Positions 1-64,000 of a stretch of 64,000 nucleotides of DNA are shown one piece after another (positions within the stretch are counted from its first letter, which is position 1; each line of letters opens with the position of its first letter). Source of the stretch: Gammaproteobacteria bacterium (lineage in GTDB: Bacteria; Pseudomonadota; Gammaproteobacteria; Eutrophobiales; Eutrophobiaceae). A program made the position numbers and the translations under genes. The notes beneath the pieces are model-generated. The model was given only the letters and a program-made list of their open reading frames with translations, was not told the DNA's origin and did no database searches. Where the stretch lies: assembly GCA_965222155.1 (NCBI GenBank), contig CBDCTH010000012.1, positions 1,408,001 to 1,472,000 on the forward strand, written 5' to 3'.

Positions 1-33
1 ATCAGTCTGCAGAGAATAACGAGGAAAGCACTC

Positions 34-1284
34 ATGAATCTGATACGTCATCATACATTGCCCGTAAACAGCGAGACCGTACATTGGGGTTATTTCAGCA
101 AAGATATTGAGCCCAGGCTGACCGCCGCATCGGGTGATTTCATCACCATCGAAACATTGACCCATCACGCCAATGACGACGCTTCACTGATGGTTGATGG
201 TGATCCGGGCGCAGAGAGCGTATTCCGCTGGACCAGGGATCACAAAAGCGTTGACCGGCGTGGAGCGGGGCCTATGGATGCGTCGCTGTTTGGCCGCGGT
301 GCGGGTGAAGGACTTGGGGTGCATCTGTTGACAGGGCCGGTTTATATCGAGGGGGCCGAACCGGGTGATATCCTGGAGGTCCGCATCCTTGACGTCAGAC
401 TCCGTCCCAGCGCCAATCCCGATCACCCGGGTAAAGCCTTCGGCAGCAATGCCGCCGCCTGGTGGGGCTACCAGTACAACGATTTGATCACCGAACCCAA
501 ACCACGCGAAGTAATCACAATCTATGAGATCGACGCAACCGGACAACGCCCCTGGGCCAGGGCATTGTATAACTTCCGCTGGACGCCGCAGACCGACCCG
601 TTCGGCGTAGAGCATGCCACTATCGATTACCCCGGAGTGCCGGTAAACCATGATACGATCAAGAAAAACAGTTCGATTTTATCCGGAGTGCGGATACCTA
701 CCCGCCTGCACTTCGGCGCCATAGGGTTGGCGGCGGCGGAAGCAGATATCGTAGACTCCATCCCACCAAGCTACTTTGGCGGCAACATCGACAACTGGCG
801 TATCGGCAAGGGCACTAGCATGTATTACCCGGTAGCAGTCCCTGGCGGTCTTCTGAGCGTCGGCGACCCGCACGCCGGCCAGGGCGACTCCGAGTTGGCA
901 GGCACGGCAATCGAAACCTCGCTGACCGGCGATTTTCAGATCGTCCTGCACAAAAAAAATCTACTCAGCGGGACCTTGTTACAGGGATTGGACTATCCGC
1001 TGTTGGAGACGGGCACCGAGTACATCGTTCACGGCTTCAGTTATGCCAACTACCTGGCCGAGCTTGGCGATGCGGCGCAGAGCGAGATATTTAAAAAATC
1101 CTCAGTTGACAATGCCATGCGCGATGCGTTCCGCAAGATGCGTAAATTCCTGATGGACACAAAAGGCTTGAGCGAAGATGAAGCGATTACCCTGATGTCA
1201 GTGGCAGCAGACTTTGGCGTGACGCAGGTGGTTGATGGCAACTGGGGCGTGCATGGCATCATTCAGAAAGGGATTTTTCCTTAA
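34..1284 (+). CDS. Acetamidase/formamidase family protein
   Basis: Motifs VHWGYF, HLLTGPVYIEGAEPGD, GGNIDN, SVGDPHAGQGDSELAGTAIE; RBS GAGGA upstream. Confidence 0.88.
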   Translation: MNLIRHHTLPVNSETVHWGYFSKDIEPRLTAASGDFITIETLTHHANDDASLMVDGDPGAESVFRWTRDHKSVDRRGAGPMDASLFGRGAGEGLGVHLLTGPVYIEGAEPGDILEVRILDVRLRPSANPDHPGKAFGSNAAAWWGYQYNDLITEPKPREVITIYEIDATGQRPWARALYNFRWTPQTDPFGVEHATIDYPGVPVNHDTIKKNSSILSGVRIPTRLHFGAIGLAAAEADIVDSIPPSYFGGNIDNWRIGKGTSMYYPVAVPGGLLSVGDPHAGQGDSELAGTAIETSLTGDFQIVLHKKNLLSGTLLQGLDYPLLETGTEYIVHGFSYANYLAELGDAAQSEIFKKSSVDNAMRDAFRKMRKFLMDTKGLSEDEAITLMSVAADFGVTQVVDGNWGVHGIIQKGIFP

Positions 1285-1357
1285 CCGTCAGAGGATACGG
1301 TGTTCCCTACCGATATGACGTTAACCGGTGTGAGAATGGAGTTAAATCATTAAGCCA

Positions 1358-3472
1358 ATGAAACTCTACTGTATTCCATGCATCTTATATTTGTCGATAA
1401 ATCTATGTTCAGCCGATAACAGTTATACAACCTGGGAAACCTATGGTGGCGATAAGCGTAACACCAGATACTCTTCGCTGGACCAGATCAACATAAGCAA
1501 TATAAACCGGCTGCAGGTTGCCTGGCGATATTCAACAGGTGATGCTGAAGAGCGGGGCACGCAAATCCAGTGTAATCCCATTGTGGTTGAAGGGAAGTTA
1601 TACGCTACATCACCGAAACTTAAAGTCTTCGCACTGAACGCAGCGACAGGGGAGTTGATATGGCGTTTTGATCCGTTTAAGGGCGCCAGTACCGGGCAGG
1701 GTATCAATCGAGGCCTTTCCTATTGGCATAGCAATGCGGATAAACGAATCCTGTTTGGCGCCGGCCCTTATTTGTATGCGTTGAATGCTGATAATGGAAA
1801 GCTGATTAATAACTTTGGGGAAGATGGAAGAGTGGACCTGCGTAAAGGCCTCGATCGTAATCCACAGGAACAGCAAGTCGATATCACGACCCCGGGCATA
1901 ATTTATAAGGACCTCATAATCCTGGGATCAAGAACCGGCGAAACGCCGGGAGCGGCGCCGGGACATATCCGTGCTTATGATGTGAATACAGGAAGAATGG
2001 AATGGATATTTCATACCATTCCACACCCGGGCGAGTTTGGTTATGAGACGTGGTCACCGGATTCCTGGCAAAAAGTCGGAGGGGCCAATGCCTGGGCTGG
2101 AATGAGCCTGGACGAGGAAAACGGCATCGTCTTTGTGCCGACCGGTTCGCCGTCCTATGATTTTTATGGCGGCAATCGTGTCGGTGATAACCTGTTTGCC
2201 AACAGCCTGGTTGCATTAAAAGCCGACACAGGTGAACGGCTCTGGCATTTTCAGACAGTCCATCATGATTTATGGGATCGGGACCTTGCTTCGCCACCTA
2301 ATCTTGTAACAGTTATACACGATGGCAAATCAATTGACGCTGTTGCCCAGGTAACCAAGTCAGGCTTCATATATCTGTTTAACAGGTTCAACGGAACACC
2401 GCTGTTCCCTGTTGAGGAACGGCAGGTGAGAAATTCTGATGTCCCTGGCGAAGTGACATCACCGACCCAACCCGTACCGCTCAAGCCACCACCATTTACA
2501 CGACAAAGTTTCACGATTAAGGATGTAACTGATATTTCAGAACGTGCACGGTTGTATACAAAAACTCAACTGATGAATATGCGCTCCGGGGAACCGTTTA
2601 TTCCTCCCGCTATCACAAAAGATACAATCATGTATCCCGGATTCGACGGCGGTGCGGGGTGGGGAGGGGCAGCTTATGACCCGGTGTCCAATCTGCTCTA
2701 TGTGAATGCAACCGAATTGCCCTGGTCCTTTGAACTGGTCGATATCACTGATGCCACACACAACCCCGGTAAGACAATTTATCTGAAATATTGTGCCGGC
2801 TGCCATGGAATTAATCGGGAAGGCATGGGTAAGGACTTCCCGTCGCTGCAAAATGTGGGAGAGAAGCTGTCTTATCCTGTTATTGCAGCAATCATAAGAA
2901 ATGGTAAAGGCCGCATGCAGGGCCTTCCGCAACTGGGATTTGAAAATATATTATTGCTGCTCGACTATCTGAATGTAACGGATGTGGACACAACCGGGGG
3001 AAGCCTGAATGAATCTCCAGCTGAAATTAAACTGGATGTTCCTTATCTTCATACCGGATATAAAAGGTTGCTGGACCCTGATGGCTATCCGGGCATTAAA
3101 CCTCCATGGGGAACGTTAACTGCGATAGATTTGAACCTGGGCGCCATTGTGTGGCAAGTCCCGTTGGGGGAATACCCGGATCTGGTTAAACAGGGAATAC
3201 GACATACGGGGACAGAAAACTATGGAGGTCCTGTTGTGACAAAAGGAGGTTTGGTTTTTATTGCTTCGACAATGGATGAAAAGTTACGCGCATTCAATAA
3301 GACCACGGGAGAAGTTGTTTGGGATTACCAATTATCGGCAGGCGGGTTCGCTACACCCGCCACTTATGAGGTTGACGGTGAACAATTTATCGTGATCGCG
3401 GCAGGAGGCGGTAAATCCGGATTGAAATCCGGAGACGAGTACATTGCATTTTCACTTCAGGATAATTTGTGA
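1358..3472 (+). CDS. PQQ-dependent (glucose/quinate-type) dehydrogenase with inserted c-type cytochrome domain
   Basis: Signal peptide, W-motif beta-propeller repeats (WETYGG...RYSSLDQIN, WHFQTVHHDLWDRD, YGGPVVTKGGLVF), heme motif CAGCH. Confidence 0.88.
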   Translation: MKLYCIPCILYLSINLCSADNSYTTWETYGGDKRNTRYSSLDQINISNINRLQVAWRYSTGDAEERGTQIQCNPIVVEGKLYATSPKLKVFALNAATGELIWRFDPFKGASTGQGINRGLSYWHSNADKRILFGAGPYLYALNADNGKLINNFGEDGRVDLRKGLDRNPQEQQVDITTPGIIYKDLIILGSRTGETPGAAPGHIRAYDVNTGRMEWIFHTIPHPGEFGYETWSPDSWQKVGGANAWAGMSLDEENGIVFVPTGSPSYDFYGGNRVGDNLFANSLVALKADTGERLWHFQTVHHDLWDRDLASPPNLVTVIHDGKSIDAVAQVTKSGFIYLFNRFNGTPLFPVEERQVRNSDVPGEVTSPTQPVPLKPPPFTRQSFTIKDVTDISERARLYTKTQLMNMRSGEPFIPPAITKDTIMYPGFDGGAGWGGAAYDPVSNLLYVNATELPWSFELVDITDATHNPGKTIYLKYCAGCHGINREGMGKDFPSLQNVGEKLSYPVIAAIIRNGKGRMQGLPQLGFENILLLLDYLNVTDVDTTGGSLNESPAEIKLDVPYLHTGYKRLLDPDGYPGIKPPWGTLTAIDLNLGAIVWQVPLGEYPDLVKQGIRHTGTENYGGPVVTKGGLVFIASTMDEKLRAFNKTTGEVVWDYQLSAGGFATPATYEVDGEQFIVIAAGGGKSGLKSGDEYIAFSLQDNL

Positions 3473-3528
3473 TCCAACAAACTTGGTTTGACAATACAAT
3501 ATCGGGTAGCCTGCGTTGATTAAAATAT

Positions 3529-4839
3529 CTATTGTGATGATTTAGCTTTATTCCAGAACCTTTCATAAATAAAGACAGAGCCAAAGATAACCAGGAGAAA
3601 CAAGGGAAGAATCGCGATTGTTTGAAAGGTCTCTTCCGCGGCAGCACGAGAAACCAGATCCAATTGAGAACCGCTGAGCTCTGCTAAAACCCGCTCACCA
3701 CCTGCTGCATGTAATTTGGCTTTGTCATAAATAGCGCCGAATTGCGGCAGAATGAAATGGATAGACAAGGCGCCGGCCGTGCCTATGAGCCCAATTGTCC
3801 AGGGGCCACCGCGTGGATAGCGTTCAGCCGCCTGGGCCAACATGGTCGGCCACATAAAGCAAACTCCGGCACCCCAAAATGTCGCTGCAACGATAGCACT
3901 GGCAGGTGATGTGGCTACGCTGAGAAGATAAAGGCCTATTGCAGCAAGCAGGCTGGAACACCATAATAATCCTACCGGAGAGAGAAAGTGTGAGAGCGGC
4001 CCGGCAAAGTGGCGGAACACAAACATCATGCTACTTACGTAGACTAATATGATAATACCTTGCATCCCGACCGTTTGAGAAAGGATGAGTTCAACCAGTT
4101 GTCCTGGTGCAAGCTCTGAAGCAGCGGTCAGAAACATGGCGCCAAACCAGATGAAAAAACTCGGTCGGCGAACTATTTCATACACCATATCCCTGAAACT
4201 AACCCCGGACTGCACTCGCTGTGTCTGTGGGAATTCTGATATAAGGCTGAGACACGTCGTTGCGATGGCAGGCAGTATCAGCGCACTGAGTACAATACGC
4301 CAGTCCAGAGCCATCGAATCGGCAAACAATGCCCAAAGCCCGCCTATCACCAATCCGGCAGGCCACCAGGCATGCAACACGTTGATGCGATGAGTCGTGT
4401 CTTTTGGATATATGGTTGCAGCTAACGGGTTGATGGCGGCTTCTACTGAACCCCAACCCAGGCCCTGCAATGCCATGCCGAGCCACACAAGCCGGTAAAC
4501 ACGTTCACCTTCGGCTAGAGAGTCGGAAAAAATCACCAACAATGCCCCAGCGCTGAAAGCAATTCCGGAGAACGATAACATCCGGCGAATACCGATAAAG
4601 TCCAGAGCCAGACTCCCGAAAAACAGGGTGATGGCAAATCCTAAAAAGGAAACTCCAAGCGCCTGGGTCATCAAGGTGACTGAATTTGAGGGATCTATGA
4701 GGCTGAACAGTTCAACTGATATTTCATCCGATACGGCCACCCGTAGTGACAGGCTGATGGCAGCAGATGTCAATGCCAGTATCGCGATCCAGAATAAGAC
4801 AGCGGGCCGCCGCAGCGGTAAGTTTTTCATGTTTGCCAT
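3529..4839 (-). CDS. MFS transporter (sugar/glycoside-associated)
   Basis: About 12 hydrophobic segments; EAAINPL and HAWWPAGLVIGG motifs. Confidence 0.85.
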   Translation of the reverse strand: MANMKNLPLRRPAVLFWIAILALTSAAISLSLRVAVSDEISVELFSLIDPSNSVTLMTQALGVSFLGFAITLFFGSLALDFIGIRRMLSFSGIAFSAGALLVIFSDSLAEGERVYRLVWLGMALQGLGWGSVEAAINPLAATIYPKDTTHRINVLHAWWPAGLVIGGLWALFADSMALDWRIVLSALILPAIATTCLSLISEFPQTQRVQSGVSFRDMVYEIVRRPSFFIWFGAMFLTAASELAPGQLVELILSQTVGMQGIIILVYVSSMMFVFRHFAGPLSHFLSPVGLLWCSSLLAAIGLYLLSVATSPASAIVAATFWGAGVCFMWPTMLAQAAERYPRGGPWTIGLIGTAGALSIHFILPQFGAIYDKAKLHAAGGERVLAELSGSQLDLVSRAAAEETFQTIAILPLFLLVIFGSVFIYERFWNKAKSSQ

Positions 4840-4851
4840 AGATATCGAGAG

Positions 4852-5169
4852 TCAGTCCTTTCCCATGTAGTCTACTTCCATAAAATCCGATACCTCCTTA
4901 AGCCAGCGTTGAATTACGAAGGCCTGGTGAGTGGGGTGATCGTTGTAGGCGTCGTAGGCAGCCTGATTTTCAAATTCCATTGAAAAACCAAAATCGAAAT
5001 CATTCTTTCCACTGACCTCTCTAAGAACCTGAAAGTTCTCAACCTGGGGTATACCGGTCAGAATTCGCTCTGCGTCACGCAAAAAAATCTGTGTTCCAGG
5101 CGCATCCTTTGCATAACGCAGACGAAAGGCAACCGTATGCAGAATGCGTTCTCCGCTTAGCCTGTTCAT
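4852..5169 (-). CDS. Dabb (stress-responsive alpha/beta barrel) family protein
   Basis: ILHTVAFRL, FDFGFSMEFENQAAYDAYNDHPTHQAFV; start moved to ATG 5169, which follows a GAGGA RBS. Confidence 0.85.
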   Translation of the reverse strand: MNRLSGERILHTVAFRLRYAKDAPGTQIFLRDAERILTGIPQVENFQVLREVSGKNDFDFGFSMEFENQAAYDAYNDHPTHQAFVIQRWLKEVSDFMEVDYMGKD

Positions 5170-5225
5170 GCCATCCTCACTCATAGTTATTATATTCCTG
5201 GAATTAGTTGCATTGTCAGGGGGAG

Positions 5226-6386
5226 TCAGAATTCCACCCAGGTGCCGCCAAGATGATTTGACTCGACGCACTTTTCTATGAATCGAACACCTTGTACACC
5301 GTCTTCAACTGTTGGAACCAGCAGGGATGCAGGGTCGGGTTCGCGCTTTTGAATCTTTGCGATGATTTGCTCCGCCGTATCCTTGTACAATTGCGCAAAT
5401 GCCTCCAGATAGCCTTCGGGATGTCCTGCCGGTATGCGCGTGGCCAGTTCGGCAGCTTGTCCCAATTTATTACCAGCTCTTGTCAGCTTCTGTGGCACAC
5501 CTTCTAATGGGTTCCAGAATAAGACATTCGGGTTTTCCTGGTCCCAGACCAAACCTCCCTTTTCCCCATAGATACGTATACGCAGGGCATTTTCGTTGCC
5601 TGGCGCTACCTGACTGGACCATAACATCCCCTTCGCTCCCTTGGTGAAGTGCAGCAACACATGTGCATTATCATCGAGCAGGCGCCCTTCCACAAAGGTA
5701 TGCAGGTCGGCCGCCAGTTCTTCTATTTCAAGCTCTGTGATGAAACAAGCCAGATTGATCGCATGTGTTGCAATATCGCCGACACAGCCCGCCGGGCCGC
5801 TGCGTTTCGGATCAGTGCGCCATTCAGCCTGTTTTTGCCCTTCATCTTCTATTTTGGTTGCCAGCCACCCTTGTGGATACTCCAGTTGTACAACGCGAAT
5901 CCGGCCTAACTCACCTTGCTGTACCATTTCACGCGCATGGCGTACCAGAGGGTAACCGGTATAATTATGCGTCAGCGCGAAAATTAAACCGCTCTTTTTG
6001 ACTAACCCGGCCAGAGATTCGGCATCCTCCAGGCAAGTTGTTAACGGCTTATCACAAATTACATGAATACCTACCTGAAGGAACGCCCTGGCCGCATCGT
6101 AATGGACGTGATTAGGCGTAACAATGGCGACCACGTCTACACCATCGTCCCGTCCCGCTTCGGTACTTGCCATCACCTGAAATGAGTCGTAACACCTTTC
6201 CGGAGCGATAAGTAATTCACTTGCGGACATCCGGTTTCGATCCGAATCAGTAGATAATGCACCCGCTACAAGTTCATATCGATCATCGAGGCGTGCGGCT
6301 ATCCTGTGGACTCCACCGATGAAAGCGCCTTGCCCACCGCCTACCATACCGAGCCGCAGCCGCCTTCCCAGAGTTAATCCTGTCAT
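5226..6386 (-). CDS. Gfo/Idh/MocA family NAD(P)-dependent oxidoreductase
   Basis: LRLGMVGGGQGAFIG, VTPNHVH, CDKPL, GDIATHA motifs. Confidence 0.92.
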   Translation of the reverse strand: MTGLTLGRRLRLGMVGGGQGAFIGGVHRIAARLDDRYELVAGALSTDSDRNRMSASELLIAPERCYDSFQVMASTEAGRDDGVDVVAIVTPNHVHYDAARAFLQVGIHVICDKPLTTCLEDAESLAGLVKKSGLIFALTHNYTGYPLVRHAREMVQQGELGRIRVVQLEYPQGWLATKIEDEGQKQAEWRTDPKRSGPAGCVGDIATHAINLACFITELEIEELAADLHTFVEGRLLDDNAHVLLHFTKGAKGMLWSSQVAPGNENALRIRIYGEKGGLVWDQENPNVLFWNPLEGVPQKLTRAGNKLGQAAELATRIPAGHPEGYLEAFAQLYKDTAEQIIAKIQKREPDPASLLVPTVEDGVQGVRFIEKCVESNHLGGTWVEF

Positions 6387-6407
6387 GGTGGTATCTTTAC
6401 ATGTATT

Positions 6408-7463
6408 TTATGTGAGCCCCAGAAGCCGGCGATTGCCCTCTTCATCAGTCCCGCTATCGGCAAAATCGTCAAAGGAACGCTCCGTTACCCGTATGATATG
6501 TTCCCTGATGAACTCAGCACCTTCCCGGGCGCCATCTTCCGGGTGCTTCAAACAGCACTCCCATTCGAGCACCGCCCAGCCGACGAAATCGTTTGCAGCC
6601 ATTTTTGAAAAGATCGACTTAAAATCAACCTGGCCATCCCCTAAAGAACGAAAACGACCTGCCCGATCTACCCAGGATTGGTAACCGGAATACACCCCCT
6701 GGCGGCCACTGGGATTAAATTCGGCATCCTTGACATGGAAAGCCTTAATTCTTTCCTGATAGATATCAATAAATGACAGGTAATCAAGTTGCTGTAAAAC
6801 GAAGTGGCTTGGATCGTATAAAATGTTACAGCGTGAATGGGAGTTGACTCGTTCCAGAAACATTTCAAAAGACGCTCCATCAAATAAATCTTCACCCGGA
6901 TGGATCTCGTAACACAAATCTACCCCGGCATCGTCAAATACATCCAGTATTGGCAGCCAGCGTTTCGCCAGTTCGTCAAAGGCAGTTTCAACCAGGCCAG
7001 CTGGACGCTGCGGCCAGGGATAGACGTATGGCCATGCCAAAGCCCCTGAAAACGTAGCGTGTGATACCAGTCCAAGATTGGCGGATGCCTTGGCTGCGTT
7101 GTACATCTGTTCTACAGCCCAGCGCTGGCGAGCCGTGGGGTTGCCGCGCACTTCCGGTGCAGCGAAGCCATCGAAAGCAGTATCATAGGCAGGGTGTACA
7201 GCTATTAACTGTCCTTGCAGGTGTGTGGCGAGTTCCGTAATTTCCAGACCATGTTGACCGACAATGCCCTTCACTTCATCACAGTAAGCTTCGCTCTCTG
7301 CCGCTCTCGACAAATCAAATATACGCGTATCCCAGGATGGGATCTGAATACCTTTAAAACCTAATGACGCAGCCCATTCAGTAATGGAATCCAGACTGTT
7401 AAAAGGTGCTTGATCGCCGGCAAATTGCGCAAGGAAAATGGCCGGACCTTTGACTGTTCTCAT
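6408..7463 (-). CDS. Xylose-isomerase-like TIM barrel (sugar phosphate isomerase/epimerase family), cytoplasmic
   Basis: Metal-binding YEIHP, YDPSH, FHVKD, LEWE motifs. Confidence 0.9.
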   Translation of the reverse strand: MRTVKGPAIFLAQFAGDQAPFNSLDSITEWAASLGFKGIQIPSWDTRIFDLSRAAESEAYCDEVKGIVGQHGLEITELATHLQGQLIAVHPAYDTAFDGFAAPEVRGNPTARQRWAVEQMYNAAKASANLGLVSHATFSGALAWPYVYPWPQRPAGLVETAFDELAKRWLPILDVFDDAGVDLCYEIHPGEDLFDGASFEMFLERVNSHSRCNILYDPSHFVLQQLDYLSFIDIYQERIKAFHVKDAEFNPSGRQGVYSGYQSWVDRAGRFRSLGDGQVDFKSIFSKMAANDFVGWAVLEWECCLKHPEDGAREGAEFIREHIIRVTERSFDDFADSGTDEEGNRRLLGLT

Positions 7464-7493
7464 GGATGCTCCCCCTAAATCATTCTCGGCAGA

Positions 7494-7507
7494 CGATAAC
7501 GTTATTG
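7494..7507. promoter_or_regulatory. Possible LacI-family-type operator palindrome in the divergent promoter region
   Basis: cgATAACGTTATtg: perfect 10-bp palindrome with central CG, 30 bp upstream of the minus-strand operon; no cognate regulator in the window. Confidence 0.3.
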
Positions 7508-7760
7508 CGCTGTGATTAAATTATAAGCATAACTTATCAATTATTCGGAAAATTGAGTACATATCAACTAGTATACAGTATTGGAAAACTGGGGCAGACT
7601 CATCTGGATGCCATGAAAAAGTGTACTGGCACTCCGGAATAGTCGCTGTGAATAGCCCCGTAGGCCCTGTTCCACGGGGCTAACTTTTCCGATTGTCTTA
7701 CTGATTGCGGAGTCATTACGATTTTGCAATTGCTGTTAAATGTGAACGAGGGGGGATCAG

Positions 7761-9950
7761 ATGAGCAGCCAAAAGACCAGACCATTGTACTTCACAGGCC
7801 TGATTGTATTCATTATTTCAATTGCTGCTACACCAGCCGCCATAAGCCAGGAGAATGAAAATAATCCTGATACGGGCGTGCTCGAGGAGATAGTGGTCAC
7901 GGCGGAAAAACGCCAGGCCACACTTCAGGACACTGCGATTTCCATCACTGCAGTAACTGGAGACATGATGAGGCGCATGGGCGTGCGCGACATCAGCGAC
8001 CTTATCAGCATGGTGCCTAATATGCGGGTTGCCGACAGTCGCGAGGATTTCATCATCAACGTCAGGGGTATTCAATCCAATAACACGACGGAAGTGGGTG
8101 ACCCCGCAGTCGCGGTACATATCGATGGCGTCTATCGTCCGCGCCCAAGGGGGGCGAGAGCGCTTTTTTTCGATACTGAGCGTGTCGAGGTGTTAAGAGG
8201 CCCCCAGGGAACGATTTACGGGCGAAATGCGACCGCAGGTAATGTCAACATCATTACGAATAAACCGGGAAATGAATTCGATGCATCGGCGGAGGTATCG
8301 TACGGAAACTACGATAATATCAGCGCGACAGGCATGATCAATGTACCGGTAATCGATGATCGGCTCATGCTGCGGGCAGCGGTTCTGACCAATGACCGGG
8401 ACGGTTTCAACATCAACAACCGCGCGGTGAAGTCAATAAAAAATACCAATGATGCCGACCAGTTTGCAGCCCGTGGGCACATCCTGGCAAGACCAACAGA
8501 TAACCTTTCTGTCCTGGTGTCGGCAAACTATCAGGAGATCAGGGGTGTCGGACAATCCAGAGCCTTTCTCAACCTGATTGAAGATCCCGGTAACGAGCGT
8601 GTTTTTTCCCTGGACTCGCAAAATTCAATTGCAATTGATGTGTATGGTATTTCCACCGAGATAAACTGGCAGTTCGGGAATATGGAGATGACATATCTGG
8701 GCGCCCGCCAGGTTGACGATATGAAGAACCAGCTCCAGGACTGTGATCAGACGACACCCATCGGCGCTTTTGCCATATTCAGTGGTGACAGTGTCTGCGA
8801 ATTCGGCCCGTTCTCCCAGGACAGTCAATCCTGGTCCCATGAATTTCGAGTCAATTCAACCGATCCGGATGCGCGGATACGCTGGCTGGGCGGTCTGTAC
8901 TACTTTGACGAAGATCAGGATGCTCACCTGGTGTTCAATCCTAACCCCGGCGGAATCAGCCTGGTTTTTGACCAGCACAGCACCGGATCGCTTACGAAGG
9001 CGGTGTTCGGCCAGGTTGATCTCAGTGTTACGGAGCAGATTGAACTTGTCGGTGGTATTCGCTACACCGATGATGAGAAAGCGCGGTATGGAGAGACCAG
9101 AACCGTTATTGCAGATATTCTGGTAGTTGGAGTAAGTCCGAATATAGGCAAGACCACATCAACGAGCACCGACTGGAAAGCGGGGATCAACTGGCATTTT
9201 TCCGATGACGCATTATATTATTTCAGTGCAGGCACGGGCTACAAGGCGGGCGGTTTCAGTGATGGGGTAGGTTTTCCCTACCTGAAAGAGGATGTGAAAT
9301 CCTATGAAATCGGCGCGAAACACACCTTGCTCGACGGCCGGCTGCAACTGAATACTGCTGTTTTCTACATGGACTATACCGACCTGCAGGTTTCCTCGGT
9401 CGGGACCGGTCCGAATGGTCTGCCAGGGTTGTTTACCAGTAATGCTGCGGCCGCGACAAACTGGGGATTTGAACTGGAAGGCAAAGTCGTACTGGTGGAG
9501 AATGCCCTGCTCGATTTTGCCTTGTCATACCTCGATGCTGAATACGATGAATTCATTACCGACGATCCAACTATCCCCGGATTGACGGCGGAGGACCTCG
9601 CCGGCAAGGACCTGACCAATTCACCCAACTGGACATTAAATATCGGGGCGGAGTATCAGTTCAGTCTTGGCGCGATGGGTACACTCACCCCCCGGATCAA
9701 TTTCTATTTCAATGATGATATGTACCTCAGGGAGTTCAATAAACCGATCGACAAACAGGATTCCTTCACCAAGACGGATATCGTAGTGGGCTATCGCCAC
9801 ACGGGAGGCAACCTCTACGTTGAGGGGTATGTAAACAATGTTGAAAATGAAGACGTGAGGTCATTGATGCAATCTTTCCCCGGCCATGGCCTCCAGTTCC
9901 AGTTGGCTGAGCCCAGGACATACGGAGTACGAATCGGCTACGAGATGTGA
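7761..9950 (+). CDS. TonB-dependent receptor
   Basis: Signal peptide, TonB box LEEIVVTAEKR, ERVEVLRGPQGTIYGRNATAG plug motif, C-terminal PRTYGVRIGYEM. Confidence 0.95.
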   Translation: MSSQKTRPLYFTGLIVFIISIAATPAAISQENENNPDTGVLEEIVVTAEKRQATLQDTAISITAVTGDMMRRMGVRDISDLISMVPNMRVADSREDFIINVRGIQSNNTTEVGDPAVAVHIDGVYRPRPRGARALFFDTERVEVLRGPQGTIYGRNATAGNVNIITNKPGNEFDASAEVSYGNYDNISATGMINVPVIDDRLMLRAAVLTNDRDGFNINNRAVKSIKNTNDADQFAARGHILARPTDNLSVLVSANYQEIRGVGQSRAFLNLIEDPGNERVFSLDSQNSIAIDVYGISTEINWQFGNMEMTYLGARQVDDMKNQLQDCDQTTPIGAFAIFSGDSVCEFGPFSQDSQSWSHEFRVNSTDPDARIRWLGGLYYFDEDQDAHLVFNPNPGGISLVFDQHSTGSLTKAVFGQVDLSVTEQIELVGGIRYTDDEKARYGETRTVIADILVVGVSPNIGKTTSTSTDWKAGINWHFSDDALYYFSAGTGYKAGGFSDGVGFPYLKEDVKSYEIGAKHTLLDGRLQLNTAVFYMDYTDLQVSSVGTGPNGLPGLFTSNAAAATNWGFELEGKVVLVENALLDFALSYLDAEYDEFITDDPTIPGLTAEDLAGKDLTNSPNWTLNIGAEYQFSLGAMGTLTPRINFYFNDDMYLREFNKPIDKQDSFTKTDIVVGYRHTGGNLYVEGYVNNVENEDVRSLMQSFPGHGLQFQLAEPRTYGVRIGYEM

Positions 9951-9954
9951 TTGC

Positions 9955-10911
9955 ATGGACCGAAGAACTTGCATCAAGCTGGCGCTCCTTGCCGCCGGCG
10001 GTTTGCTAAGCAATTCAATACTAGCGCAGCCGTCTACTTCGTCCAGGAGATGGGGTGGAATTCGGGAAAACCTGGGTTTCGAACTATTTACCGTACGTCA
10101 TTTGCTGGCTGAAGACTTCAGAGGCACGCTTGAGGCTATAGCCGCAATCGGGTATCGCGAATTCGAAATGGTTGGTTTCGGCGGATCGATATTCCTTGAT
10201 GACCCTCTATACGGATATACCTCCAGAGAGTTCAGGCAATTGCTTGATGATCTGGGTGTACGCGTGCCTACCGCCCAGTTTTCCGGCCGGGCGGAAAACC
10301 TTGGTGAAATAGCTGCGACGGCGAACGAGATTGGCATCGAATATCTGATACTGGGAATGCCTCCTGAATTTCTGTCAATTACGCCGGATGGAGTGACTGT
10401 ATCCGGTGTTACGGGACTCGACCAGGTCAAACGGATTGTGGACCGTCTGAATGGTCTCGGAGAGACTTTCAGGCAGCATGGAATTGGTTTCGCGTTCCAT
10501 AATCACCATATGGAGTTTGCGTGCGTGGGTGAGCAGACCGCTTATGACTTTATTATGAGACACACTGATTCGGATCTCGTAAAAATGGAATTTGATGCGG
10601 GGTGGGCGGCAGTCGCCGGCGTGGAAGCAGGCGATTATCTTGCCCGTTATCCAGGTAGATTTATCGCAACCCACATGAAAGATTATGATCCACGGCGGCC
10701 ACGGAGTGAGGCATCGGCCCGGTCCCCCATACCGGAGATGACACAACTGGTAACGCCTGGAGACGGCACGGTTAACTTCGGTGCAATAATGGCTGAGATG
10801 GAGCGTACCGGTGTCAGACACGCATACGTGGAAGTCGATCTTCCGGACGATGCGCTGGATACTGCGCGCCGCGCCTACCACTATCTTAGTAACCTCAATT
10901 ATTCCGCATGA
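9955..10911 (+). CDS. Tat-exported xylose-isomerase-like TIM barrel protein
   Basis: Tat signal MDRRTCIKL (start moved to ATG 9955); FHNHHME, MEFDAGW, HMKD, YVEVD metal motifs. Confidence 0.85.
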   Translation: MDRRTCIKLALLAAGGLLSNSILAQPSTSSRRWGGIRENLGFELFTVRHLLAEDFRGTLEAIAAIGYREFEMVGFGGSIFLDDPLYGYTSREFRQLLDDLGVRVPTAQFSGRAENLGEIAATANEIGIEYLILGMPPEFLSITPDGVTVSGVTGLDQVKRIVDRLNGLGETFRQHGIGFAFHNHHMEFACVGEQTAYDFIMRHTDSDLVKMEFDAGWAAVAGVEAGDYLARYPGRFIATHMKDYDPRRPRSEASARSPIPEMTQLVTPGDGTVNFGAIMAEMERTGVRHAYVEVDLPDDALDTARRAYHYLSNLNYSA

Positions 10912-11483
10912 AGCGTCGCACCTTTCTCGCTGCTTCAGCCGTATTCGGTGGAATGGTGTCTGCTACGGTACAGCAGGCTCTGATTGCTGTCGCAAATGCA
11001 GGTGAGGTGAATAGTGTTCTCGATTCGCAAAGACGTCGTTGCCTTGAAGCGCTGGTTGAGCGCATCATACCCGCCACCGACACACCTGGCGCCCTTGAGG
11101 CCGGCGTACCCGATTTCATTGAGCTTATACTTGCGAAGGGGTTTGTGGCGGACGACGCAAAACGGTTCATTGCCGGGATCGACGAAGTGGAGGACTTGAG
11201 TCACGGCAATTACGGAAGTGATTACATTATGCTGAGCGCTGCTCAACAGGACACGATATTGACCCGACTGGAGCAGAATACAGCAACATTGAAGCAGGAT
11301 GACCCTACACCGTTTTTTCAGGTGCTAAAGGAACTTACCCTGGTCGGTTATTATACCTCGGAGATTGGCGCCACCGAGGAAATTCGATACCTGCCCGCTC
11401 CCGGTCGTTATGATGGGTGCGTTGAGTGGAAAGAAGGGGATCGTGTTTTTTTCTTCGGTTCACCACTGGATAAGTTCATATGA
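10908..11483 (+). CDS. Gluconate 2-dehydrogenase subunit 3 family protein (Tat hitchhiker subunit of a GMC dehydrogenase)
   Basis: Tat signal MKRRTFL; IIPATDTPGA and KELTLVGYYTSEIG motifs; overlaps the GMC gene. Confidence 0.9.
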   Translation: MKRRTFLAASAVFGGMVSATVQQALIAVANAGEVNSVLDSQRRRCLEALVERIIPATDTPGALEAGVPDFIELILAKGFVADDAKRFIAGIDEVEDLSHGNYGSDYIMLSAAQQDTILTRLEQNTATLKQDDPTPFFQVLKELTLVGYYTSEIGATEEIRYLPAPGRYDGCVEWKEGDRVFFFGSPLDKFI

Positions 11484-13189
11484 ACACACAAAGTATATCC
11501 GATATCACAGATTTCGACGCTATCGTCATCGGTTCAGGGATCACAGGCGGTTGGGCGGCGAAGGAACTATGTGAGGCCGGGCTTAAGGTTTTGATGCTGG
11601 AACGTGGTCGCAATGTAGAACATATCAAGGACTACACGACCGAGCACAAGGCCCCCTGGGAAATGCAGTTCAGGGGAGAAGGTTCACAGCAGGAGAATCA
11701 GCGGGATTATGCCCTTCAAAGTACCCATTGGTTGTTCAACGAATATTCACAACAGTATTTCGTCAAGGATGCGGATCACCCTTATATCTCTGATCCTGAT
11801 CACCCGTTCAAATGGTACCGGGGTTACCAGGTCGGCGGGCGTTCCCTGATTTGGGGGCGCCAGTCCCTGCGCTGGAGTGACCTCGACTTCGAGGCCAATG
11901 CCAAAGACAGGCACGGCATCGACTGGCCGATTCGCTATCGCGACATTGCCCCCTGGTACGAGTACGTTGAGGATTTTATCGGTGTCAGTGGTGAGGCGTT
12001 AGGGCTACCGCAACTGCCGGACGGAAAGTTCCTGCCACCTATGCAGTTTAACTGTGCAGAGCAATTTTTCAAGGATAAGGTTGAAACAATTTTTCCTGAC
12101 CGGGTGGTGGCCATGGGTCGCGCTGCTGTCAATACTGTTCCGCATCGCGGGCGGGGGGCGTGTCACTATTGCGGTCCCTGTGAGCGCGGCTGCTCAGTCG
12201 GCGCCTATTTCAGCACACAAAGCTCTACCCTGCCGGCGGCACAGGCAACCGATAATCTCACACTGAAAGCGGATCAGATTGTGGAGCGGGTTAATTACGA
12301 AAATGAATCGAAGCGCGCGAGTAGTGTTTCTGTCATCGACGCAAATACCCGCGAACGTCAGAATTACTCTGCACGCGTGATCTTCGTCTGCGCATCGACT
12401 GTCGCCAGTAATCATATTTTGCTCAATTCGCGCTCAGAGTCTTTTCCCACCGGCCTCGGTAACTCAAGTGGGACGCTGGGCCACTATCTGATGGATCACG
12501 CCTTTGCGGTAGCCGTAACCGCGCGTTTTCCCGGCATGCGCGACCGTTATTACTACGGCAACAGACCGAACACTATCTATGTTCCCAGGTTTCGTAACCT
12601 GGCTGACTCACAGGCGCAAGAAGCATATATTCGCGGTTACGCTTACCAGGGCAGGGCCTGGCGTCCGGGGTGGCGCCGCGGTTACTCACTGCCGGGCTTC
12701 GGCGCAGACTTAAAACAGGAGTTACGCCGGCCGGGACCCTGGGTACTGGTCCTGGTCACGGAGGGCGAATGCTTGCCGCGCTACGACAACGCGATTGAAT
12801 TGGACGACAAACAGACCGATAAATGGAATATACCGCAGATACGCATTCGGTTCGATTGGGGAGAAAACGAGCTTAAGCTTGCCGAGGATGGAAGACAGCA
12901 GGCGATCGCGATGGCGGAGACTGCGGGCTGCGAGATATTATCATCGTCCAATGAACTCATGCCTGGCGGTGCCGGCATTCACGAGATGGGCGGTATTCGC
13001 ATGGGACACGATCCCCGTGAGTCGGTCTTGAACAGCCACAACCAGATGCATGATGTCCCCAATGTATTCGTTACCGACGGGTCGTGCATGACGTCCTCCG
13101 GCTGGACAAATCCATCCTTGAATTATATGGCGCTGACCGCGCGGGCATGTGCTTACGCAGTTGAACAGCTAAAAACGGGTGTTATTTGA
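11480..13189 (+). CDS. GMC family flavoprotein, glycoside 3-dehydrogenase type
   Basis: IGSGITGGWAAKEL FAD motif, Cys cluster CHYCGPCERGC, catalytic IHEMGG and NPSL. Confidence 0.9.
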   Translation: MNTQSISDITDFDAIVIGSGITGGWAAKELCEAGLKVLMLERGRNVEHIKDYTTEHKAPWEMQFRGEGSQQENQRDYALQSTHWLFNEYSQQYFVKDADHPYISDPDHPFKWYRGYQVGGRSLIWGRQSLRWSDLDFEANAKDRHGIDWPIRYRDIAPWYEYVEDFIGVSGEALGLPQLPDGKFLPPMQFNCAEQFFKDKVETIFPDRVVAMGRAAVNTVPHRGRGACHYCGPCERGCSVGAYFSTQSSTLPAAQATDNLTLKADQIVERVNYENESKRASSVSVIDANTRERQNYSARVIFVCASTVASNHILLNSRSESFPTGLGNSSGTLGHYLMDHAFAVAVTARFPGMRDRYYYGNRPNTIYVPRFRNLADSQAQEAYIRGYAYQGRAWRPGWRRGYSLPGFGADLKQELRRPGPWVLVLVTEGECLPRYDNAIELDDKQTDKWNIPQIRIRFDWGENELKLAEDGRQQAIAMAETAGCEILSSSNELMPGGAGIHEMGGIRMGHDPRESVLNSHNQMHDVPNVFVTDGSCMTSSGWTNPSLNYMALTARACAYAVEQLKTGVI

Positions 13190-13234
13190 GATAACAGCCG
13201 GCCGCTATTTGCATCCAGCCAGGCTGAATCCGTA

Positions 13235-14449
13235 ATGGGCGCCATCTATATCGTTGTAACCTGCGATACCAAAGGCCATGAAGCCGATTGGCTGCGGAAC
13301 CGTTTTCTGGAACTCGGCGCGCAGGTTTGCCTGCTTGATGCCGGATGTCTTGGCACTCCCCAGACCTCCCCTGATATTCCGCGTGAGGCCGTTTTCCATG
13401 CTGCAGGCACAACCCATTCCGAAGCCGTTCGCCGTGGTGATCGAGGTGTGGCAGTTGACGCCGCGGCGAAAGGCGCCGCAGAGATCGTGCGTCAGGCATT
13501 CGAACATAATGAACTCAGCGGAGTAATTGGCCTCGGCGGATCGGCAGGAACCACGATCGGTACCGCGGCCATGCGAGCGCTGCCCATCGGGATTCCAAAG
13601 ATCATGATCTCAACCTTGACTTCCGGGGATGTGCGCGCCTACGTGCGTGATAAAGACATTGTAATGTGGAACCCGGTTGTTGACGTTGCAGGAATGAACC
13701 GGATAAGCCGTATGGTGCTTGGTAATGCCGCTGCGGCAATGGTCGGTATGGTGAATGCTATACCCATGGATAATGAGTCCCCGGAGCGTCCAATCATTGC
13801 GGCCACGATGTTTGGCGTCACAACACCCTGTGTAGATCATGCACGCGGACTCCTTGAAGATACCGGGTACGAGGTCTTGATCTTCCATGCAACCGGTACC
13901 GGAGGTGAGACACTGGAAGCGCTTGCGCGTGAAGGCTTGTTCGCGGGGGTACTCGATATAACTACAACCGAGATTGCAGACGAATTAGTAGGAGGCGTCC
14001 TTTCGGCGGGCCCGGATCGCTTGAGTGCGGCGGCGCAAGCCGGTATACCCCAGGTGGTTTCCGTGGGCGCCACCGACATGGTGAATTTTCTGGCCCGTGA
14101 TACAGTCCCCGAGTGTTTCGCACAACGTACCTTTTATCAGCATAACGCTAATGTTACGCTTATGCGTACGACGATAGAGGAGAACCATAAGATTGGTGCA
14201 GCGATCGGAGCCAGGGTCGCGAAATCAAAAGGCCCGGCTGCAATGCTGCTGCCGCTCAAGGGCGTTTCAGCTATGGATCGAGAGGGGAAGCCGTTCCATT
14301 CGCCGCACGCGCGTGCGACCTTGTTTGAAGCCGTGCGTCAAAACTGCGGCAGCGTGCCTTGCATTGAACTCGATTTACATATTAATGACCCGGAGTTTGC
14401 GGCAATGTCAGCCAACAAGCTCCTGGAGTTGATACAGGAAGGGATTTAG
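13235..14449 (+). CDS. Tm-1-like ATP-binding domain protein (UPF0261)
   Basis: TCDTKGHE, GLGGSAGT, MFGVTTPCV, FHATGTGG, DITTTEIAD, HNANVTLMRT. Confidence 0.9.
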   Translation: MGAIYIVVTCDTKGHEADWLRNRFLELGAQVCLLDAGCLGTPQTSPDIPREAVFHAAGTTHSEAVRRGDRGVAVDAAAKGAAEIVRQAFEHNELSGVIGLGGSAGTTIGTAAMRALPIGIPKIMISTLTSGDVRAYVRDKDIVMWNPVVDVAGMNRISRMVLGNAAAAMVGMVNAIPMDNESPERPIIAATMFGVTTPCVDHARGLLEDTGYEVLIFHATGTGGETLEALAREGLFAGVLDITTTEIADELVGGVLSAGPDRLSAAAQAGIPQVVSVGATDMVNFLARDTVPECFAQRTFYQHNANVTLMRTTIEENHKIGAAIGARVAKSKGPAAMLLPLKGVSAMDREGKPFHSPHARATLFEAVRQNCGSVPCIELDLHINDPEFAAMSANKLLELIQEGI

Positions 14450-15301
14450 ATGAAAGCAGTTATAGACAATTCACGTAGTGCGATTCTGAAGCGGTTCCAC
14501 GGCCAGATTGTCCGTAGTGAACCAATTATCGGCGGTGGTGCCGGCGTCGGTATTTCCGCCAAGAGCGAGGAGGCAGGCGGCATCGATCTGATCATCATCT
14601 ACAATTCGGGGCGCTATAGAATGGCGGGACGTGGTTCGACGGCCGGTCTCATGCCCTACGGTAACGCCAATGAGATCGTGAAGGAGATGGCGTACGAAAT
14701 TATTCCGGTGGTGAAGAAGACCCCGGTGATTGCCGGAGTTTGCGGAACCGATCCGTTCATTATCCCACACCTTTTCCTGCGTGAACTGAGTGAACTCGGG
14801 TTTGCCGGAATCCAGAATTTTCCCACAGTTGGTCTGTGCGATGGTCAGTTTCGCAATTCACTGGAGGAGACCGGCATGAGCTTCAAGCTGGAAGTTGATA
14901 TCATAGCCCTTGCCCACGAGATGGACCTGCTGACCACACCCTATGTGTTCAATACCGAAGAGGCCAGGTGGATGACGGAGGCCGGCGCTGATATCGTGGT
15001 CGCTCATATGGGCTGCACCAGTGGCGGATCCATTGGCGCAAAGAATGTTACTCCGCTTGATGAATGCGTGATCAGGGTTCAGGAAATAGTCGATGTCTGC
15101 AAGTCCATCCGAACCGATGTCATCTGTCTTTGCCATGGCGGCCCGATCGCTATGCCGGATGATGCTGCATATATCATTGAAAATGTCCGGGGCGTAGACG
15201 GGTTTTATGGGGCAAGTTCTACCGAGCGATTCCCGACCGAGATTGCCATCAGGAAACAAGTCGAAGCATTCAAGGCAATTCGCCTGCCGAATGGAGATTG
15301 A
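14450..15301 (+). CDS. TIM-barrel signal-transduction / PEP-hydrolase-like family protein
   Basis: [47 protein letters not shown]. Confidence 0.9.
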
Positions 15302-15303
15302 GC

Positions 15304-15729
15304 ATGTCTGATATATGCAATTGCCTGCGCTTTGTGAGTGGCTCAGAGGTAGAAATAGAGGAGTTACCCTGGGGACCGCATGAATGGCTGGTCAAGGAAG
15401 GCCTGACCGATAACGAACACCTGATGCTGGTGCGCGTGTGTATGCCGCCGGGTTGTGCCCACCAGTTTCATCGTCATCCACATATGGAAGAGATACTTTA
15501 CTACCTTGAGGGCCGGGCTCAGCAGTGGGTCGGCGAGCAACAGCGCATTCTGGGTCCGGGAGATGTCGCCCATATCCCCATGAACGAAGTACACGGGACC
15601 TACAATGTTTTTGAAGAACCCGTCACCTTTCTGGCTATTCTGGGACCGGCAAAAATACAGGGTCCGATGCTGATCGACGTCTACAAGGACGAACCGTGGT
15701 GCTCAATCAAGCACCCCATGGAATATTGA
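15304..15729 (+). CDS. Cupin domain protein
   Basis: HQFHRHPHMEE and GDVAHIPMNEVH cupin motifs; ATG 15304 follows GGAG. Confidence 0.9.
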   Translation: MSDICNCLRFVSGSEVEIEELPWGPHEWLVKEGLTDNEHLMLVRVCMPPGCAHQFHRHPHMEEILYYLEGRAQQWVGEQQRILGPGDVAHIPMNEVHGTYNVFEEPVTFLAILGPAKIQGPMLIDVYKDEPWCSIKHPMEY

Positions 15730-15833
15730 ATGACATGGCCGGGGAGTGGATAAAGATCAGATGGTGCTGTCGTTACCTTCTGTGGCCCGCATCTTTAACA
15801 GGCAAAAGCAGTAGATCGAAATAGGAGAGTGTT

Positions 15834-16808
15834 ATGAAACGTAGAACCTGTGTCAAACTTGGGTTGCTTTCGACAGGTGCAATCCTGTCGGGACTCGGAC
15901 CAATACTCGGTGTGTCTGCTAATGCAGATATGGAGACTTCCAACAAGGGTAATGGCTTTAGATCCATTCAAGCGAACCTGGGAATTGAGTTGTACCTGGT
16001 GCGCAGCGTGTTACAACAGGATTTCGAGGGCACACTCAATACATTAGCGGAGATTGGCTACAGCGAAGTAGAACTGTTCGGCTTCGGTCAAACGATATTC
16101 GTTGATGATCCCCTGTTTGGCTATAGCCCGCATGCAATGAAGCAATTGCTCGAGGACTTTGGTTTTGGGCTACACAGTGTGATGTATTCCGGGGCTGCCG
16201 ATGATCTGGCAAAGGCCGCAGTCACGGCAAATGAACTGGGCGCCTCTTATCTGATTGAGGGAATGGCTGGAGAGTTTATTGAGAGAAGGCCGGAAGGACC
16301 CATTGTATCCGGAGTGACGGGCATCGATCAGGTTAAACGGATTGCCGACCGATTGAATACATTTGGTCAAATCTGCAAAAATAACGCCATCGGTTTCGCC
16401 TATCACAACCATCATATGGAGTTTGTACAACTGGGAGATGAGCCGGCCTATGACATTATCCTCCGGGAAACTGATCCGGAACTGGTAAAAATGGAGCTTG
16501 ATGTAGGCTGGGCCAAGGTTGCCGGTGCCGACAGTGCAGGCTACATCGAGCGTTATCCCGGGAGGTTTATCGCCTGCCACTTCAAGGATTACAATCCCGG
16601 GCTGCCTCCGTCAGAGAATTTTCCAATACCTGAGATGACGCAATTAGTCGCACCTGGTGACGGAACGGTTGATTATGCAAAGATAATGGCCGCAATGGAC
16701 CGCACCGGTGTTGAGCATGCTTACGTCGAAGTCGATCTGACGGACGAACCGTTAAAGCTGGCGCAGCGAGCCTTTACCTACCTTCGCAGTCTGGCGTACT
16801 CCGCCTGA
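15834..16808 (+). CDS. Tat-exported xylose-isomerase-like TIM barrel protein (paralog of 9955-10911)
   Basis: MKRRTCVKL Tat signal; YHNHHME, MELDVGW, HFKD, YVEVD; long shared blocks with the 9955 protein. Confidence 0.85.
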   Translation: MKRRTCVKLGLLSTGAILSGLGPILGVSANADMETSNKGNGFRSIQANLGIELYLVRSVLQQDFEGTLNTLAEIGYSEVELFGFGQTIFVDDPLFGYSPHAMKQLLEDFGFGLHSVMYSGAADDLAKAAVTANELGASYLIEGMAGEFIERRPEGPIVSGVTGIDQVKRIADRLNTFGQICKNNAIGFAYHNHHMEFVQLGDEPAYDIILRETDPELVKMELDVGWAKVAGADSAGYIERYPGRFIACHFKDYNPGLPPSENFPIPEMTQLVAPGDGTVDYAKIMAAMDRTGVEHAYVEVDLTDEPLKLAQRAFTYLRSLAYSA

Positions 16809-16821
16809 GACGACCCATGTA

Positions 16822-18318
16822 ATGGCTGTTTTCCTGGGTATCGATATTGGTACGCAAAGTGTCAAACTGGTTGCCTATGACGCTGAACGGCGCACTATTG
16901 TAAAATCCTGTCCTGCTGCTCTCGAGTTGATCAGCCGGGATGACGGCAGTCGTGAACAGTTGGCCCACTGGTGGATTGCGGCTATCCGCTCCTGTTTTGA
17001 CCAACTTGATCAGACAATCAAGACCCGGGTCAGGGCAATAGGAGTTTCAGGTCAACAACATGGATTTGTTCCCATGGATCAGTACGGCCGGGTACTTGCG
17101 CCGGTGAAACTCTGGTGCGACACATCAACAGTAAAGGAGTGTGAAGAGATAACCGAGACACTCGGCGGCACTGAAAAAGCAATCGCAATTGCCGGCAATC
17201 CAATCCTGCCGGGATATACGGCCTCCAAGGTACGCTGGTTAAAAAAACATAAGCCGGACGCTTATGCAAAGATGAAAACGATTCTGCTACCCCATGACTA
17301 TGTAAATTACTATTTGACTGGAGAATTATTCATGGAATATGGAGATGCCTCAGGGACGGGATGGCTGAATATTCGTACACGCCAATGGAGTGACGAAGTA
17401 CTGGCGGCTATGGATAACGAACGTGATTTGAAGGAATGTCTACCCTCACTGGTCCAACCGGACGAAGCGCAATTGATTTCTAAATCTGCCGCGGACGAGT
17501 TCGGGCTGTCTTATGACACCATAGTGTCTCCGGGAGGAGGGGACAATATGATGACCGCCTTCGGAACCGGCAACGTCAAGGAAGGATGTTTAACCATGAG
17601 CCTGGGCACATCCGGGACAATTTTTGCCTGTTCAGACAGCCCCGTAATTGACCCGGAAGGGGAGTTTGCTGCATTTTGCTCATCTTCGGGTGGCTGGCTG
17701 CCTTTGCTTTGCACCATGAACTGTACAGTCGCGACAGAAACCATACGGAAACTGGTGAAACTGGAATTGGCACAGGTTGAGACTATACTCAATAACACTC
17801 ACTCAGGGGCGGGCGGCATTGTTACATTGCCATTCTATAACGGTGAGCGCACACCCGATTTACCCCGTGGGAAGGGTTGTATCATGGGGATGGACCTGAA
17901 AAATGCAACTGAAGAAAATCTTTTTCGTTCGGCAATGGAAAGTGCGACATTTGGCCTGAAGAATGGATTTGAGGCGTTTGAACGAACAGGTTTGTCGTTT
18001 AGCAGTATCCGTGTGACGGGTGGCGGGGCTGCCAGTGCCGGTTGGAGGCAGATGATCGCAGATATCTTTGACTTGCCTGTTATCGTGCTGAAGCAGCAGG
18101 AAGGCGGGGCACTGGGCGCGGCGATACAGGCGCTCTGGGTTTGTCAATCCAGCCAGGGTGGAAGGGGAAGTATCAGTGAAATCGTCGATGAATACCTGCT
18201 CATTGAAGATGCCGCCACTCATGAACCGGATTCCCGGACTTCCGCTGAATATGGAGAATATTATCAAACTTACCTGAGACACCTCGAAGTCATCTCACCA
18301 CTTTATGCAGGAGACTGA
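16822..18318 (+). CDS. xylB: Xylulokinase (FGGY family)
   Basis: [38 protein letters not shown]; adjacent to xylA. Confidence 0.9.
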
Positions 18319-18319
18319 T

Positions 18320-19660
18320 ATGAAGAGCAACTATTTCATCGGAAACAGGGAATATTTTGCGGGGATTCAGAAGATTCAATATGAAGGGCCCGAGTCTGAT
18401 AATCCTCTGGCTTTTAAACATTATGATGAAAACAAAGTCATTGGAGACAAGACCATGAAGGACCATCTGCGCTTCTCCGTGTGTTACTGGCATACTTTTT
18501 GTGGTACGGGCGGCGATCCGTTCGGCCCGGGAACTCAGGTGTTTGCTTGGAATGAACCAGCGGCTCCAATGGACGCTGCAAAAGCGAGAATGGATGCCGC
18601 TTTTGAATTTTTTACGAAACTGGGTGTACCGTATTTTTGTTTTCACGATCGTGATATCGCACCTCAAGGGGCAACGGTATCCGACTCCGAGGCAAATCTT
18701 GCCGTTATGACGGATATTGCTTTACAACGACAAAAGGAAACGGGGATGAAATTATTATGGGTGACGGCGAATTTGTTCAGCCACCCTCGTTACATGAACG
18801 GAGCCGCTACCAATCCGGACTTTTACGTACTTGCTCACGCCGCTGCGCAGGTCAAGAGCGCACTGGATGCAACAGTGAAGCTTAATGGTGAAAACTACGT
18901 CTTCTGGGGCGGCCGGGAAGGTTATGCGTCCCTGTTAAACACCGATACAAGATGCGAGCTTGATCACATGGCAAAATTTCTCAGTCTTGCCAGAGACTAC
19001 GGTCGCAGCATTGGTTTTAAAGGCAATTTTCTGATTGAACCGAAACCAATGGAACCCATGAAGCATCAATATGATTTTGATGCTGCGACTGTGATTGGCT
19101 TTCTGCGGCACTATGGACTCGATAAGGACTTTAAACTCAATATAGAGGCCAATCATGCGACGCTTGCCGGTCATAGCTTTGCCCATGATTTACAGGTGAG
19201 TGCCAATGCGGGAATGCTCGGTAGTATTGATGCCAATCGAGGCGATCCTCAAAATGGCTGGGACACTGATCAATTTTCTGTGGATTTATACGATACCGTA
19301 ACGGCAATGCTTGTAGTGCTTCAAAATGGCGGACTGAATCCCGGTGGTTTAAACTTTGATGCCAAAGTGAGACGTGAATCCATTGACATGGAAGACATCT
19401 TCATCGGGCATATCGGTGGGATTGATGCTTTTGCCAAAGGGTTGGAGGTAGCTTATGAACTGATTGAAAATTCTTCAATGATTACGGACAAGAAAAACCG
19501 GTACAGAAATTTCAATGAAGGGAGGGGAGCTGACTTTGAAAACGGCAGGCTTGACCTGATCGCGTTAAGGGATATTGCTGCCGAGCATGGTGAACCAGCA
19601 ATTGAAAGCGGTAAACAGGAGCATTATGAAAATCTACTTAACCAATATATGACTAAATAA
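18320..19660 (+). CDS. xylA: Xylose isomerase (class II)
   Basis: [41 protein letters not shown]; ATG 18320 follows AGGAG. Confidence 0.95.
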
Positions 19661-19743
19661 TAATAAGTAGTATCTGCTGTACAATATCGCTGACCAAAGC
19701 CGTTAATTTAAAAACTGATAACATAATCTCAGGGAGACTTGTT

Positions 19744-20364
19744 ATGGTTCCAGACACTATCACTGCCCCACAGTCATTGCGCGAACACTTTGGCGAACCT
19801 CTGCACATAGCCGTCGCGGTCGAAAAGCCGCAGCTTGACAAGCATCATCGGCGTTTTATTGAGCACTCACCATTCATTTGTATGGCAAGCGCCGGTGCCG
19901 ACGGCCAACCCGCCGTATCGCCAAAAGGCGACAAACCCGGTTTCGTCATGGTCCTGGACGATAAAACGCTCTTGATTCCTGACCGGCCGGGGAATAACAA
20001 GGTCGAAGGTTTCCATAACATGCTGGAAAACCCTAAAGTATCCCTGATATTTTTTATTCCCGGCATCATGGAGACCTTGCGTATCCACGGCGAAGCGGAA
20101 ATCGTGCTGGACACGGCTCTGCTTGAACTCGGTAAGACCGGGTCCAAGTTGCCTGCAACAGCCACGCTGGTAAAAGTCTCCAAAGCGTACATGCACTGTG
20201 GCAAGGCCCTTATCCGGTCGAAGCTCTGGGACCCTGAACAGCACATAGCCGAGGGCGTAATACCGCCGTTTGGCCAGGTTATCAAAGACCAGGCCAACGC
20301 GCCGATGACCCTGGAGCAGGTACAGAGCAAAGTGGATCAGGAGTACCAGGAAAACCTGTATTGA
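19744..20364 (+). CDS. Pyridoxamine 5'-phosphate oxidase-like FMN-binding protein (MSMEG_1061 type)
   Basis: SPKGD, IPDRPGNN, ETLRIHG, HCGKALIRSKLW. Confidence 0.85.
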   Translation: MVPDTITAPQSLREHFGEPLHIAVAVEKPQLDKHHRRFIEHSPFICMASAGADGQPAVSPKGDKPGFVMVLDDKTLLIPDRPGNNKVEGFHNMLENPKVSLIFFIPGIMETLRIHGEAEIVLDTALLELGKTGSKLPATATLVKVSKAYMHCGKALIRSKLWDPEQHIAEGVIPPFGQVIKDQANAPMTLEQVQSKVDQEYQENLY

Positions 20365-20374
20365 AACTTGTCGG

Positions 20375-21727
20375 ATGATCAATATAAACCGCCTCCTGCT
20401 GGCATCAGTACTATGCCTCCTGTCCCAGGTAGCGCAGGCGCAGGGTGGTGCCGGACAGGGCACGGCAATGCAGTTGCGAGAGGAGGGAATGGCATCCAAC
20501 CTGGCCTGGGAGATAGTCGAGGGGCTGACGACGGAAGTAGGCCCCCGTCTCGCCGGCACGGAAGCGGACCATCGCGCAGTCGAATGGGCGAAACAAAAAC
20601 TGGAGTCACTCTCGTTTGACAAGGTATGGCTGGAACGCATCGAATTCCCCGTCTGGACCCGTCATCACGAAAGCGCAAGGATTGTGTCACCTTTCCCGCA
20701 GCACCTGCATATCACAGCACTGGGTTACAGCGGCTCTACCGATGACGAAATTACTGCGGAAGTGGTTGGTTTTGTAAGCCTGGAGGCATTGAAGGAGGCC
20801 TCCCTGGAACAGATAAAAGACAGGATCGTTTTTATCAATTATTTTACCGAACGCACCCGTACCGGAGAGGGTTACAGCAATTCCGTCAATGTGCGTTATG
20901 AAGCGGGTTTGCTTGCCAGTGAAAAAGGCGCTGCTGCTGTATTGATCCGGTCTATCGGTACGGATAGCCACCGCTTCCCCCACACAGGCGTATCAACATT
21001 GAGCAAAGCCCCCCTGCCGGCTGCAGCGCTCTCTGCTCCGGATGCCGATCAACTGGCGCGTATTATGGAGCGCACTGAAACCGTCAGGATCTCCCTGGAT
21101 ATTAAAGTGGACTACCAGGAAACCGGGTATGGCTTCTGGTTGGAACTGATACTGCCAACCTCGCCAGGTCCCGGGATGGATATACTGGAAGAACAGGGAG
21201 ATGGTGCAATTGTTGAGATCAATTTTGAAGCGGTGTTGAATGATATGAAGGCAAGGAGTATCCCGATGTTTAACATGGACGGTTCGTCATTAGGGGAAGA
21301 TGGCTCAAGGAGGGCTGGAATGTGATTGCCCAGGTCAATGGCCGTGAGACACCTGAGAAAGTTGTCTTGATTGGCGCCCACCTGGATTCCTGGGACCTGG
21401 GAACAGGCGCGCTGGACGATGGGGCAGGTGTTGCCATCACCAGTGCCGCTGCGCACCTGATAGGTGAACTGCCGCGTAAGCCGCGCAGCAGTATTCGTCT
21501 GGTACTGTTCGGGAACGAGGAAGCCGGTTTATGGGGAGCGAAGCAATATGTGGCGGACAATACCGGTATTCTGGACGATCACCTCTATGCCTCCGAATCG
21601 GATTTTGGCGCAGGACCGGTCTGGCGCTTCGATACCGACAATCCCGTATTGATGGAAACCGGAAATGGTGCCATGCCTGTGCTGGAAGTTCTGGGTATTG
21701 AAAAAGGGGAGGCTGCCAGTTCCGGCG
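20375..21727 (+). pseudogene. M28 (carboxypeptidase Q-like) peptidase, interrupted by a 182-bp insertion and truncated at the 3' end
   Basis: N-part LTTEVGPRLAGT...PHTG; C-part GAHLDSWDLGTGALDDGAG, NEEAG, ESDFG. Removing 21134-21315 restores ETGYG-WNVIAQ in frame; sequence after about 21727 is the antisense of another gene. Confidence 0.8.
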
Positions 21728-22544
21728 CGAGCGCACCGGCAAAATCCCTTACGGAAATCTTCTCTTTTACAAGTTTTAAATCATCGGCAAAACCGGCAGA
21801 TGCGCACACTCGGCATAGGCCGGTGAAGACTTCTCAGCAGTGGCAAACTGCATGACCTGTCCACGGTTCAAATCAAATGCATTATCGTTTTCAGTTACCA
21901 GGGTTTAAAGAATTACTGATGACGAAATTATCCAGACTGCGCCCTGTTTTCCGGGCGCCGGCCTGTAACCTGGGTTGTACAACATCATTAACATACGATA
22001 CGGGAAACAGTGTACCGAGCAGGCCATCAGCAATCTCCCCGGAGAGTTCAATCATCCTGGGACCAATCGCCGCCATGTATATCGGCACGGGATGTTTAGG
22101 CGGTATCTTCAACTGAAAGTCCTTGATCCGGAATATATCACCTTCATAAGTCACCCTGTCCCCTGAGAGTATCCCCTTAAGAATAGTGATGTATTCCCGC
22201 ATCGCTCTCAGCGGTCTCTCATAATGACGACCATGCCAGTTTTCAACATAAGGCCGCGCCTGAGTACCGAGTCCGAGTATTATGTGTCCCGGACAAATAT
22301 ATGACAGTGTCGAAATGGTCATGGCCATCACTGCCGGTGAACGACCCCACGGGCCTACAATACACGTCCCGAGCATGAGGTTTTCCGTCTCGGTCGCCAC
22401 CACGGTCATGGGTGTAAATCCATCACTGAATATGATTTCCGGAAACCAGGCACTATGAAAACCGGCCGTATCCATTTGCAACGCAAATCGCCGGATCTCG
22501 TCGAGGGGCAGGGCGTTCAGGGAAATGCCTATTCTATTATGCAT
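21726..22544 (-). pseudogene. LLM-class (luciferase-like) flavin-dependent oxidoreductase, frameshifted and truncated
   Basis: AWFPE, ILGLG, PIYMAAIGPRMIELSGEIADG; continues across two frameshifts (TLVTEND...PAYAE, then ASAGFADD...DFAGALA) until it abuts the peptidase. Confidence 0.75.
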
Positions 22545-22783
22545 TAACTACAGAACATTGATTAAACAAGGATTACTCAAAATAATCCTATCACATTAGA
22601 ATGTTAACTTAATCAATCATTGCCGGGGGGCACTTCAAAGTACGGGTACGGCATCGCCCCAAATACATTAATGGTAAACTGAATGCTGAGACCGGAAATA
22701 AATCAGCAATGAGATAGTTGTGTCATTAATACAAAAAAATCGCCCGCTAAGGATCGTATCAGCTTTTCTGCAGGAGATGCCTT

Positions 22784-23422
22784 TTGTCTACACCCGTTAA
22801 GCAATACGGAAGCAGCGCCGCTCAGTTGCCTGAAGTCGGTGAGAAAGACCGTTTGCTTGCCGAGGCGATCGGCGCGCAGATCCGGGAATTCCGCAAACAA
22901 CTGAAAATGACTGTCGTTGAGGTTTCAAAACAGGCAGGTTTATCCCAGGGCATGTTGTCAAAGATAGAACGGGGTGTGACGTCTCCATCACTCAATACCT
23001 TATCTGCTATTGCCGGGGCATTAAACGTCCCCGTAACCGCTTTTTTCAGGAAATATGAAGAACAGCGGGATTGCAGTCACGTGAGGGACGGAGAGGGCCT
23101 GGTTATCGAAAGGCAGGGATCACGGGCCGGACATCAATACCGGTTGCTGGGACATAACATCAGTAAGCGCATCAATACGGAACCCTACCTGATCACCTTG
23201 ACGGATGAGTCCGAAGTGTTTCCATTATTTCAGCACCAGGGCGTGGAGTTCATTTACCTGCTGGAAGGGGAAGTAGTCTATCGTCATGCCAACCGGACAT
23301 ACCTGTTGCGCCCGGGAGATTCCCTGTTTTTTGACGCGGAAGCCCCCCATGGACCGGAGGAACTCATCCGCCTGCCAATCCGTATGATCGCGGTGCTTTC
23401 CAGTTCAAACGTCGAAGAATAA
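22784..23422 (+). CDS. XRE-family HTH + cupin transcriptional regulator
   Basis: LSQGMLSKIERGVTSPSL HTH; FQHQGVEFIY...GDSLFFDAEAPHGP cupin; sits upstream of mgs genes. Confidence 0.9.
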   Translation: MSTPVKQYGSSAAQLPEVGEKDRLLAEAIGAQIREFRKQLKMTVVEVSKQAGLSQGMLSKIERGVTSPSLNTLSAIAGALNVPVTAFFRKYEEQRDCSHVRDGEGLVIERQGSRAGHQYRLLGHNISKRINTEPYLITLTDESEVFPLFQHQGVEFIYLLEGEVVYRHANRTYLLRPGDSLFFDAEAPHGPEELIRLPIRMIAVLSSSNVEE

Positions 23423-23447
23423 TATTCATAAAAAGAAAATAATATTC

Positions 23448-23476
23448 TTGATATTACCAGGCATTCATAATATTCT
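23448..23476 (+). promoter_or_regulatory. Candidate sigma70 promoter of the mgs operon overlapped by repeated AATATTC boxes
   Basis: TTGATA-N17-TATTCT; AATATTC at 23421, 23441 and 23469. Confidence 0.4.
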
Positions 23477-23531
23477 TAACCGGTCATTGATTATAAGAAT
23501 ATAGAGGCGGTGTTTACCTGCGTGGCATGTC

Positions 23532-24428
23532 ATGTGCGGAATAGTCGGTTTATTCAGTAAATCCCCGTTCATTGAAGATCGGTTAGGTGAGTTGTTGTCA
23601 CGTATGCTGACGGAGATGGCGGAACGTGGGCCTGACAGTACGGGTATAGCCGTTTACCGTGATCGCGTACACGAGTCGATGACGAAGATTACCCTGCTCA
23701 GCACGGCGGCGGAGTTCGACTGGCAGCAGATGGGCGACGAGATTTCCAGCGTATTCCCGGGGTCCAACAGCGTCAGGTCAAAGGAAAACCACGCCGTCGT
23801 AACCACTGCCGTGTCGGCAGGCCGGTTTCGGGAATGGGTTAACCGGGAATATCCGGCATTGCATATCAACAGCACGGGCGCCAGTATTGAAATATACAAG
23901 GAAAAAGGCCTGCCGGCGGAGGTGATAGAGCGCTTCGGCGTTGCCGGAATGCAGGGTACGCACGCCCTGGGGCACACGCGCATGGCTACGGAGAGTGCGG
24001 TAACCACTGAACATTCTCATCCTTTTTCCACAGGCGAGGATCTATGCCTGGTCCATAACGGGTCTCTCAGCAATCATAATGGTTTACGTGAGTTTCTCAT
24101 AAAACGGGGCATTGATATCTATACGGATAACGACAGCGAGGTGGCGGCGGCTTACCTGACCTGGCGCATGCGTGAGGGCATGTCGCTTGATGAAGCCCTG
24201 CAGGCGGCGTTACAAGACCTGGATGGTTTTTTCACATTTGCCATCGGCACAAAAGACGGCTTTGCGGTATTGCGCGACCCGATTGCCTGCAAACCTGCGG
24301 TGATGGCGGAAACCGCCGACTGGGTGGCAATGGCGTCCGAATACCGTGCAATTGCCGTATTGCCAGGCGCCGACCAGGCCAAATACTGGGAACCCGAACC
24401 GGCGACGGTCTATAGCTGGAGTCATTGA
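23532..24428 (+). CDS. mgsA: N-methylglutamate synthase subunit A (class II glutamine amidotransferase, GlxB-like)
   Basis: N-terminal MCGIVG, RGPDS, GHTRMATES, HNGSLSN; operon context. Confidence 0.88.
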   Translation: MCGIVGLFSKSPFIEDRLGELLSRMLTEMAERGPDSTGIAVYRDRVHESMTKITLLSTAAEFDWQQMGDEISSVFPGSNSVRSKENHAVVTTAVSAGRFREWVNREYPALHINSTGASIEIYKEKGLPAEVIERFGVAGMQGTHALGHTRMATESAVTTEHSHPFSTGEDLCLVHNGSLSNHNGLREFLIKRGIDIYTDNDSEVAAAYLTWRMREGMSLDEALQAALQDLDGFFTFAIGTKDGFAVLRDPIACKPAVMAETADWVAMASEYRAIAVLPGADQAKYWEPEPATVYSWSH

Positions 24429-25120
24429 CGCCCGTGCACGAGTTTAACCTGGACGAAGTCAGTATCAGGGAGCTCAACCAGGCATTGCACAACCATAACG
24501 GCAGTGATGAGCATTCTGCCTGGTCGGTGACAAACACAAAAGGAAAACATGCGGTCGCCGTTGGTATTGATGCGCCGCTTGAAGTCACGATTGACGGGCA
24601 CGTGGGATACTACTGCGCCGGTATGAACAAGCGGGCGTCGGTGACGGTACGCGGTAATGCCGGACCCGGGGTCGCGGAGAATATGATGTCGGGGAGGGTG
24701 CGGGTGACGGGTAATGCATCCCAGTACGCCGGCGCCAGCGCACACGGCGGATTGCTGGTTATTGAGGGCAATGCGAGTTCCCGCTGCGGCATCTCCATGA
24801 AGGGCGTGGATATTGTCGTCAGGGGTTCCGTCGGACACATGGGCGCGTTCATGGCCCAGAAAGGGCGCCTGGTCATCTGCGGCGACGCCGGCATTGCGCT
24901 GGGGGATTCGTTGTATGAAGCGCATATCTATGTGAAGGGGAAGGCTGCCGGCCTGGGAGCAGACTGTGTGGAGAAGCCGATGACCGCGCAGCATGAACAG
25001 GAAATAGACCAATTACTGGAGCAAGCGAGCGTCACCGGCGTAGTCGCGGCTGATTTTCGCCGGTACGGTTCCGCCCGTAAGCTGTATCACTTCGATATTG
25101 ACAACGTGGACGCTTATTGA
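24425..25120 (+). CDS. mgsB: N-methylglutamate synthase subunit B (GXGXG, GlxC-like)
   Basis: GHVGYYCAGMN, GVAENMMSG, RCGISMKG, GDSLYEA. Confidence 0.88.
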   Translation: MTPVHEFNLDEVSIRELNQALHNHNGSDEHSAWSVTNTKGKHAVAVGIDAPLEVTIDGHVGYYCAGMNKRASVTVRGNAGPGVAENMMSGRVRVTGNASQYAGASAHGGLLVIEGNASSRCGISMKGVDIVVRGSVGHMGAFMAQKGRLVICGDAGIALGDSLYEAHIYVKGKAAGLGADCVEKPMTAQHEQEIDQLLEQASVTGVVAADFRRYGSARKLYHFDIDNVDAY

Positions 25121-26448
25121 TGTCTGAAAAGAATACACCGGATTGGCTGCGTGAATCCGCGACCTTTCCGCGGCCGGTCATTGCCGACATCCAGCGTGCC
25201 GCGCGCACCGGGATATATGATATACGCGGTTTCGGAGCGAAACGCCGGCTACCGTCTTTTGACGATTTGGTCTTCCTCGGCGCCAGCATGTCGCGTTACC
25301 CCCTTGAAGGCTATCGGGAACGTTGTGATACCAGCGTGGTGCTGGGCACGCGCTATGCGAAAAAGCCCTTAGAACTGAAAATTCCCGTCACCATAGCCGG
25401 GATGAGTTTCGGCGCCCTGTCGGCGCCGGCAAAGGAAGCATTGGGCCGGGGCGCCTCCGAAGTGGGTACCAGCACCACCACCGGTGACGGCGGCATGACG
25501 CCGGAAGAGCGGGAACATTCCAACCTGCTGGTTTATCAATTGCTGCCTTCCCGCTACGGCATGAACCCGGATGATTTACGTAAGGCGGATGCCGTAGAAG
25601 TGGTGGTGGGGCAGGGCGCCAAGCCCGGCGGTGGCGGTATGTTGCTGGGCCAGAAGATCAGCGAACGGGTTGCGGAAATGCGCGATCTGCCGGAAGGGAT
25701 TGACCAGCGCAGCGCCTGCCGCCACCCGGACTGGACCGGGCCGGATGACCTGGAGATCAAGATCCGGGAGTTACGTGAAATCACAGACTGGGAAAAACCC
25801 GTTTATATTAAAGTGGGGGCTGCCCGAACTTATTACGACACCATGCTGGCAGTTAAGGCAGGGGCAGACGTTATCGTCGTGGATGGTATGCAGGGAGGCA
25901 CCGCGGCAACCCAGGATGTATTTATCGAACACGTAGGCATTCCCACACTGCCGGCGGTAAGACTGGCCGTGGAAGCCCTGAAAGAAATGGATATGCACCG
26001 GAAAGTACAGTTGATCGTGTCCGGGGGCATACGCAGCGGCGCGGACGTGGCCAAGGCGCTGGCCCTTGGCGCCGATGCAGTTTCCATAGGGGTCGCAGCC
26101 TTGATAGCCCTGGGTGACAACAGCCCGGAATTTGAAGATGAATACCGCAAACTGGGTACTTCTGCGGGTTATTATGATGACTACCAGGATGGCCGGGACC
26201 CTGCGGGCATTTCCACGCAAAGCGATACACTTGCAGAAAAACTTGATCCGGCCAAGGGAGGAAGGCGGCTTGCCAATTATCTGCGGGTATTGACATTGGA
26301 AACCCAGACCCTGGCGCGCGCCTGCGGCAAGAGCCACGTGCACAACATGGAACCTGAGGACCTGGCGGCGCTGACTATAGAAGCCGCCGCCATGGCCAAA
26401 GTGCCGCTTGCGGGCACTGACTGGATTCCCGGAGACAACAAATTCTGA
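25120..26448 (+). CDS. mgsC: N-methylglutamate synthase subunit C (FMN-binding glutamate synthase family, GlxD-like)
   Basis: AGMSFGALS, TTGDGG, GQGAKPGGGG, DGMQGGTAA, SGGIRSGADVAKA. Confidence 0.9.
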   Translation: MSEKNTPDWLRESATFPRPVIADIQRAARTGIYDIRGFGAKRRLPSFDDLVFLGASMSRYPLEGYRERCDTSVVLGTRYAKKPLELKIPVTIAGMSFGALSAPAKEALGRGASEVGTSTTTGDGGMTPEEREHSNLLVYQLLPSRYGMNPDDLRKADAVEVVVGQGAKPGGGGMLLGQKISERVAEMRDLPEGIDQRSACRHPDWTGPDDLEIKIRELREITDWEKPVYIKVGAARTYYDTMLAVKAGADVIVVDGMQGGTAATQDVFIEHVGIPTLPAVRLAVEALKEMDMHRKVQLIVSGGIRSGADVAKALALGADAVSIGVAALIALGDNSPEFEDEYRKLGTSAGYYDDYQDGRDPAGISTQSDTLAEKLDPAKGGRRLANYLRVLTLETQTLARACGKSHVHNMEPEDLAALTIEAAAMAKVPLAGTDWIPGDNKF

Positions 26449-26489
26449 TCCGGACACATTAAAATCGAGGCATTGTAGAGGAAACCAAC

Positions 26490-27797
26490 ATGACAACCGA
26501 CCTGGCACAAGTTGCAAAACAAAATGGCATCAAATATTTTCTTATCAGTTTTGTCGACCTGTTTGGCACATTGAGATCAAAACTGGTCCCGGCGCGGGCA
26601 ATCGGGGATATGCAGAGAGAAGGCGCCGGGTTTGCCGGATTTGCCGCGTGGCTGGATATGACTCCGGCCGATCCTGACATGTTCGGCATACCGGACCCGG
26701 ACAGCCTGATCCAGCTACCCTGGAATAAGGAAGTGGGCTGGCTGGCTTCAGACCTGTGGATGAACGGAAAAGAAGTGGAAGCATCGCCGCGCATCGTCCT
26801 GAAACGGCAACTGGCCAAAGCGGAACAGGACGGATACCGGATGAAAACGGGTGTTGAATGTGAATATTTCCTGATTAACCAGGAGGGCACGGCCATCTCC
26901 GACCCGGCCGATACGCAGAGCAAACCCTGTTACGACCAACAGGCGCTGATGCGCCGTTATCCCGTCATTAAAGCCATCTGTGACTGTATGCTGGAACTGG
27001 GTTGGGGGCCGTATCAAAACGACCACGAGGATGCCAACGGTCAATTTGAGATGAACTGGGATTATGCCGATGCCCTGACGACGGCAGACCGGCACGTCTT
27101 TTTCAAGTACATGGCCAAAACCATTGCGGAACAGCATGGTTACCGGGCGACATTCATGCCTAAACCGTTTGCTGATTTAACCGGCAACGGTTGCCATACC
27201 CACGTTTCCGTATGGGATCAAACAGGCGAAACAAACCTGTTCCTGGAAAACAGCGATGAACTGGGCTTGTCCGGACTCGCCTACCATTTTCTTGGCGGGG
27301 TCATGCACAATGCCACTGCGCTTTGTGCGCTGTTCAACCCGACCGTTAACAGCTACAAGCGCATTGACGCGCCGCGCACCCTGTCCGGGGCAACCTGGTC
27401 GCCCAGTTCGGTCACCTACACCGGCAATAATCGTACTCACATGATCCGTGTCCCGGATGCCGGACGGTTTGAACTGCGCCTCATGGATGGTTCCACCAAT
27501 CCCTACCTGTCCCAGGCCGGCATCCTGGCCGCCGGACTGGATGGGATAAACAACGGGCGTGACCCGGGCAAACCGCTGCATATCAACATGTACGAAGAGG
27601 GACACAAGGTAAAATCCGCACGCAAATTACCGGCCACCCTCCTGGATGCCTTGCGCCTGCTGGAAAAAAACAGGGTACTACGCGCAGGACTGGGGGATGA
27701 ATTTGTCGATTCCTATATCAAGTTGAAAATGCAGGAATGGGGGGAGTACACCTCACATCTCAGTGACTGGGAGCGGCGGAACACACTGGACTGTTGA
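26490..27797 (+). CDS. gmaS: Gamma-glutamylmethylamide synthetase (type III glutamine synthetase-like, GlnT)
   Basis: GAGFAGFA, KPCYDQQALMR, DHEDANGQFEMN, SGATW, NNRTH; follows mgsABC. Confidence 0.9.
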   Translation: MTTDLAQVAKQNGIKYFLISFVDLFGTLRSKLVPARAIGDMQREGAGFAGFAAWLDMTPADPDMFGIPDPDSLIQLPWNKEVGWLASDLWMNGKEVEASPRIVLKRQLAKAEQDGYRMKTGVECEYFLINQEGTAISDPADTQSKPCYDQQALMRRYPVIKAICDCMLELGWGPYQNDHEDANGQFEMNWDYADALTTADRHVFFKYMAKTIAEQHGYRATFMPKPFADLTGNGCHTHVSVWDQTGETNLFLENSDELGLSGLAYHFLGGVMHNATALCALFNPTVNSYKRIDAPRTLSGATWSPSSVTYTGNNRTHMIRVPDAGRFELRLMDGSTNPYLSQAGILAAGLDGINNGRDPGKPLHINMYEEGHKVKSARKLPATLLDALRLLEKNRVLRAGLGDEFVDSYIKLKMQEWGEYTSHLSDWERRNTLDC

Positions 27798-27861
27798 AAT
27801 CTGTCAGGAATGATACAGCCTGGACTTCTGGTTCAGGCCAGATAGTTGCCTAATTCATGAT

Positions 27862-29262
27862 TTGGCTGTACATTCAGCCAAAGAGATGAAGAATCAACCT
27901 GAAACCGGTTCCTCAACTAACGCCGGGCGAGAAGACTATCCAAACCAGGTCTATGCCTGGTATGTCGTCAGTGTCTTGACGGTGGCCTATATCTTTTCGT
28001 TCATTGACCGGCAAATACTGAACCTGCTGGTGGAACCAATCCAGCAGGATCTGAATCTGTCCGACACGCAGATATCTCTGCTGCAGGGGATTGCCTTCGC
28101 GCTGTTCTACACCCTGATGGGTATTCCGATTGCCCGTCTTGCAGACGTATCCAACCGCCGTTCCATTATTGCCGCCGGCGTGTTTCTCTGGAGCCTGATG
28201 ACTGCCTTGTGTGGACTGACGAAAACGTTCTGGCAGTTGTTTGCCGCGCGCGTAGGAGTGGGTGTCGGTGAGGCTGCATTATCTCCTCCGGCATATTCGT
28301 TGTTCAGCGATTATTTTCCGCCCGGTAAAGTCACGCGGGCTATCGCGGTCTTTACCGGGGGCAGCTTTCTAGGTGCGGGGTTGGCGTATATTATCGGCGG
28401 CTTCGTCGTTGATTATGTGACCAGCCTCGATACTGTAGAAATACCTTTTATCGGGCAGTTGCGGGCCTGGCAACTGGCATTCATCGTCGTTGGTTTACCC
28501 GGAATATTACTGGCGCTGCTGGTGATGACCCTGCGTGAACCGGCGCGCAGAGGCCTGCTTGGAGATGAACCGGGCGCTACCCCGAAAGGCATTCCGATTA
28601 AGGACATAATCGGATTTCTGCGTAAAAACCGGCGTACTTACGGGCATCACCTGATCGGGGTTTCCATGTTTGTGATGCTCGCTTATGCGATTTTGGCCTG
28701 GACGCCCGCATTCTTTATACGCAAGTATGGCTGGACGCCGGGTGAGGTCGGTCTCATTTATGGATTTATGCTATTGATCTTCGGGACTTCCGGCGTAGTC
28801 AGCGCGGGATGGATAGCAGATGCGTTGCGCCGGCGCGGCTATACGGACGCCAACCTGAGAGTCATCATGATCGGGGCGCTCTGTGCCACCCCGTTCGGTA
28901 TAGCCGCGCCGCTGGTCGACAATGTCTGGCTTGCGCTGGCACTCATGGCGCCGTTTACCTTTCTATGGAGTCTGCCCCACGGCATCGCGCCGGCCGCACT
29001 GCAACCTGTGACACCCAACCAGATGCGCGCGCAGGTTTCTGCGCTGTACCTGTTGAGTGTCAACCTGATAGGTCTGGGGATAGGTCCAACCTTCGTTGCC
29101 CTGATGACTGATTATCTATACAAGGATCCGGCCCTGGTAGGCCATTCCCTGGCGACAGTGGCTGCGATTTCAGCGCCGTTGTCGGCGCTTATTCTGTACA
29201 CGGGATTAAAATATTACAGAGCCAGTCTGGCGGAAGCAGAGGAGGGATGGCAGAAGATGTAA
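27862..29262 (+). CDS. MFS transporter (spinster-like)
   Basis: SFIDRQIL, ARVGVGVGEAALSP, about 12 TM segments; exact start uncertain. Confidence 0.88.
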   Translation: MAVHSAKEMKNQPETGSSTNAGREDYPNQVYAWYVVSVLTVAYIFSFIDRQILNLLVEPIQQDLNLSDTQISLLQGIAFALFYTLMGIPIARLADVSNRRSIIAAGVFLWSLMTALCGLTKTFWQLFAARVGVGVGEAALSPPAYSLFSDYFPPGKVTRAIAVFTGGSFLGAGLAYIIGGFVVDYVTSLDTVEIPFIGQLRAWQLAFIVVGLPGILLALLVMTLREPARRGLLGDEPGATPKGIPIKDIIGFLRKNRRTYGHHLIGVSMFVMLAYAILAWTPAFFIRKYGWTPGEVGLIYGFMLLIFGTSGVVSAGWIADALRRRGYTDANLRVIMIGALCATPFGIAAPLVDNVWLALALMAPFTFLWSLPHGIAPAALQPVTPNQMRAQVSALYLLSVNLIGLGIGPTFVALMTDYLYKDPALVGHSLATVAAISAPLSALILYTGLKYYRASLAEAEEGWQKM

Positions 29263-29269
29263 AAATACA

Positions 29270-29303
29270 ACACACTGTCGATTATTACACACTGTCGATT
29301 ATT
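29270..29303 (+). repeat. Perfect 17-bp tandem duplication
   Basis: ACACACTGTCGATTATT twice (29270-29286, 29287-29303). Confidence 0.95.
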
Positions 29304-29304
29304 A

Positions 29305-29333
29305 TTGACAAATTTATTTACAAAGATTATCCT
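29305..29333 (+). promoter_or_regulatory. Sigma70 promoter of the second TonB-dependent receptor
   Basis: Consensus TTGACA, 17-bp spacer, TATCCT; 37 bp upstream of the ORF start. Confidence 0.6.
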
Positions 29334-29370
29334 GACATTGGCTTAGAGTTTCATATTATTAAGGGGGATA

Positions 29371-31725
29371 ATGATGATTACCTGCTCAATGACAGGGAGA
29401 GATCCCATTTATCGGTTTACTACTTCAGTCCTTTCTTTTGTTAAAAATATCCACTTATATCAACGAGTAATAATTGCTATTTCATGTATTACTTTATTTT
29501 CTCTGCCCGTATTCGCGCAAATTGAGGAAATCATCGTTACGGCGCAAAAGCGCGAACAGAATGTCCAGGACGTATCTATTTCGATAACGGCATTTACCGG
29601 TGATACGTTACAGGACCTCGGTGTTGCCCAACCCCGGGACCTGGCACAGTTCACGCCTGGGTTGACGGTTAACGCCAGTTCCTCCTATGAGGGCGATTCG
29701 GTGTTCACCATTCGCGGGGTAGGGATGAACGACGTCACCAGCAAACAGAACCCGGCGGTCATGATCTACCTGGATGAAATCGCCCTGCCGTCGCACGTCA
29801 TGCTGGGCTTCCAGATGTTCGACGTGGACCGGATTGAGGTACTGAAGGGACCGCAAGGGACTCTGTATGGTCGCAATACCACGGGCGGCGCCATAAAGGT
29901 CGTGCCGCGCAAGCCCACCAAGGAGTTCGACCTGCAGGCGCGCTTCGATTATGCGGAATATGACAGGACGGAGTTGGAACTGGGTATCGGTGGTCCTTTG
30001 AGCGATACCCTGTCGGCACGGGTTGCCACGAATATTAACGTATCGCAGAACGGCTGGCAGACTCTTGAGACAATACCGGAAGTACCGTTCGGTCCAGGGG
30101 TGGATCCCGATAACGGGGAGATTGACAGGAAGGCCTATCGCGGATCGATACTGTGGGAACCCACTGAGCAATTTGACATCCTCATCAGCGGCGACTATTC
30201 AGAGGATAAATCCGAGGTAATGGCATTCAAACATGCGGGCAACCTGAGGGCGGATGGTAACGGTTTCTGTTCCTATGCAACCGAAGGCATACGCAATGAG
30301 GTGGAATGCGCCTCATTCGCGCAGATACGCGACCGCACGGGTGGAACGGCTTTGACGCCTAAAAGAGAGGTAATCCAGGACCGCAACCCGGATATACGCA
30401 CGGTACTGGGCGAATTCTCCAGCGGCAATCAGGTAGATGCCGAATCCTGGGGAATTTCAGCGACAGTCAACATTGATTTCGGCCGGTTTACCGCCACCTC
30501 CATCACCGGTTACCGGGAATTTGACCGGTACCAACCCCTGGACCAGGGCGGTTCGCCTGCGCTTATTCACGAAATCAGGAACTGGGAAGATATCACTAGT
30601 TTTACCCAGGAGATACGCTTTGCTTCCGACGATAGCTGGGGCTCAATAGACTGGATTGTCGGCGGCTTCTATAGCAATGACGATAATGATTTCTTCTCCG
30701 ATACTGATTTTCGCGACCATGCTTCGTTCTCCGGGTTTTTTGAAAGCGAATCGACCCAGGAAACGGAAGGCATCTCTGCATTTGCACAGGTGGACTGGCG
30801 TATTCATGAGCAATTGAACCTGTCCATGGGCGTGCGTTATACCGATGAAGACCGCGAGTTTACCTTCGGGGGTATGATAAGCGGCAGCGGACCGGTGCCG
30901 CTCGCTGAGTTCACACATCCCAAACTCAATACCGAGGAGGTGGGCGGCAGGGTGGCGCTGGAGTTCACGCCGACCGACAACCTGTTGCTCTATGCCAGTT
31001 TCAACCGCGGCTTCAAGAGCGGCGGATTCCCGGCGTCGATTGCCTTTACCCGCAACCAGCTTTTGCCGTTTCAATCCGAGGAATTACTGGCGTACGAAGC
31101 CGGCTTCAAGTCCACGCTGCTTGACGGCAGCGTACGGTTCAACGCCGCGGGCTATTACTATGACTGGAATGACATGCAGGCGAGAGCGGCGCTCGATAGA
31201 ATCGACCCCGTTTCGGGACAGAATGTCAGGGTGATTACGTTGGGTACTGCAGGTGATGTTGAAATCTACGGCGCCGAGGCGGAGTTCACCTGGCAGCTTA
31301 CCCCTGGATTGCTGGTATATACCGGCGTTAACCTGATGGATGCGGAAATCAAAAACGGTGATTATGAGGACCAAACCCCTGCCCATGCGCCTGATTTCAC
31401 GATAAACGGCCTGGTCAGCTACACGGCGTCACAGGGAATAGGCGGGTTCCGGCCTTTTGCCCAGTTCGATTACAGCTATACCGATTCAAACCAGTTTATT
31501 CTGCCGAATCACCCGGGCGCCGTGCAGAATTCCTATACGCTGCTGAATGCCCGGATAGGTCTCAGGTCCGATGACGGGCACTGGGAACTGGTCGGCTGGG
31601 GTCGTAACCTGTCCGACAAGGAATACTTCAGTGAAATATTCGGGCCTGCTTCAGGCTTTCTGCCCGGCCGTATTCAGTACGGCCCACCGAGGATATTCGG
31701 GGTAAGCATCAGTTACAGCCATTGA
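29371..31725 (+). CDS. TonB-dependent receptor
   Basis: IEEIIVTAQKREQ TonB box, DRIEVLKGPQGTLYGRNTTGG, C-terminal PRIFGVSISYSH. Confidence 0.95.
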   Translation: MMITCSMTGRDPIYRFTTSVLSFVKNIHLYQRVIIAISCITLFSLPVFAQIEEIIVTAQKREQNVQDVSISITAFTGDTLQDLGVAQPRDLAQFTPGLTVNASSSYEGDSVFTIRGVGMNDVTSKQNPAVMIYLDEIALPSHVMLGFQMFDVDRIEVLKGPQGTLYGRNTTGGAIKVVPRKPTKEFDLQARFDYAEYDRTELELGIGGPLSDTLSARVATNINVSQNGWQTLETIPEVPFGPGVDPDNGEIDRKAYRGSILWEPTEQFDILISGDYSEDKSEVMAFKHAGNLRADGNGFCSYATEGIRNEVECASFAQIRDRTGGTALTPKREVIQDRNPDIRTVLGEFSSGNQVDAESWGISATVNIDFGRFTATSITGYREFDRYQPLDQGGSPALIHEIRNWEDITSFTQEIRFASDDSWGSIDWIVGGFYSNDDNDFFSDTDFRDHASFSGFFESESTQETEGISAFAQVDWRIHEQLNLSMGVRYTDEDREFTFGGMISGSGPVPLAEFTHPKLNTEEVGGRVALEFTPTDNLLLYASFNRGFKSGGFPASIAFTRNQLLPFQSEELLAYEAGFKSTLLDGSVRFNAAGYYYDWNDMQARAALDRIDPVSGQNVRVITLGTAGDVEIYGAEAEFTWQLTPGLLVYTGVNLMDAEIKNGDYEDQTPAHAPDFTINGLVSYTASQGIGGFRPFAQFDYSYTDSNQFILPNHPGAVQNSYTLLNARIGLRSDDGHWELVGWGRNLSDKEYFSEIFGPASGFLPGRIQYGPPRIFGVSISYSH

Positions 31726-31732
31726 GGGATAT

Positions 31733-31768
31733 GTCGCGCATCCTTGTAAAACAGGGTGCGCGACTTTT
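31733..31768 (+). terminator. Intrinsic terminator / stabilising hairpin after the receptor gene
   Basis: GTCGCGCATCCTTGT-AAA-ACAGGGTGCGCGAC followed by TTTT. Confidence 0.7.
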
Positions 31769-31792
31769 GCAATTCGGATTCAGTACGTTGGG

Positions 31793-33169
31793 ATGATCAC
31801 CATGAAAAATATTTTTCCAGTCATCGTATGCATCTTTTTGTTTGCCTCACAAGGTATCAGCACAGCCCGGGAGGCAACTTTTACCACTTCAGATGATACC
31901 CGGCGCGTACCTGTCCCACCGCATGACTATTCGGACGACCCGGTGCTCGTATTACAGGGCGGAACCCTCATCGACGGAACCGGAGTTCAGCCTGCAACCG
32001 AGGCCGTTGTGGCGTTGCAGGGCGACCGGATAATTTATGCCGGCGGCTCGGCAGGATTCGATCCCGCTGCAGGTGATAGCCAGGTTATCGATACGTCAGG
32101 TTTATATATCGTGCCCGGACTGATTGATCTGCATATCCATTTCACCCAACAGCGCGGCATGGACTTCACCCGCTACCGCAACTCGGATGCGGCTGCGGCC
32201 ATCCGCGGGGTAAAGTTGCTGGGGCAATTGGCTGATGCCGGAATTACCGCAGTACGAGACGTGGGTACGTCCAATGATGTTGCGCTGCGGATCAAGGAAG
32301 CTGTCGAACGGCGTATGGTCGACGGACCGCGCGTGTTATGGAGCGGCAAACTCATTGCTTCCAGAAGCGGGCATGCAGATGAAATTACATCAACCGCGAC
32401 GGGCAGACCGAAAAGTATGGCGCCTTCCACCCGGGTTCGCGTAGCAAATGGCCCCTGGGACTGGAGGCTGGCCATCCGGGAACAAATTCGCATGCATGCG
32501 GACTGGATCAAGCTGACTGCGCCGTACACCCGGGAAGAGATAACTGCCGCGGTCGACGAGGCCCATATGCATAATATCCCTGTCGCAGTCGACTCCTTCG
32601 GGAAATACACGGAATGGGCATCCGACGCGGGAGTCGACACGATAGAACATCCCCTGAATATGACGGAACAGACGATTGCCGTCATGGCGCGCAACAAGAC
32701 GGACTTTGTGCCGACACTGACTGCATTCTACAATGTGGAGAAAACCGGTTATCCTTCGGCGGGGATACCCTCCGGCGGGTTTTTCTATACTTTTTCGCGA
32801 CGTTATCCCGTTAGCCACGCACAGCATCTTCAGATGGTTGGGCTCGCGCATAAGGCAGGGGTCCGCATCGGGGTCGGTTCGGATATTCCGTTTGAAAATG
32901 ACGTGCGCTATCCCCAGGACTATTACGTGGAACTCGATCTCCTGAAAGACGCCGGTCTGTCTGATGAGGATGTATTTGCCTCGGCGACGCGTGTCGGTGC
33001 GGAAATACTGAATATGGGAGATAAACTGGGCACACTGGAAGCCGGGAAACTGGCGGATATACTCGTGGTTGGCGCTAATCCTCTGGCGGACATCCGGAAT
33101 ATTCAGGATGTAAAGTTAGTCATTGCCGACGGCAGAGTGATACGTGATTTTATCGATGGAAAAGAATGA
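31793..33169 (+). CDS. Exported amidohydrolase (metal-dependent hydrolase A type)
   Basis: Signal peptide; PGLIDLHIH, DWIK, TIEH, GSD, GKLADILV. Confidence 0.88.
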   Translation: MITMKNIFPVIVCIFLFASQGISTAREATFTTSDDTRRVPVPPHDYSDDPVLVLQGGTLIDGTGVQPATEAVVALQGDRIIYAGGSAGFDPAAGDSQVIDTSGLYIVPGLIDLHIHFTQQRGMDFTRYRNSDAAAAIRGVKLLGQLADAGITAVRDVGTSNDVALRIKEAVERRMVDGPRVLWSGKLIASRSGHADEITSTATGRPKSMAPSTRVRVANGPWDWRLAIREQIRMHADWIKLTAPYTREEITAAVDEAHMHNIPVAVDSFGKYTEWASDAGVDTIEHPLNMTEQTIAVMARNKTDFVPTLTAFYNVEKTGYPSAGIPSGGFFYTFSRRYPVSHAQHLQMVGLAHKAGVRIGVGSDIPFENDVRYPQDYYVELDLLKDAGLSDEDVFASATRVGAEILNMGDKLGTLEAGKLADILVVGANPLADIRNIQDVKLVIADGRVIRDFIDGKE

Positions 33170-33651
33170 ATCGGATTATCAGGTTTACGGAGCCACGCTC
33201 AGGACTATCGGCCAGGTGTGTTCTCCTGGACGATAAAGCGCCGCGTTCGGCTGAGTTTTTATGGCAACTGGCGCAGATCCAACCGACTTACGATGCAATC
33301 CATGCCATGTGGACAGGACCGGAACTCTCCTGTCCGTTACCCGCCTCAATACTGCCGGAGCATTTCGCACAAATTGACATGCCGTTGGAAAATGCCAGTT
33401 CCTACCCCCGGGCAGGGGAAATCGTTCTCGCTTATGTCAAATCGGGGAGTATAAAAGGATTGCCGCCAGGCCCGTTTTTTGACCTGGGCATATTTTATGG
33501 AGACGGGGGTCGCTTGTTATTCCCATTCGGTTGGTTGATGGCCAATATCTGTGCCGAGATTGTTCCGGAGGACCTGGCCGGTACGCAATCCTCAATTAAG
33601 CAGATCCGTAACAATGGTGCCTGCAAGTTGTCGATAGAACCGCTGGACTGA
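33166..33651 (+). CDS. DUF3830 (cyclophilin-like fold) family protein
   Basis: LLDDKAPRS, HAMWTGPE, ENASSYPRAGEI, DLGIFYG. Confidence 0.75.
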   Translation: MNRIIRFTEPRSGLSARCVLLDDKAPRSAEFLWQLAQIQPTYDAIHAMWTGPELSCPLPASILPEHFAQIDMPLENASSYPRAGEIVLAYVKSGSIKGLPPGPFFDLGIFYGDGGRLLFPFGWLMANICAEIVPEDLAGTQSSIKQIRNNGACKLSIEPLD

Positions 33652-33654
33652 GCA

Positions 33655-34971
33655 ATGGACGCTGTTGAGGTTGAAGAGAGTACGCTCTGGAGCGAAATCA
33701 CACAAACTGCGCCGGGCTTTGACCCGTTGACCGGAATTCACGAAGCAGAACTTGTAGTCGTGGGTGGGGGGGTTGCCGGATTATCGCTTGCGTATCATTT
33801 GGCTGAATCAGGTATGGTTCCTACGGTGCTTGAGGCGGCTACGCCGGGCAGCGATGCTGCCGGAAAAAGCGCCGGCATCATCGCATCCCTGTCTGTCCGT
33901 CACAGTCCGTATGAAATCCTGCAAAAATACGGTGAAGATAAAGGTAGACGTCTTGTAAACATGGTTGGTGAGTCCGGGAGATACGTATTTTCGCTAATCG
34001 ACAGGTTAGGACTTGATTGCGCTCCGCAACAAACGGGCTTCCTGGCCCCGGCCAGAACCGCACAGGAGCTTGAACGAGTCAATAAAACAGCTTCAGAATG
34101 GCGTTCGTCAGGCTATGGGATTGAAACGCTCGATAAGGAACAAACTCGCCATCTATCCGGGTTGGATACCTATCTGGGGGCACTTCTGGACCCGTCCGGA
34201 GGCGCAGTAAACCCCCTTGCCTACGTCCGGGAATTGGCGCGTGCAGCAACGGGGCAGGGCGCCCGGGTATTTGTTAACAGTCCGGTGATTCAGATACATA
34301 AAAATGGCAACGGATGGTGCCTGGAAACAGCCAATGGTCGGGTTAACACGGAAAAAGTCGTATTCTGCGCCGGGGGAGGTAACCGTAATCTGTCTACAGG
34401 CCTTGCCAACACAGTTTTGCCGTTCAAGGTGTATCAGATGGCAACCGAACCATTGGATGCAAATACCAGGAAGAATATCCTGCCTGAAAACCACGCAATG
34501 ACCGATGTGAGTTCGAATATTTTCTCACTGCGCTACGATAAGGATGGACGGTTAATCACGGCCTGCCCGGCATTTATTTTTAAAAACACCCGGCGCCGTA
34601 TCACCGGTTACGTCGAAAAACGGTTAAGGAACTTTTCACCTGTGCTGGATTCGGTGCGCATCCAGTATCTCTGGAGGGGGACAACATGGATTGGAAAATC
34701 CTTGTTGCCCAGGTTCACGGAGCTTTCAGAAGGGTTGTTTGCCGTTCAGGCCTGTAATGGCAGGGGGTTGGCAATCAATACGATTCTTGGACGCGAAGCC
34801 GCAGGATATATCAAGCAAGGACACGCTGAAAATTTAAATTTATTGATTGAAAAACCGGATGCAATTCGTCATCACGGGTTGATGTCTCATTTGCCGGCAA
34901 TACTTATTAACAGTGCCAGGTTTCGCTCCCAAATGATGCACACATTCACCGGGCTGCACCGCTACAACTGA
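33655..34971 (+). CDS. FAD-dependent oxidoreductase (DAO / PuuB-like family)
   Basis: VVGGGVAGLS, GAVNPLAY, CNGRGLA. Confidence 0.85.
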   Translation: MDAVEVEESTLWSEITQTAPGFDPLTGIHEAELVVVGGGVAGLSLAYHLAESGMVPTVLEAATPGSDAAGKSAGIIASLSVRHSPYEILQKYGEDKGRRLVNMVGESGRYVFSLIDRLGLDCAPQQTGFLAPARTAQELERVNKTASEWRSSGYGIETLDKEQTRHLSGLDTYLGALLDPSGGAVNPLAYVRELARAATGQGARVFVNSPVIQIHKNGNGWCLETANGRVNTEKVVFCAGGGNRNLSTGLANTVLPFKVYQMATEPLDANTRKNILPENHAMTDVSSNIFSLRYDKDGRLITACPAFIFKNTRRRITGYVEKRLRNFSPVLDSVRIQYLWRGTTWIGKSLLPRFTELSEGLFAVQACNGRGLAINTILGREAAGYIKQGHAENLNLLIEKPDAIRHHGLMSHLPAILINSARFRSQMMHTFTGLHRYN

Positions 34972-35103
34972 ATACATGGCAATAAATAGGAAGCCTGACT
35001 ACACTTCTATGAATAACACGACAGCGAACCACTCGACAGCCTGCCGGAATGCAATTTTCCAGCAGCAAGCCCAGGGTATGGCTCGTCAATTCCGGAGAAC
35101 ATC

Positions 35104-36795
35104 ATGAAAAATATATACAAGTATTACCTGCCTGTTTTATTTGTCTTTGCCGTTATTTGCAGCGGATGTGCCGAACAGGGGGCGGATTTAATTATTCACA
35201 ATGGGAAAATCGTCACGGTTGACAAGGATTTCTCCATTGCTGAAGCCGCAGCAGTCAAGGATGGGAAGTTCATGCAGGTGGGAACGGAAAGTTCGGTTCT
35301 CGAGAGCGCAGGCCCGGATACGATGGTGGTGGACCTTGGAGGCAAGACGGTGCTTCCCGGGTTCAATGATACCCATAGCCATATGACAACCATGGGGATC
35401 AACCTGCCGACGATGATTGACCTGACTGAAATTACTTCGATCGACGATATAAAACAGGCGGTTGCCGAACGCGTGAAAGTGACGGAAAAGGGCGAATGGA
35501 TTTTCAGTGAGGGTGGCTGGTGGCAGTTCATGCTGGAAGATGGACGCCTGCCAAATCGGTATGATCTTGACGAGGTCTCGCCCGACAATCCGGTGACGTT
35601 GAAAGGCGGTCATTATGTCATTGCCAACAGTATGGCCCTGGAACGGGTAGGTTTTGACAGGGACAGCGAGAATCCGGCCGGGGGAGAAATATGGAAGGAT
35701 GACAAGGGTGAACCGACCGGATTTCTTGTACGCAATGCCATGTACCCGTTACTGGATCATTTTCAGACACCGGGCAGGGATATGCAACTTGATGGTATCC
35801 GGCAAGCGATCAGGCGGGTAAACAGTTGGGGGATGACGAGTTTGAGAGAACCCGGCGGCACCCGGGAACAGGTCGATATGCTGCGCAGCCTGTATGAAAA
35901 CGGGGAACTTACCGTCAGGGTCGACTGGTGCTACGACATAGATCCCAATACCCCGGCGGATAATATCGATACCATGTTTGAAGCCCTTGGCGACCCCGGA
36001 GAACAATGGGGAGACGGCATGTTCAGGGCTGACGGTCTGGCAGAAATGATGCTGGACGGCGCTGAGGAATCAGCGCAGATTCGCACGGAATATATAGGTC
36101 GCCCCGGTTACTACGGACTGCGGCTCATTGAACAGAATCAACTGAACAGGATTGTACTGTCAGCCGCACGGCACGGATGGCGCCCGGGCCCCCATGCCGT
36201 CGGTGGTGCGTCTATCGATCAACTCCTGGATGCATATGAATATGTTAACGGCCAGATCAACATTCTGGACCGGCGCTGGATAGTTGACCATGGCATCCTG
36301 TTACAACCGGATCACTACGAACGCGTCAAAAAGCTCGGACTGATTGTGCTTCCCCAACCTAGACACCTGTATATCATAGGCGACAAATTCATTGAGCACT
36401 GGGGTGAAGATCTGGCTCACATGTCTTATCGGCTCAGGGACTGGATAGACAATGGCATAAAACTTTCACTTGGCGCGGACAAGCCGGTGTCCTCCCGTTC
36501 AAAACCAATAATGCAGATTTACGTCGCCGTTACAAGAGGAACAGGGTGGGGCGGGGTACTAGGTCCGGACCAGGGTCTGACCCGGGAAGAGGCCATCCGC
36601 GGTATTACGCTGGATTCGGCCTACACCAGCTTCGAGGAAGATATCAAAGGTTCTATCGAGCCGGGCAAGTATGCGGACTTTGTCGTACTGTCGGACGATA
36701 TCCTCACCGTGCCGGCCGAGAACATCAAGGATATTGAAGTCGAAGCAACCGTGCTGGCTGGGAAGGTCGTATACGGTTCATATCCGGCAAACTGA
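35104..36795 (+). CDS. YtcJ-like amidohydrolase 3 family protein, probable lipoprotein
   Basis: Lipobox-like CSGC; PGFNDTHSH, HAVG, GSIEPGKYADFVVL. Confidence 0.88.
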   Translation: MKNIYKYYLPVLFVFAVICSGCAEQGADLIIHNGKIVTVDKDFSIAEAAAVKDGKFMQVGTESSVLESAGPDTMVVDLGGKTVLPGFNDTHSHMTTMGINLPTMIDLTEITSIDDIKQAVAERVKVTEKGEWIFSEGGWWQFMLEDGRLPNRYDLDEVSPDNPVTLKGGHYVIANSMALERVGFDRDSENPAGGEIWKDDKGEPTGFLVRNAMYPLLDHFQTPGRDMQLDGIRQAIRRVNSWGMTSLREPGGTREQVDMLRSLYENGELTVRVDWCYDIDPNTPADNIDTMFEALGDPGEQWGDGMFRADGLAEMMLDGAEESAQIRTEYIGRPGYYGLRLIEQNQLNRIVLSAARHGWRPGPHAVGGASIDQLLDAYEYVNGQINILDRRWIVDHGILLQPDHYERVKKLGLIVLPQPRHLYIIGDKFIEHWGEDLAHMSYRLRDWIDNGIKLSLGADKPVSSRSKPIMQIYVAVTRGTGWGGVLGPDQGLTREEAIRGITLDSAYTSFEEDIKGSIEPGKYADFVVLSDDILTVPAENIKDIEVEATVLAGKVVYGSYPAN

Positions 36796-36861
36796 CGATA
36801 AATCCTATATATAACGGCAGGCTATAAGAAGCTGGCTGCTGATACCTGACGACGGGAGGTT

Positions 36862-38133
36862 ATGATAATGATTTTCCAATTTCTTCAGAAGTTACCCCTG
36901 ACAGCCGGAAAAACTGCATTGCTGCTGTTTTGCTGTAACGCGGTTGCAGCACCTTATTGGATTACGGGAGGTACTTTGATTGACGGCACCGGGGCCGAAC
37001 CGAGACCTAACCCCGGCATTTACATCAATGAAGGTACGATAGCCGCACTGGGTAAACCCGACTCCTTGCCGACGGATACAAAGACAATCAATGCCGAGGG
37101 AAAATGGGTATTGCCGGGTCTGTACGATCTGCATGCGCACATTACCTTCAAACTGGCCGGCGCCCGGGACCTGGAAGACGATGTGGTCAATGCCCTGCGT
37201 TCGGAGCGTTTCCTGGAACGTTACCAGGAAATCGGCGTGACGGTGATACGAGACGTGGCATCCCGCTATCACGTCGGCTATTCGCTGAAGCGGGCGCAGC
37301 GGGACGGCCTTATCGGGGGCGCCAGGTTGTATATATCAGGTCCGTTGATTACCACTACGGGTGGGCATGCCACGGAGTTTCAACCGTTAATACCGCCGAT
37401 ATGGGCGGTGGAGGCCGACGGCCCCTGGGAATTCCGCAAACGGGTACGCGAGGCGGTAAAGCTGGGCGCCGACCTGATCAAGACGACGACCCCGTATACG
37501 CTGGAAGAACTCAGCGCGGCGGCAGAGGAAGCCCATTACTGGAAGATACGCATCACCGCGCACCTGGGCGGCGCCCAGGACCCGCATCATACTTCCGGTC
37601 GGATAGCCGTCGATGCAGGTGTTGACAGTGTCGAGCACCTGTATCCGTTCGGTGATGATGACGTGTTCCGGGATATGGTGAAAAACAATATCAACCTGGT
37701 CCCGACCATCGGTTATCACCTGCGTGAACTGGAGGGTCAATACACCTATGACCCGGACTGGCTGGAGAAGCACCTGGGCCATACCTATGAAGGCATGATT
37801 GAGCGGTTTAAGAGAATGCATGAACTGGGGGTGAAGTTTGCCATCGGCACGGATTCCAACGCGAAAGACCTGCCGACCATGGACAAGCTGTATCTTCAGG
37901 AGCTCGAGGGTTTCACTCTGGGCGGCTTGACACATATGAAAATCATACAGGGAGCCACCTTGATTGGTGCGGAAACGATGGGACTGGAAGCGGAGGCCGG
38001 CAGCATTGAGGCAGGAAAATGGGGTGATGTGATACTTCTTAATGCGGACCCGCTTGAAAGCCTCAGCGCGCTGGTAGAACCCAGCCTGGTAATGCAGAAC
38101 GGAGAGATTGTTTTCAAGAGGAATACAGAATAG
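36862..38133 (+). CDS. Exported amidohydrolase (tandem copy 1)
   Basis: Signal peptide; PGLYDLHAH, TGGH, GADLIK, SVEH, GTD. Confidence 0.88.
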   Translation: MIMIFQFLQKLPLTAGKTALLLFCCNAVAAPYWITGGTLIDGTGAEPRPNPGIYINEGTIAALGKPDSLPTDTKTINAEGKWVLPGLYDLHAHITFKLAGARDLEDDVVNALRSERFLERYQEIGVTVIRDVASRYHVGYSLKRAQRDGLIGGARLYISGPLITTTGGHATEFQPLIPPIWAVEADGPWEFRKRVREAVKLGADLIKTTTPYTLEELSAAAEEAHYWKIRITAHLGGAQDPHHTSGRIAVDAGVDSVEHLYPFGDDDVFRDMVKNNINLVPTIGYHLRELEGQYTYDPDWLEKHLGHTYEGMIERFKRMHELGVKFAIGTDSNAKDLPTMDKLYLQELEGFTLGGLTHMKIIQGATLIGAETMGLEAEAGSIEAGKWGDVILLNADPLESLSALVEPSLVMQNGEIVFKRNTE

Positions 38134-39380
38134 TGAATTACGGAAAGATACTGCTGTTACTGTCAAGTCTGATTTGTCTGGAGGCAGGCGCCGCATCCTA
38201 TTGGATAACCGGAGGCACCCTGGTTGACGGCACAGGGGCAGCGCCGAGACCCAACCCCGGTATTTTCATCGATGAAGGCACGATAGTTGCCCTGGAGAAA
38301 CCTGGCTCTTTGCCGAAGGATACAAAAGAAATCAATGCAAACGGGAAATGGGTTCTGCCGGGTATGTTCGATTTGCATGCGCATATTACTTTCAAACTGG
38401 CCGGCGCCCGTGACCTGGAAGATGATGTCATCAATGCCCTGCGTTCGGAACGCTTCCTGGAACGCTACCAGGAAATCGGCGTGACGGTGATACGGGATGT
38501 GGCTTCCCGCTATCACGTCGGGTATTCGCTGAAACGGGCGCAGCGGGACGGGCTTATAGGGGGCGCCCGGTTGTATGTCTCAGGACCCTTGATTACCACA
38601 ACTGGGGGACATGCCACGGAATTCCAACCGTTACAGCCGCCGATATTTGCGGTGGAGGCCGACGGACCATGGGAGTTCCGCAAGCGCGTGCGTGAGGCGG
38701 CGAAGCTGGGTGCAGACTTTATCAAGGTAACGACCCCGTACACAATAGAAGAACTCGGCGCGGCGACAGAGGAAGCGCATAACTGGAAGATGCGCATCAC
38801 TGCGCACATAGGCGGGGCGCAGGATTTGCATCAGGTATCCGGACCAATAGCCATTGCTGCCGGTGTTGACAGCGTCGAGCATCTTTATTCATTCGGCGGG
38901 GACGATGTACTGCGGGAAATGGTGAGAAAGAATATTTATTCCATCCCCACCATCGGTTATCACCTGCGCCAACTGGATAACCAGTATACCTATAAGGCGG
39001 ACTGGCTTGAGAAGAACCTGAACCACACCTATGCAAGCATGGTTGAGCGCTTCAAGAGAATGCATGAAATTGGGGTCAAGTTTGCCGTCGGCACCGATTC
39101 CAACGCAAAGGATCTGCCGGTAATCGATGATATTTACCTGCAGGATCTCGAAGGTTTTACATTAGCAGGTCTTACCAATATGGAAATCATACAGGCGGCC
39201 ACTTTGAATGCCGCGGAGGCGATGGGCTTGGACTCAGAGGCTGGAAGCATCGAAGCCGGTAAATGGGCTGATTTGATATTCCTTGATGAAGACCCGCTTA
39301 CGAATCTCGAAACATTGGTAAAACCGGGTTTGGTGATACAAAACGGCAATATTGTTTTCGAGAGAAATTCAGGATGGTAA
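38133..39380 (+). CDS. Exported amidohydrolase (tandem copy 2)
   Basis: GTG start overlapping the previous stop; same motifs, long stretches identical to copy 1. Confidence 0.88.
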   Translation: MNYGKILLLLSSLICLEAGAASYWITGGTLVDGTGAAPRPNPGIFIDEGTIVALEKPGSLPKDTKEINANGKWVLPGMFDLHAHITFKLAGARDLEDDVINALRSERFLERYQEIGVTVIRDVASRYHVGYSLKRAQRDGLIGGARLYVSGPLITTTGGHATEFQPLQPPIFAVEADGPWEFRKRVREAAKLGADFIKVTTPYTIEELGAATEEAHNWKMRITAHIGGAQDLHQVSGPIAIAAGVDSVEHLYSFGGDDVLREMVRKNIYSIPTIGYHLRQLDNQYTYKADWLEKNLNHTYASMVERFKRMHEIGVKFAVGTDSNAKDLPVIDDIYLQDLEGFTLAGLTNMEIIQAATLNAAEAMGLDSEAGSIEAGKWADLIFLDEDPLTNLETLVKPGLVIQNGNIVFERNSGW

Positions 39381-39450
39381 ATCGATAGTATCGGACGCTT
39401 GCAAGCTATCGTAATTAACTGAATTTTTACATCATAATACCGCAAAGGTA

Positions 39451-39540
39451 TGCCCGACATCGGCGAGTTTCGGCGGCGCTATCCTGCGCAGTGTACCCGG
39501 CGTCGGGGACGGCATGACCGTCACCCTTGCCAAGGGAACT
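39451..39540 (+). pseudogene. Possible IS110-family transposase fragment
   Basis: Translates CPT...AILRSVPGVGDGMTVTLA, resembling the LxSIPGVGxxTAxxL helix-hairpin-helix motif of IS110/IS116/IS902 transposases; only about 30 codons. Confidence 0.35.
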
Positions 39541-39542
39541 TC

Positions 39543-39626
39543 GATATTTGGGGTTAGAGTAAAAATACAGTCAGTCTGGCAAGTGATAGTGGCTTGTTGA
39601 GTATTTTTACTCTGACCCAAAATATC
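39543..39626. repeat. REP-like inverted doublet, GGGGTCAGAGTAAA family (copy 1)
   Basis: GATATTTGGGGTTAGAGTAAAAATAC ... GTATTTTTACTCTGACCCAAAATATC (24/26 inverted match); same arms at 62440-62524. Confidence 0.85.
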
Positions 39627-39724
39627 ACCCTAAATATCTTTTCTTATGAATAATTTATTAATTTCACTATTTTTCATAGGAATAATTATTTAGTTTTGCT
39701 GTTTTTACCTGTAAACTCAGATTC

Positions 39725-41092
39725 ATGACGTCCATAATTCGTAATATCACCCAGGATCTCATCGCATGGAAACAGGCGTCCTTACGCAAACCGCTTGTAC
39801 TCAGGGGAGCCAGGCAAACGGGCAAGTCATACGCGCTGATGGAATTTGGCAAACAGCATTTCCCGGCCTGCCATGTCCTTAACTTCCAGGAGGACCCTGG
39901 ACTTGACACCTTATTCCAGGGCTCCTTGTCGCCAACCGGTATTATCCAATCACTGGAGTTTTTCCTTGAAACTGACATCAATACACAAACCGACCTGGTT
40001 ATATTCGACGAAATACAGGATTGTCCCCGCGCCCTCACGAGCATCAAGTATTTTTGTGAGAAAATGCCCGAATTGGCCCTTTGCTGCGCCGGTTCGTTGC
40101 TGGGACTTGTGCACTCGGAAGATTCTTTCCCTGTCGGCAAGGCTACCTTTCTGGACCTTTATCCCTTGTCGTTTATGGAGTTTTTAGGGGCTATCGACGA
40201 AACAAGAATGCTCACCTTTTTACAAAATATCGATCAAGACACCCGGATACCCGAGCTTATCCACGCAAGCCTTCTGGACCTGTTGAAAGAATACTTTATT
40301 GTTGGTGGTCTGCCGGAAGTAGTAGATGTTTACCGGCGCAACCGTGAATATCGCAGAGCAGCATTTGAACAGGCGCGCGCCTGCCAACAGGACCTGTTGG
40401 ATGCTTATGTACGGGACTTTGCCAAGTACGCCGACTCCGTAAGGGCGGATCGAATCCTGGCTGTGTTTTCAGCAATACCGGCGCAACTTGCCAAAGAAAA
40501 CAAAAAGTTTATGCCCTCGGGGGTAATAGCCGCTGGGAGCTACTCGGCCCTGCAAAGCGCCATTGACTGGCTGGCTGGCGCCGGCTTGGTAATCAAGACG
40601 CCCATTGCCAATTCGGGGGAGCTGCCTTTTTCAACTTTTACCCGGGAAAACCGATTCAAGCTGTACATTTTCGATACCGGATTGCTGGGCGCCCTGGCCC
40701 GGCTTTCTCCCGGCGCGCTTTATCTGGAAGCTGACCTGTTTGCAACGTTTAAAGGCGCGTTTTGCGAGAACTTCATCGCCCAGGAATTACGGCAATCCGT
40801 CGCTAAAACACTTTATTGCTGGATGAACAATACAGCGGAGGTTGAGTTCATGCTGGAGATAGACGGCCAGGTTCTGCCGATTGAAGTGAAGGCAGGCAAA
40901 TCCGGCAAATTAAAAAGCCTCAATGTCTTTGCACAAAAGTATGCTCCACCCTACCGGACCCGCTTCAGCGCCCGGAACCTTGAAATCAATGACGAAGCGG
41001 CCATGCACAGCTATCCATTGTATCTGAGCGGACGTTTTCCTCTCCAACCACCACTTGGCCCGAGGTGTCAACCTAAGCCTCAGTCTTTTTGA
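39725..41092 (+). CDS. AAA-family ATPase with DUF4143 (PD-(D/E)XK-like) C-terminus
   Basis: Walker A GARQTGKS, Walker B FDEIQ, GGLPEVV, KLYIFDTG, EVEF...PIEVK. Confidence 0.9.
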   Translation: MTSIIRNITQDLIAWKQASLRKPLVLRGARQTGKSYALMEFGKQHFPACHVLNFQEDPGLDTLFQGSLSPTGIIQSLEFFLETDINTQTDLVIFDEIQDCPRALTSIKYFCEKMPELALCCAGSLLGLVHSEDSFPVGKATFLDLYPLSFMEFLGAIDETRMLTFLQNIDQDTRIPELIHASLLDLLKEYFIVGGLPEVVDVYRRNREYRRAAFEQARACQQDLLDAYVRDFAKYADSVRADRILAVFSAIPAQLAKENKKFMPSGVIAAGSYSALQSAIDWLAGAGLVIKTPIANSGELPFSTFTRENRFKLYIFDTGLLGALARLSPGALYLEADLFATFKGAFCENFIAQELRQSVAKTLYCWMNNTAEVEFMLEIDGQVLPIEVKAGKSGKLKSLNVFAQKYAPPYRTRFSARNLEINDEAAMHSYPLYLSGRFPLQPPLGPRCQPKPQSF

Positions 41093-41096
41093 CCAT
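41058..41096 (-). pseudogene. PIN-domain (VapC) toxin remnant
   Basis: ATG overlapping the antitoxin end reads MVKKTEA*VDTSG; VDTS matches the first PIN motif, preceded by an in-frame TAG; the rest is missing. Confidence 0.55.
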
Positions 41097-41304
41097 AAAC
41101 TATATCGTCTATCCGCTGGCTCGATTCAGGTTCGCCCGTTTCAACCATGCCCGCATAGCGCATCCAGGGTTTTGTTTCATCCACAGAAAGTGTTGTCCGC
41201 AAAGAGCGTCGCAGCAGTTCTGCGAGAGAGATTCCCAATCTTTGGGCCTCCTTTTTTGCAGCTGCATATTCGCTTTCTGTAAGACTGATTTGAGTTCTGA
41301 CCAT
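41080..41304 (-). CDS. Ribbon-helix-helix (CopG-like) antitoxin
   Basis: MVRTQISLT...AQRLGISLAELLRR RHH pattern and acidic tail SQRIDDIVYG. Confidence 0.8.
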   Translation of the reverse strand: MVRTQISLTESEYAAAKKEAQRLGISLAELLRRSLRTTLSVDETKPWMRYAGMVETGEPESSQRIDDIVYGQKD

Positions 41305-41308
41305 AATG

Positions 41309-41342
41309 ATAACAATATATTAGGTATTGTTATTACTTGCAA
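41309..41342 (-). promoter_or_regulatory. Antitoxin promoter with operator inverted repeat
   Basis: ATAACAATA-N7-TATTGTTAT (41309-41333); minus-strand TTGCAA-N17-TATATT ending about 10 bp before the ATG (near-leaderless). Confidence 0.5.
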
Positions 41343-41362
41343 CTTTAACTATCAGGAATGTT

Positions 41363-41568
41363 CAGGGCAAACGCATACTTTTGAATTCAGATGTTTTTGC
41401 CCGATTCCGTCATTCTGGCGCAGGCCAGAATCCAGTGAATAACCCTTCATTACCCTGAGCATGCGCTGTTGTTTGACTGGATGCTGGCATTCGCCAGCAT
41501 GACGGGCGGTGTTTTCCGGTTGGTTTCCTGTCGTCTGCAACAGAATCCAAAAGTATGCGGTTGCCCTG
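41363..41568. mobile_element. 206-bp MITE (family A) with 26-bp terminal inverted repeats and 10-bp target-site duplication
   Basis: CAGGGCAAACGCATACTTTTGAATTC ... GAATCCAAAAGTATGCGGTTGCCCTG (24/26); CAGGAATGTT duplicated at 41353-41362 and 41569-41578. Confidence 0.9.
41407..41505. repeat. REP-like hairpin doublet (dRS3-like) nested in MITE A
   Basis: CCGTCATTCTGGCGCAGGCCAGAATCCAGT (41407-41436) and inverted ACTGGATGCTGGCATTCGCCAGCATGACGG (41476-41505). Confidence 0.85.
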
Positions 41569-41576
41569 CAGGAATG

Positions 41577-41727
41577 TTAACTATCAGGAACAAATATATT
41601 GCTGTCCGTGGCGCCGGTGACAGTCTTGATGCGCACGAATTCCAACAGTTCCTTGCGGGGTAGGGCGTTTAATGCAGACATGATCTTGAGACGCACCGCT
41701 TGATGGATAATGTGGTTTGCCGGGTTC
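41577..41727 (-). pseudogene. Truncated winged-HTH (MarR/ArsR-like) transcriptional regulator
   Basis: IIHQAVRLKIMSALNALP...EFVRIKTVTGATDSN resembles the IH.P.RL.I...F......TDGNL N-half of this family; the recognition helix/wing is absent. Confidence 0.55.
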
Positions 41728-41810
41728 AGAAAAGTGCCAAAATCAGGCGACTGGTTGCACTTATGGCTTGAAGCCGCCAGCAAATAATGTGTAGATATTT
41801 AATTTGTCGG

Positions 41811-42599
41811 TTAATCCCCCGGTTCCCTATCCGGTGTCTTTTGCTTTTGAATGATGTTGGCAATCGTCTGGCGACGTTGCCTGACATTGCTCAGGTTTTT
41901 GTTGGTAAACGGTTCCAGGGCTGTGCAGACCTGTGCCGGAGTCAGGCCGGGTAGGTTGAGTGATTCGGACAAAGGGCGCGGCCCTGCGTCCGCTTGCAAA
42001 TCCAGAAAAGTGATCTTGAGGTTTTTCGTCAGGTGGCCGGACCGAGGCGACTCCACCTGCCAGAATTCAGGTACGCCCAGCTCGCGATAGCCGGCCTGTT
42101 TCTCACGGCTGACATGGGTGAGTGCCACCTCGACCACCAGGTCCGGCGGGTGCGAGTCGCCGTAAGCTTCGATGGTGGTTTTATCCTGATCGGTAGTCTC
42201 AATATAAGCGCTGGCTTTCTCACCAAAGTAAAAACAACAATCTGCTTCATAGCCGGTGTTTTGGGGGTCGGTAGGGCGGCGCCAACGCGCGCTATGCAAA
42301 TTGACACTGTCCATGTTCCGGTCGTAGGCGATTTCTTCAATCAGGTTGTCCAGCCAGGCTTTGATCGTTTCGTGGGCTCTGCTGGGTGACATCAGTATGA
42401 CCAAGCCGCGTACCGGGTCCAACACCACGCGCCGGAAGGCATCCTCCAGGGTCAATCGGGCCAGTTCCAACACGGTGCCTGCATCAGTATGAAAAGCGAC
42501 ATAGTCCGAGCCCAAGGCATTCTTCCTGGGAGTCAGTGTCTCCATGCCAGTATCAGGGCCAGCGTGATTGTCAAAAGGTTGGGGTAGGACAGCACTCAT
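41811..42599 (-). CDS. Uma2 (DUF820) family putative endonuclease
   Basis: MSPSRAHE, EADCCFY, PPDLVVEV, YRELGVPEFW. Confidence 0.88.
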   Translation of the reverse strand: MSAVLPQPFDNHAGPDTGMETLTPRKNALGSDYVAFHTDAGTVLELARLTLEDAFRRVVLDPVRGLVILMSPSRAHETIKAWLDNLIEEIAYDRNMDSVNLHSARWRRPTDPQNTGYEADCCFYFGEKASAYIETTDQDKTTIEAYGDSHPPDLVVEVALTHVSREKQAGYRELGVPEFWQVESPRSGHLTKNLKITFLDLQADAGPRPLSESLNLPGLTPAQVCTALEPFTNKNLSNVRQRRQTIANIIQKQKTPDREPGD

Positions 42600-42703
42600 G
42601 GTTTTCTCCGGTTTCAGGTAAGACAGTGTAGGCAGAAAAAACTGGAAAACGCAAGGCTGTTATCCGGGTTCAATACATGATCTTTTATAGGATAAAATTT
42701 TCT

Positions 42704-42731
42704 ATTTAACATAATATATATTATGCGCATA
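42704..42731 (-). other. dif: dif site (XerC/XerD chromosome dimer resolution site)
   Basis: Minus strand TATGCGCATAA-TATATA-TTATGTTAAAT versus E. coli GGTGCGCATAA-TGTATA-TTATGTTAAAT (25/28; XerD arm perfect); intergenic. Confidence 0.92.
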
Positions 42732-42873
42732 TAATGAGGGGTATTTACTGGTGTTGCCTGTTTTGATCTATTGGAGCATTTCCGGTTTCCTGATATAGTT
42801 GTCATCAGACATTAAATCAGTATCTGACTACCCGGCTCTTCCCAAACAACACCAGATCGAATACTTCAGTTCA

Positions 42874-44193
42874 ATGAGAATTAATTACCTGTTTTTTATT
42901 ACCTTGTTTTTTCTGACATTCAACGCGCAGGCTGACAACTCGTTGCAAGAAACAATACATGAAGACTATGGCTATCTTGAATCGCTTTATATACACCTGC
43001 ACAAGAACCCTGAATTATCCTTTCATGAAGCCGATACCAGCCTGCGGATGGCAACTGAGCTTCGTAACCTGGGATTTACTGTCAGCGAGAAAGTTGGAGG
43101 TTACGGTGTTGTCGGGGTATTGAAAAACGGTGACGGCCCCACGGTACTACTGAGGACGGACATGGATGCCCTGCCCATTCTGGAAAAAACCGGTAAACCT
43201 TACGCCAGCACCGCGACGACAGTTGATGAGCATGGGAATAAGGTCAGTGTCATGCATGCCTGTGCACATGATGTGAATATGACCGTTTTTGTCGGTACGG
43301 CCAGGCGTCTCACGGCTATGGTAGACAAATGGCAAGGCACCCTGGTGATGATTGCCCAGCCTGCTGAAGAACGCGGCGCGGGCGCCCGGGCCATGCTGAA
43401 AGATGGTTTGTTCGAACGTTTTCCAAGGCCCGATTACAACCTGGGCTTACACGTGAGCGCATCCTTCCCGGCCGGGACAGTGATTCACACTAAAGGTTAC
43501 GTCATGGCCAGCGTTGACTCCGTTGATATCACGGTGTTTGGCATAGGTGGGCACGGTGCCTACCCACAACGTACAAAAGATCCAATCGTGTTATCCGCCC
43601 AGATCATCAATACGTTACAGACCTTGGTTTCGCGTGAGTTAAAGCCTATTGATGCCGGTGTTATCACGGTCGGTTCTATACATGGAGGGACTAAACACAA
43701 CATCATCCCCGATGAGGTGAAACTGCAATTGACAGTACGCTCATATACGGATGAAGCACGCTCCAAGTTACTTGGTGGTATTAAACGAATAGCCAAAGGC
43801 CAGGCTATTGCTATGGGACTGCCGGACGACAAATTACCCGACGTTAAAATTGCGGACGAATCAACCCCTTCCACGTATAACAATCCGGAACTGACTGAGC
43901 GTATCGTTAAGGTGTTACAGGCAAAGCTGAATGATGTGCAGATAATACCCGGTGAACCGGTAATGGGTGGAGAAGATTTCTCCCAGTACGGCCGTGTTGA
44001 ACCCAAAATACCCAGCCTGTTCCTGTTTGTAGGCGGCGTATATGCCGACAACTATGCGACAGCCAAGGAAAAAGGTGAAATTCTGCCCTCCCTGCACTCC
44101 CCTTTCTTCGCCCCTGACCCGAAACCGACCATCCTGACCGGAGTTGAGGTGATGACAACCAGCGCCCTGGAACTACTGGGTAAAACCGATTAA
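42874..44193 (+). CDS. M20D amidohydrolase (hippurate hydrolase-like), exported
   Basis: HKNPELSF, RTDMDALP, MHACAHD, QPAEE, GGEDF, LHSP; start moved to ATG 42874, which begins a signal peptide. Confidence 0.9.
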   Translation: MRINYLFFITLFFLTFNAQADNSLQETIHEDYGYLESLYIHLHKNPELSFHEADTSLRMATELRNLGFTVSEKVGGYGVVGVLKNGDGPTVLLRTDMDALPILEKTGKPYASTATTVDEHGNKVSVMHACAHDVNMTVFVGTARRLTAMVDKWQGTLVMIAQPAEERGAGARAMLKDGLFERFPRPDYNLGLHVSASFPAGTVIHTKGYVMASVDSVDITVFGIGGHGAYPQRTKDPIVLSAQIINTLQTLVSRELKPIDAGVITVGSIHGGTKHNIIPDEVKLQLTVRSYTDEARSKLLGGIKRIAKGQAIAMGLPDDKLPDVKIADESTPSTYNNPELTERIVKVLQAKLNDVQIIPGEPVMGGEDFSQYGRVEPKIPSLFLFVGGVYADNYATAKEKGEILPSLHSPFFAPDPKPTILTGVEVMTTSALELLGKTD

Positions 44194-44211
44194 AGCCTGC
44201 GAAGCAAATGA

Positions 44212-46047
44212 TTAACGGGAGCCGTTGTCGGATAATCCACTGATTGTTAAAGACGGAATGTCAAAAGCATACAGTTGCATACTTTGTAACTCTCCTTGCT
44301 GGACAATCACGGTCACGATTTGTCCGGGCCGAGCCCACTTCAACTCGGGACTGACATCGTTTGTACCATAGAACTCGACACCGTCCCAGCCATCAAGCAA
44401 CAGGTAAAAAGTATCACCAACCTGCACGACCCCGGTCACGACGGCCTCAATTCGTGTTTGAGTCGCGCTGTCCTGCAGGTCGATTCCTTTACCCTCACGG
44501 ATCAGGGCATTCTGATAATCCCGCAATGCAGCTGGAACACTCCTGCCAACACCGACTGTCTCGTAGTTACGCACGCTGACAAACGCAAACATCTTGACAA
44601 GACCATCATCCCCCTTCAGGGTCAGAAAGTAAGTGGGCTCTGTCGAGATATTGTACAAGATCGGGTTAGTACCCTTGAAACCCGCTTCTCGTACGCCTGG
44701 TGAATTTTCGGCCGATTTACGTGCGGCTGTCTCATTTGCCCCTGCGATCATGTAGCGGCGCACCTCTTTTGTCCGGGCATCAACCAATACGAATGAATTA
44801 GTGCCCGTGTCCGAGCCGGCTGACTGGATACCGGAGTACCAGTACGGGCGACCGTCAGCCCCGTAGACCAGAGACAGGCCCGAGGTGGTCTGCACAACGT
44901 CCCGCTTGCTGAACAAGGCATTCCAAAAGCCGTGAATGTAGGCCCCCCAGTAGTTAAGTTGCGTATTGACAAGCTGTTCCGGCTGGATACGATCAATCCA
45001 CTCCGGTGTGTCGGCCACTGTATAGTGGTTGATCTCCCCCGACTGCACATCAACAACCAGCACGCCACGAGTGTCACCACCACTGAAACCGATAGTCGGT
45101 TCATATCGGGTAATGACCCAAAAGGGTCGCCCGGCGTTGTCGATCTCAAAGCTGTAATCAGTCAGTCCATCGCTTGCATAACCGTTGCTGCGGACGTGAC
45201 GCACGAGGTAGTCTCCCCAATATCCGCCGGCATCAAGATAACGTAGTTTCAAGGGGGCCAATCCTGACGCCGCCTGTGATGTATCCAGGTCGCCAACAGC
45301 ATCCGAGTCAGCATCGGTCTGCTCGCTGTCGATGGCAGTGACCAGGTAGACCTTGGTCGGGTCGGTGGCACTGACCAGAACATAACCGGGAGTGGTATGA
45401 TTGGTAAACCATTTGAAGAAACCGGTATGTACCAATGGACCTACCCACACCAACTCATTCTCAAAACAGAGAGTATGCTTGGCTCCACTACCGTCCTGAA
45501 CGCCGAAACAGTCGTTGAGGGTCTGGATGTTCATGCTGCCGAGAGCAACCCGGGAACCCAGTCCGGGCTGTTCCTCGATCCTTTTTGACCCGAGGTTATA
45601 GGCAAGTTCTTGATCAACGCGTCGCACTCGATCAATAGCGACTGGCGAGACATCCGCATCGAAGACACTGACGATGGGGACGCCCAAAAGCTTATGGTAA
45701 CTCTTCGCATAGAACAAACTCCACGTGCTCAGCGGTTGCACCAGCAGCAGCATAAAAAGACCGGCTATCACGGGTATAGCGCCTGTTCTTAACAGTGATT
45801 TGCTCGCCTGCCCTGCCCTGGGCCAAAGCAATACGAGCATGATCACCACGCCCAGCAATGTTAATAGAAACCAGTTGCCTGAAAAGTTCCACCTGAAAAC
45901 CGGCATGAACAACCAACCGCACAGGCCAAAAAGAGCGAACGTCAGGCCAGCAGCACTGAGCCGACTGCTGTTATCTTTGATACCTTCGAATGAGAGCAGG
46001 AAAAATGTAATGAGTGCCGCGAAACTGCCGTAGATGAGGAAATACAT
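44212..46047 (-). CDS. Conserved hypothetical membrane-anchored protein
   Basis: Long ORF with AGGAGG RBS, four N-terminal TM segments and a large soluble domain (PEWIDRIQP, PILYNI...PTY, KGDDGLVK). Confidence 0.7.
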   Translation of the reverse strand: MYFLIYGSFAALITFFLLSFEGIKDNSSRLSAAGLTFALFGLCGWLFMPVFRWNFSGNWFLLTLLGVVIMLVLLWPRAGQASKSLLRTGAIPVIAGLFMLLLVQPLSTWSLFYAKSYHKLLGVPIVSVFDADVSPVAIDRVRRVDQELAYNLGSKRIEEQPGLGSRVALGSMNIQTLNDCFGVQDGSGAKHTLCFENELVWVGPLVHTGFFKWFTNHTTPGYVLVSATDPTKVYLVTAIDSEQTDADSDAVGDLDTSQAASGLAPLKLRYLDAGGYWGDYLVRHVRSNGYASDGLTDYSFEIDNAGRPFWVITRYEPTIGFSGGDTRGVLVVDVQSGEINHYTVADTPEWIDRIQPEQLVNTQLNYWGAYIHGFWNALFSKRDVVQTTSGLSLVYGADGRPYWYSGIQSAGSDTGTNSFVLVDARTKEVRRYMIAGANETAARKSAENSPGVREAGFKGTNPILYNISTEPTYFLTLKGDDGLVKMFAFVSVRNYETVGVGRSVPAALRDYQNALIREGKGIDLQDSATQTRIEAVVTGVVQVGDTFYLLLDGWDGVEFYGTNDVSPELKWARPGQIVTVIVQQGELQSMQLYAFDIPSLTISGLSDNGSR

Positions 46048-46203
46048 ACGCTACCTCCTTGAAAAAAGTTAAACCCACCAGGGGTCTGATAGTCCGTTGA
46101 ATACGATTAGCATGACAAGAATACACTGCCTATTATACCCTGTTTCTGAATATCCACAATAAAATACAGTAATATAACAGCAATAAATACGGGTAATGCT
46201 GTA

Positions 46204-47733
46204 ATGGCCACATTTGAAACATTATTGGCGAATTCATTAGAGCGGGCCAGGCAAGTGGCACAGGATAATATCGTACAATCCACCGGCCTGTCACGCACCC
46301 ATAGGGAGCGCCTGCTCAAAGCCGGTTGGTTGACACCGGTGATACGAGGTTGGTATATCCTTGGTCATCCAGGTGAACAAGGTGAAGCAACGCAATGGTT
46401 TGCTTCCTACTGGGCCTTCATTTACCAATACCTGGGCAAGCGATTTGGGGCCGATTACTGCCTGTCGGCAGAATCCTCTCTTGATTTTCACCTGAATCAG
46501 AATGCAGCATCTCCTCAATTAATCGTGATGACGGGCAAAGGCGGTAGCAACCGACTTGAGTTGTTACATCAGACCTCACTATTCATGTACGAAACAACAG
46601 AGTTACCAGATGACAGAGAAATCCGGCTTGGGATACAAACACTGCCTTTAGCAACCGCCTTATGTCGCAGTTCACCTGCCTTATTCAGCCATGAACCCGT
46701 TAAAGCAGAAATCGCACTTCGTATGGTTGATCCGACACAGTTGATTAGAATATTACTTGAGGGTGGTCACCCCAGTATTGCTGGCCGACTCATTGGTGCA
46801 TATCGCTTTTTAGGTGATGATAACGCAGCACGAATTATAGAAAACAGCATGGTCGCTGTCGGACATCAGGTAAGACCTGAGAATCCTTTTGAATCGAATC
46901 AACCGGTTTTCGGAAAGAGAACGGTACGTCTTACCTCATCTTATGCGGCTCGCATTCGAGCGCAATGGCAAGCCATGCGAGAAGCCATCGTTACCCGGTT
47001 TTCGGAACCTCGCGGGTTGACAACAGATCAAACCGCTTCCATGAAGGAAATCGAAGAGCTGTACCAACATGATGCCTACCACTCGTTATCGATCGAGGGC
47101 TATGAAGTTACACCGGAGTTGATTGAGCGTGTACGAACCCGCGAATGGAATCCTGATGCTATTCAATCTGACGCAGAGCAGCGTAGTGCAATGGCAGCAA
47201 AAGGTTACGCCAACGCATTCAGAATTGTCTGCGAGAGTGTGCAAAAAGTATTCGACGGCGGACCCGCCGGAGAAACTGTAAAACAGGATTTACAAGACTG
47301 GTACCAGGCTTTATTTTCACCTGGCGTTCAGGCCGGCATCATCCAACCTGCTGAACTGGCCGGCTATAGAAATGCTCAAGTCTATATCCGTAACTCTGCC
47401 CATGTCCCCTTACCGAAAGAGGCTTTACTCGATGCACTGGACGCTTACTTTGAGTGCTTAATCGATGAACCTGAGCCCATTGTCGGCGCCATACTGGGGC
47501 ATTTCTTCTTCGTTTTTATTCATCCATATATGGATGGTAATGGTCGGATTGGTCGTTTTCTCATGAATGTCATGCTAGTGTCAGGCGGTTATCGCTGGAC
47601 CATAATTCGATCGAATAAATCACGCCGCGAACAATACATGCAAGCATTAGAGCAGGCGTCCGTACATAATAATATTATTCCGCTGGCCGAATTCATCAAG
47701 GTAGAAATGGCGGTGGAATGGAATACAGGATAA
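46204..47733 (+). CDS. Fic family protein with long N-terminal extension
   Basis: Canonical HPYMDGNGRIGR motif; YHSLSIEG. Confidence 0.9.
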   Translation: MATFETLLANSLERARQVAQDNIVQSTGLSRTHRERLLKAGWLTPVIRGWYILGHPGEQGEATQWFASYWAFIYQYLGKRFGADYCLSAESSLDFHLNQNAASPQLIVMTGKGGSNRLELLHQTSLFMYETTELPDDREIRLGIQTLPLATALCRSSPALFSHEPVKAEIALRMVDPTQLIRILLEGGHPSIAGRLIGAYRFLGDDNAARIIENSMVAVGHQVRPENPFESNQPVFGKRTVRLTSSYAARIRAQWQAMREAIVTRFSEPRGLTTDQTASMKEIEELYQHDAYHSLSIEGYEVTPELIERVRTREWNPDAIQSDAEQRSAMAAKGYANAFRIVCESVQKVFDGGPAGETVKQDLQDWYQALFSPGVQAGIIQPAELAGYRNAQVYIRNSAHVPLPKEALLDALDAYFECLIDEPEPIVGAILGHFFFVFIHPYMDGNGRIGRFLMNVMLVSGGYRWTIIRSNKSRREQYMQALEQASVHNNIIPLAEFIKVEMAVEWNTG

Positions 47734-47808
47734 TTGATATGTTTGAGAAATACAGACGGCACCATAAATCAGCGTTTTCAGAATTAATCCATAACCGTCG
47801 ATTTTTCC

Positions 47809-47905
47809 CAGGCGCTCCCGCTAAATCGAGGTTTAAGACACGGGGGACAGATTTAAATCTGTCCCCTGGGAGTCTGGCCATCCCGGGAGTTAGCGGGAAC
47901 TGCTG
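47809..47905 (-). mobile_element. 97-bp MITE (family B, short copy) with 19-bp TIRs and 9-bp target-site duplication
   Basis: CAGGCGCTCCCGCTAAATC ... GAGTTAGCGGGAACTGCTG; flanks GATTTTTCC / GGTTTTTCC (8/9); contains palindrome GGGGACAGATTTAAATCTGTCCCC at 47843-47866. Confidence 0.85.
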
Positions 47906-49245
47906 GGTTTTTCCAGTGGCTTGGCTTGTCGATTATCTCGCGTTATAGCCGCATCCCGGACCGCATCGAATAAGCTGATAGTGACAGTTTGCTTCAGTTC
48001 ATCTTCATGGAACAGTTTAATCCTGCCGTATTCACCATCATAACCGGCCTCGCGGATCACGTCACCTTTGCGCATACGAGCAATAGCCTCGGCGATCAGG
48101 GAGGAATTGGAAAGGTTTTGGATCTCCTCCAGGGGGATGTCATTCAATATCGCCAATTCCGCTCCCAGCTTGTATAACAACTGCTCGTATTCTTTGACTA
48201 CCCTTTTACTGTTCGGACCAACACCCTGCGTCTCGGCAATTACCTTGGGTAAGGGAACCAGGCTGACAAACGGATCGGTGACTTTCGGCCTTTCCTCCTC
48301 CGTTCGATCGGCCAATTCCTGTACACGGTGCATCACGCCCAGGGTCAACGGCTTATTACACACGGGACAGATACCATCGAGTTTACGACTCTCTTCGGGA
48401 GACAGGCGCACTTTGCACTTCCGATGTCCATCCAGATAGTACTTGCCTTCTTCGGGGAAGAATTCCGCACTACCGTCGTACCCTTTACCCGTCTCCAGGG
48501 CGTGCTGCATGGAAAAATAATCCAGGTCGGTAGTGAACATGCAAGCCTCGCGTCCCAGCTTGGCCGGGGAATGAGCATCCGAGTTGGAGACCAGGCGATA
48601 ACGGTCCAGTTCAGATACACGCCGGTTCATCTCAGGGTCAGACGACAGACCGGTCTCTACGGCAAAGATATGCTCCGCCAGATCGCCGTAACACTCACTG
48701 ATTGAGTCAAAGCCGGACTTTGAGCCCAGGACGGCAAACCAGGGTGTCCAGATATGGGCAGGCACCAGGTAGCAGTCCTCACCGGCCTCTAATACAATTT
48801 CCAATAAATGACGGGAATCCAGTCCCAGGATGGGACGTCCGTCAGACTTGATATTACCGATGCGGTCGAGTTTCCGGTTAATGAATTCGGCCTGTGCAAG
48901 GGTCGGCGCATAGATCAGGTGATGGATCTTGCGTGTCTTGTCACCTTTTTTGTATATGGTAGATATCTCGACCGACAACATAAAACGGGTTACGCCATGA
49001 CAACTTCCCGGTAATTTCCCCATCACTTCCTTATCAATATCATCGCGTAAGCGGAACAACCCCGGTTCTGCAGGTACCAGTTTTTCCTTTATTTCGCTGA
49101 ACCAGGCCGGATGGGTAAAGTCACCGGTGCCGATAACGGTGATACCTTTTTTACGTCCCCATAAACTCAAGTGCTCCAAGTCACAATCCTTGCTGGTCGC
49201 GCGGGAATATTTGGAATGGATATGAAGATCGGCATAAAAACGCAT
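47890..49245 (-). CDS. Endonuclease Q family (PHP domain + Zn finger) protein
   Basis: ADLHIHSKYSRATS, GTGDFTH, PAHIWTPW, ETGLSSD, SNSDAHS, GKYYLDGHRKC...CPVC, GYDGEYG. Confidence 0.88.
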   Translation of the reverse strand: MRFYADLHIHSKYSRATSKDCDLEHLSLWGRKKGITVIGTGDFTHPAWFSEIKEKLVPAEPGLFRLRDDIDKEVMGKLPGSCHGVTRFMLSVEISTIYKKGDKTRKIHHLIYAPTLAQAEFINRKLDRIGNIKSDGRPILGLDSRHLLEIVLEAGEDCYLVPAHIWTPWFAVLGSKSGFDSISECYGDLAEHIFAVETGLSSDPEMNRRVSELDRYRLVSNSDAHSPAKLGREACMFTTDLDYFSMQHALETGKGYDGSAEFFPEEGKYYLDGHRKCKVRLSPEESRKLDGICPVCNKPLTLGVMHRVQELADRTEEERPKVTDPFVSLVPLPKVIAETQGVGPNSKRVVKEYEQLLYKLGAELAILNDIPLEEIQNLSNSSLIAEAIARMRKGDVIREAGYDGEYGRIKLFHEDELKQTVTISLFDAVRDAAITRDNRQAKPLEKPSSSR

Positions 49246-49333
49246 GGGTCAAATCATACCTGATAATAAACTGAGCGCGGCCGGAACAGAGAGCATGCAT
49301 TCGTCAGGATGACGATACATGTTTGGCGGACTC

Positions 49334-50305
49334 TCAGGGAATCAGGATCGGAGAACCGACGAGGGAGCGGTCCTCAAGGTGCATGTGTGCCTGAGCAGCG
49401 TCTTCCAGAGGAAAAGATACGCCTGTTTCAACGGTTAGCAGGCCGCTGGTTATCGCCGTGAAATAGCGTTCGGCAGACAACAGCAACTCATCCCTGTTCC
49501 GGGTATACCCATACAATGTCGGCCGGGTCAGGAACAGGTTGCCGCGTTTTGCCAGTTCTAAAACATCCAAAGGGTCCGGTTTCCCTGAAGCATTGCCGAA
49601 GCTGACCATCATGCCCCTGGGCCTGATACAGTCCAGCGATTTCATAAAAGTGGACTTGCCAATCGAGTCATAGGCGATATTGACCCCCTGCCCTTGCGTC
49701 AGGTCTTTTACCTGCGGGATAAAATCCTCCTGGTGCAACAGTACCTCCGTACAACCATTTTCCCGGGCGATTTCCACTTTCTCTTCGGACCCGACCGTGC
49801 CGATCACTATTGCGCCGATCTTGTTAGCCCACTGACATAGAATTCTTCCTGCGCCGCCGGCCGCAGCATGAACCAGTACCGTCTCCCCTGCCTTTAACTC
49901 ATACAGCCGATGAGTCAGGTATTCTGCGGTCAGGCCGCGGGTCAACGTAGCCCCGGCTATCCCATCGGAAATACCGTCCGGCAAAGGCACGAGCACGTTC
50001 GCATCCATCACCCGTTCATCCACGTAAGCGCCTAGTGGTTTTGAGGCATACGCAACCCGGTCTCCGGGTTTGAATTCGCTGATGCCGACGCCGACAGCTT
50101 CAATAACGCCCGAAGCCTGGTCGCCGGGTATGAGCGGTAATTCAGCCGGATATAGCCCGGAGCGGTAATACGTATCGATGTAATTTACGCCGATGGCCGT
50201 ATTCCGCAACAATACTTCACCCGGGCCGGGTTGGCTGACGTGGTTATCCTGGCAGGACAGAACCTCAGGTCCGCCACATTCATTTACAAATACCGCCTTA
50301 CCCAT
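49334..50305 (-). CDS. qor: NADPH:quinone oxidoreductase (zeta-crystallin/MDR family)
   Basis: GVNYIDTYYRSGLY, HAAAGG, SFGNASG, LFLTRPTL. Confidence 0.88.
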   Translation of the reverse strand: MGKAVFVNECGGPEVLSCQDNHVSQPGPGEVLLRNTAIGVNYIDTYYRSGLYPAELPLIPGDQASGVIEAVGVGISEFKPGDRVAYASKPLGAYVDERVMDANVLVPLPDGISDGIAGATLTRGLTAEYLTHRLYELKAGETVLVHAAAGGAGRILCQWANKIGAIVIGTVGSEEKVEIARENGCTEVLLHQEDFIPQVKDLTQGQGVNIAYDSIGKSTFMKSLDCIRPRGMMVSFGNASGKPDPLDVLELAKRGNLFLTRPTLYGYTRNRDELLLSAERYFTAITSGLLTVETGVSFPLEDAAQAHMHLEDRSLVGSPILIP

Positions 50306-50422
50306 GATTGTCCTGTCCGCCTCATCAATTTTTTGTTCTATTATGCGTCACAAAAAAAATATGACAACCGCTAATAATTTACCATGAGTACTCCAAATCA
50401 ATCCACGACATCATTGAAAATT

Positions 50423-50598
50423 CAGCAGTTCCCGCTAACTCCCGGGATCGAGGGCATCCTGCCCTCGTGGAGGGCGAGACGCCCTCCCTCCCAGGGGAAA
50501 ATGCCCGTGACTCCTGGGGGACAGATTTAAATCTGTCCCCTCTGTCTTCGAATCCGGCAAGAATCACTGTATTGACTTCGAGTTAGCGGGAGCACCTG
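50423..50598 (+). mobile_element. 176-bp MITE (family B, long copy) with 19-bp TIRs and perfect 9-bp target-site duplication
   Basis: CAGCAGTTCCCGCTAACTC ... GAGTTAGCGGGAGCACCTG (16/19); TTGAAAATT at 50414-50422 and 50599-50607; internal hairpin doublet 50444-50492 and palindrome 50517-50540. Confidence 0.92.
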
Positions 50599-50736
50599 TT
50601 GAAAATTACGCACTGGACGGTGGCGTCATGGCGAGAATATATGGCTTCGGATTAAAGGGTACGGTCATCGCTTCTTTGTTGCTGTGTCCGTTGTTGAGAA
50701 TGTTACACTTTATCAGGCAACACAGAGCGAAAACAA

Positions 50737-51753
50737 ATGAAACTGGCAAGCATAAAGTACAAAGATGAAGACATGGTCGTTATTCGTCTTGATGATAAAC
50801 AATTAGTTAATATTAAAACATTGCTTGAATTAAAACGTTCTCCATACGGCGTTGGTAATTTAATCGACATGCAGGACCTGATACGGGCCGGGCAAGGATT
50901 GCTCAAAGAGATTAGTGCCGCTCTTGAAATTGCTCGAACGGATACAAGTACAGTGCAGACGATTCCCGCGCAGGAAGTGACCTGGCGTCCTCCCGTCCCG
51001 TCTCCAGGTAAAATCTGCGGCATCGCCATGAATAACTCGGCAAGCAATGAGAGGAAAATCAGCGCGCCGGCGCACCCGGCATTTTTCCTGAAGCCTGCCT
51101 CTTGTCTAATTGGGCATAATCAACCCATACGCATTCGTCCCTATTACGGCAGCGTCCATCCCGAGCCGGAATTGTCAGTGATCATAGGTGAAGAGACCCG
51201 GGATATCCCCGCCTCTAAGGCGCTGGATGCCGTATTCGGCTACAGTATCTTTAATGATATTACCGGCAACGGTATGCGCGCCGAAGACATGTTTGAGTAC
51301 TGGGCAATATATGCCAAAGAGGATAATTCCGCTGAAACTGTCCGGGTGAAGCAACACTTATCCTATGCAGGACGTTATAAGGGTTGTGATAGCTTCGGTT
51401 GTTCAGGGCCATGGTTGGTCACGAAAGATGAGATAGACAACCCGGATGAATTGAACGTCTACTGCAAAGCAGGCGGCGAGTTGATCGCTGAAGACAACAC
51501 AAAATATTATAATTACAGGGTGGCGGAAATCATCAGTTTCATCAGCCAGTTTCATACGCTTTATCCGGGCGACATCATTTCCTGCGGTACCGCCTTCAAG
51601 CCTTCGGCTAATCGAAAATCCATTCATCATGCCAATTTTCAGACTGTTGAAGGCCCGGTGGAAGTCAGTATCGATGGTTTGGACACACTGGTAAATCCGG
51701 TTATTCTTGAACAGAAAGAGCTCGGCCTATGGCGACTGAAGCAGACCGATTAA
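50737..51753 (+). CDS. Fumarylacetoacetate hydrolase (FAH) family protein
   Basis: PGKICGIAMN, FFLKP, HPEPEL, GYSIFNDIT, KGCDSF, PGDIISCGT. Confidence 0.9.
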   Translation: MKLASIKYKDEDMVVIRLDDKQLVNIKTLLELKRSPYGVGNLIDMQDLIRAGQGLLKEISAALEIARTDTSTVQTIPAQEVTWRPPVPSPGKICGIAMNNSASNERKISAPAHPAFFLKPASCLIGHNQPIRIRPYYGSVHPEPELSVIIGEETRDIPASKALDAVFGYSIFNDITGNGMRAEDMFEYWAIYAKEDNSAETVRVKQHLSYAGRYKGCDSFGCSGPWLVTKDEIDNPDELNVYCKAGGELIAEDNTKYYNYRVAEIISFISQFHTLYPGDIISCGTAFKPSANRKSIHHANFQTVEGPVEVSIDGLDTLVNPVILEQKELGLWRLKQTD

Positions 51754-51823
51754 AACGGATTGAGAAGCGCATAGCCAGAGGCCGGTCGGGCGTATATTAT
51801 GTGTTCCACGGGGATAAGCTGCC

Positions 51824-52783
51824 ATGACAACATCACTGATCTGTGCCTCACACTCTCCCCTGTTGTATTGTTATGCCAGGGAGCCGAAGGAGTGGGACGG
51901 ATTGCAACGCGCTTTTGCCGAAAGAGCGCAAGCCGTATCAGAATTTGACCCTGAACTGGTAGTCGCCTTTGGTTCGGACCATTTCAATGGTTTTTTTCTG
52001 AAAACAATGCCGGCCTTTTGCGTTGGCTTCAGGGCTGAGGCAGCCGGCGATATAGGCGGGTTTGCCGGACCTGTAAACGTGCCGGAAGAAACAGCTGTTG
52101 CCTGCGTCGAGTATTTACGCAACAGCGATATTGATAGCGCCGTATCCTACCGGATGACCATTGACCACGCTTTTTCCCAAACCATCAGCGTTATGCTTGG
52201 TGGTCTGACTGCGCGCCCGATCATCCCTGTCTTTATCAACTGTATTACTACACCATTCGTCCCCTTCAGACGCACCCGCATGTTGGGGGAGGCAATCGGC
52301 CGGTTTGCCATTACATTAAACAAGAGAGTGTTGTTTCTTGCCTCAGGAGGCATGTCTCACCACCCTACCCGGTATTATCCGGAGCATGGCAAGGGAGAGC
52401 AGGAGGTTGAAGCCTGGAAATTGTCGGGCGGCGCTGATCCCAAATCCCTGACCCCCGCTCAATGGCTGGAACGACTGGAGGTGATGCACCATGAAGGCGC
52501 CGAGATGATTGCACGAGGTGAACGTACTGCCGGAGATATGCGTTTGAATGAGGAATCGGATCGGCGTTTCCTGGATATTTTCACCCAAAACAGACTCGAA
52601 GAATACGATGATTGGGACCAATATGAACTGGTTGAGCAAGGCGGTATCGGCTCCATGGAATTACAGACCTGGATTGCCGCCGCTGCTGCACACAAGGCAG
52701 CCGGCGGCAGTATGCCGGTGCGGGATTTCTATACCGTTGCGCCGGAGATCGGCATCGCCGCGGGGGTAGCACACGCCGATTAA
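51824..52783 (+). CDS. LigB-family extradiol dioxygenase (MhpB-like)
   Basis: CASHSPL, SDHFNGFF, IDHAFSQ, SGGMSHHP, ELQTWIAA. Confidence 0.82.
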   Translation: MTTSLICASHSPLLYCYAREPKEWDGLQRAFAERAQAVSEFDPELVVAFGSDHFNGFFLKTMPAFCVGFRAEAAGDIGGFAGPVNVPEETAVACVEYLRNSDIDSAVSYRMTIDHAFSQTISVMLGGLTARPIIPVFINCITTPFVPFRRTRMLGEAIGRFAITLNKRVLFLASGGMSHHPTRYYPEHGKGEQEVEAWKLSGGADPKSLTPAQWLERLEVMHHEGAEMIARGERTAGDMRLNEESDRRFLDIFTQNRLEEYDDWDQYELVEQGGIGSMELQTWIAAAAAHKAAGGSMPVRDFYTVAPEIGIAAGVAHAD

Positions 52784-52798
52784 AGCACTGCCTGGTTG

Positions 52799-53851
52799 TT
52801 ACTGACTCAAAACCTCCGCCGCCTTCCTGTGGCTGGCAAGCAAGCCAAGGACCCATTTCGGGTCGGTACGGCCCCAGCCGCATTCAGTACCGACCCCGAA
52901 ATTGGTTATAAAGTTCTTCGCCACCTCCATACGCTGCAGGTCACCCTCTTCATCATCATGATGAATCAAACCGAAATAAAGTTTCGTATCACCTTTGAAG
53001 TGCTTTAACGGCATGAAGTAAGCAGGGTCGGTCCGCTCCTTTGGCACCGGGATATGTAAAAAATCCACCTGGCGTCTGACACCGGCAGTAATGCCGTTCA
53101 TCAGTTCCACCAGTATTCCCGTATCCCTGGGCATGACCAGGTGCTCATCGTGCGGGGTGCCATAACACAGGTGGAAACCCAGTTTCACGTGCGCCGGAAC
53201 GGAGTCGCCCAGCAGGGCTAATTCGGCAAAGATCTGTTCCTCGTAATCGGGCGCTCGATGCGGGAAGTAATTCTCGAAGATCAGGACTTCCTGGCACACG
53301 TCATACTGTATGCACAAGTCTTCATGGGGGATATTATCCAGTATCCTGTTCAGTGCATTTGACAGTGATTTCAGGTAGACACGCAGGTAATCATCGTAAG
53401 ACTTGTGGCTGACGTACATGTAACAGCTGGCCATGGGCGTGGGCAGGCATACCTGAAAGCGTACATGATCCGGGACTGCGCCTTCAGCGCGCAATTTTTT
53501 GAATATGCCGTAAGAATACTCAGCTGCCTTGTCGTAACCAGTTGCAAATTCCACGTTATCCGGATTGGCTTCTTTCCTGAAACGCAACAGCGGTAAAGAG
53601 CGTAAGAACTTTCCGTCCCATTGGTATAATGCCATTTCCGGCACCGTCGGATCGATCTCCATGGCGGGATGTTCCATCAGCATGGTCCTTTGAAAGAATA
53701 TCCAGCGCGCCCGTTCGCCCGTTTCACCATCCGGTATTTTGTCAAGGTACGGGCCCAGTTCTGCGCTGATTTCACGAAAAACCTGCTCACAATTATCCAT
53801 GGCGATACTACCGACAAGATGGATGGTATCGGACCCGGATGTTCGTTTCAT
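52799..53851 (-). CDS. Single-barrel MetE-like (cobalamin-independent methionine synthase-like) protein
   Basis: HLVGS, IPDGETGER, IQYDV, FHLCYG and TECGWGR putative Zn-ligand motifs. Confidence 0.7.
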   Translation of the reverse strand: MKRTSGSDTIHLVGSIAMDNCEQVFREISAELGPYLDKIPDGETGERARWIFFQRTMLMEHPAMEIDPTVPEMALYQWDGKFLRSLPLLRFRKEANPDNVEFATGYDKAAEYSYGIFKKLRAEGAVPDHVRFQVCLPTPMASCYMYVSHKSYDDYLRVYLKSLSNALNRILDNIPHEDLCIQYDVCQEVLIFENYFPHRAPDYEEQIFAELALLGDSVPAHVKLGFHLCYGTPHDEHLVMPRDTGILVELMNGITAGVRRQVDFLHIPVPKERTDPAYFMPLKHFKGDTKLYFGLIHHDDEEGDLQRMEVAKNFITNFGVGTECGWGRTDPKWVLGLLASHRKAAEVLSQ

Positions 53852-53896
53852 CTCATCTCCACTGATTTACCGGCAAGTTGCTTGTTATAACGCCGT

Positions 53897-55036
53897 TCAG
53901 GAACATACCAGTAAATCACGCCGACTGTTCAAGGCATCAAATAACACGTCCACATCGTCAAGATTATTATAAAAATGAGGCGAGACCCTGAGATTGTCGT
54001 CTCGACAGGATGTAACGACCCCCTTATCCGCAAGAGCGGCCACCAGCCGGTACATATCCGTAGACCTGATGGTAACCAGGGGGCCATGACCGCTGTCTTC
54101 CGTCGGCATCGCAAGTTGGAAACCATTTTCCTGAGTTTTTTGCTTGATTGCCCTGTTAAGGGTCCTGATATGCTGTTCAATTGTGTCCAGACCCATCTCA
54201 CAAACGAGTTGCAAACCGGCGATAGATGCATACAGACTTGAAACATTGGGCGTACCTGTTTCAAAACGGCGGGCATTACCCGCCGGATTATTTTTATAGA
54301 TATCCATTGCATTGATATCCGCCTGACTGAACCAGCCGCTTGTTGCCGGTTCAAGATCGTTAACCAAGCCCTGTTTTACATATAAAAAAGCCGTCCCCGT
54401 TGCCGAGACCAGGTATTTCAACGTGCCACCGGCGGCAAAATCCACGTCCAGGGTCTTGACATCAATGGGCATGGAGCCACCGGTCTGGTAGAAATCCAGG
54501 AATACCAGCGCGCCTTTTTCATGGGCCATGTCGATGATAGCCTTAATATCCAGGCGTGCGCCGTTGCGATAGCAGACATGCGGGAGAGACACAACCAGTG
54601 TTGATTCATCTATATATTCATGAAACCGTTCGGGAGGTATCGTCACTTCGCCAGCAAGGCAAGGGACGCAGTCGATAACCGCCCCTCTTTTCTCCTGGGC
54701 GCGCCAAATCTGTGCCGTCGTGGGAAAATCGAAATCCGTGAGCAGGACCTTGTTGCGTTTACCGGTAAAATCAAAGGCGCTGGCCACTGAATTCAGGCAA
54801 TCACTCAGGCAAGAGGCAGTGGCAATTTCATCGGACGAAGCATTCATCAATTGCGCCAGCATGGCCCTCAAGGTTTCCAGTTTGCCCACCCAGACTTCCC
54901 AGTGAGAACCGAACCGGTCCCTGTCATCCAGGTAGGACAGGTAGGCCTGCCTGACTTCATTCGACAGGGCGCCGTGGGAACAACTGTTGATATAGGTTGT
55001 GGATTGAAAAATCGGAAAGCGTTCGCGTAATGGCAT
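53897..55036 (-). CDS. Class V aminotransferase-fold PLP enzyme (kynureninase/lyase-like)
   Basis: YINSCSHG, DFYQ, GTLKYL, RFETGTP, LRVSPHFYN; start moved to MPLRERFP. Confidence 0.85.
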   Translation of the reverse strand: MPLRERFPIFQSTTYINSCSHGALSNEVRQAYLSYLDDRDRFGSHWEVWVGKLETLRAMLAQLMNASSDEIATASCLSDCLNSVASAFDFTGKRNKVLLTDFDFPTTAQIWRAQEKRGAVIDCVPCLAGEVTIPPERFHEYIDESTLVVSLPHVCYRNGARLDIKAIIDMAHEKGALVFLDFYQTGGSMPIDVKTLDVDFAAGGTLKYLVSATGTAFLYVKQGLVNDLEPATSGWFSQADINAMDIYKNNPAGNARRFETGTPNVSSLYASIAGLQLVCEMGLDTIEQHIRTLNRAIKQKTQENGFQLAMPTEDSGHGPLVTIRSTDMYRLVAALADKGVVTSCRDDNLRVSPHFYNNLDDVDVLFDALNSRRDLLVCS

Positions 55037-55095
55037 AGGTCGGGTCAAATATGAGGTATTATGAACAGGGCTAATTAACAAGATTAATTTCAAAG

Positions 55096-56232
55096 ATGTT
55101 GGACAATAACATAATACGCGATGAATTTCCCCAGGCGGAAGAGTTAAAATACCTGAATCATGCAGCGGTAGCGCCTTGGCCGAAACGAACCAGGGAAGCC
55201 GTGGTTGCGTTCGCCCAGGAGAACGTCACTTACGGTGCAAGCCGTTACCATTTGTTCAACGAAAAAGAAAACCATTTGCGCCTGCAGATGCGCAAACTTA
55301 TTAACGCCCCTTCAATCGATGACATCGCATTGTTAAAGAACACGTCTGAAGCCTTGTCCGTAGTTGCGGCGGGGATAAGATGGAACCGTGGTGACAACGT
55401 CGTGACCTCCGCCGAGGAGTTCCCTTCAAACTGGATTCCCTGGGACGCACAGAAGATTCACGGCGTTTCCTTAAAGAAAGTGGATATCAGGGTTCAGCGC
55501 CCGGAGCAGGCGCTGATTGAAGCCTGTGATAACCGTACCCGGGTATTGACAATCAGCTCGGTGCAATTCAGCAGCGGTATAAGGCTTGATTTGGAATTAT
55601 TAGGTGATTATTGCAAGGCAAACAATATCCTGTTCTGTGTCGATGCAATCCAGAGTATCGGCGCCCATGAATTAGACGTGCAGAAAATAAGGGCCGATTT
55701 TGTCATGGCTGATGCTCACAAGTGGATGCTTGGACCGGAAGGGATAGCCCTGTTTTATTCCGATGCAGCGGTTCGGGATGAGTTGAACCTGTATCAGTAT
55801 GGCTGGCACATGACGGCAACCCCGGATGACTACGATATCAAATCCTGGCAACCGGCAAAGAGCGCCAGGCGATTTGAGCCGGGTTCCAATAACCTGCTGG
55901 GCATACATGCCCTGTCCGCCAGCCTGAGCCTGATTGAGGATTTGGGCATGAAAGACATTGAGATGGAATTGGGAGCCAGGGTTTCGTATCTTATGAGCAG
56001 ACTGGCAGAATTTGATGGGGTCAGGTTGCTCACTTCAACCGACCCACGACAAAGGGCTGGTATTGTTGCCTTTCAAATCTCTGGGCTTGACCAGCGAGCA
56101 CTACATAAACATCTATTGCAAAACCGGGTTATATGCGCCTATCGCGGCGCTGCGATCCGTTTTTCTCCTCATTACTATACAGCTATGCAAGATCTTGATG
56201 ATACACTTGATATTATGAATGCAACCATATGA
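55096..56232 (+). CDS. Class V aminotransferase-fold PLP enzyme
   Basis: YLNHAAVAP, DAIQ, DAHKWMLGPEG, RRFEPG, IRFSPHYY. Confidence 0.88.
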   Translation: MLDNNIIRDEFPQAEELKYLNHAAVAPWPKRTREAVVAFAQENVTYGASRYHLFNEKENHLRLQMRKLINAPSIDDIALLKNTSEALSVVAAGIRWNRGDNVVTSAEEFPSNWIPWDAQKIHGVSLKKVDIRVQRPEQALIEACDNRTRVLTISSVQFSSGIRLDLELLGDYCKANNILFCVDAIQSIGAHELDVQKIRADFVMADAHKWMLGPEGIALFYSDAAVRDELNLYQYGWHMTATPDDYDIKSWQPAKSARRFEPGSNNLLGIHALSASLSLIEDLGMKDIEMELGARVSYLMSRLAEFDGVRLLTSTDPRQRAGIVAFQISGLDQRALHKHLLQNRVICAYRGAAIRFSPHYYTAMQDLDDTLDIMNATI

Positions 56233-56258
56233 TATATAAAAGATAGGAATGTATCTTA

Positions 56259-56285
56259 GGAACCTCTGACTTAATCAGAGGTTCC
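56259..56285. repeat. Palindrome between convergent genes (REP-like or bidirectional terminator)
   Basis: GGAACCTCTGA-CTTAA-TCAGAGGTTCC, perfect 11-bp stem; no U-tract. Confidence 0.6.
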
Positions 56286-56291
56286 CTTAGT

Positions 56292-57065
56292 TCACTCAGG
56301 AAATAGATTTTCATAATTCCGCGTGGTCATCGAAATTACGTCTGACAGCTCAGCCTGGTGTAGTTCAGCAATTTTCTCCGCGACAAAGCGCACATAAGCC
56401 GGTTGATTCTGTTTGCCGCGGTAGGGAACCGGCGTCAGATACGGCGAGTCGGTTTCGACCAGTATCCTGTCCAGCGGCACCTGTCTGGCTACGTCCTGGA
56501 GGGCCTGTGCATTGCGGAAGGTGACAATCCCGGAAAATGAGATATAAAAATTCAGGTCGATGGCCAGCCTTGCCGTTTCCAGGTCATCGACGAAGCAATG
56601 CATTATTCCTCCTACTGTATCCGCTCCCTCTTCGGCCAGAATTTTGATGACATCTCCCCTGGCCTCGCGACTGTGAATGATAAGAGGCTTATTGATCTCC
56701 CTGGCTGCCCTGATGTGGATGCGAAACCGATGCCTTTGCCAATCGAGGTCTCCCTGGCTTCTGAAATAATCCAGTCCTGTTTCGCCGATGGCAACCACCG
56801 ATGGATCATCCGCCAATTCCAGCAGGATTTCTTCAGATAATTCGATTTCCAGGACAGAATTCGGGTGCACACCCACTGAGGCGGATATACAGGGGTAGGA
56901 ATCAGCCAGTTGTTTAATTTCGGGAAAAGAATCAAGGTCGATTGACACGCATAGCATATGCCCTACGCCAGCCTCTTGCGCCGCGCGGATCACGGCGTCC
57001 GCACCACCATCCATTTCTATCAAAGGGATATGGCAATGTGAATCGACTAGATACGGGTTTTGCAT
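56292..57065 (-). CDS. tatD: TatD family DNase (YcfH-like)
   Basis: DSHCH, GVHP, IGETGLDY, IIHSR, MHCF, ETDSPY. Confidence 0.93.
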   Translation of the reverse strand: MQNPYLVDSHCHIPLIEMDGGADAVIRAAQEAGVGHMLCVSIDLDSFPEIKQLADSYPCISASVGVHPNSVLEIELSEEILLELADDPSVVAIGETGLDYFRSQGDLDWQRHRFRIHIRAAREINKPLIIHSREARGDVIKILAEEGADTVGGIMHCFVDDLETARLAIDLNFYISFSGIVTFRNAQALQDVARQVPLDRILVETDSPYLTPVPYRGKQNQPAYVRFVAEKIAELHQAELSDVISMTTRNYENLFPE

Positions 57066-57083
57066 GGCTTGTCTATGTCCATG

Positions 57084-58064
57084 TTATCCAGGGTGGATCG
57101 ACTGCCAGTGTACGATGACTTCCTCCAGCAGGCTTTGTTTATTCAGGTTGACATCACTGGTAAGCAGGTGGTAGTTCCTCAGCGTCAGATCATAACAGCC
57201 GATAGTCTGTGCGAGATCTAACCCGTTTGCCAGGTGGCCCAGTTCGTCATTAATAGAGGATCTGCCGGCCTGTTTCCTGCTTCCTGAGCAGTGCATGGCG
57301 GCTATTTTACTGAACACAGAAAGCAACCAGTTCAATACTGTGACCACGTCATGTTTCTGCCATTTTTCAGCGATTTTCACGGGGTCAGTGTTCGCTCTGC
57401 GGGCTTCCTGCAAATCCGCGAGTATCTCCTGCCGTTCTTGCACGGCCTCTCCTTCGTTCAGCTCCAGCGCCGTAAGCGGCGCGCCCTCGGCCAGATCAAG
57501 CAACGCAGCAGTCCGTTCGGGGTCACTTATCTGACCAATCAGCCAGTCAGAAGCCAGTTGCGGGTCTATCTGGTTGAAACTGATTTTCTGGCAGCGGCTA
57601 CGTATGGTGACAGGTAATCTGGCCGGTTTATAAGAAACCAGTATCAATAACGTTGATGGGGCGGGTTCTTCCAGGGTTTTCAACAGGCTGTTCGCAGCGT
57701 GCCGATTCATATCCTCAGCGGGCTCTATGATGGCAATTTTATACCTGCCGTACTGGCTGCTGAGTTGCAGGTGAGTTATCAAGTCACGAACGGCATCCAC
57801 CTTGATTTGCGTATCATTGGCTTCCTTGTTAAGCAGTTTGATATCGGGGTGGCTGCCGGCATTGAACAGCAGACAGGAACTGCATTTTCCACAAGCCGTC
57901 GCTTGAACGATTGCTTTACATAACAGATATTGGGTGAGTTCCAGTGCAAATTGTCTGATACCGGATCCTTCGACTCCATTCAGCAAAATGGCATGTGCCA
58001 GCCGCTTCTGATCTACGGCATGTCTGATCTGGTTCCATTGTTTTACCTGCCAGGGATAAGGCAT
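57084..58064 (-). CDS. holB: DNA polymerase III delta' subunit
   Basis: YPWQ, ACGKCSSC, HPD, ANSLLKTLEEP, TIRSRCQ; synteny with tmk. Confidence 0.93.
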   Translation of the reverse strand: MPYPWQVKQWNQIRHAVDQKRLAHAILLNGVEGSGIRQFALELTQYLLCKAIVQATACGKCSSCLLFNAGSHPDIKLLNKEANDTQIKVDAVRDLITHLQLSSQYGRYKIAIIEPAEDMNRHAANSLLKTLEEPAPSTLLILVSYKPARLPVTIRSRCQKISFNQIDPQLASDWLIGQISDPERTAALLDLAEGAPLTALELNEGEAVQERQEILADLQEARRANTDPVKIAEKWQKHDVVTVLNWLLSVFSKIAAMHCSGSRKQAGRSSINDELGHLANGLDLAQTIGCYDLTLRNYHLLTSDVNLNKQSLLEEVIVHWQSIHPG

Positions 58065-58106
58065 ATCAGGAACGGCCTGCGCCGGCGAATGCGCTTACAG
58101 GGAGTA

Positions 58107-58733
58107 TCAACATAGACCTTTTGCCTCAAGAATTGCCTGTATTTTCCATGCGACTTCATCGGCTTCTCTGGCAGCGTCAATAACGTGGATTCTTTCGGGG
58201 TGTTGTTCGGCCAGGTCCAGGTATTTATACCGGACTCGCTGAAAAAATTTCATTGTCTCCATCTCGAAGCGATCCGGTTTGCTACGTTCCCTGATGCGCT
58301 CCAGGCCGACCTCCGGCGCTGCGTCAAGCAACAGCGTCAGGTCCGGCCTGAGCGCGCCCTGGACGATATCCTGCAACCGGGCAATCAGTTTTTCATCCAC
58401 ACCGCGGCCACCTCCCTGGTAAGCAAACGTCGCATCGGTAAACCGGTCGCATAATATAATCCTGCCGGCGTCCAGGGCCGGTTCGATTACGTCCCGGATA
58501 TGTTGACGACGGGCAGCGAATATCAGGAGCATTTCCGTTATCCCGTCAATCTTGCCGGCGTCGGCCTGCAATATGACATTCCTGATGCTCTCACCCGTAC
58601 GGGTGCCGCCGGGTTCCCTGGTCTGAATGACGTTCCCGGGATGTTTTGTTGACAGCAGGTCACAGGCTTTTTGTACCTGTGTGGTTTTACCCACTCCCTC
58701 TATGCCTTCAAATGTGATGAAAAACCCTGTCAT
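58107..58733 (-). CDS. tmk: Thymidylate kinase
   Basis: FITFEGIEGVGKTTQ, TREPGGT, CDRFTDATFAYQG. Confidence 0.96.
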   Translation of the reverse strand: MTGFFITFEGIEGVGKTTQVQKACDLLSTKHPGNVIQTREPGGTRTGESIRNVILQADAGKIDGITEMLLIFAARRQHIRDVIEPALDAGRIILCDRFTDATFAYQGGGRGVDEKLIARLQDIVQGALRPDLTLLLDAAPEVGLERIRERSKPDRFEMETMKFFQRVRYKYLDLAEQHPERIHVIDAAREADEVAWKIQAILEAKGLC

Positions 58734-58829
58734 TGTATTTTATCAACGATGTGGAACCACAGTCGTATTCAGTGGTAATACGTGTAGTTGTCGATAATGA
58801 TATTTACCTTATTCCGTATCCTCCGAAGT

Positions 58830-59822
58830 TTATCGGAGCTGATATTTCGCTACCGCCTTGTTGTGCTCTGCAAGAGTTTGGGAAAAGTAGTGTCGACCAT
58901 TCTCTCCTGTTGCGACAAAATATAAGGCTGTTCCGGGCTCCGGCTGCAACGCGGCGCGGATGGATGCTCTGCCGGCTGCCGCAATAGGCGTTGGCGGCAA
59001 CCCCTTATAGCGATAGGTGTTGAACGGTGAATCGAACTCCAAATCCTTATGCCGTATATCTCCGTCATAGCTTTCTCCAAGGGCATAAATTACCGTGGGG
59101 TCGGTTTGCAGACGCATATTTTTTTTCAGTCGGCGAACAAATACTCCGGCAATTTTTTCTCTTTCATCGGCAACCGCTGTCTCCTTTTCAATCAGGGATG
59201 CCATTATCAAGGCCTCATAAGGTGATTGATACGGCAGCCCGCTCATTCGCTTTTGCCACTCCTCGTTTAATACTGTTTCCATCTGCCTGAATGCCCGGCG
59301 CAGAAAATCCGCGTCTGTGGTAGCGGCAGGAAAATAGTAAGTGTCGGGAAAAAAACGTCCTTCGGCGTAATAGCCCGGATAACCTATTTCTATCATAACG
59401 CGCCTGGGTTGTGTTGACATTAATACCCTTTTGATATACCGGTTTTCGTGTACTGCCGTCATGATCTGTTTGAACGTCCATCCCTCCAGTATCGTCAGCG
59501 TGTGTTGAGTTACCCTGCCGGCTACCATCATCTCCAGCAATGACAAGGCGCTTGTGCCGGGTTGCACCTGGTACTGGCCGGCTTTGATCAAACCGTCAAC
59601 ACCCTGGAGTTTGCCTTCAAGCTGCAGATAGAAAGGATAATTGAACCAGTCCCGTTGCGCCAGACCTTCGGCAAGGTCAAGGAGGGACATGCCGGGTTCT
59701 ATGGAGAAATACTCGGAAACATCGATCTTCAACGGCATGTTCAATTGCTGTTGCATATCCTGGTACAGCCACCATCCGGCCAACGCGACAAGAACCCCGG
59801 GTATGAGCAGCATTTTCTTCAT
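58830..59822 (-). CDS. mltG: Endolytic transglycosylase MltG
   Basis: EGRFFPDTY, ASLIEKET, LQTDPTVIY, GLPPTPI. Confidence 0.95.
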   Translation of the reverse strand: MKKMLLIPGVLVALAGWWLYQDMQQQLNMPLKIDVSEYFSIEPGMSLLDLAEGLAQRDWFNYPFYLQLEGKLQGVDGLIKAGQYQVQPGTSALSLLEMMVAGRVTQHTLTILEGWTFKQIMTAVHENRYIKRVLMSTQPRRVMIEIGYPGYYAEGRFFPDTYYFPAATTDADFLRRAFRQMETVLNEEWQKRMSGLPYQSPYEALIMASLIEKETAVADEREKIAGVFVRRLKKNMRLQTDPTVIYALGESYDGDIRHKDLEFDSPFNTYRYKGLPPTPIAAAGRASIRAALQPEPGTALYFVATGENGRHYFSQTLAEHNKAVAKYQLR

Positions 59823-60652
59823 CAGGCGCCTGCAATAAGGTTATCAGTGATTAATTTCCTCATGATTTCCAGAGTAATATCGATACTGCTGAACACTTTA
59901 TTACCAATGCTCCTTACCGGCCAGATACCGATCAGGCTGTTGCAATAGAATACTTCATCCACCTTATATAATTCGTTGAGTTTTATTTCCCTGATGTCGG
60001 GTTTACCACCTGCGTCATCATTCAGTTCAATAATTGACTTTCTTATCACCCCTGCAATGCCGCACCGGGACAGGTCAGGGGTAATTAATTTACCGTTTTT
60101 TACCATGAAAAGGTTGCTCATGGAACCTTCAATCACGTTGTCGTACGGATCCAATACTACTCCCTCCGGGCATGGCGTAGCGGCAACCTCATGGCGCAGC
60201 AAGACCTGTTCCAACCGGTTCAGGTGCTTGATGCCGGCCAAATCGGGATGATGGGTGATGCGGCGGCTGCATATATATGAATTGATGCCGTCACGATAAT
60301 ATGCTGCAGGATAAACCGGCCGTTTGTGCACTGTGAGTATCCTGTTGCTCGAAATATGTTCCGGAGGTTGGTAACCGCGTCCTCCCGTTCCCCGGGTAAT
60401 GACGATCTTCAGTACTGCTGAGGCAAGCGAACCACAAAGCCGGGTTGCTTCATGTTCGAGCAGACTCCTGTCCGGACAGACAATTGACAAATGCCGGCAG
60501 CCTGCTTCAAGCCGATCAAAATGCGCCTTCCGGCAAAGCAGTTCACCGGACTTAACGGCGATGGTTTCGAACACGCCGTCACCGAACTGAAGGCCGCGAT
60601 CATGGATGGAAATGACGTCGCCAGGCTGACCGTTGACCAGTACGTCAATCAC
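59822..60652 (-). CDS. pabC: Aminodeoxychorismate lyase
   Basis: DRGLQFGDGVFET, GIKHLNRLEQVL, EGSMSNLF; synteny fabF-pabC-mltG. Confidence 0.93.
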   Translation of the reverse strand: MIDVLVNGQPGDVISIHDRGLQFGDGVFETIAVKSGELLCRKAHFDRLEAGCRHLSIVCPDRSLLEHEATRLCGSLASAVLKIVITRGTGGRGYQPPEHISSNRILTVHKRPVYPAAYYRDGINSYICSRRITHHPDLAGIKHLNRLEQVLLRHEVAATPCPEGVVLDPYDNVIEGSMSNLFMVKNGKLITPDLSRCGIAGVIRKSIIELNDDAGGKPDIREIKLNELYKVDEVFYCNSLIGIWPVRSIGNKVFSSIDITLEIMRKLITDNLIAGA

Positions 60653-60688
60653 GTTTTCCAGTTTTTAGTTTTTGTACCACACAAGCTG

Positions 60689-61927
60689 TCAGATATGCTT
60701 CAAAATAATACACCCGTTAGTGCCGCCGAAACCAAATGAATTGGACATAACACAGTTCAATTCCATGTCACGCGCCTCATGGGGCACATAATCCAGATCA
60801 CAGTCCGGATCGGGATTATCCAGATTAATGGTGGGCGGCGCTACCTGATTGCGTAGGGCCAGGGCGCAGAATACGGCTTCTACGCTGCCGGCAGCTCCAA
60901 GCATGTGGCCACACATGGATTTCGTGGAACTGAGAGCCAATTGCTTTGCATGTTCGCCAAAAGCGTGTTTGACTGCATTACTTTCGATAGCATCACCGGC
61001 CGGTGTCGAAGTGCCGTGGGCATTGATATAGTCAATCCTTGTTTTGTCGATGCATGCGTTATTGAGTGCATTCTCCATACATCGTACCGCACCTTCGCCA
61101 TCTTCTGAGGGGGCAGTCATATGATAGGCATCTCCACTCATACCAAATCCGATGATTTCAGCATACACATTGGCGCCCCTGGACCTGGCATGTTCGTATT
61201 CCTCAAGCACTATCGCTCCTGCGCCGTCACTTAAAACAAATCCATCCCGGTCTCTGTCCCAGGGTCGACTGGCCTTCTCCGGCTCGTCATTACGTGTTGA
61301 TAATGCTTTTGCGTTGGCAAACCCGGCCAGGGAGGTGGGCGACGATGCATTCTCAGCCCCGCCGGCAACCATTACATCAGCATCGCCATATTCTATGACT
61401 CGGGCCGCATCGCCTATGTTATGAGTACCGGTTGCGCATGCCGTAACAATGCAGAAGTTAGGCCCCTTAAAACCATAACGGATTGACAGGTTCCCGGAAA
61501 TCATATTGATGATATTACTGGGCACGTAGAAAGGCGATATTTTTCTGGGACCGCTATTCAGAATACTCTCAGTCCCTTTTTCTATACCGGAGATACCGCC
61601 TATACCTGAACCGATAGCGGCGCCGACCCGATGCGGGTTGACATCATTCACATCTATCCCGGCATCTTCCACCGCCTGGATTCCTGCCGCCATACCGTAA
61701 TGTATGAAGGCGCTCATTTTTTTTTGTTCTTTTTTTGGAATATAGGAATCCAGTTCAAAATTTTTTATCGAACCGGAGAACCTGACCGGAAAGGTGCTTG
61801 CATCAAAGTTCGTAATCGCAGAAATCCCGCTTTTACCCGCTAAAATATTATTCCAGGATTCCTCTACGCTATTTCCCAGAGGAGTAACCAGACCGATCCC
61901 GGTAATGACAACCCTTCGCCTGTTCAC
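60689..61927 (-). CDS. fabF: 3-oxoacyl-ACP synthase II
   Basis: [30 protein letters not shown]. Confidence 0.96.
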
Positions 61928-61955
61928 TGTTTGGGAGATATTTATCGGATGTACG

Positions 61956-61993
61956 AAAAAAGGCCGCTTAAGGTCAATCCGTCAAGCGGCCTT
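61956..61993 (-). terminator. Intrinsic terminator downstream of acpP
   Basis: Minus strand AAGGCCGCTT...AAGCGGCCTTTTTT. Confidence 0.75.
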
Positions 61994-62015
61994 ATCAAGG
62001 ACTTATTTACGGCAG

Positions 62016-62252
62016 TTATTCAAGATGTGTATCAATATAGTCGATAGCCTGTTGCACAGTTGTTATCTTTTCTGCATCCTCATCAGGTATTTCAATCTTA
62101 AATTCCTCTTCCAGGGCCATTACCAATTCAACTGTATCGAGCGAATCTGCCCCAAGGTCATCAACAAATGATGCTTCACTGGTAACTTCTTCCTCTTTAA
62201 CCCCCAGTTGCTCTACGATGATTTTCATCACTCGATCTTCAACATTGCTCAT
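62016..62252 (-). CDS. acpP: Acyl carrier protein
   Basis: [20 protein letters not shown]. Confidence 0.98.
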
Positions 62253-62439
62253 GTGATATATCCTCCTTCCGCGGTACTAAGACCAAAAGCGGGTGTACGA
62301 TAAGCTAAATATTCCCTGCTTTCAAGTTATTTTTCTTAATCAAAAAAACAGCTCTTAATGAATAACGCACTATATTATAGCTCCATTACATTAGAAAAAT
62401 CCACCAAAATACTCCTTCACCAGTTCTATCCGGCAACAG

Positions 62440-62524
62440 ATATTTGGGGTCAGAGTAAAATTCCTGTGTTTGGATTCCTGCTTCCGCAGGAATGGTTCGG
62501 GGTTTTTACTCTGACCCCAAATAT
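62440..62524. repeat. REP-like inverted doublet, GGGGTCAGAGTAAA family (copy 2), with nested hairpin
   Basis: ATATTTGGGGTCAGAGTAAAA ... TTTTACTCTGACCCCAAATAT (21/21); inner ATTCCTGC-TTCC-GCAGGAAT near 62474-62493. Confidence 0.9.
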
Positions 62525-62552
62525 TACCGGAACAGCCGGCGCGGTCTGCCGC

Positions 62553-63302
62553 TCACGCCATATACATTCCACCATTTACGTTCAGGACTTCGCCGGTTAT
62601 ATAGCCGGAAACCGGGGAAGCGATAAACTCAACGGCATGTGCGATGTCTTCAGCAAGACCGAGCCGCCCCAGCGGGATTTGAGCTAGTAATTTTTCCCGT
62701 TGCTCGGCGGCAAGACCCGCCGTCATGTCCGTTTCTATAAAACCCGGAGCTATACAGTTGACTGTGATGTTCCGACTGCCAATTTCTTTGGCCAGTGCAC
62801 GGGTAAAACCAATTATCCCCGATTTGGCCGCAACATAATTTGTTTGCCCGGGGTTCCCCGACAGGGCTACGACAGAAGTGATATTGATAATCCGGCCGTA
62901 GCGCGCTTTTAACATATTGCGCAGGCATAATTTACATAGACGATAAACCGAGTTCAGATTGGTATCGATAACTTCATCCCATTCCTGCTGTTTCATTCTC
63001 ATTATTAAATTATCCCGGGTAATACCTGCATTATTAACCAGGATAGAAGGCGTTATATCAGCTGCATTCAAGGACTCGTTCAACAGGGCTACTGATTCAT
63101 TTGCGCTTATGTCCAATACGAAGCCCCTGCCATTTATTTCAGTCTCTACGAAGGACTCCTCAATCCTGGCTGCGCCTTCTTCAGTTGTTGCCGTGCCCGC
63201 GATATAGGCGCCTGACCGGCCCAGTCGTTCAGCGATTGCCTTTCCAATTCCCCTGCTCGCTCCCGTTACAAGAGCGACTTGATCTTTGAGATGAATATTC
63301 AT
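62553..63302 (-). CDS. fabG: 3-oxoacyl-ACP reductase
   Basis: TGASRGIG, NNAGITRD, YVAAK, PGFIETDM; synteny. Confidence 0.95.
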   Translation of the reverse strand: MNIHLKDQVALVTGASRGIGKAIAERLGRSGAYIAGTATTEEGAARIEESFVETEINGRGFVLDISANESVALLNESLNAADITPSILVNNAGITRDNLIMRMKQQEWDEVIDTNLNSVYRLCKLCLRNMLKARYGRIINITSVVALSGNPGQTNYVAAKSGIIGFTRALAKEIGSRNITVNCIAPGFIETDMTAGLAAEQREKLLAQIPLGRLGLAEDIAHAVEFIASPVSGYITGEVLNVNGGMYMA

Positions 63303-63329
63303 AATAAACTTATCCACATGTGGCGCGGA

Positions 63330-64000
63330 TTATATTGACAATGCAGCGTTCAGAGACTCCGTATCGGAAACAGTGCTACAAGTTATGTTTTTATCTATAC
63401 GCCGGGTCAGACTGCTGAGCACCTTGCCGGGGCCACATTCTATCATCCTGGCGATGCCGTGTTGTTGCATTGCAGCTATGCACTTTGACCACATGACGGC
63501 CTGATGTAACTGTAACACCAAGGCTTGCTTAATCTCATCAGGATCTGTACGAGCCCGAGCATCTATATTTTGCACAACCGGAATAGCCGCAGGTGAAAAA
63601 TTAATCTCATTGACGCGTAGTTGCAGCTTGTCAGCAGCGGGGGCCATTAATTGGCAATGGGACGGCACGCTGACCGTTAACGGTGTAATCCGCTTCGCTC
63701 CTGTTGCTTTTGCCAGTTCACAGGCACGCTCTACCGCCCTGGCAGTACCGGCAATGACCACCTGTCCCGGAAAATTAAAATTAGCCGCCGATACGACTTC
63801 ATCTTGTGCTGTCCTGGAGCATATATCAATCACTGCGTCATCATTCAGCCCGGAAATAGCCGCCATCGACCCCGCACCGCGAGGTACGGCTTGCTGCATA
63901 ATCCGTCCTCGTTCCGACACCAGTCCGACTGCATCGGTAAAATCCATAACCCCGGCACAAACCAGGGCCGTATACTCTCCCAGGCTATGACCGGCCAGGA
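63330..64000 (-). CDS. fabD: Malonyl-CoA:ACP transacylase (5' part outside window)
   Basis: LAGHSLGEY at the window edge, ANFNFPGQVVI, VSVPSHC, ECGPGKVL. Confidence 0.95.
   Translation of the reverse strand, partial: LAGHSLGEYTALVCAGVMDFTDAVGLVSERGRIMQQAVPRGAGSMAAISGLNDDAVIDICSRTAQDEVVSAANFNFPGQVVIAGTARAVERACELAKATGAKRITPLTVSVPSHCQLMAPAADKLQLRVNEINFSPAAIPVVQNIDARARTDPDEIKQALVLQLHQAVMWSKCIAAMQQHGIARMIECGPGKVLSSLTRRIDKNITCSTVSDTESLNAALSI

Follow-up and report, generated by a model that had tools for sequence, protein, structure and literature searches.

What is the role of a UPF0261 ATP-binding protein, a PF09370 TIM barrel and a small cupin that are encoded one after the other in the middle of a sugar operon? 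Both families, UPF0261 and PF09370, occur widely across bacteria, archaea, fungi and plants; fused in plants, they make up the virus-resistance protein Tm-1. How glycans are broken down by the 3-keto-glycoside route has been worked out only recently. The stretch of gammaproteobacterial DNA analysed here (the window, 64,000 nt in total) holds an orphan UPF0261/barrel pair and a dedicated cupin within a complete, recognisable 3-keto-glycoside operon. The substrate and reaction proposed for the triad below are inferred.

Coordinates and spacing of the three genes

The ORF list of the window contains the three genes as plus-strand ORFs, at the coordinates that had been given beforehand:

13235..14449, plus strand: UPF0261 (Tm-1 N-half or MarK-type) ATP-binding protein, 404 aa
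14450..15301, plus strand: PF09370 ('PEP hydrolase-like', formerly 'TBST') TIM barrel, 283 aa
15304..15729, plus strand: single-domain metal cupin, 141 aa; an alternative ORF start is the TTG at 15298

The UPF0261 stop codon directly abuts the ATG of the barrel gene (0 nt), and the barrel stop codon (TGA, 15299–15301) is followed 2 nt later by the cupin ATG. This ATG at 15304 is more likely the true cupin start, because the predicted length of 141 aa equals that of close homologues and a GGAG lies 8 nt upstream. Towards the outside, the block is separated by 45 nt from the GMC gene and by 104 nt from the next Tat TIM barrel. The preliminary description had reported a tight co-directional triad with a GMC dehydrogenase on one side and a second Tat TIM barrel, then xylBA, on the other; coordinates and spacers agree with this.

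No terminator-like sites were found in the intergenic spacers of the block. The counts of promoter-like and terminator-like sites were at the level of shuffled sequence. Signal peptides were looked for in the UPF0261, barrel and cupin proteins, and none was found in any of them. Metatranscriptome contigs from two libraries spanned the UPF0261/barrel junction (14325–14570) and the barrel/cupin junction (15275–15743), with DNA carry-over being possible. As the order and spacing of the three genes recur in other loci, the arrangement exceeds chance. A co-fold of the UPF0261 protein and the barrel with the cupin as partner (score 0.00, mark 0.32, without controls) was uninformative either way.

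The operon around the triad

The following genes surround the block:

3529..4839, minus strand: MFS transporter (Pfam)
4852..5271, minus strand: Dabb protein (Pfam)
5226..6386, minus strand: Gfo/Idh/MocA oxidoreductase (Pfam; PDB 3V5N, E 2e-145)
6408..7463, minus strand: 2-hydroxy-3-keto-glucal hydratase homologue, cytoplasmic arm (PDB 8RO4, E 7e-182, residues 1–350 against 1–349)
7761..9950, plus strand: TonB-dependent outer-membrane receptor, head of the plus-strand operon (Plug and TonB_dep_Rec_b-barrel)
9886..10911, plus strand: TIM_B, Tat-exported xylose-isomerase-like TIM barrel (AP_endonuc_2; Tat-like motif MDRRTCIK from ORF residue 24)
10908..11483, plus strand: small Tat 'hitch-hiker' subunit of a membrane flavoprotein dehydrogenase (Gluconate_2-dh3, E 2e-34; N-terminus MKRRTFL)
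11480..13189, plus strand: GMC FAD catalytic subunit, candidate glycoside 3-dehydrogenase (GMC_oxred_N/C)
15834..16808, plus strand: TIM_C, second Tat-exported TIM barrel, 3-keto-glycoside eliminase-like (AP_endonuc_2; MKRRTCVK)
16822..18318, plus strand: xylB (TIGR01312, 518 bits)
18305..19660, plus strand: xylA (NF003998/TIGR02630, ~700 bits)

The true start of TIM_B is likely the ATG at 9955. TIM_B and TIM_C are 55% identical (tblastn on locus L133), and RRT-type Tat motifs are confined to these two flanking barrels and the small subunit. TIM_C matches PDB 8TCD, 8TCR, 8TCS and 8TCT (E 6e-20 to 3e-15). The GMC subunit matches the large subunit of fructose dehydrogenase (7W2J) over its full length (E 3e-37) and also FAD-glucose dehydrogenase (6A2U). 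Together with the Gluconate_2-dh3 small subunit, it has the form of the three-subunit flavoprotein dehydrogenases.

A dehydrogenase, an eliminase-type TIM barrel, a hydratase and a Gfo-type reductase, assigned by similarity alone, are thus encoded together in the window, and the operon around the triad is, by homology, a 3-keto-glycoside pathway. Candidates are present for every step of the oxidative-eliminative pathway (LacABC or glycoside 3-dehydrogenase, eliminase, hydratase 8RO4, 3-ketoglucose reductase), and the window has the whole of this pathway even when the triad is left aside. In its described form, it has no UPF0261, PF09370 or cupin protein, whereas the window operon has all three. 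We take LacABC to consist of a TIM barrel, a small subunit and a GMC protein; the papers behind the structures 8RO4 and 8TCD are presumably Kastner et al. 2024 and Nasseri et al. 2024. LacABC makes 3-keto-glycosides, and the available part of PMC9007349 calls the fate of the 3-keto-hexose unknown. The ThuAB system of rhizobia and Agrobacterium makes 3-keto-disaccharides, according to the available part of PMC8121099.

The dehydrogenase genes also bear on a different substrate, namely a keto-aldonic or other sugar acid from a flavoprotein/cytochrome dehydrogenase (compare 2-ketogluconate pathways), with the triad as its kinase and isomerase arm. Speaking for it are the membership of the small subunit in the gluconate 2-dehydrogenase subunit 3 family and the nearest matches of the GMC protein, fructose and glucose dehydrogenases. 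The MFS transporter by the cupin is weakly similar to sialate and aromatic-acid:H+ symporters (E 4e-7), but these matches are far under the family cut-offs. As the 8RO4 hydratase homologue and the eliminase-like barrels indicate 3-keto-glycoside chemistry instead, a sugar acid is distinctly unlikely to be the substrate.

Kinase features of the UPF0261 protein

The UPF0261 protein matches PF06792 in its N-terminal part (201 bits) and PF23189 in its C-terminal part (301.5 bits; cut-offs 27), as well as NF002674 (518 bits). It is nearer to the N-terminal region of Tm-1 (PDB 3WRY, E 2e-83), with which it shares the pocket motif DMVNF, than to the kinase MarK (PDB 9MPY, E 5e-67, residues 4–391). 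That the UPF0261 protein and the barrel are both halves of plant Tm-1, as had been proposed, is borne out by the 3WRY match, the PF09370 match of the barrel and the available part of PMC5028733. Tomato Tm-1 and the plant Tm-1-like proteins (PDB 3WRV–3WRY) carry both families in an identical order, and the window pair is the split bacterial form of this fusion. The plant protein is one polypeptide without a cupin, whereas the window has two separate genes plus a cupin. Plant Tm-1 acts by ATP-bridged binding of the tobamovirus replication protein; to our knowledge, no enzymatic role is known.

The preliminary description also regarded the bacterial versions as being without known function. For the barrel this still holds (none in print), but for UPF0261 it is outdated, since MarK was shown in 2025 to be a UPF0261 kinase (PDB 9MPY). 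According to the available part of PMC12624787, MarK (Saro_1862) of Novosphingobium aromaticivorans is a kinase of phenolic ketones that converts ATP to ADP, and it is the sole member of the family with a demonstrated reaction. MarK and the window protein have both UPF0261 domains, the D-T-K ATP motif and the equivalents of Gly195, His219 and His304 in common. D11-T12-K13 of the window protein align with the nucleotide motif D14-T15-K16 of MarK (Tm-1 K20), and G194, H218 and H303 align with the acceptor-site residues G195, H219 and H304. Among 25 UPF0261 homologues, D11, K13, G194, H218 and H303 were invariant and T12 was conserved at 90% or more. The window protein is probably an ADP-forming kinase and may work like MarK. 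Unlike the members of the window triad, MarK forms a homodimer on its own, with neither PF09370 partner nor cupin, and it comes from an acetovanillone carboxylase cluster.

The aromatic pocket of MarK differs from that of the window protein: T196, F283, I285 and H348 are replaced by V195, M282, N284 and M347. As four of the seven substrate-pocket residues are changed, the acceptor of the window protein cannot be read from MarK. Judged by its pocket, it is not a MarK-type aromatic kinase. The same residues bear on the explanation that a MarK-like kinase acts on a phenolic aglycone freed by the eliminases, the cupin being a ring- or enol-cleaving dioxygenase. The sole characterised UPF0261 enzyme acts on phenols (PMC12624787, available part), the aryl glucoside salicin is a substrate of LacABC-type systems (PMC9007349, available part), and His303 is kept as the counterpart of the stacking His304 of MarK. 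However, the hydrophobic residues F283, I285 and H348 have become M, N and M, and aromatic-catabolic genes are absent from the window operon and from the conserved Planctomycetota core. A phenolic aglycone is therefore an unlikely substrate.

Family, fold and origin of the barrel

The barrel matches PF09370 at 416.5 bits (cut-off 33.8). Mll9387 of Mesorhizobium loti (PDB 2P10), a structural-genomics entry of the same family, matches over residues 8–278 (E 3e-113) and is also the top fold match. Its label 'putative phosphonopyruvate hydrolase' comes from the depositors, and we know of no activity for it. The AF2 model of the barrel has a pLDDT of 79.7. The next fold neighbours are Pdx1/PdxS, TrpA, methylisocitrate lyase, TIM and KPHMT (TM 0.51–0.60, 10–17% identity), which are too remote for a reaction to be assigned; methylisocitrate lyase and KPHMT rank no higher than Pdx1/PdxS, TrpA and TIM. 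The invariant loops HGGP and GF-GASS follow strands 7 and 8. A further invariant loop of 12 residues (52–63) is flexible, with a pLDDT of <50. In the literature outside subscription journals, no function was found for the PF09370 barrel or the UPF0261/barrel pair.

The barrel shares 82% identity with Planctomycetota copies but just 62% with same-genus paralogues. In the tree, it falls within a clade of 44 sequences, of which 40 are labelled Planctomycetota (support 0.961). Sequence and tree position argue that at least the barrel gene was acquired from a Planctomycetota-like source. The barrel is present in only 26 of the 401 genomes of the window's phylum.

The cupin

The cupin ORF (15298–15729) matches Cupin_2 (62 bits, E 4e-17). 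The motifs G-x5-H58-x-H60-x4-E65-x6-G and G-x5-P-x3-x-H99-x3-N were invariant in 26 sequences, including all four predicted metal ligands H58, H60, E65 and H99 (3-His/1-Glu). W25, H28, W30, H55, R59, H92 and W134 are further invariant residues, peculiar to this family. At E≤0.001 the family numbers 1117 proteins; identity was 61% or higher throughout the best 120.

The known small metal cupins (KdgF, TM1459, TTHA0104 and quercetin 2,3-dioxygenase domains) have the single barrel and the 3-His/1-Glu site in common with the window cupin, but at 19–30% identity they are too far away for a transfer of the reaction. KdgF opens unsaturated sugar rings. The fold matches (1V70, TM1459 and KdgF; TM 0.53–0.59) are generic. 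The best PDB sequence matches are quercetin 2,3-dioxygenase domains (E 1.4e-9, one cupin domain covered), which would suit the cleavage of a phenolic aglycone. Against such a dioxygenase, the cupin is a single domain of 141 aa and lacks the bicupin architecture (~340–385 aa) of quercetin 2,3-dioxygenase and oxalate decarboxylase, and its fold matches do not single out any function.

In the nearest relative (genome G007), the operon is otherwise identical and the UPF0261/barrel pair is in place, but the cupin is cleanly lost. Because of this loss, the cupin is considered auxiliary to the module.

Recurrence across loci and phyla

Locus counts were based on tblastn with defined queries, because longest-ORF calling in high-GC loci chose antisense ORFs. 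A GC-frame gene caller was better, yet in 18 loci it preferred an antisense ORF to the cupin, and in 16 to the barrel.

UPF0261, barrel and cupin were found in identical order and spacing in 12 of the 80 cupin-anchored loci, and in 38 of the 80 the barrel preceded the cupin at a distance of ≤120 bp. UPF0261 was immediately 5' of the barrel in all 36 barrel-anchored loci of the window's phylum. In the Planctomycetota-type sample, it preceded the barrel in 16 of 20 loci; a divergent subfamily there had the reversed order. The barrel is an obligate partner of UPF0261.

In 36 of the 80 cupin-anchored loci, a secreted giant protein of ~1,650 aa (ThuA, DUF7133 and cytochrome c) was encoded no more than 10 kb from the cupin; 34 of these loci also held the barrel or UPF0261. 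The giant has its own ORF and is mostly the gene directly upstream. As giant-type matches number only 4–8 per genome of 4.6–6.8 Mb, adjacency by chance is estimated at ~3%. DUF7133 was also found in 6 of the 20 barrel-anchored Planctomycetota loci. A PDB sequence search with the giant matched only the cytochrome c and ThuA-like parts, with no solved relative of DUF7133. Since DUF7133 is without a characterised relative, reading the giant as a sugar dehydrogenase draws solely on its ThuA and cytochrome c domains. The giant has ThuA joined to DUF7133 and cytochrome c, whereas the ThuAB system has a ThuB-type Gfo enzyme instead.

ThuA domains recur in the flanking giant and, in locus L125, in a ThuA-cupin fusion that follows the barrel directly and precedes a DUF1080 3-keto-disaccharide hydrolase. 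This fusion favours the sugar moiety over a phenolic aglycone. The window genome was searched for ThuA without a match. The giant redox protein is absent from its place next to the triad in the window operon, where the GMC flavoprotein system is found in its stead; homologues of the GMC, eliminase and hydratase genes of the window were not found in the Planctomycetota loci. The window MFS and the MFS 3' of the cupin in those loci are 30% identical (E 2e-43). In same-genus paralogues, the order is UPF0261-barrel-SDR-cupin, followed in two loci (L129 and L130) by a PQQ/cytochrome c dehydrogenase. The three genes swap between non-homologous periplasmic redox partners across phyla.

Not all loci have such a context. 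UPF0261 and barrel were absent within 10 kb in 24 of the 80 cupin loci, including all 11 from Latescibacterota. Most UPF0261/barrel pairs of the window's phylum lie in non-sugar contexts, such as a LivF fusion with flotillin, SRPBCC and molybdenum dehydrogenases, or TetR with an M24 peptidase and a peptide ABC system. A link of the triad to keto-sugar oxidation is supported by the recurrence in independent contexts, without being universal. The step on a keto-sugar that the preliminary description had suggested is partly supported: the recurrence by non-homologous redox genes of keto-sugar type and the shared MFS family speak for it, and the non-sugar pairs, the partnerless cupins and the cupin-less G007 speak against it. 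For the cupin, the isomerase or epimerase activity named there is a candidate role.

These contexts also bear on the explanation that the triad is a generic cassette for activating a small molecule that landed here horizontally, with a substrate unconnected with glycoside oxidation. The UPF0261/barrel pair is found in many unrelated contexts, the block is foreign to the genus, the barrel is rare in the window's phylum (26 of 401 genomes) and the cupin was lost again in G007. However, the block was inserted between closely spaced genes of the same strand (45 and 104 nt away, no intergenic terminator-like sites), G007 keeps the UPF0261/barrel pair at the same place, the recurrences elsewhere are beside ThuA/DUF7133, PQQ-cytochrome c and DUF1080 genes, and the MFS family is in common with the Planctomycetota loci. 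We consider an unconnected substrate improbable.

The PQQ-cytochrome c dehydrogenase of the window (1358–3472) and the one beside the same-genus paralogue are not orthologues (33% identity over partial length). ORFs of 769 aa with ABC_tran and UPF0261 (L106 and others) are probably not over-extended starts, as Pfam shows both domains in one ORF. A giant-barrel fusion (ORFs of 600–2075 aa) was discarded: of 17 loci examined, 14 had the two coding regions in different frames, whereas the frame number was the same in L037, L039 and L045.

Proposed role of the triad

We tentatively propose that the triad serves a periplasmic 'oxidise, then eliminate' glycoside pathway as an ATP-dependent accessory module in the cytoplasm, and we put the chance of this at somewhat below even. 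The input would be an imported reactive keto-sugar from the periplasmic oxidases (a 3-keto-aldose or a 2-hydroxy-3-keto-glycal). The UPF0261 protein would use ATP to phosphorylate an acidic, enol-like hydroxyl on this keto-sugar, comparable to MarK on a phenol. The barrel, whose phosphate-binding loops after strands 7 and 8 are of the usual kind, would bind and convert the phosphorylated intermediate. The cupin could use its metal to tautomerise, isomerise or ring-open the enediol(one). The module would form a branch parallel to the hydratase/reductase route and outside it.

A non-catabolic role was weighed as well, in which the proteins sense a ligand or aid the assembly, repair or regulation of cytochrome c-linked periplasmic dehydrogenases. 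PF09370 is also the N-terminal domain of a sigma-54 activator (L127, 12653–14416), a cytochrome c-linked redox protein is the single common denominator of the partners, and plant Tm-1 works through protein binding together with ATP (PMC12624787, available part). On the other hand, the catalytic residues of the proven kinase are invariant, the metal site of the cupin is intact, and importers co-occur, as metabolism would predict. This role is very unlikely.

For the accessory module on keto-sugars, operon context and partner swapping leave only a few candidate substrates, which are accessible by enzymatic synthesis. The long-open function of these families is therefore directly testable.

A more specific mechanism, which we rate as rather unlikely, is that the UPF0261/barrel pair is a two-protein enol kinase with the logic of pyruvate phosphate dikinase. 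The ATP-binding protein would contribute the invariant histidine, and a PEP-utiliser-like barrel would hold the enolate of the 3-keto sugar or 2-hydroxy-3-keto-glycal. The product would be a sugar enol-phosphate, and the target of the cupin would be O-C=C(OH)-C=O, the motif that quercetinases attack in flavonols. If true, the sugar enol-phosphate would be a new class of activated intermediate and the reaction an undescribed ATP-dependent fate of 3-keto sugars. The ancestral enzymatic role of the plant and fungal Tm-1-like proteins would then lie in reductone or keto-sugar metabolism.

Operon context

Three plus-strand genes, encoding a UPF0261 protein, a PF09370 barrel and a cupin (the triad), were identified from the ORF listing and Pfam/NCBIfam scans. 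They are co-directional and closely spaced, as the preliminary description had it, and the gene order confirmed its placement of them between the GMC gene and the second Tat TIM barrel with xylBA.

Plus-strand genes of the operon, in order
7761–9950, +, TonB-dependent receptor (Pfam/NCBIfam)
9955 (likely start)–10911, +, first Tat TIM barrel (Pfam; Tat motif)
10908–11483, +, Gluconate_2-dh3 small subunit with Tat motif
11480–13189, +, GMC flavoprotein
13235–14449, +, UPF0261 protein, 404 aa
14450–15301, +, barrel, PF09370 'PEP hydrolase-like' TIM barrel, 283 aa (416.5 bits)
15298/15304–15729, +, cupin, Cupin_2 (Pfam/NCBIfam scan)
15834–16808, +, second Tat TIM barrel
then xylB and xylA

The spacer between UPF0261 and the barrel was 0 nt. 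The cupin ATG at 15304 lies 2 nt past the barrel TGA, with GGAG 8 nt upstream, and yields 141 aa, the same length as in close homologues. No signal peptide was found in any of the three proteins and no terminator-like site within the intergenic spacers; counts of promoter-like and terminator-like sites were at shuffle level. For the first Tat TIM barrel, the longest possible ORF opens at 9886 and shares 65 nt with the end of the TonB receptor gene. Its Tat motif starts at residue 24, so ATG 9955 is probably the real start.

In a PDB sequence search, the GMC protein matched the large subunits of membrane fructose/glucose dehydrogenases over its full length, and the second, 3-keto-glycoside eliminase-like Tat TIM barrel matched 8TCD, 8TCR, 8TCS and 8TCT (E 6e-20 to 3e-15). 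The divergent minus-strand gene at 6408–7463 matched 8RO4, a '2-hydroxy-3-keto-glucal hydratase', end to end (1–350 against 1–349, E 7e-182). It is followed by genes for a Gfo/Idh/MocA oxidoreductase, a Dabb protein and an MFS transporter. Judged by gene order and these matches of the GMC protein, TIM barrel and hydratase homologue, the region is a recognisable putative oxidise/eliminate/hydrate/reduce glycoside cluster, joined to xylose catabolism.

LacABC itself combines TIM-barrel, small and GMC subunits. In two papers, LacABC and ThuAB are described as dehydrogenases of the periplasm that depend on cytochrome c and form 3-keto-glycosides, and the fate of the 3-keto-hexose is called unknown (PMC8121099, PMC9007349). 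ThuA and DUF1080 had no match in the window genome, which leaves the GMC system as the only candidate redox partner there. A quinohaemoprotein-type PQQ dehydrogenase with a cytochrome c domain inside the propeller (residues 469–530) is encoded at 1358–3472, just upstream of the MFS/Dabb/Gfo/hydratase arm.

Triad proteins and proposed role

The preliminary description had named UPF0261 and the barrel as the two halves of plant Tm-1. A match to the N-terminal region of Tm-1 (E 2e-83) and the PF09370 score bore this out. Its statement that no established biochemical function was known for the bacterial versions does not hold for UPF0261, which also matched MarK (PDB 9MPY, E 5e-67): MarK is described as an ATP-to-ADP kinase of phenolic ketones, and this activity is named as the first catalytic function of the family (PMC12624787). 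MarK D14-T15-K16, G195, H219 and H304 align with D11-T12-K13, G194, H218 and H303 of the window protein. These residues were invariant in 25 homologues, except T12 (at least 90%). A non-catalytic role is an alternative to be set beside this conservation. Phosphorylation of an aglycone instead of the sugar is another, MarK acting on phenolic ketones; the MarK pocket residues T196, F283, I285 and H348 are V195, M282, N284 and M347 in the window protein, whose pocket, unlike that of MarK, shares a DMVNF motif with Tm-1.

The barrel is homologous to Mll9387 (2P10, E 3e-113). Its AF2 model (pLDDT 79.7) also matched Pdx1/PdxS, tryptophan synthase alpha, methylisocitrate lyase, TIM and KPHMT (TM 0.51–0.60). 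Given this spread of model matches, the name 'PEP hydrolase' should not be read as a functional assignment. The HGGP and GF-GASS loops were invariant and seem similar to the phosphate-binding site typical of barrels of this kind.

The cupin has a canonical His58/His60/Glu65/His99 site. Its family, with 1117 proteins, is tight: the best 120 are at least 61% identical. The cupin model (pLDDT 70) gave generic fold matches (1V70, TM1459, KdgF and archaeal phosphomannose isomerases).

As the best-supported reading we tentatively propose, at somewhat less than even chances, that the triad provides an ATP-dependent branch in the cytoplasm for keto-sugars that glycoside oxidation in the periplasm has produced and that are then imported. 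By analogy with MarK, UPF0261 would carry out the kinase step. The barrel would act on a phospho-intermediate, as its loops and obligate pairing suggest, and the metal site and a fusion to ThuA point to a further step by the cupin. A sugar acid in place of a keto-sugar as the substrate is a further alternative. A literature search excluding subscription journals found no published function for the pair, the barrel or the window's cupin family. New here are the module within a complete 3-keto-glycoside operon, the GMC system in place of a giant secreted protein, and a natural cupin-minus sister operon.

Cupin-anchored neighbourhoods

With one genome scanned per species, 295 relatives were found; the best 80 loci were retained and neighbours counted by tblastn. 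These loci were mostly from Planctomycetota, with some from Latescibacterota, Gemmatimonadota, Rhodothermales, Verrucomicrobiota and Omnitrophota. The barrel lay within 3 kb of the cupin in 47 of the 80 loci and directly upstream (≤120 bp) in 38. UPF0261 was within 10 kb in 31, and either gene within 10 kb in 56. Neither was near in 24, including all 11 Latescibacterota loci. The exact window order and spacing occurred in 12/80.

The GMC, small-subunit, TIM-barrel and xylB genes of the window did not recur at threshold in the 80 loci. The only matches, weak and at ~30% identity, were Gfo-like (L015, L023) and xylA-like (L073, L079). A giant protein (~1,650 aa) was encoded within 10 kb in 36 loci, 34 of which also had the barrel or UPF0261. 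Its ends are ThuA-like and its N-terminus resembles a signal peptide; it also has DUF7133 (TIGR02604) and a single CxxCH cytochrome c domain (TIGR02603), and is usually encoded just upstream. The giant and barrel frames differed in 14 of 17 loci checked, so there the giant is a separate gene. UPF0261 was present elsewhere in all five genomes checked in which it was not adjacent. These had only 4–8 DUF7133 matches each, from which the chance adjacency of the giant is estimated at ~3%. In three of the five, a UPF0261 copy away from the cupin locus shared its contig with another DUF7133 match at a distance of ~5 kb. An MFS gene followed the cupin in 11/80 loci and is homologous to that of the window's hydratase/Gfo arm (30% identity, E 2e-43).

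In five Planctomycetota loci (L038, L058, L062, L065, L083), UPF0261 directly precedes the cupin and the barrel is absent within 10 kb; an aldehyde dehydrogenase gene is nearby in L038, L062 and L065.

Barrel-anchored neighbourhoods

PF09370 was found in 26 of 401 sampled genomes of the window's phylum and in 8 of 61 relatives, and is single-copy in the window genome. UPF0261 preceded the barrel in all 36 loci fetched from this phylum, while the other neighbours were heterogeneous.

Barrel contexts in the window's phylum
ABC-ATPase/UPF0261 fusions with flotillin, SRPBCC and molybdenum dehydrogenases
TetR, distant cupin, M24 peptidase and peptide ABC system
GntR, sugar ABC system and Gfo
own-genus paralogue, UPF0261-barrel-SDR-cupin (barrel 62%, cupin 38–41% identical to the window's)
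L125: UPF0261-barrel, 421-aa ThuA-cupin fusion, DUF1080 3-keto-disaccharide hydrolase

In a Planctomycetota-type sample, the barrel occurred in 19 of 121 genomes. Among 20 loci, three of them on contigs shared with the cupin-anchored set, UPF0261 was adjacent in 16, DUF7133 nearby in 6 and a window-type cupin present in 4. Given the heterogeneous neighbourhoods, the UPF0261/barrel pair is a general two-protein unit, and the tie to ThuA/DUF7133-type partners is limited to the subset carrying the window's cupin family.

Individual loci showed further features. In L125 the fusion, directly after the UPF0261/barrel pair, and the hydrolase gene that follows it lie at 8686–9951 (−) and 7826–8641, with sulfatase and carboxylesterase genes upstream. 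L106:7600–9909 is a single ORF (~769 aa) with an ABC-transporter ATPase domain and then both UPF0261 domains; the barrel, a flotillin-like gene, SRPBCC genes and molybdenum dehydrogenase subunits follow, as in L107, L109, L110, L113 and L118. In L127, a sigma-54 activator (12653–14416, −; AAA+, HTH_8) has PF09370 at its N-terminus and adjoins a separate UPF0261/barrel pair and a FAD_binding_2 protein. The own-genus paralogue is followed by a PQQ/cytochrome c dehydrogenase in L129 and L130. There (~1–8400) it is immediately preceded by genes for biosynthesis of the sterol type, which encode a 1150-aa squalene epoxidase/cyclase fusion, a sterol methyltransferase, an ERG4/24 reductase, a P450 and a Rieske protein.

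Origin, cupin loss and expression

The window barrel shared 82% identity with copies from Planctomycetota. A FastTree of 88 barrel sequences placed it with that of the closest relative (genome G007) inside a clade of 44, 40 of them labelled Planctomycetota (support 0.961); the own-genus paralogue barrels were placed elsewhere. An unrelated cassette that arrived by transfer is the alternative to be weighed here against a branch of glycoside oxidation. The G007 operon (L133, G007:C141) is collinear with the window from the Gfo gene to xylA and whole, at 79–93% protein identity, but without the cupin. Through a clean 506-bp gap, corresponding to window 15287–15792, it lacks the final barrel codons, the entire cupin and most of the spacer, and the G007 barrel ORF extends to 293 aa. 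The window cupin had no match in the whole G007 genome (95% complete).

Contigs of two metatranscriptome libraries, 90–99% alike to the window, covered parts of the region and bridged the UPF0261/barrel (14325–14570), barrel/cupin (15275–15743) and TIM/xylB (16610–16892) junctions. This gives only a weak hint of expression, as the libraries may contain DNA and contigs do not show single transcripts.

Two ORFs at 20375–21855 overlap by 4 nt: one of 316 aa, which has no Pfam match and starts like a signal peptide, and one of 177 aa, which covers no more than positions 1–79 of the M28 peptidase model. A frameshift may have divided a single gene here. A luciferase-like monooxygenase ORF (21891–22544, −; 217 aa) covers positions 19–220 of a 314-position model and looks truncated.
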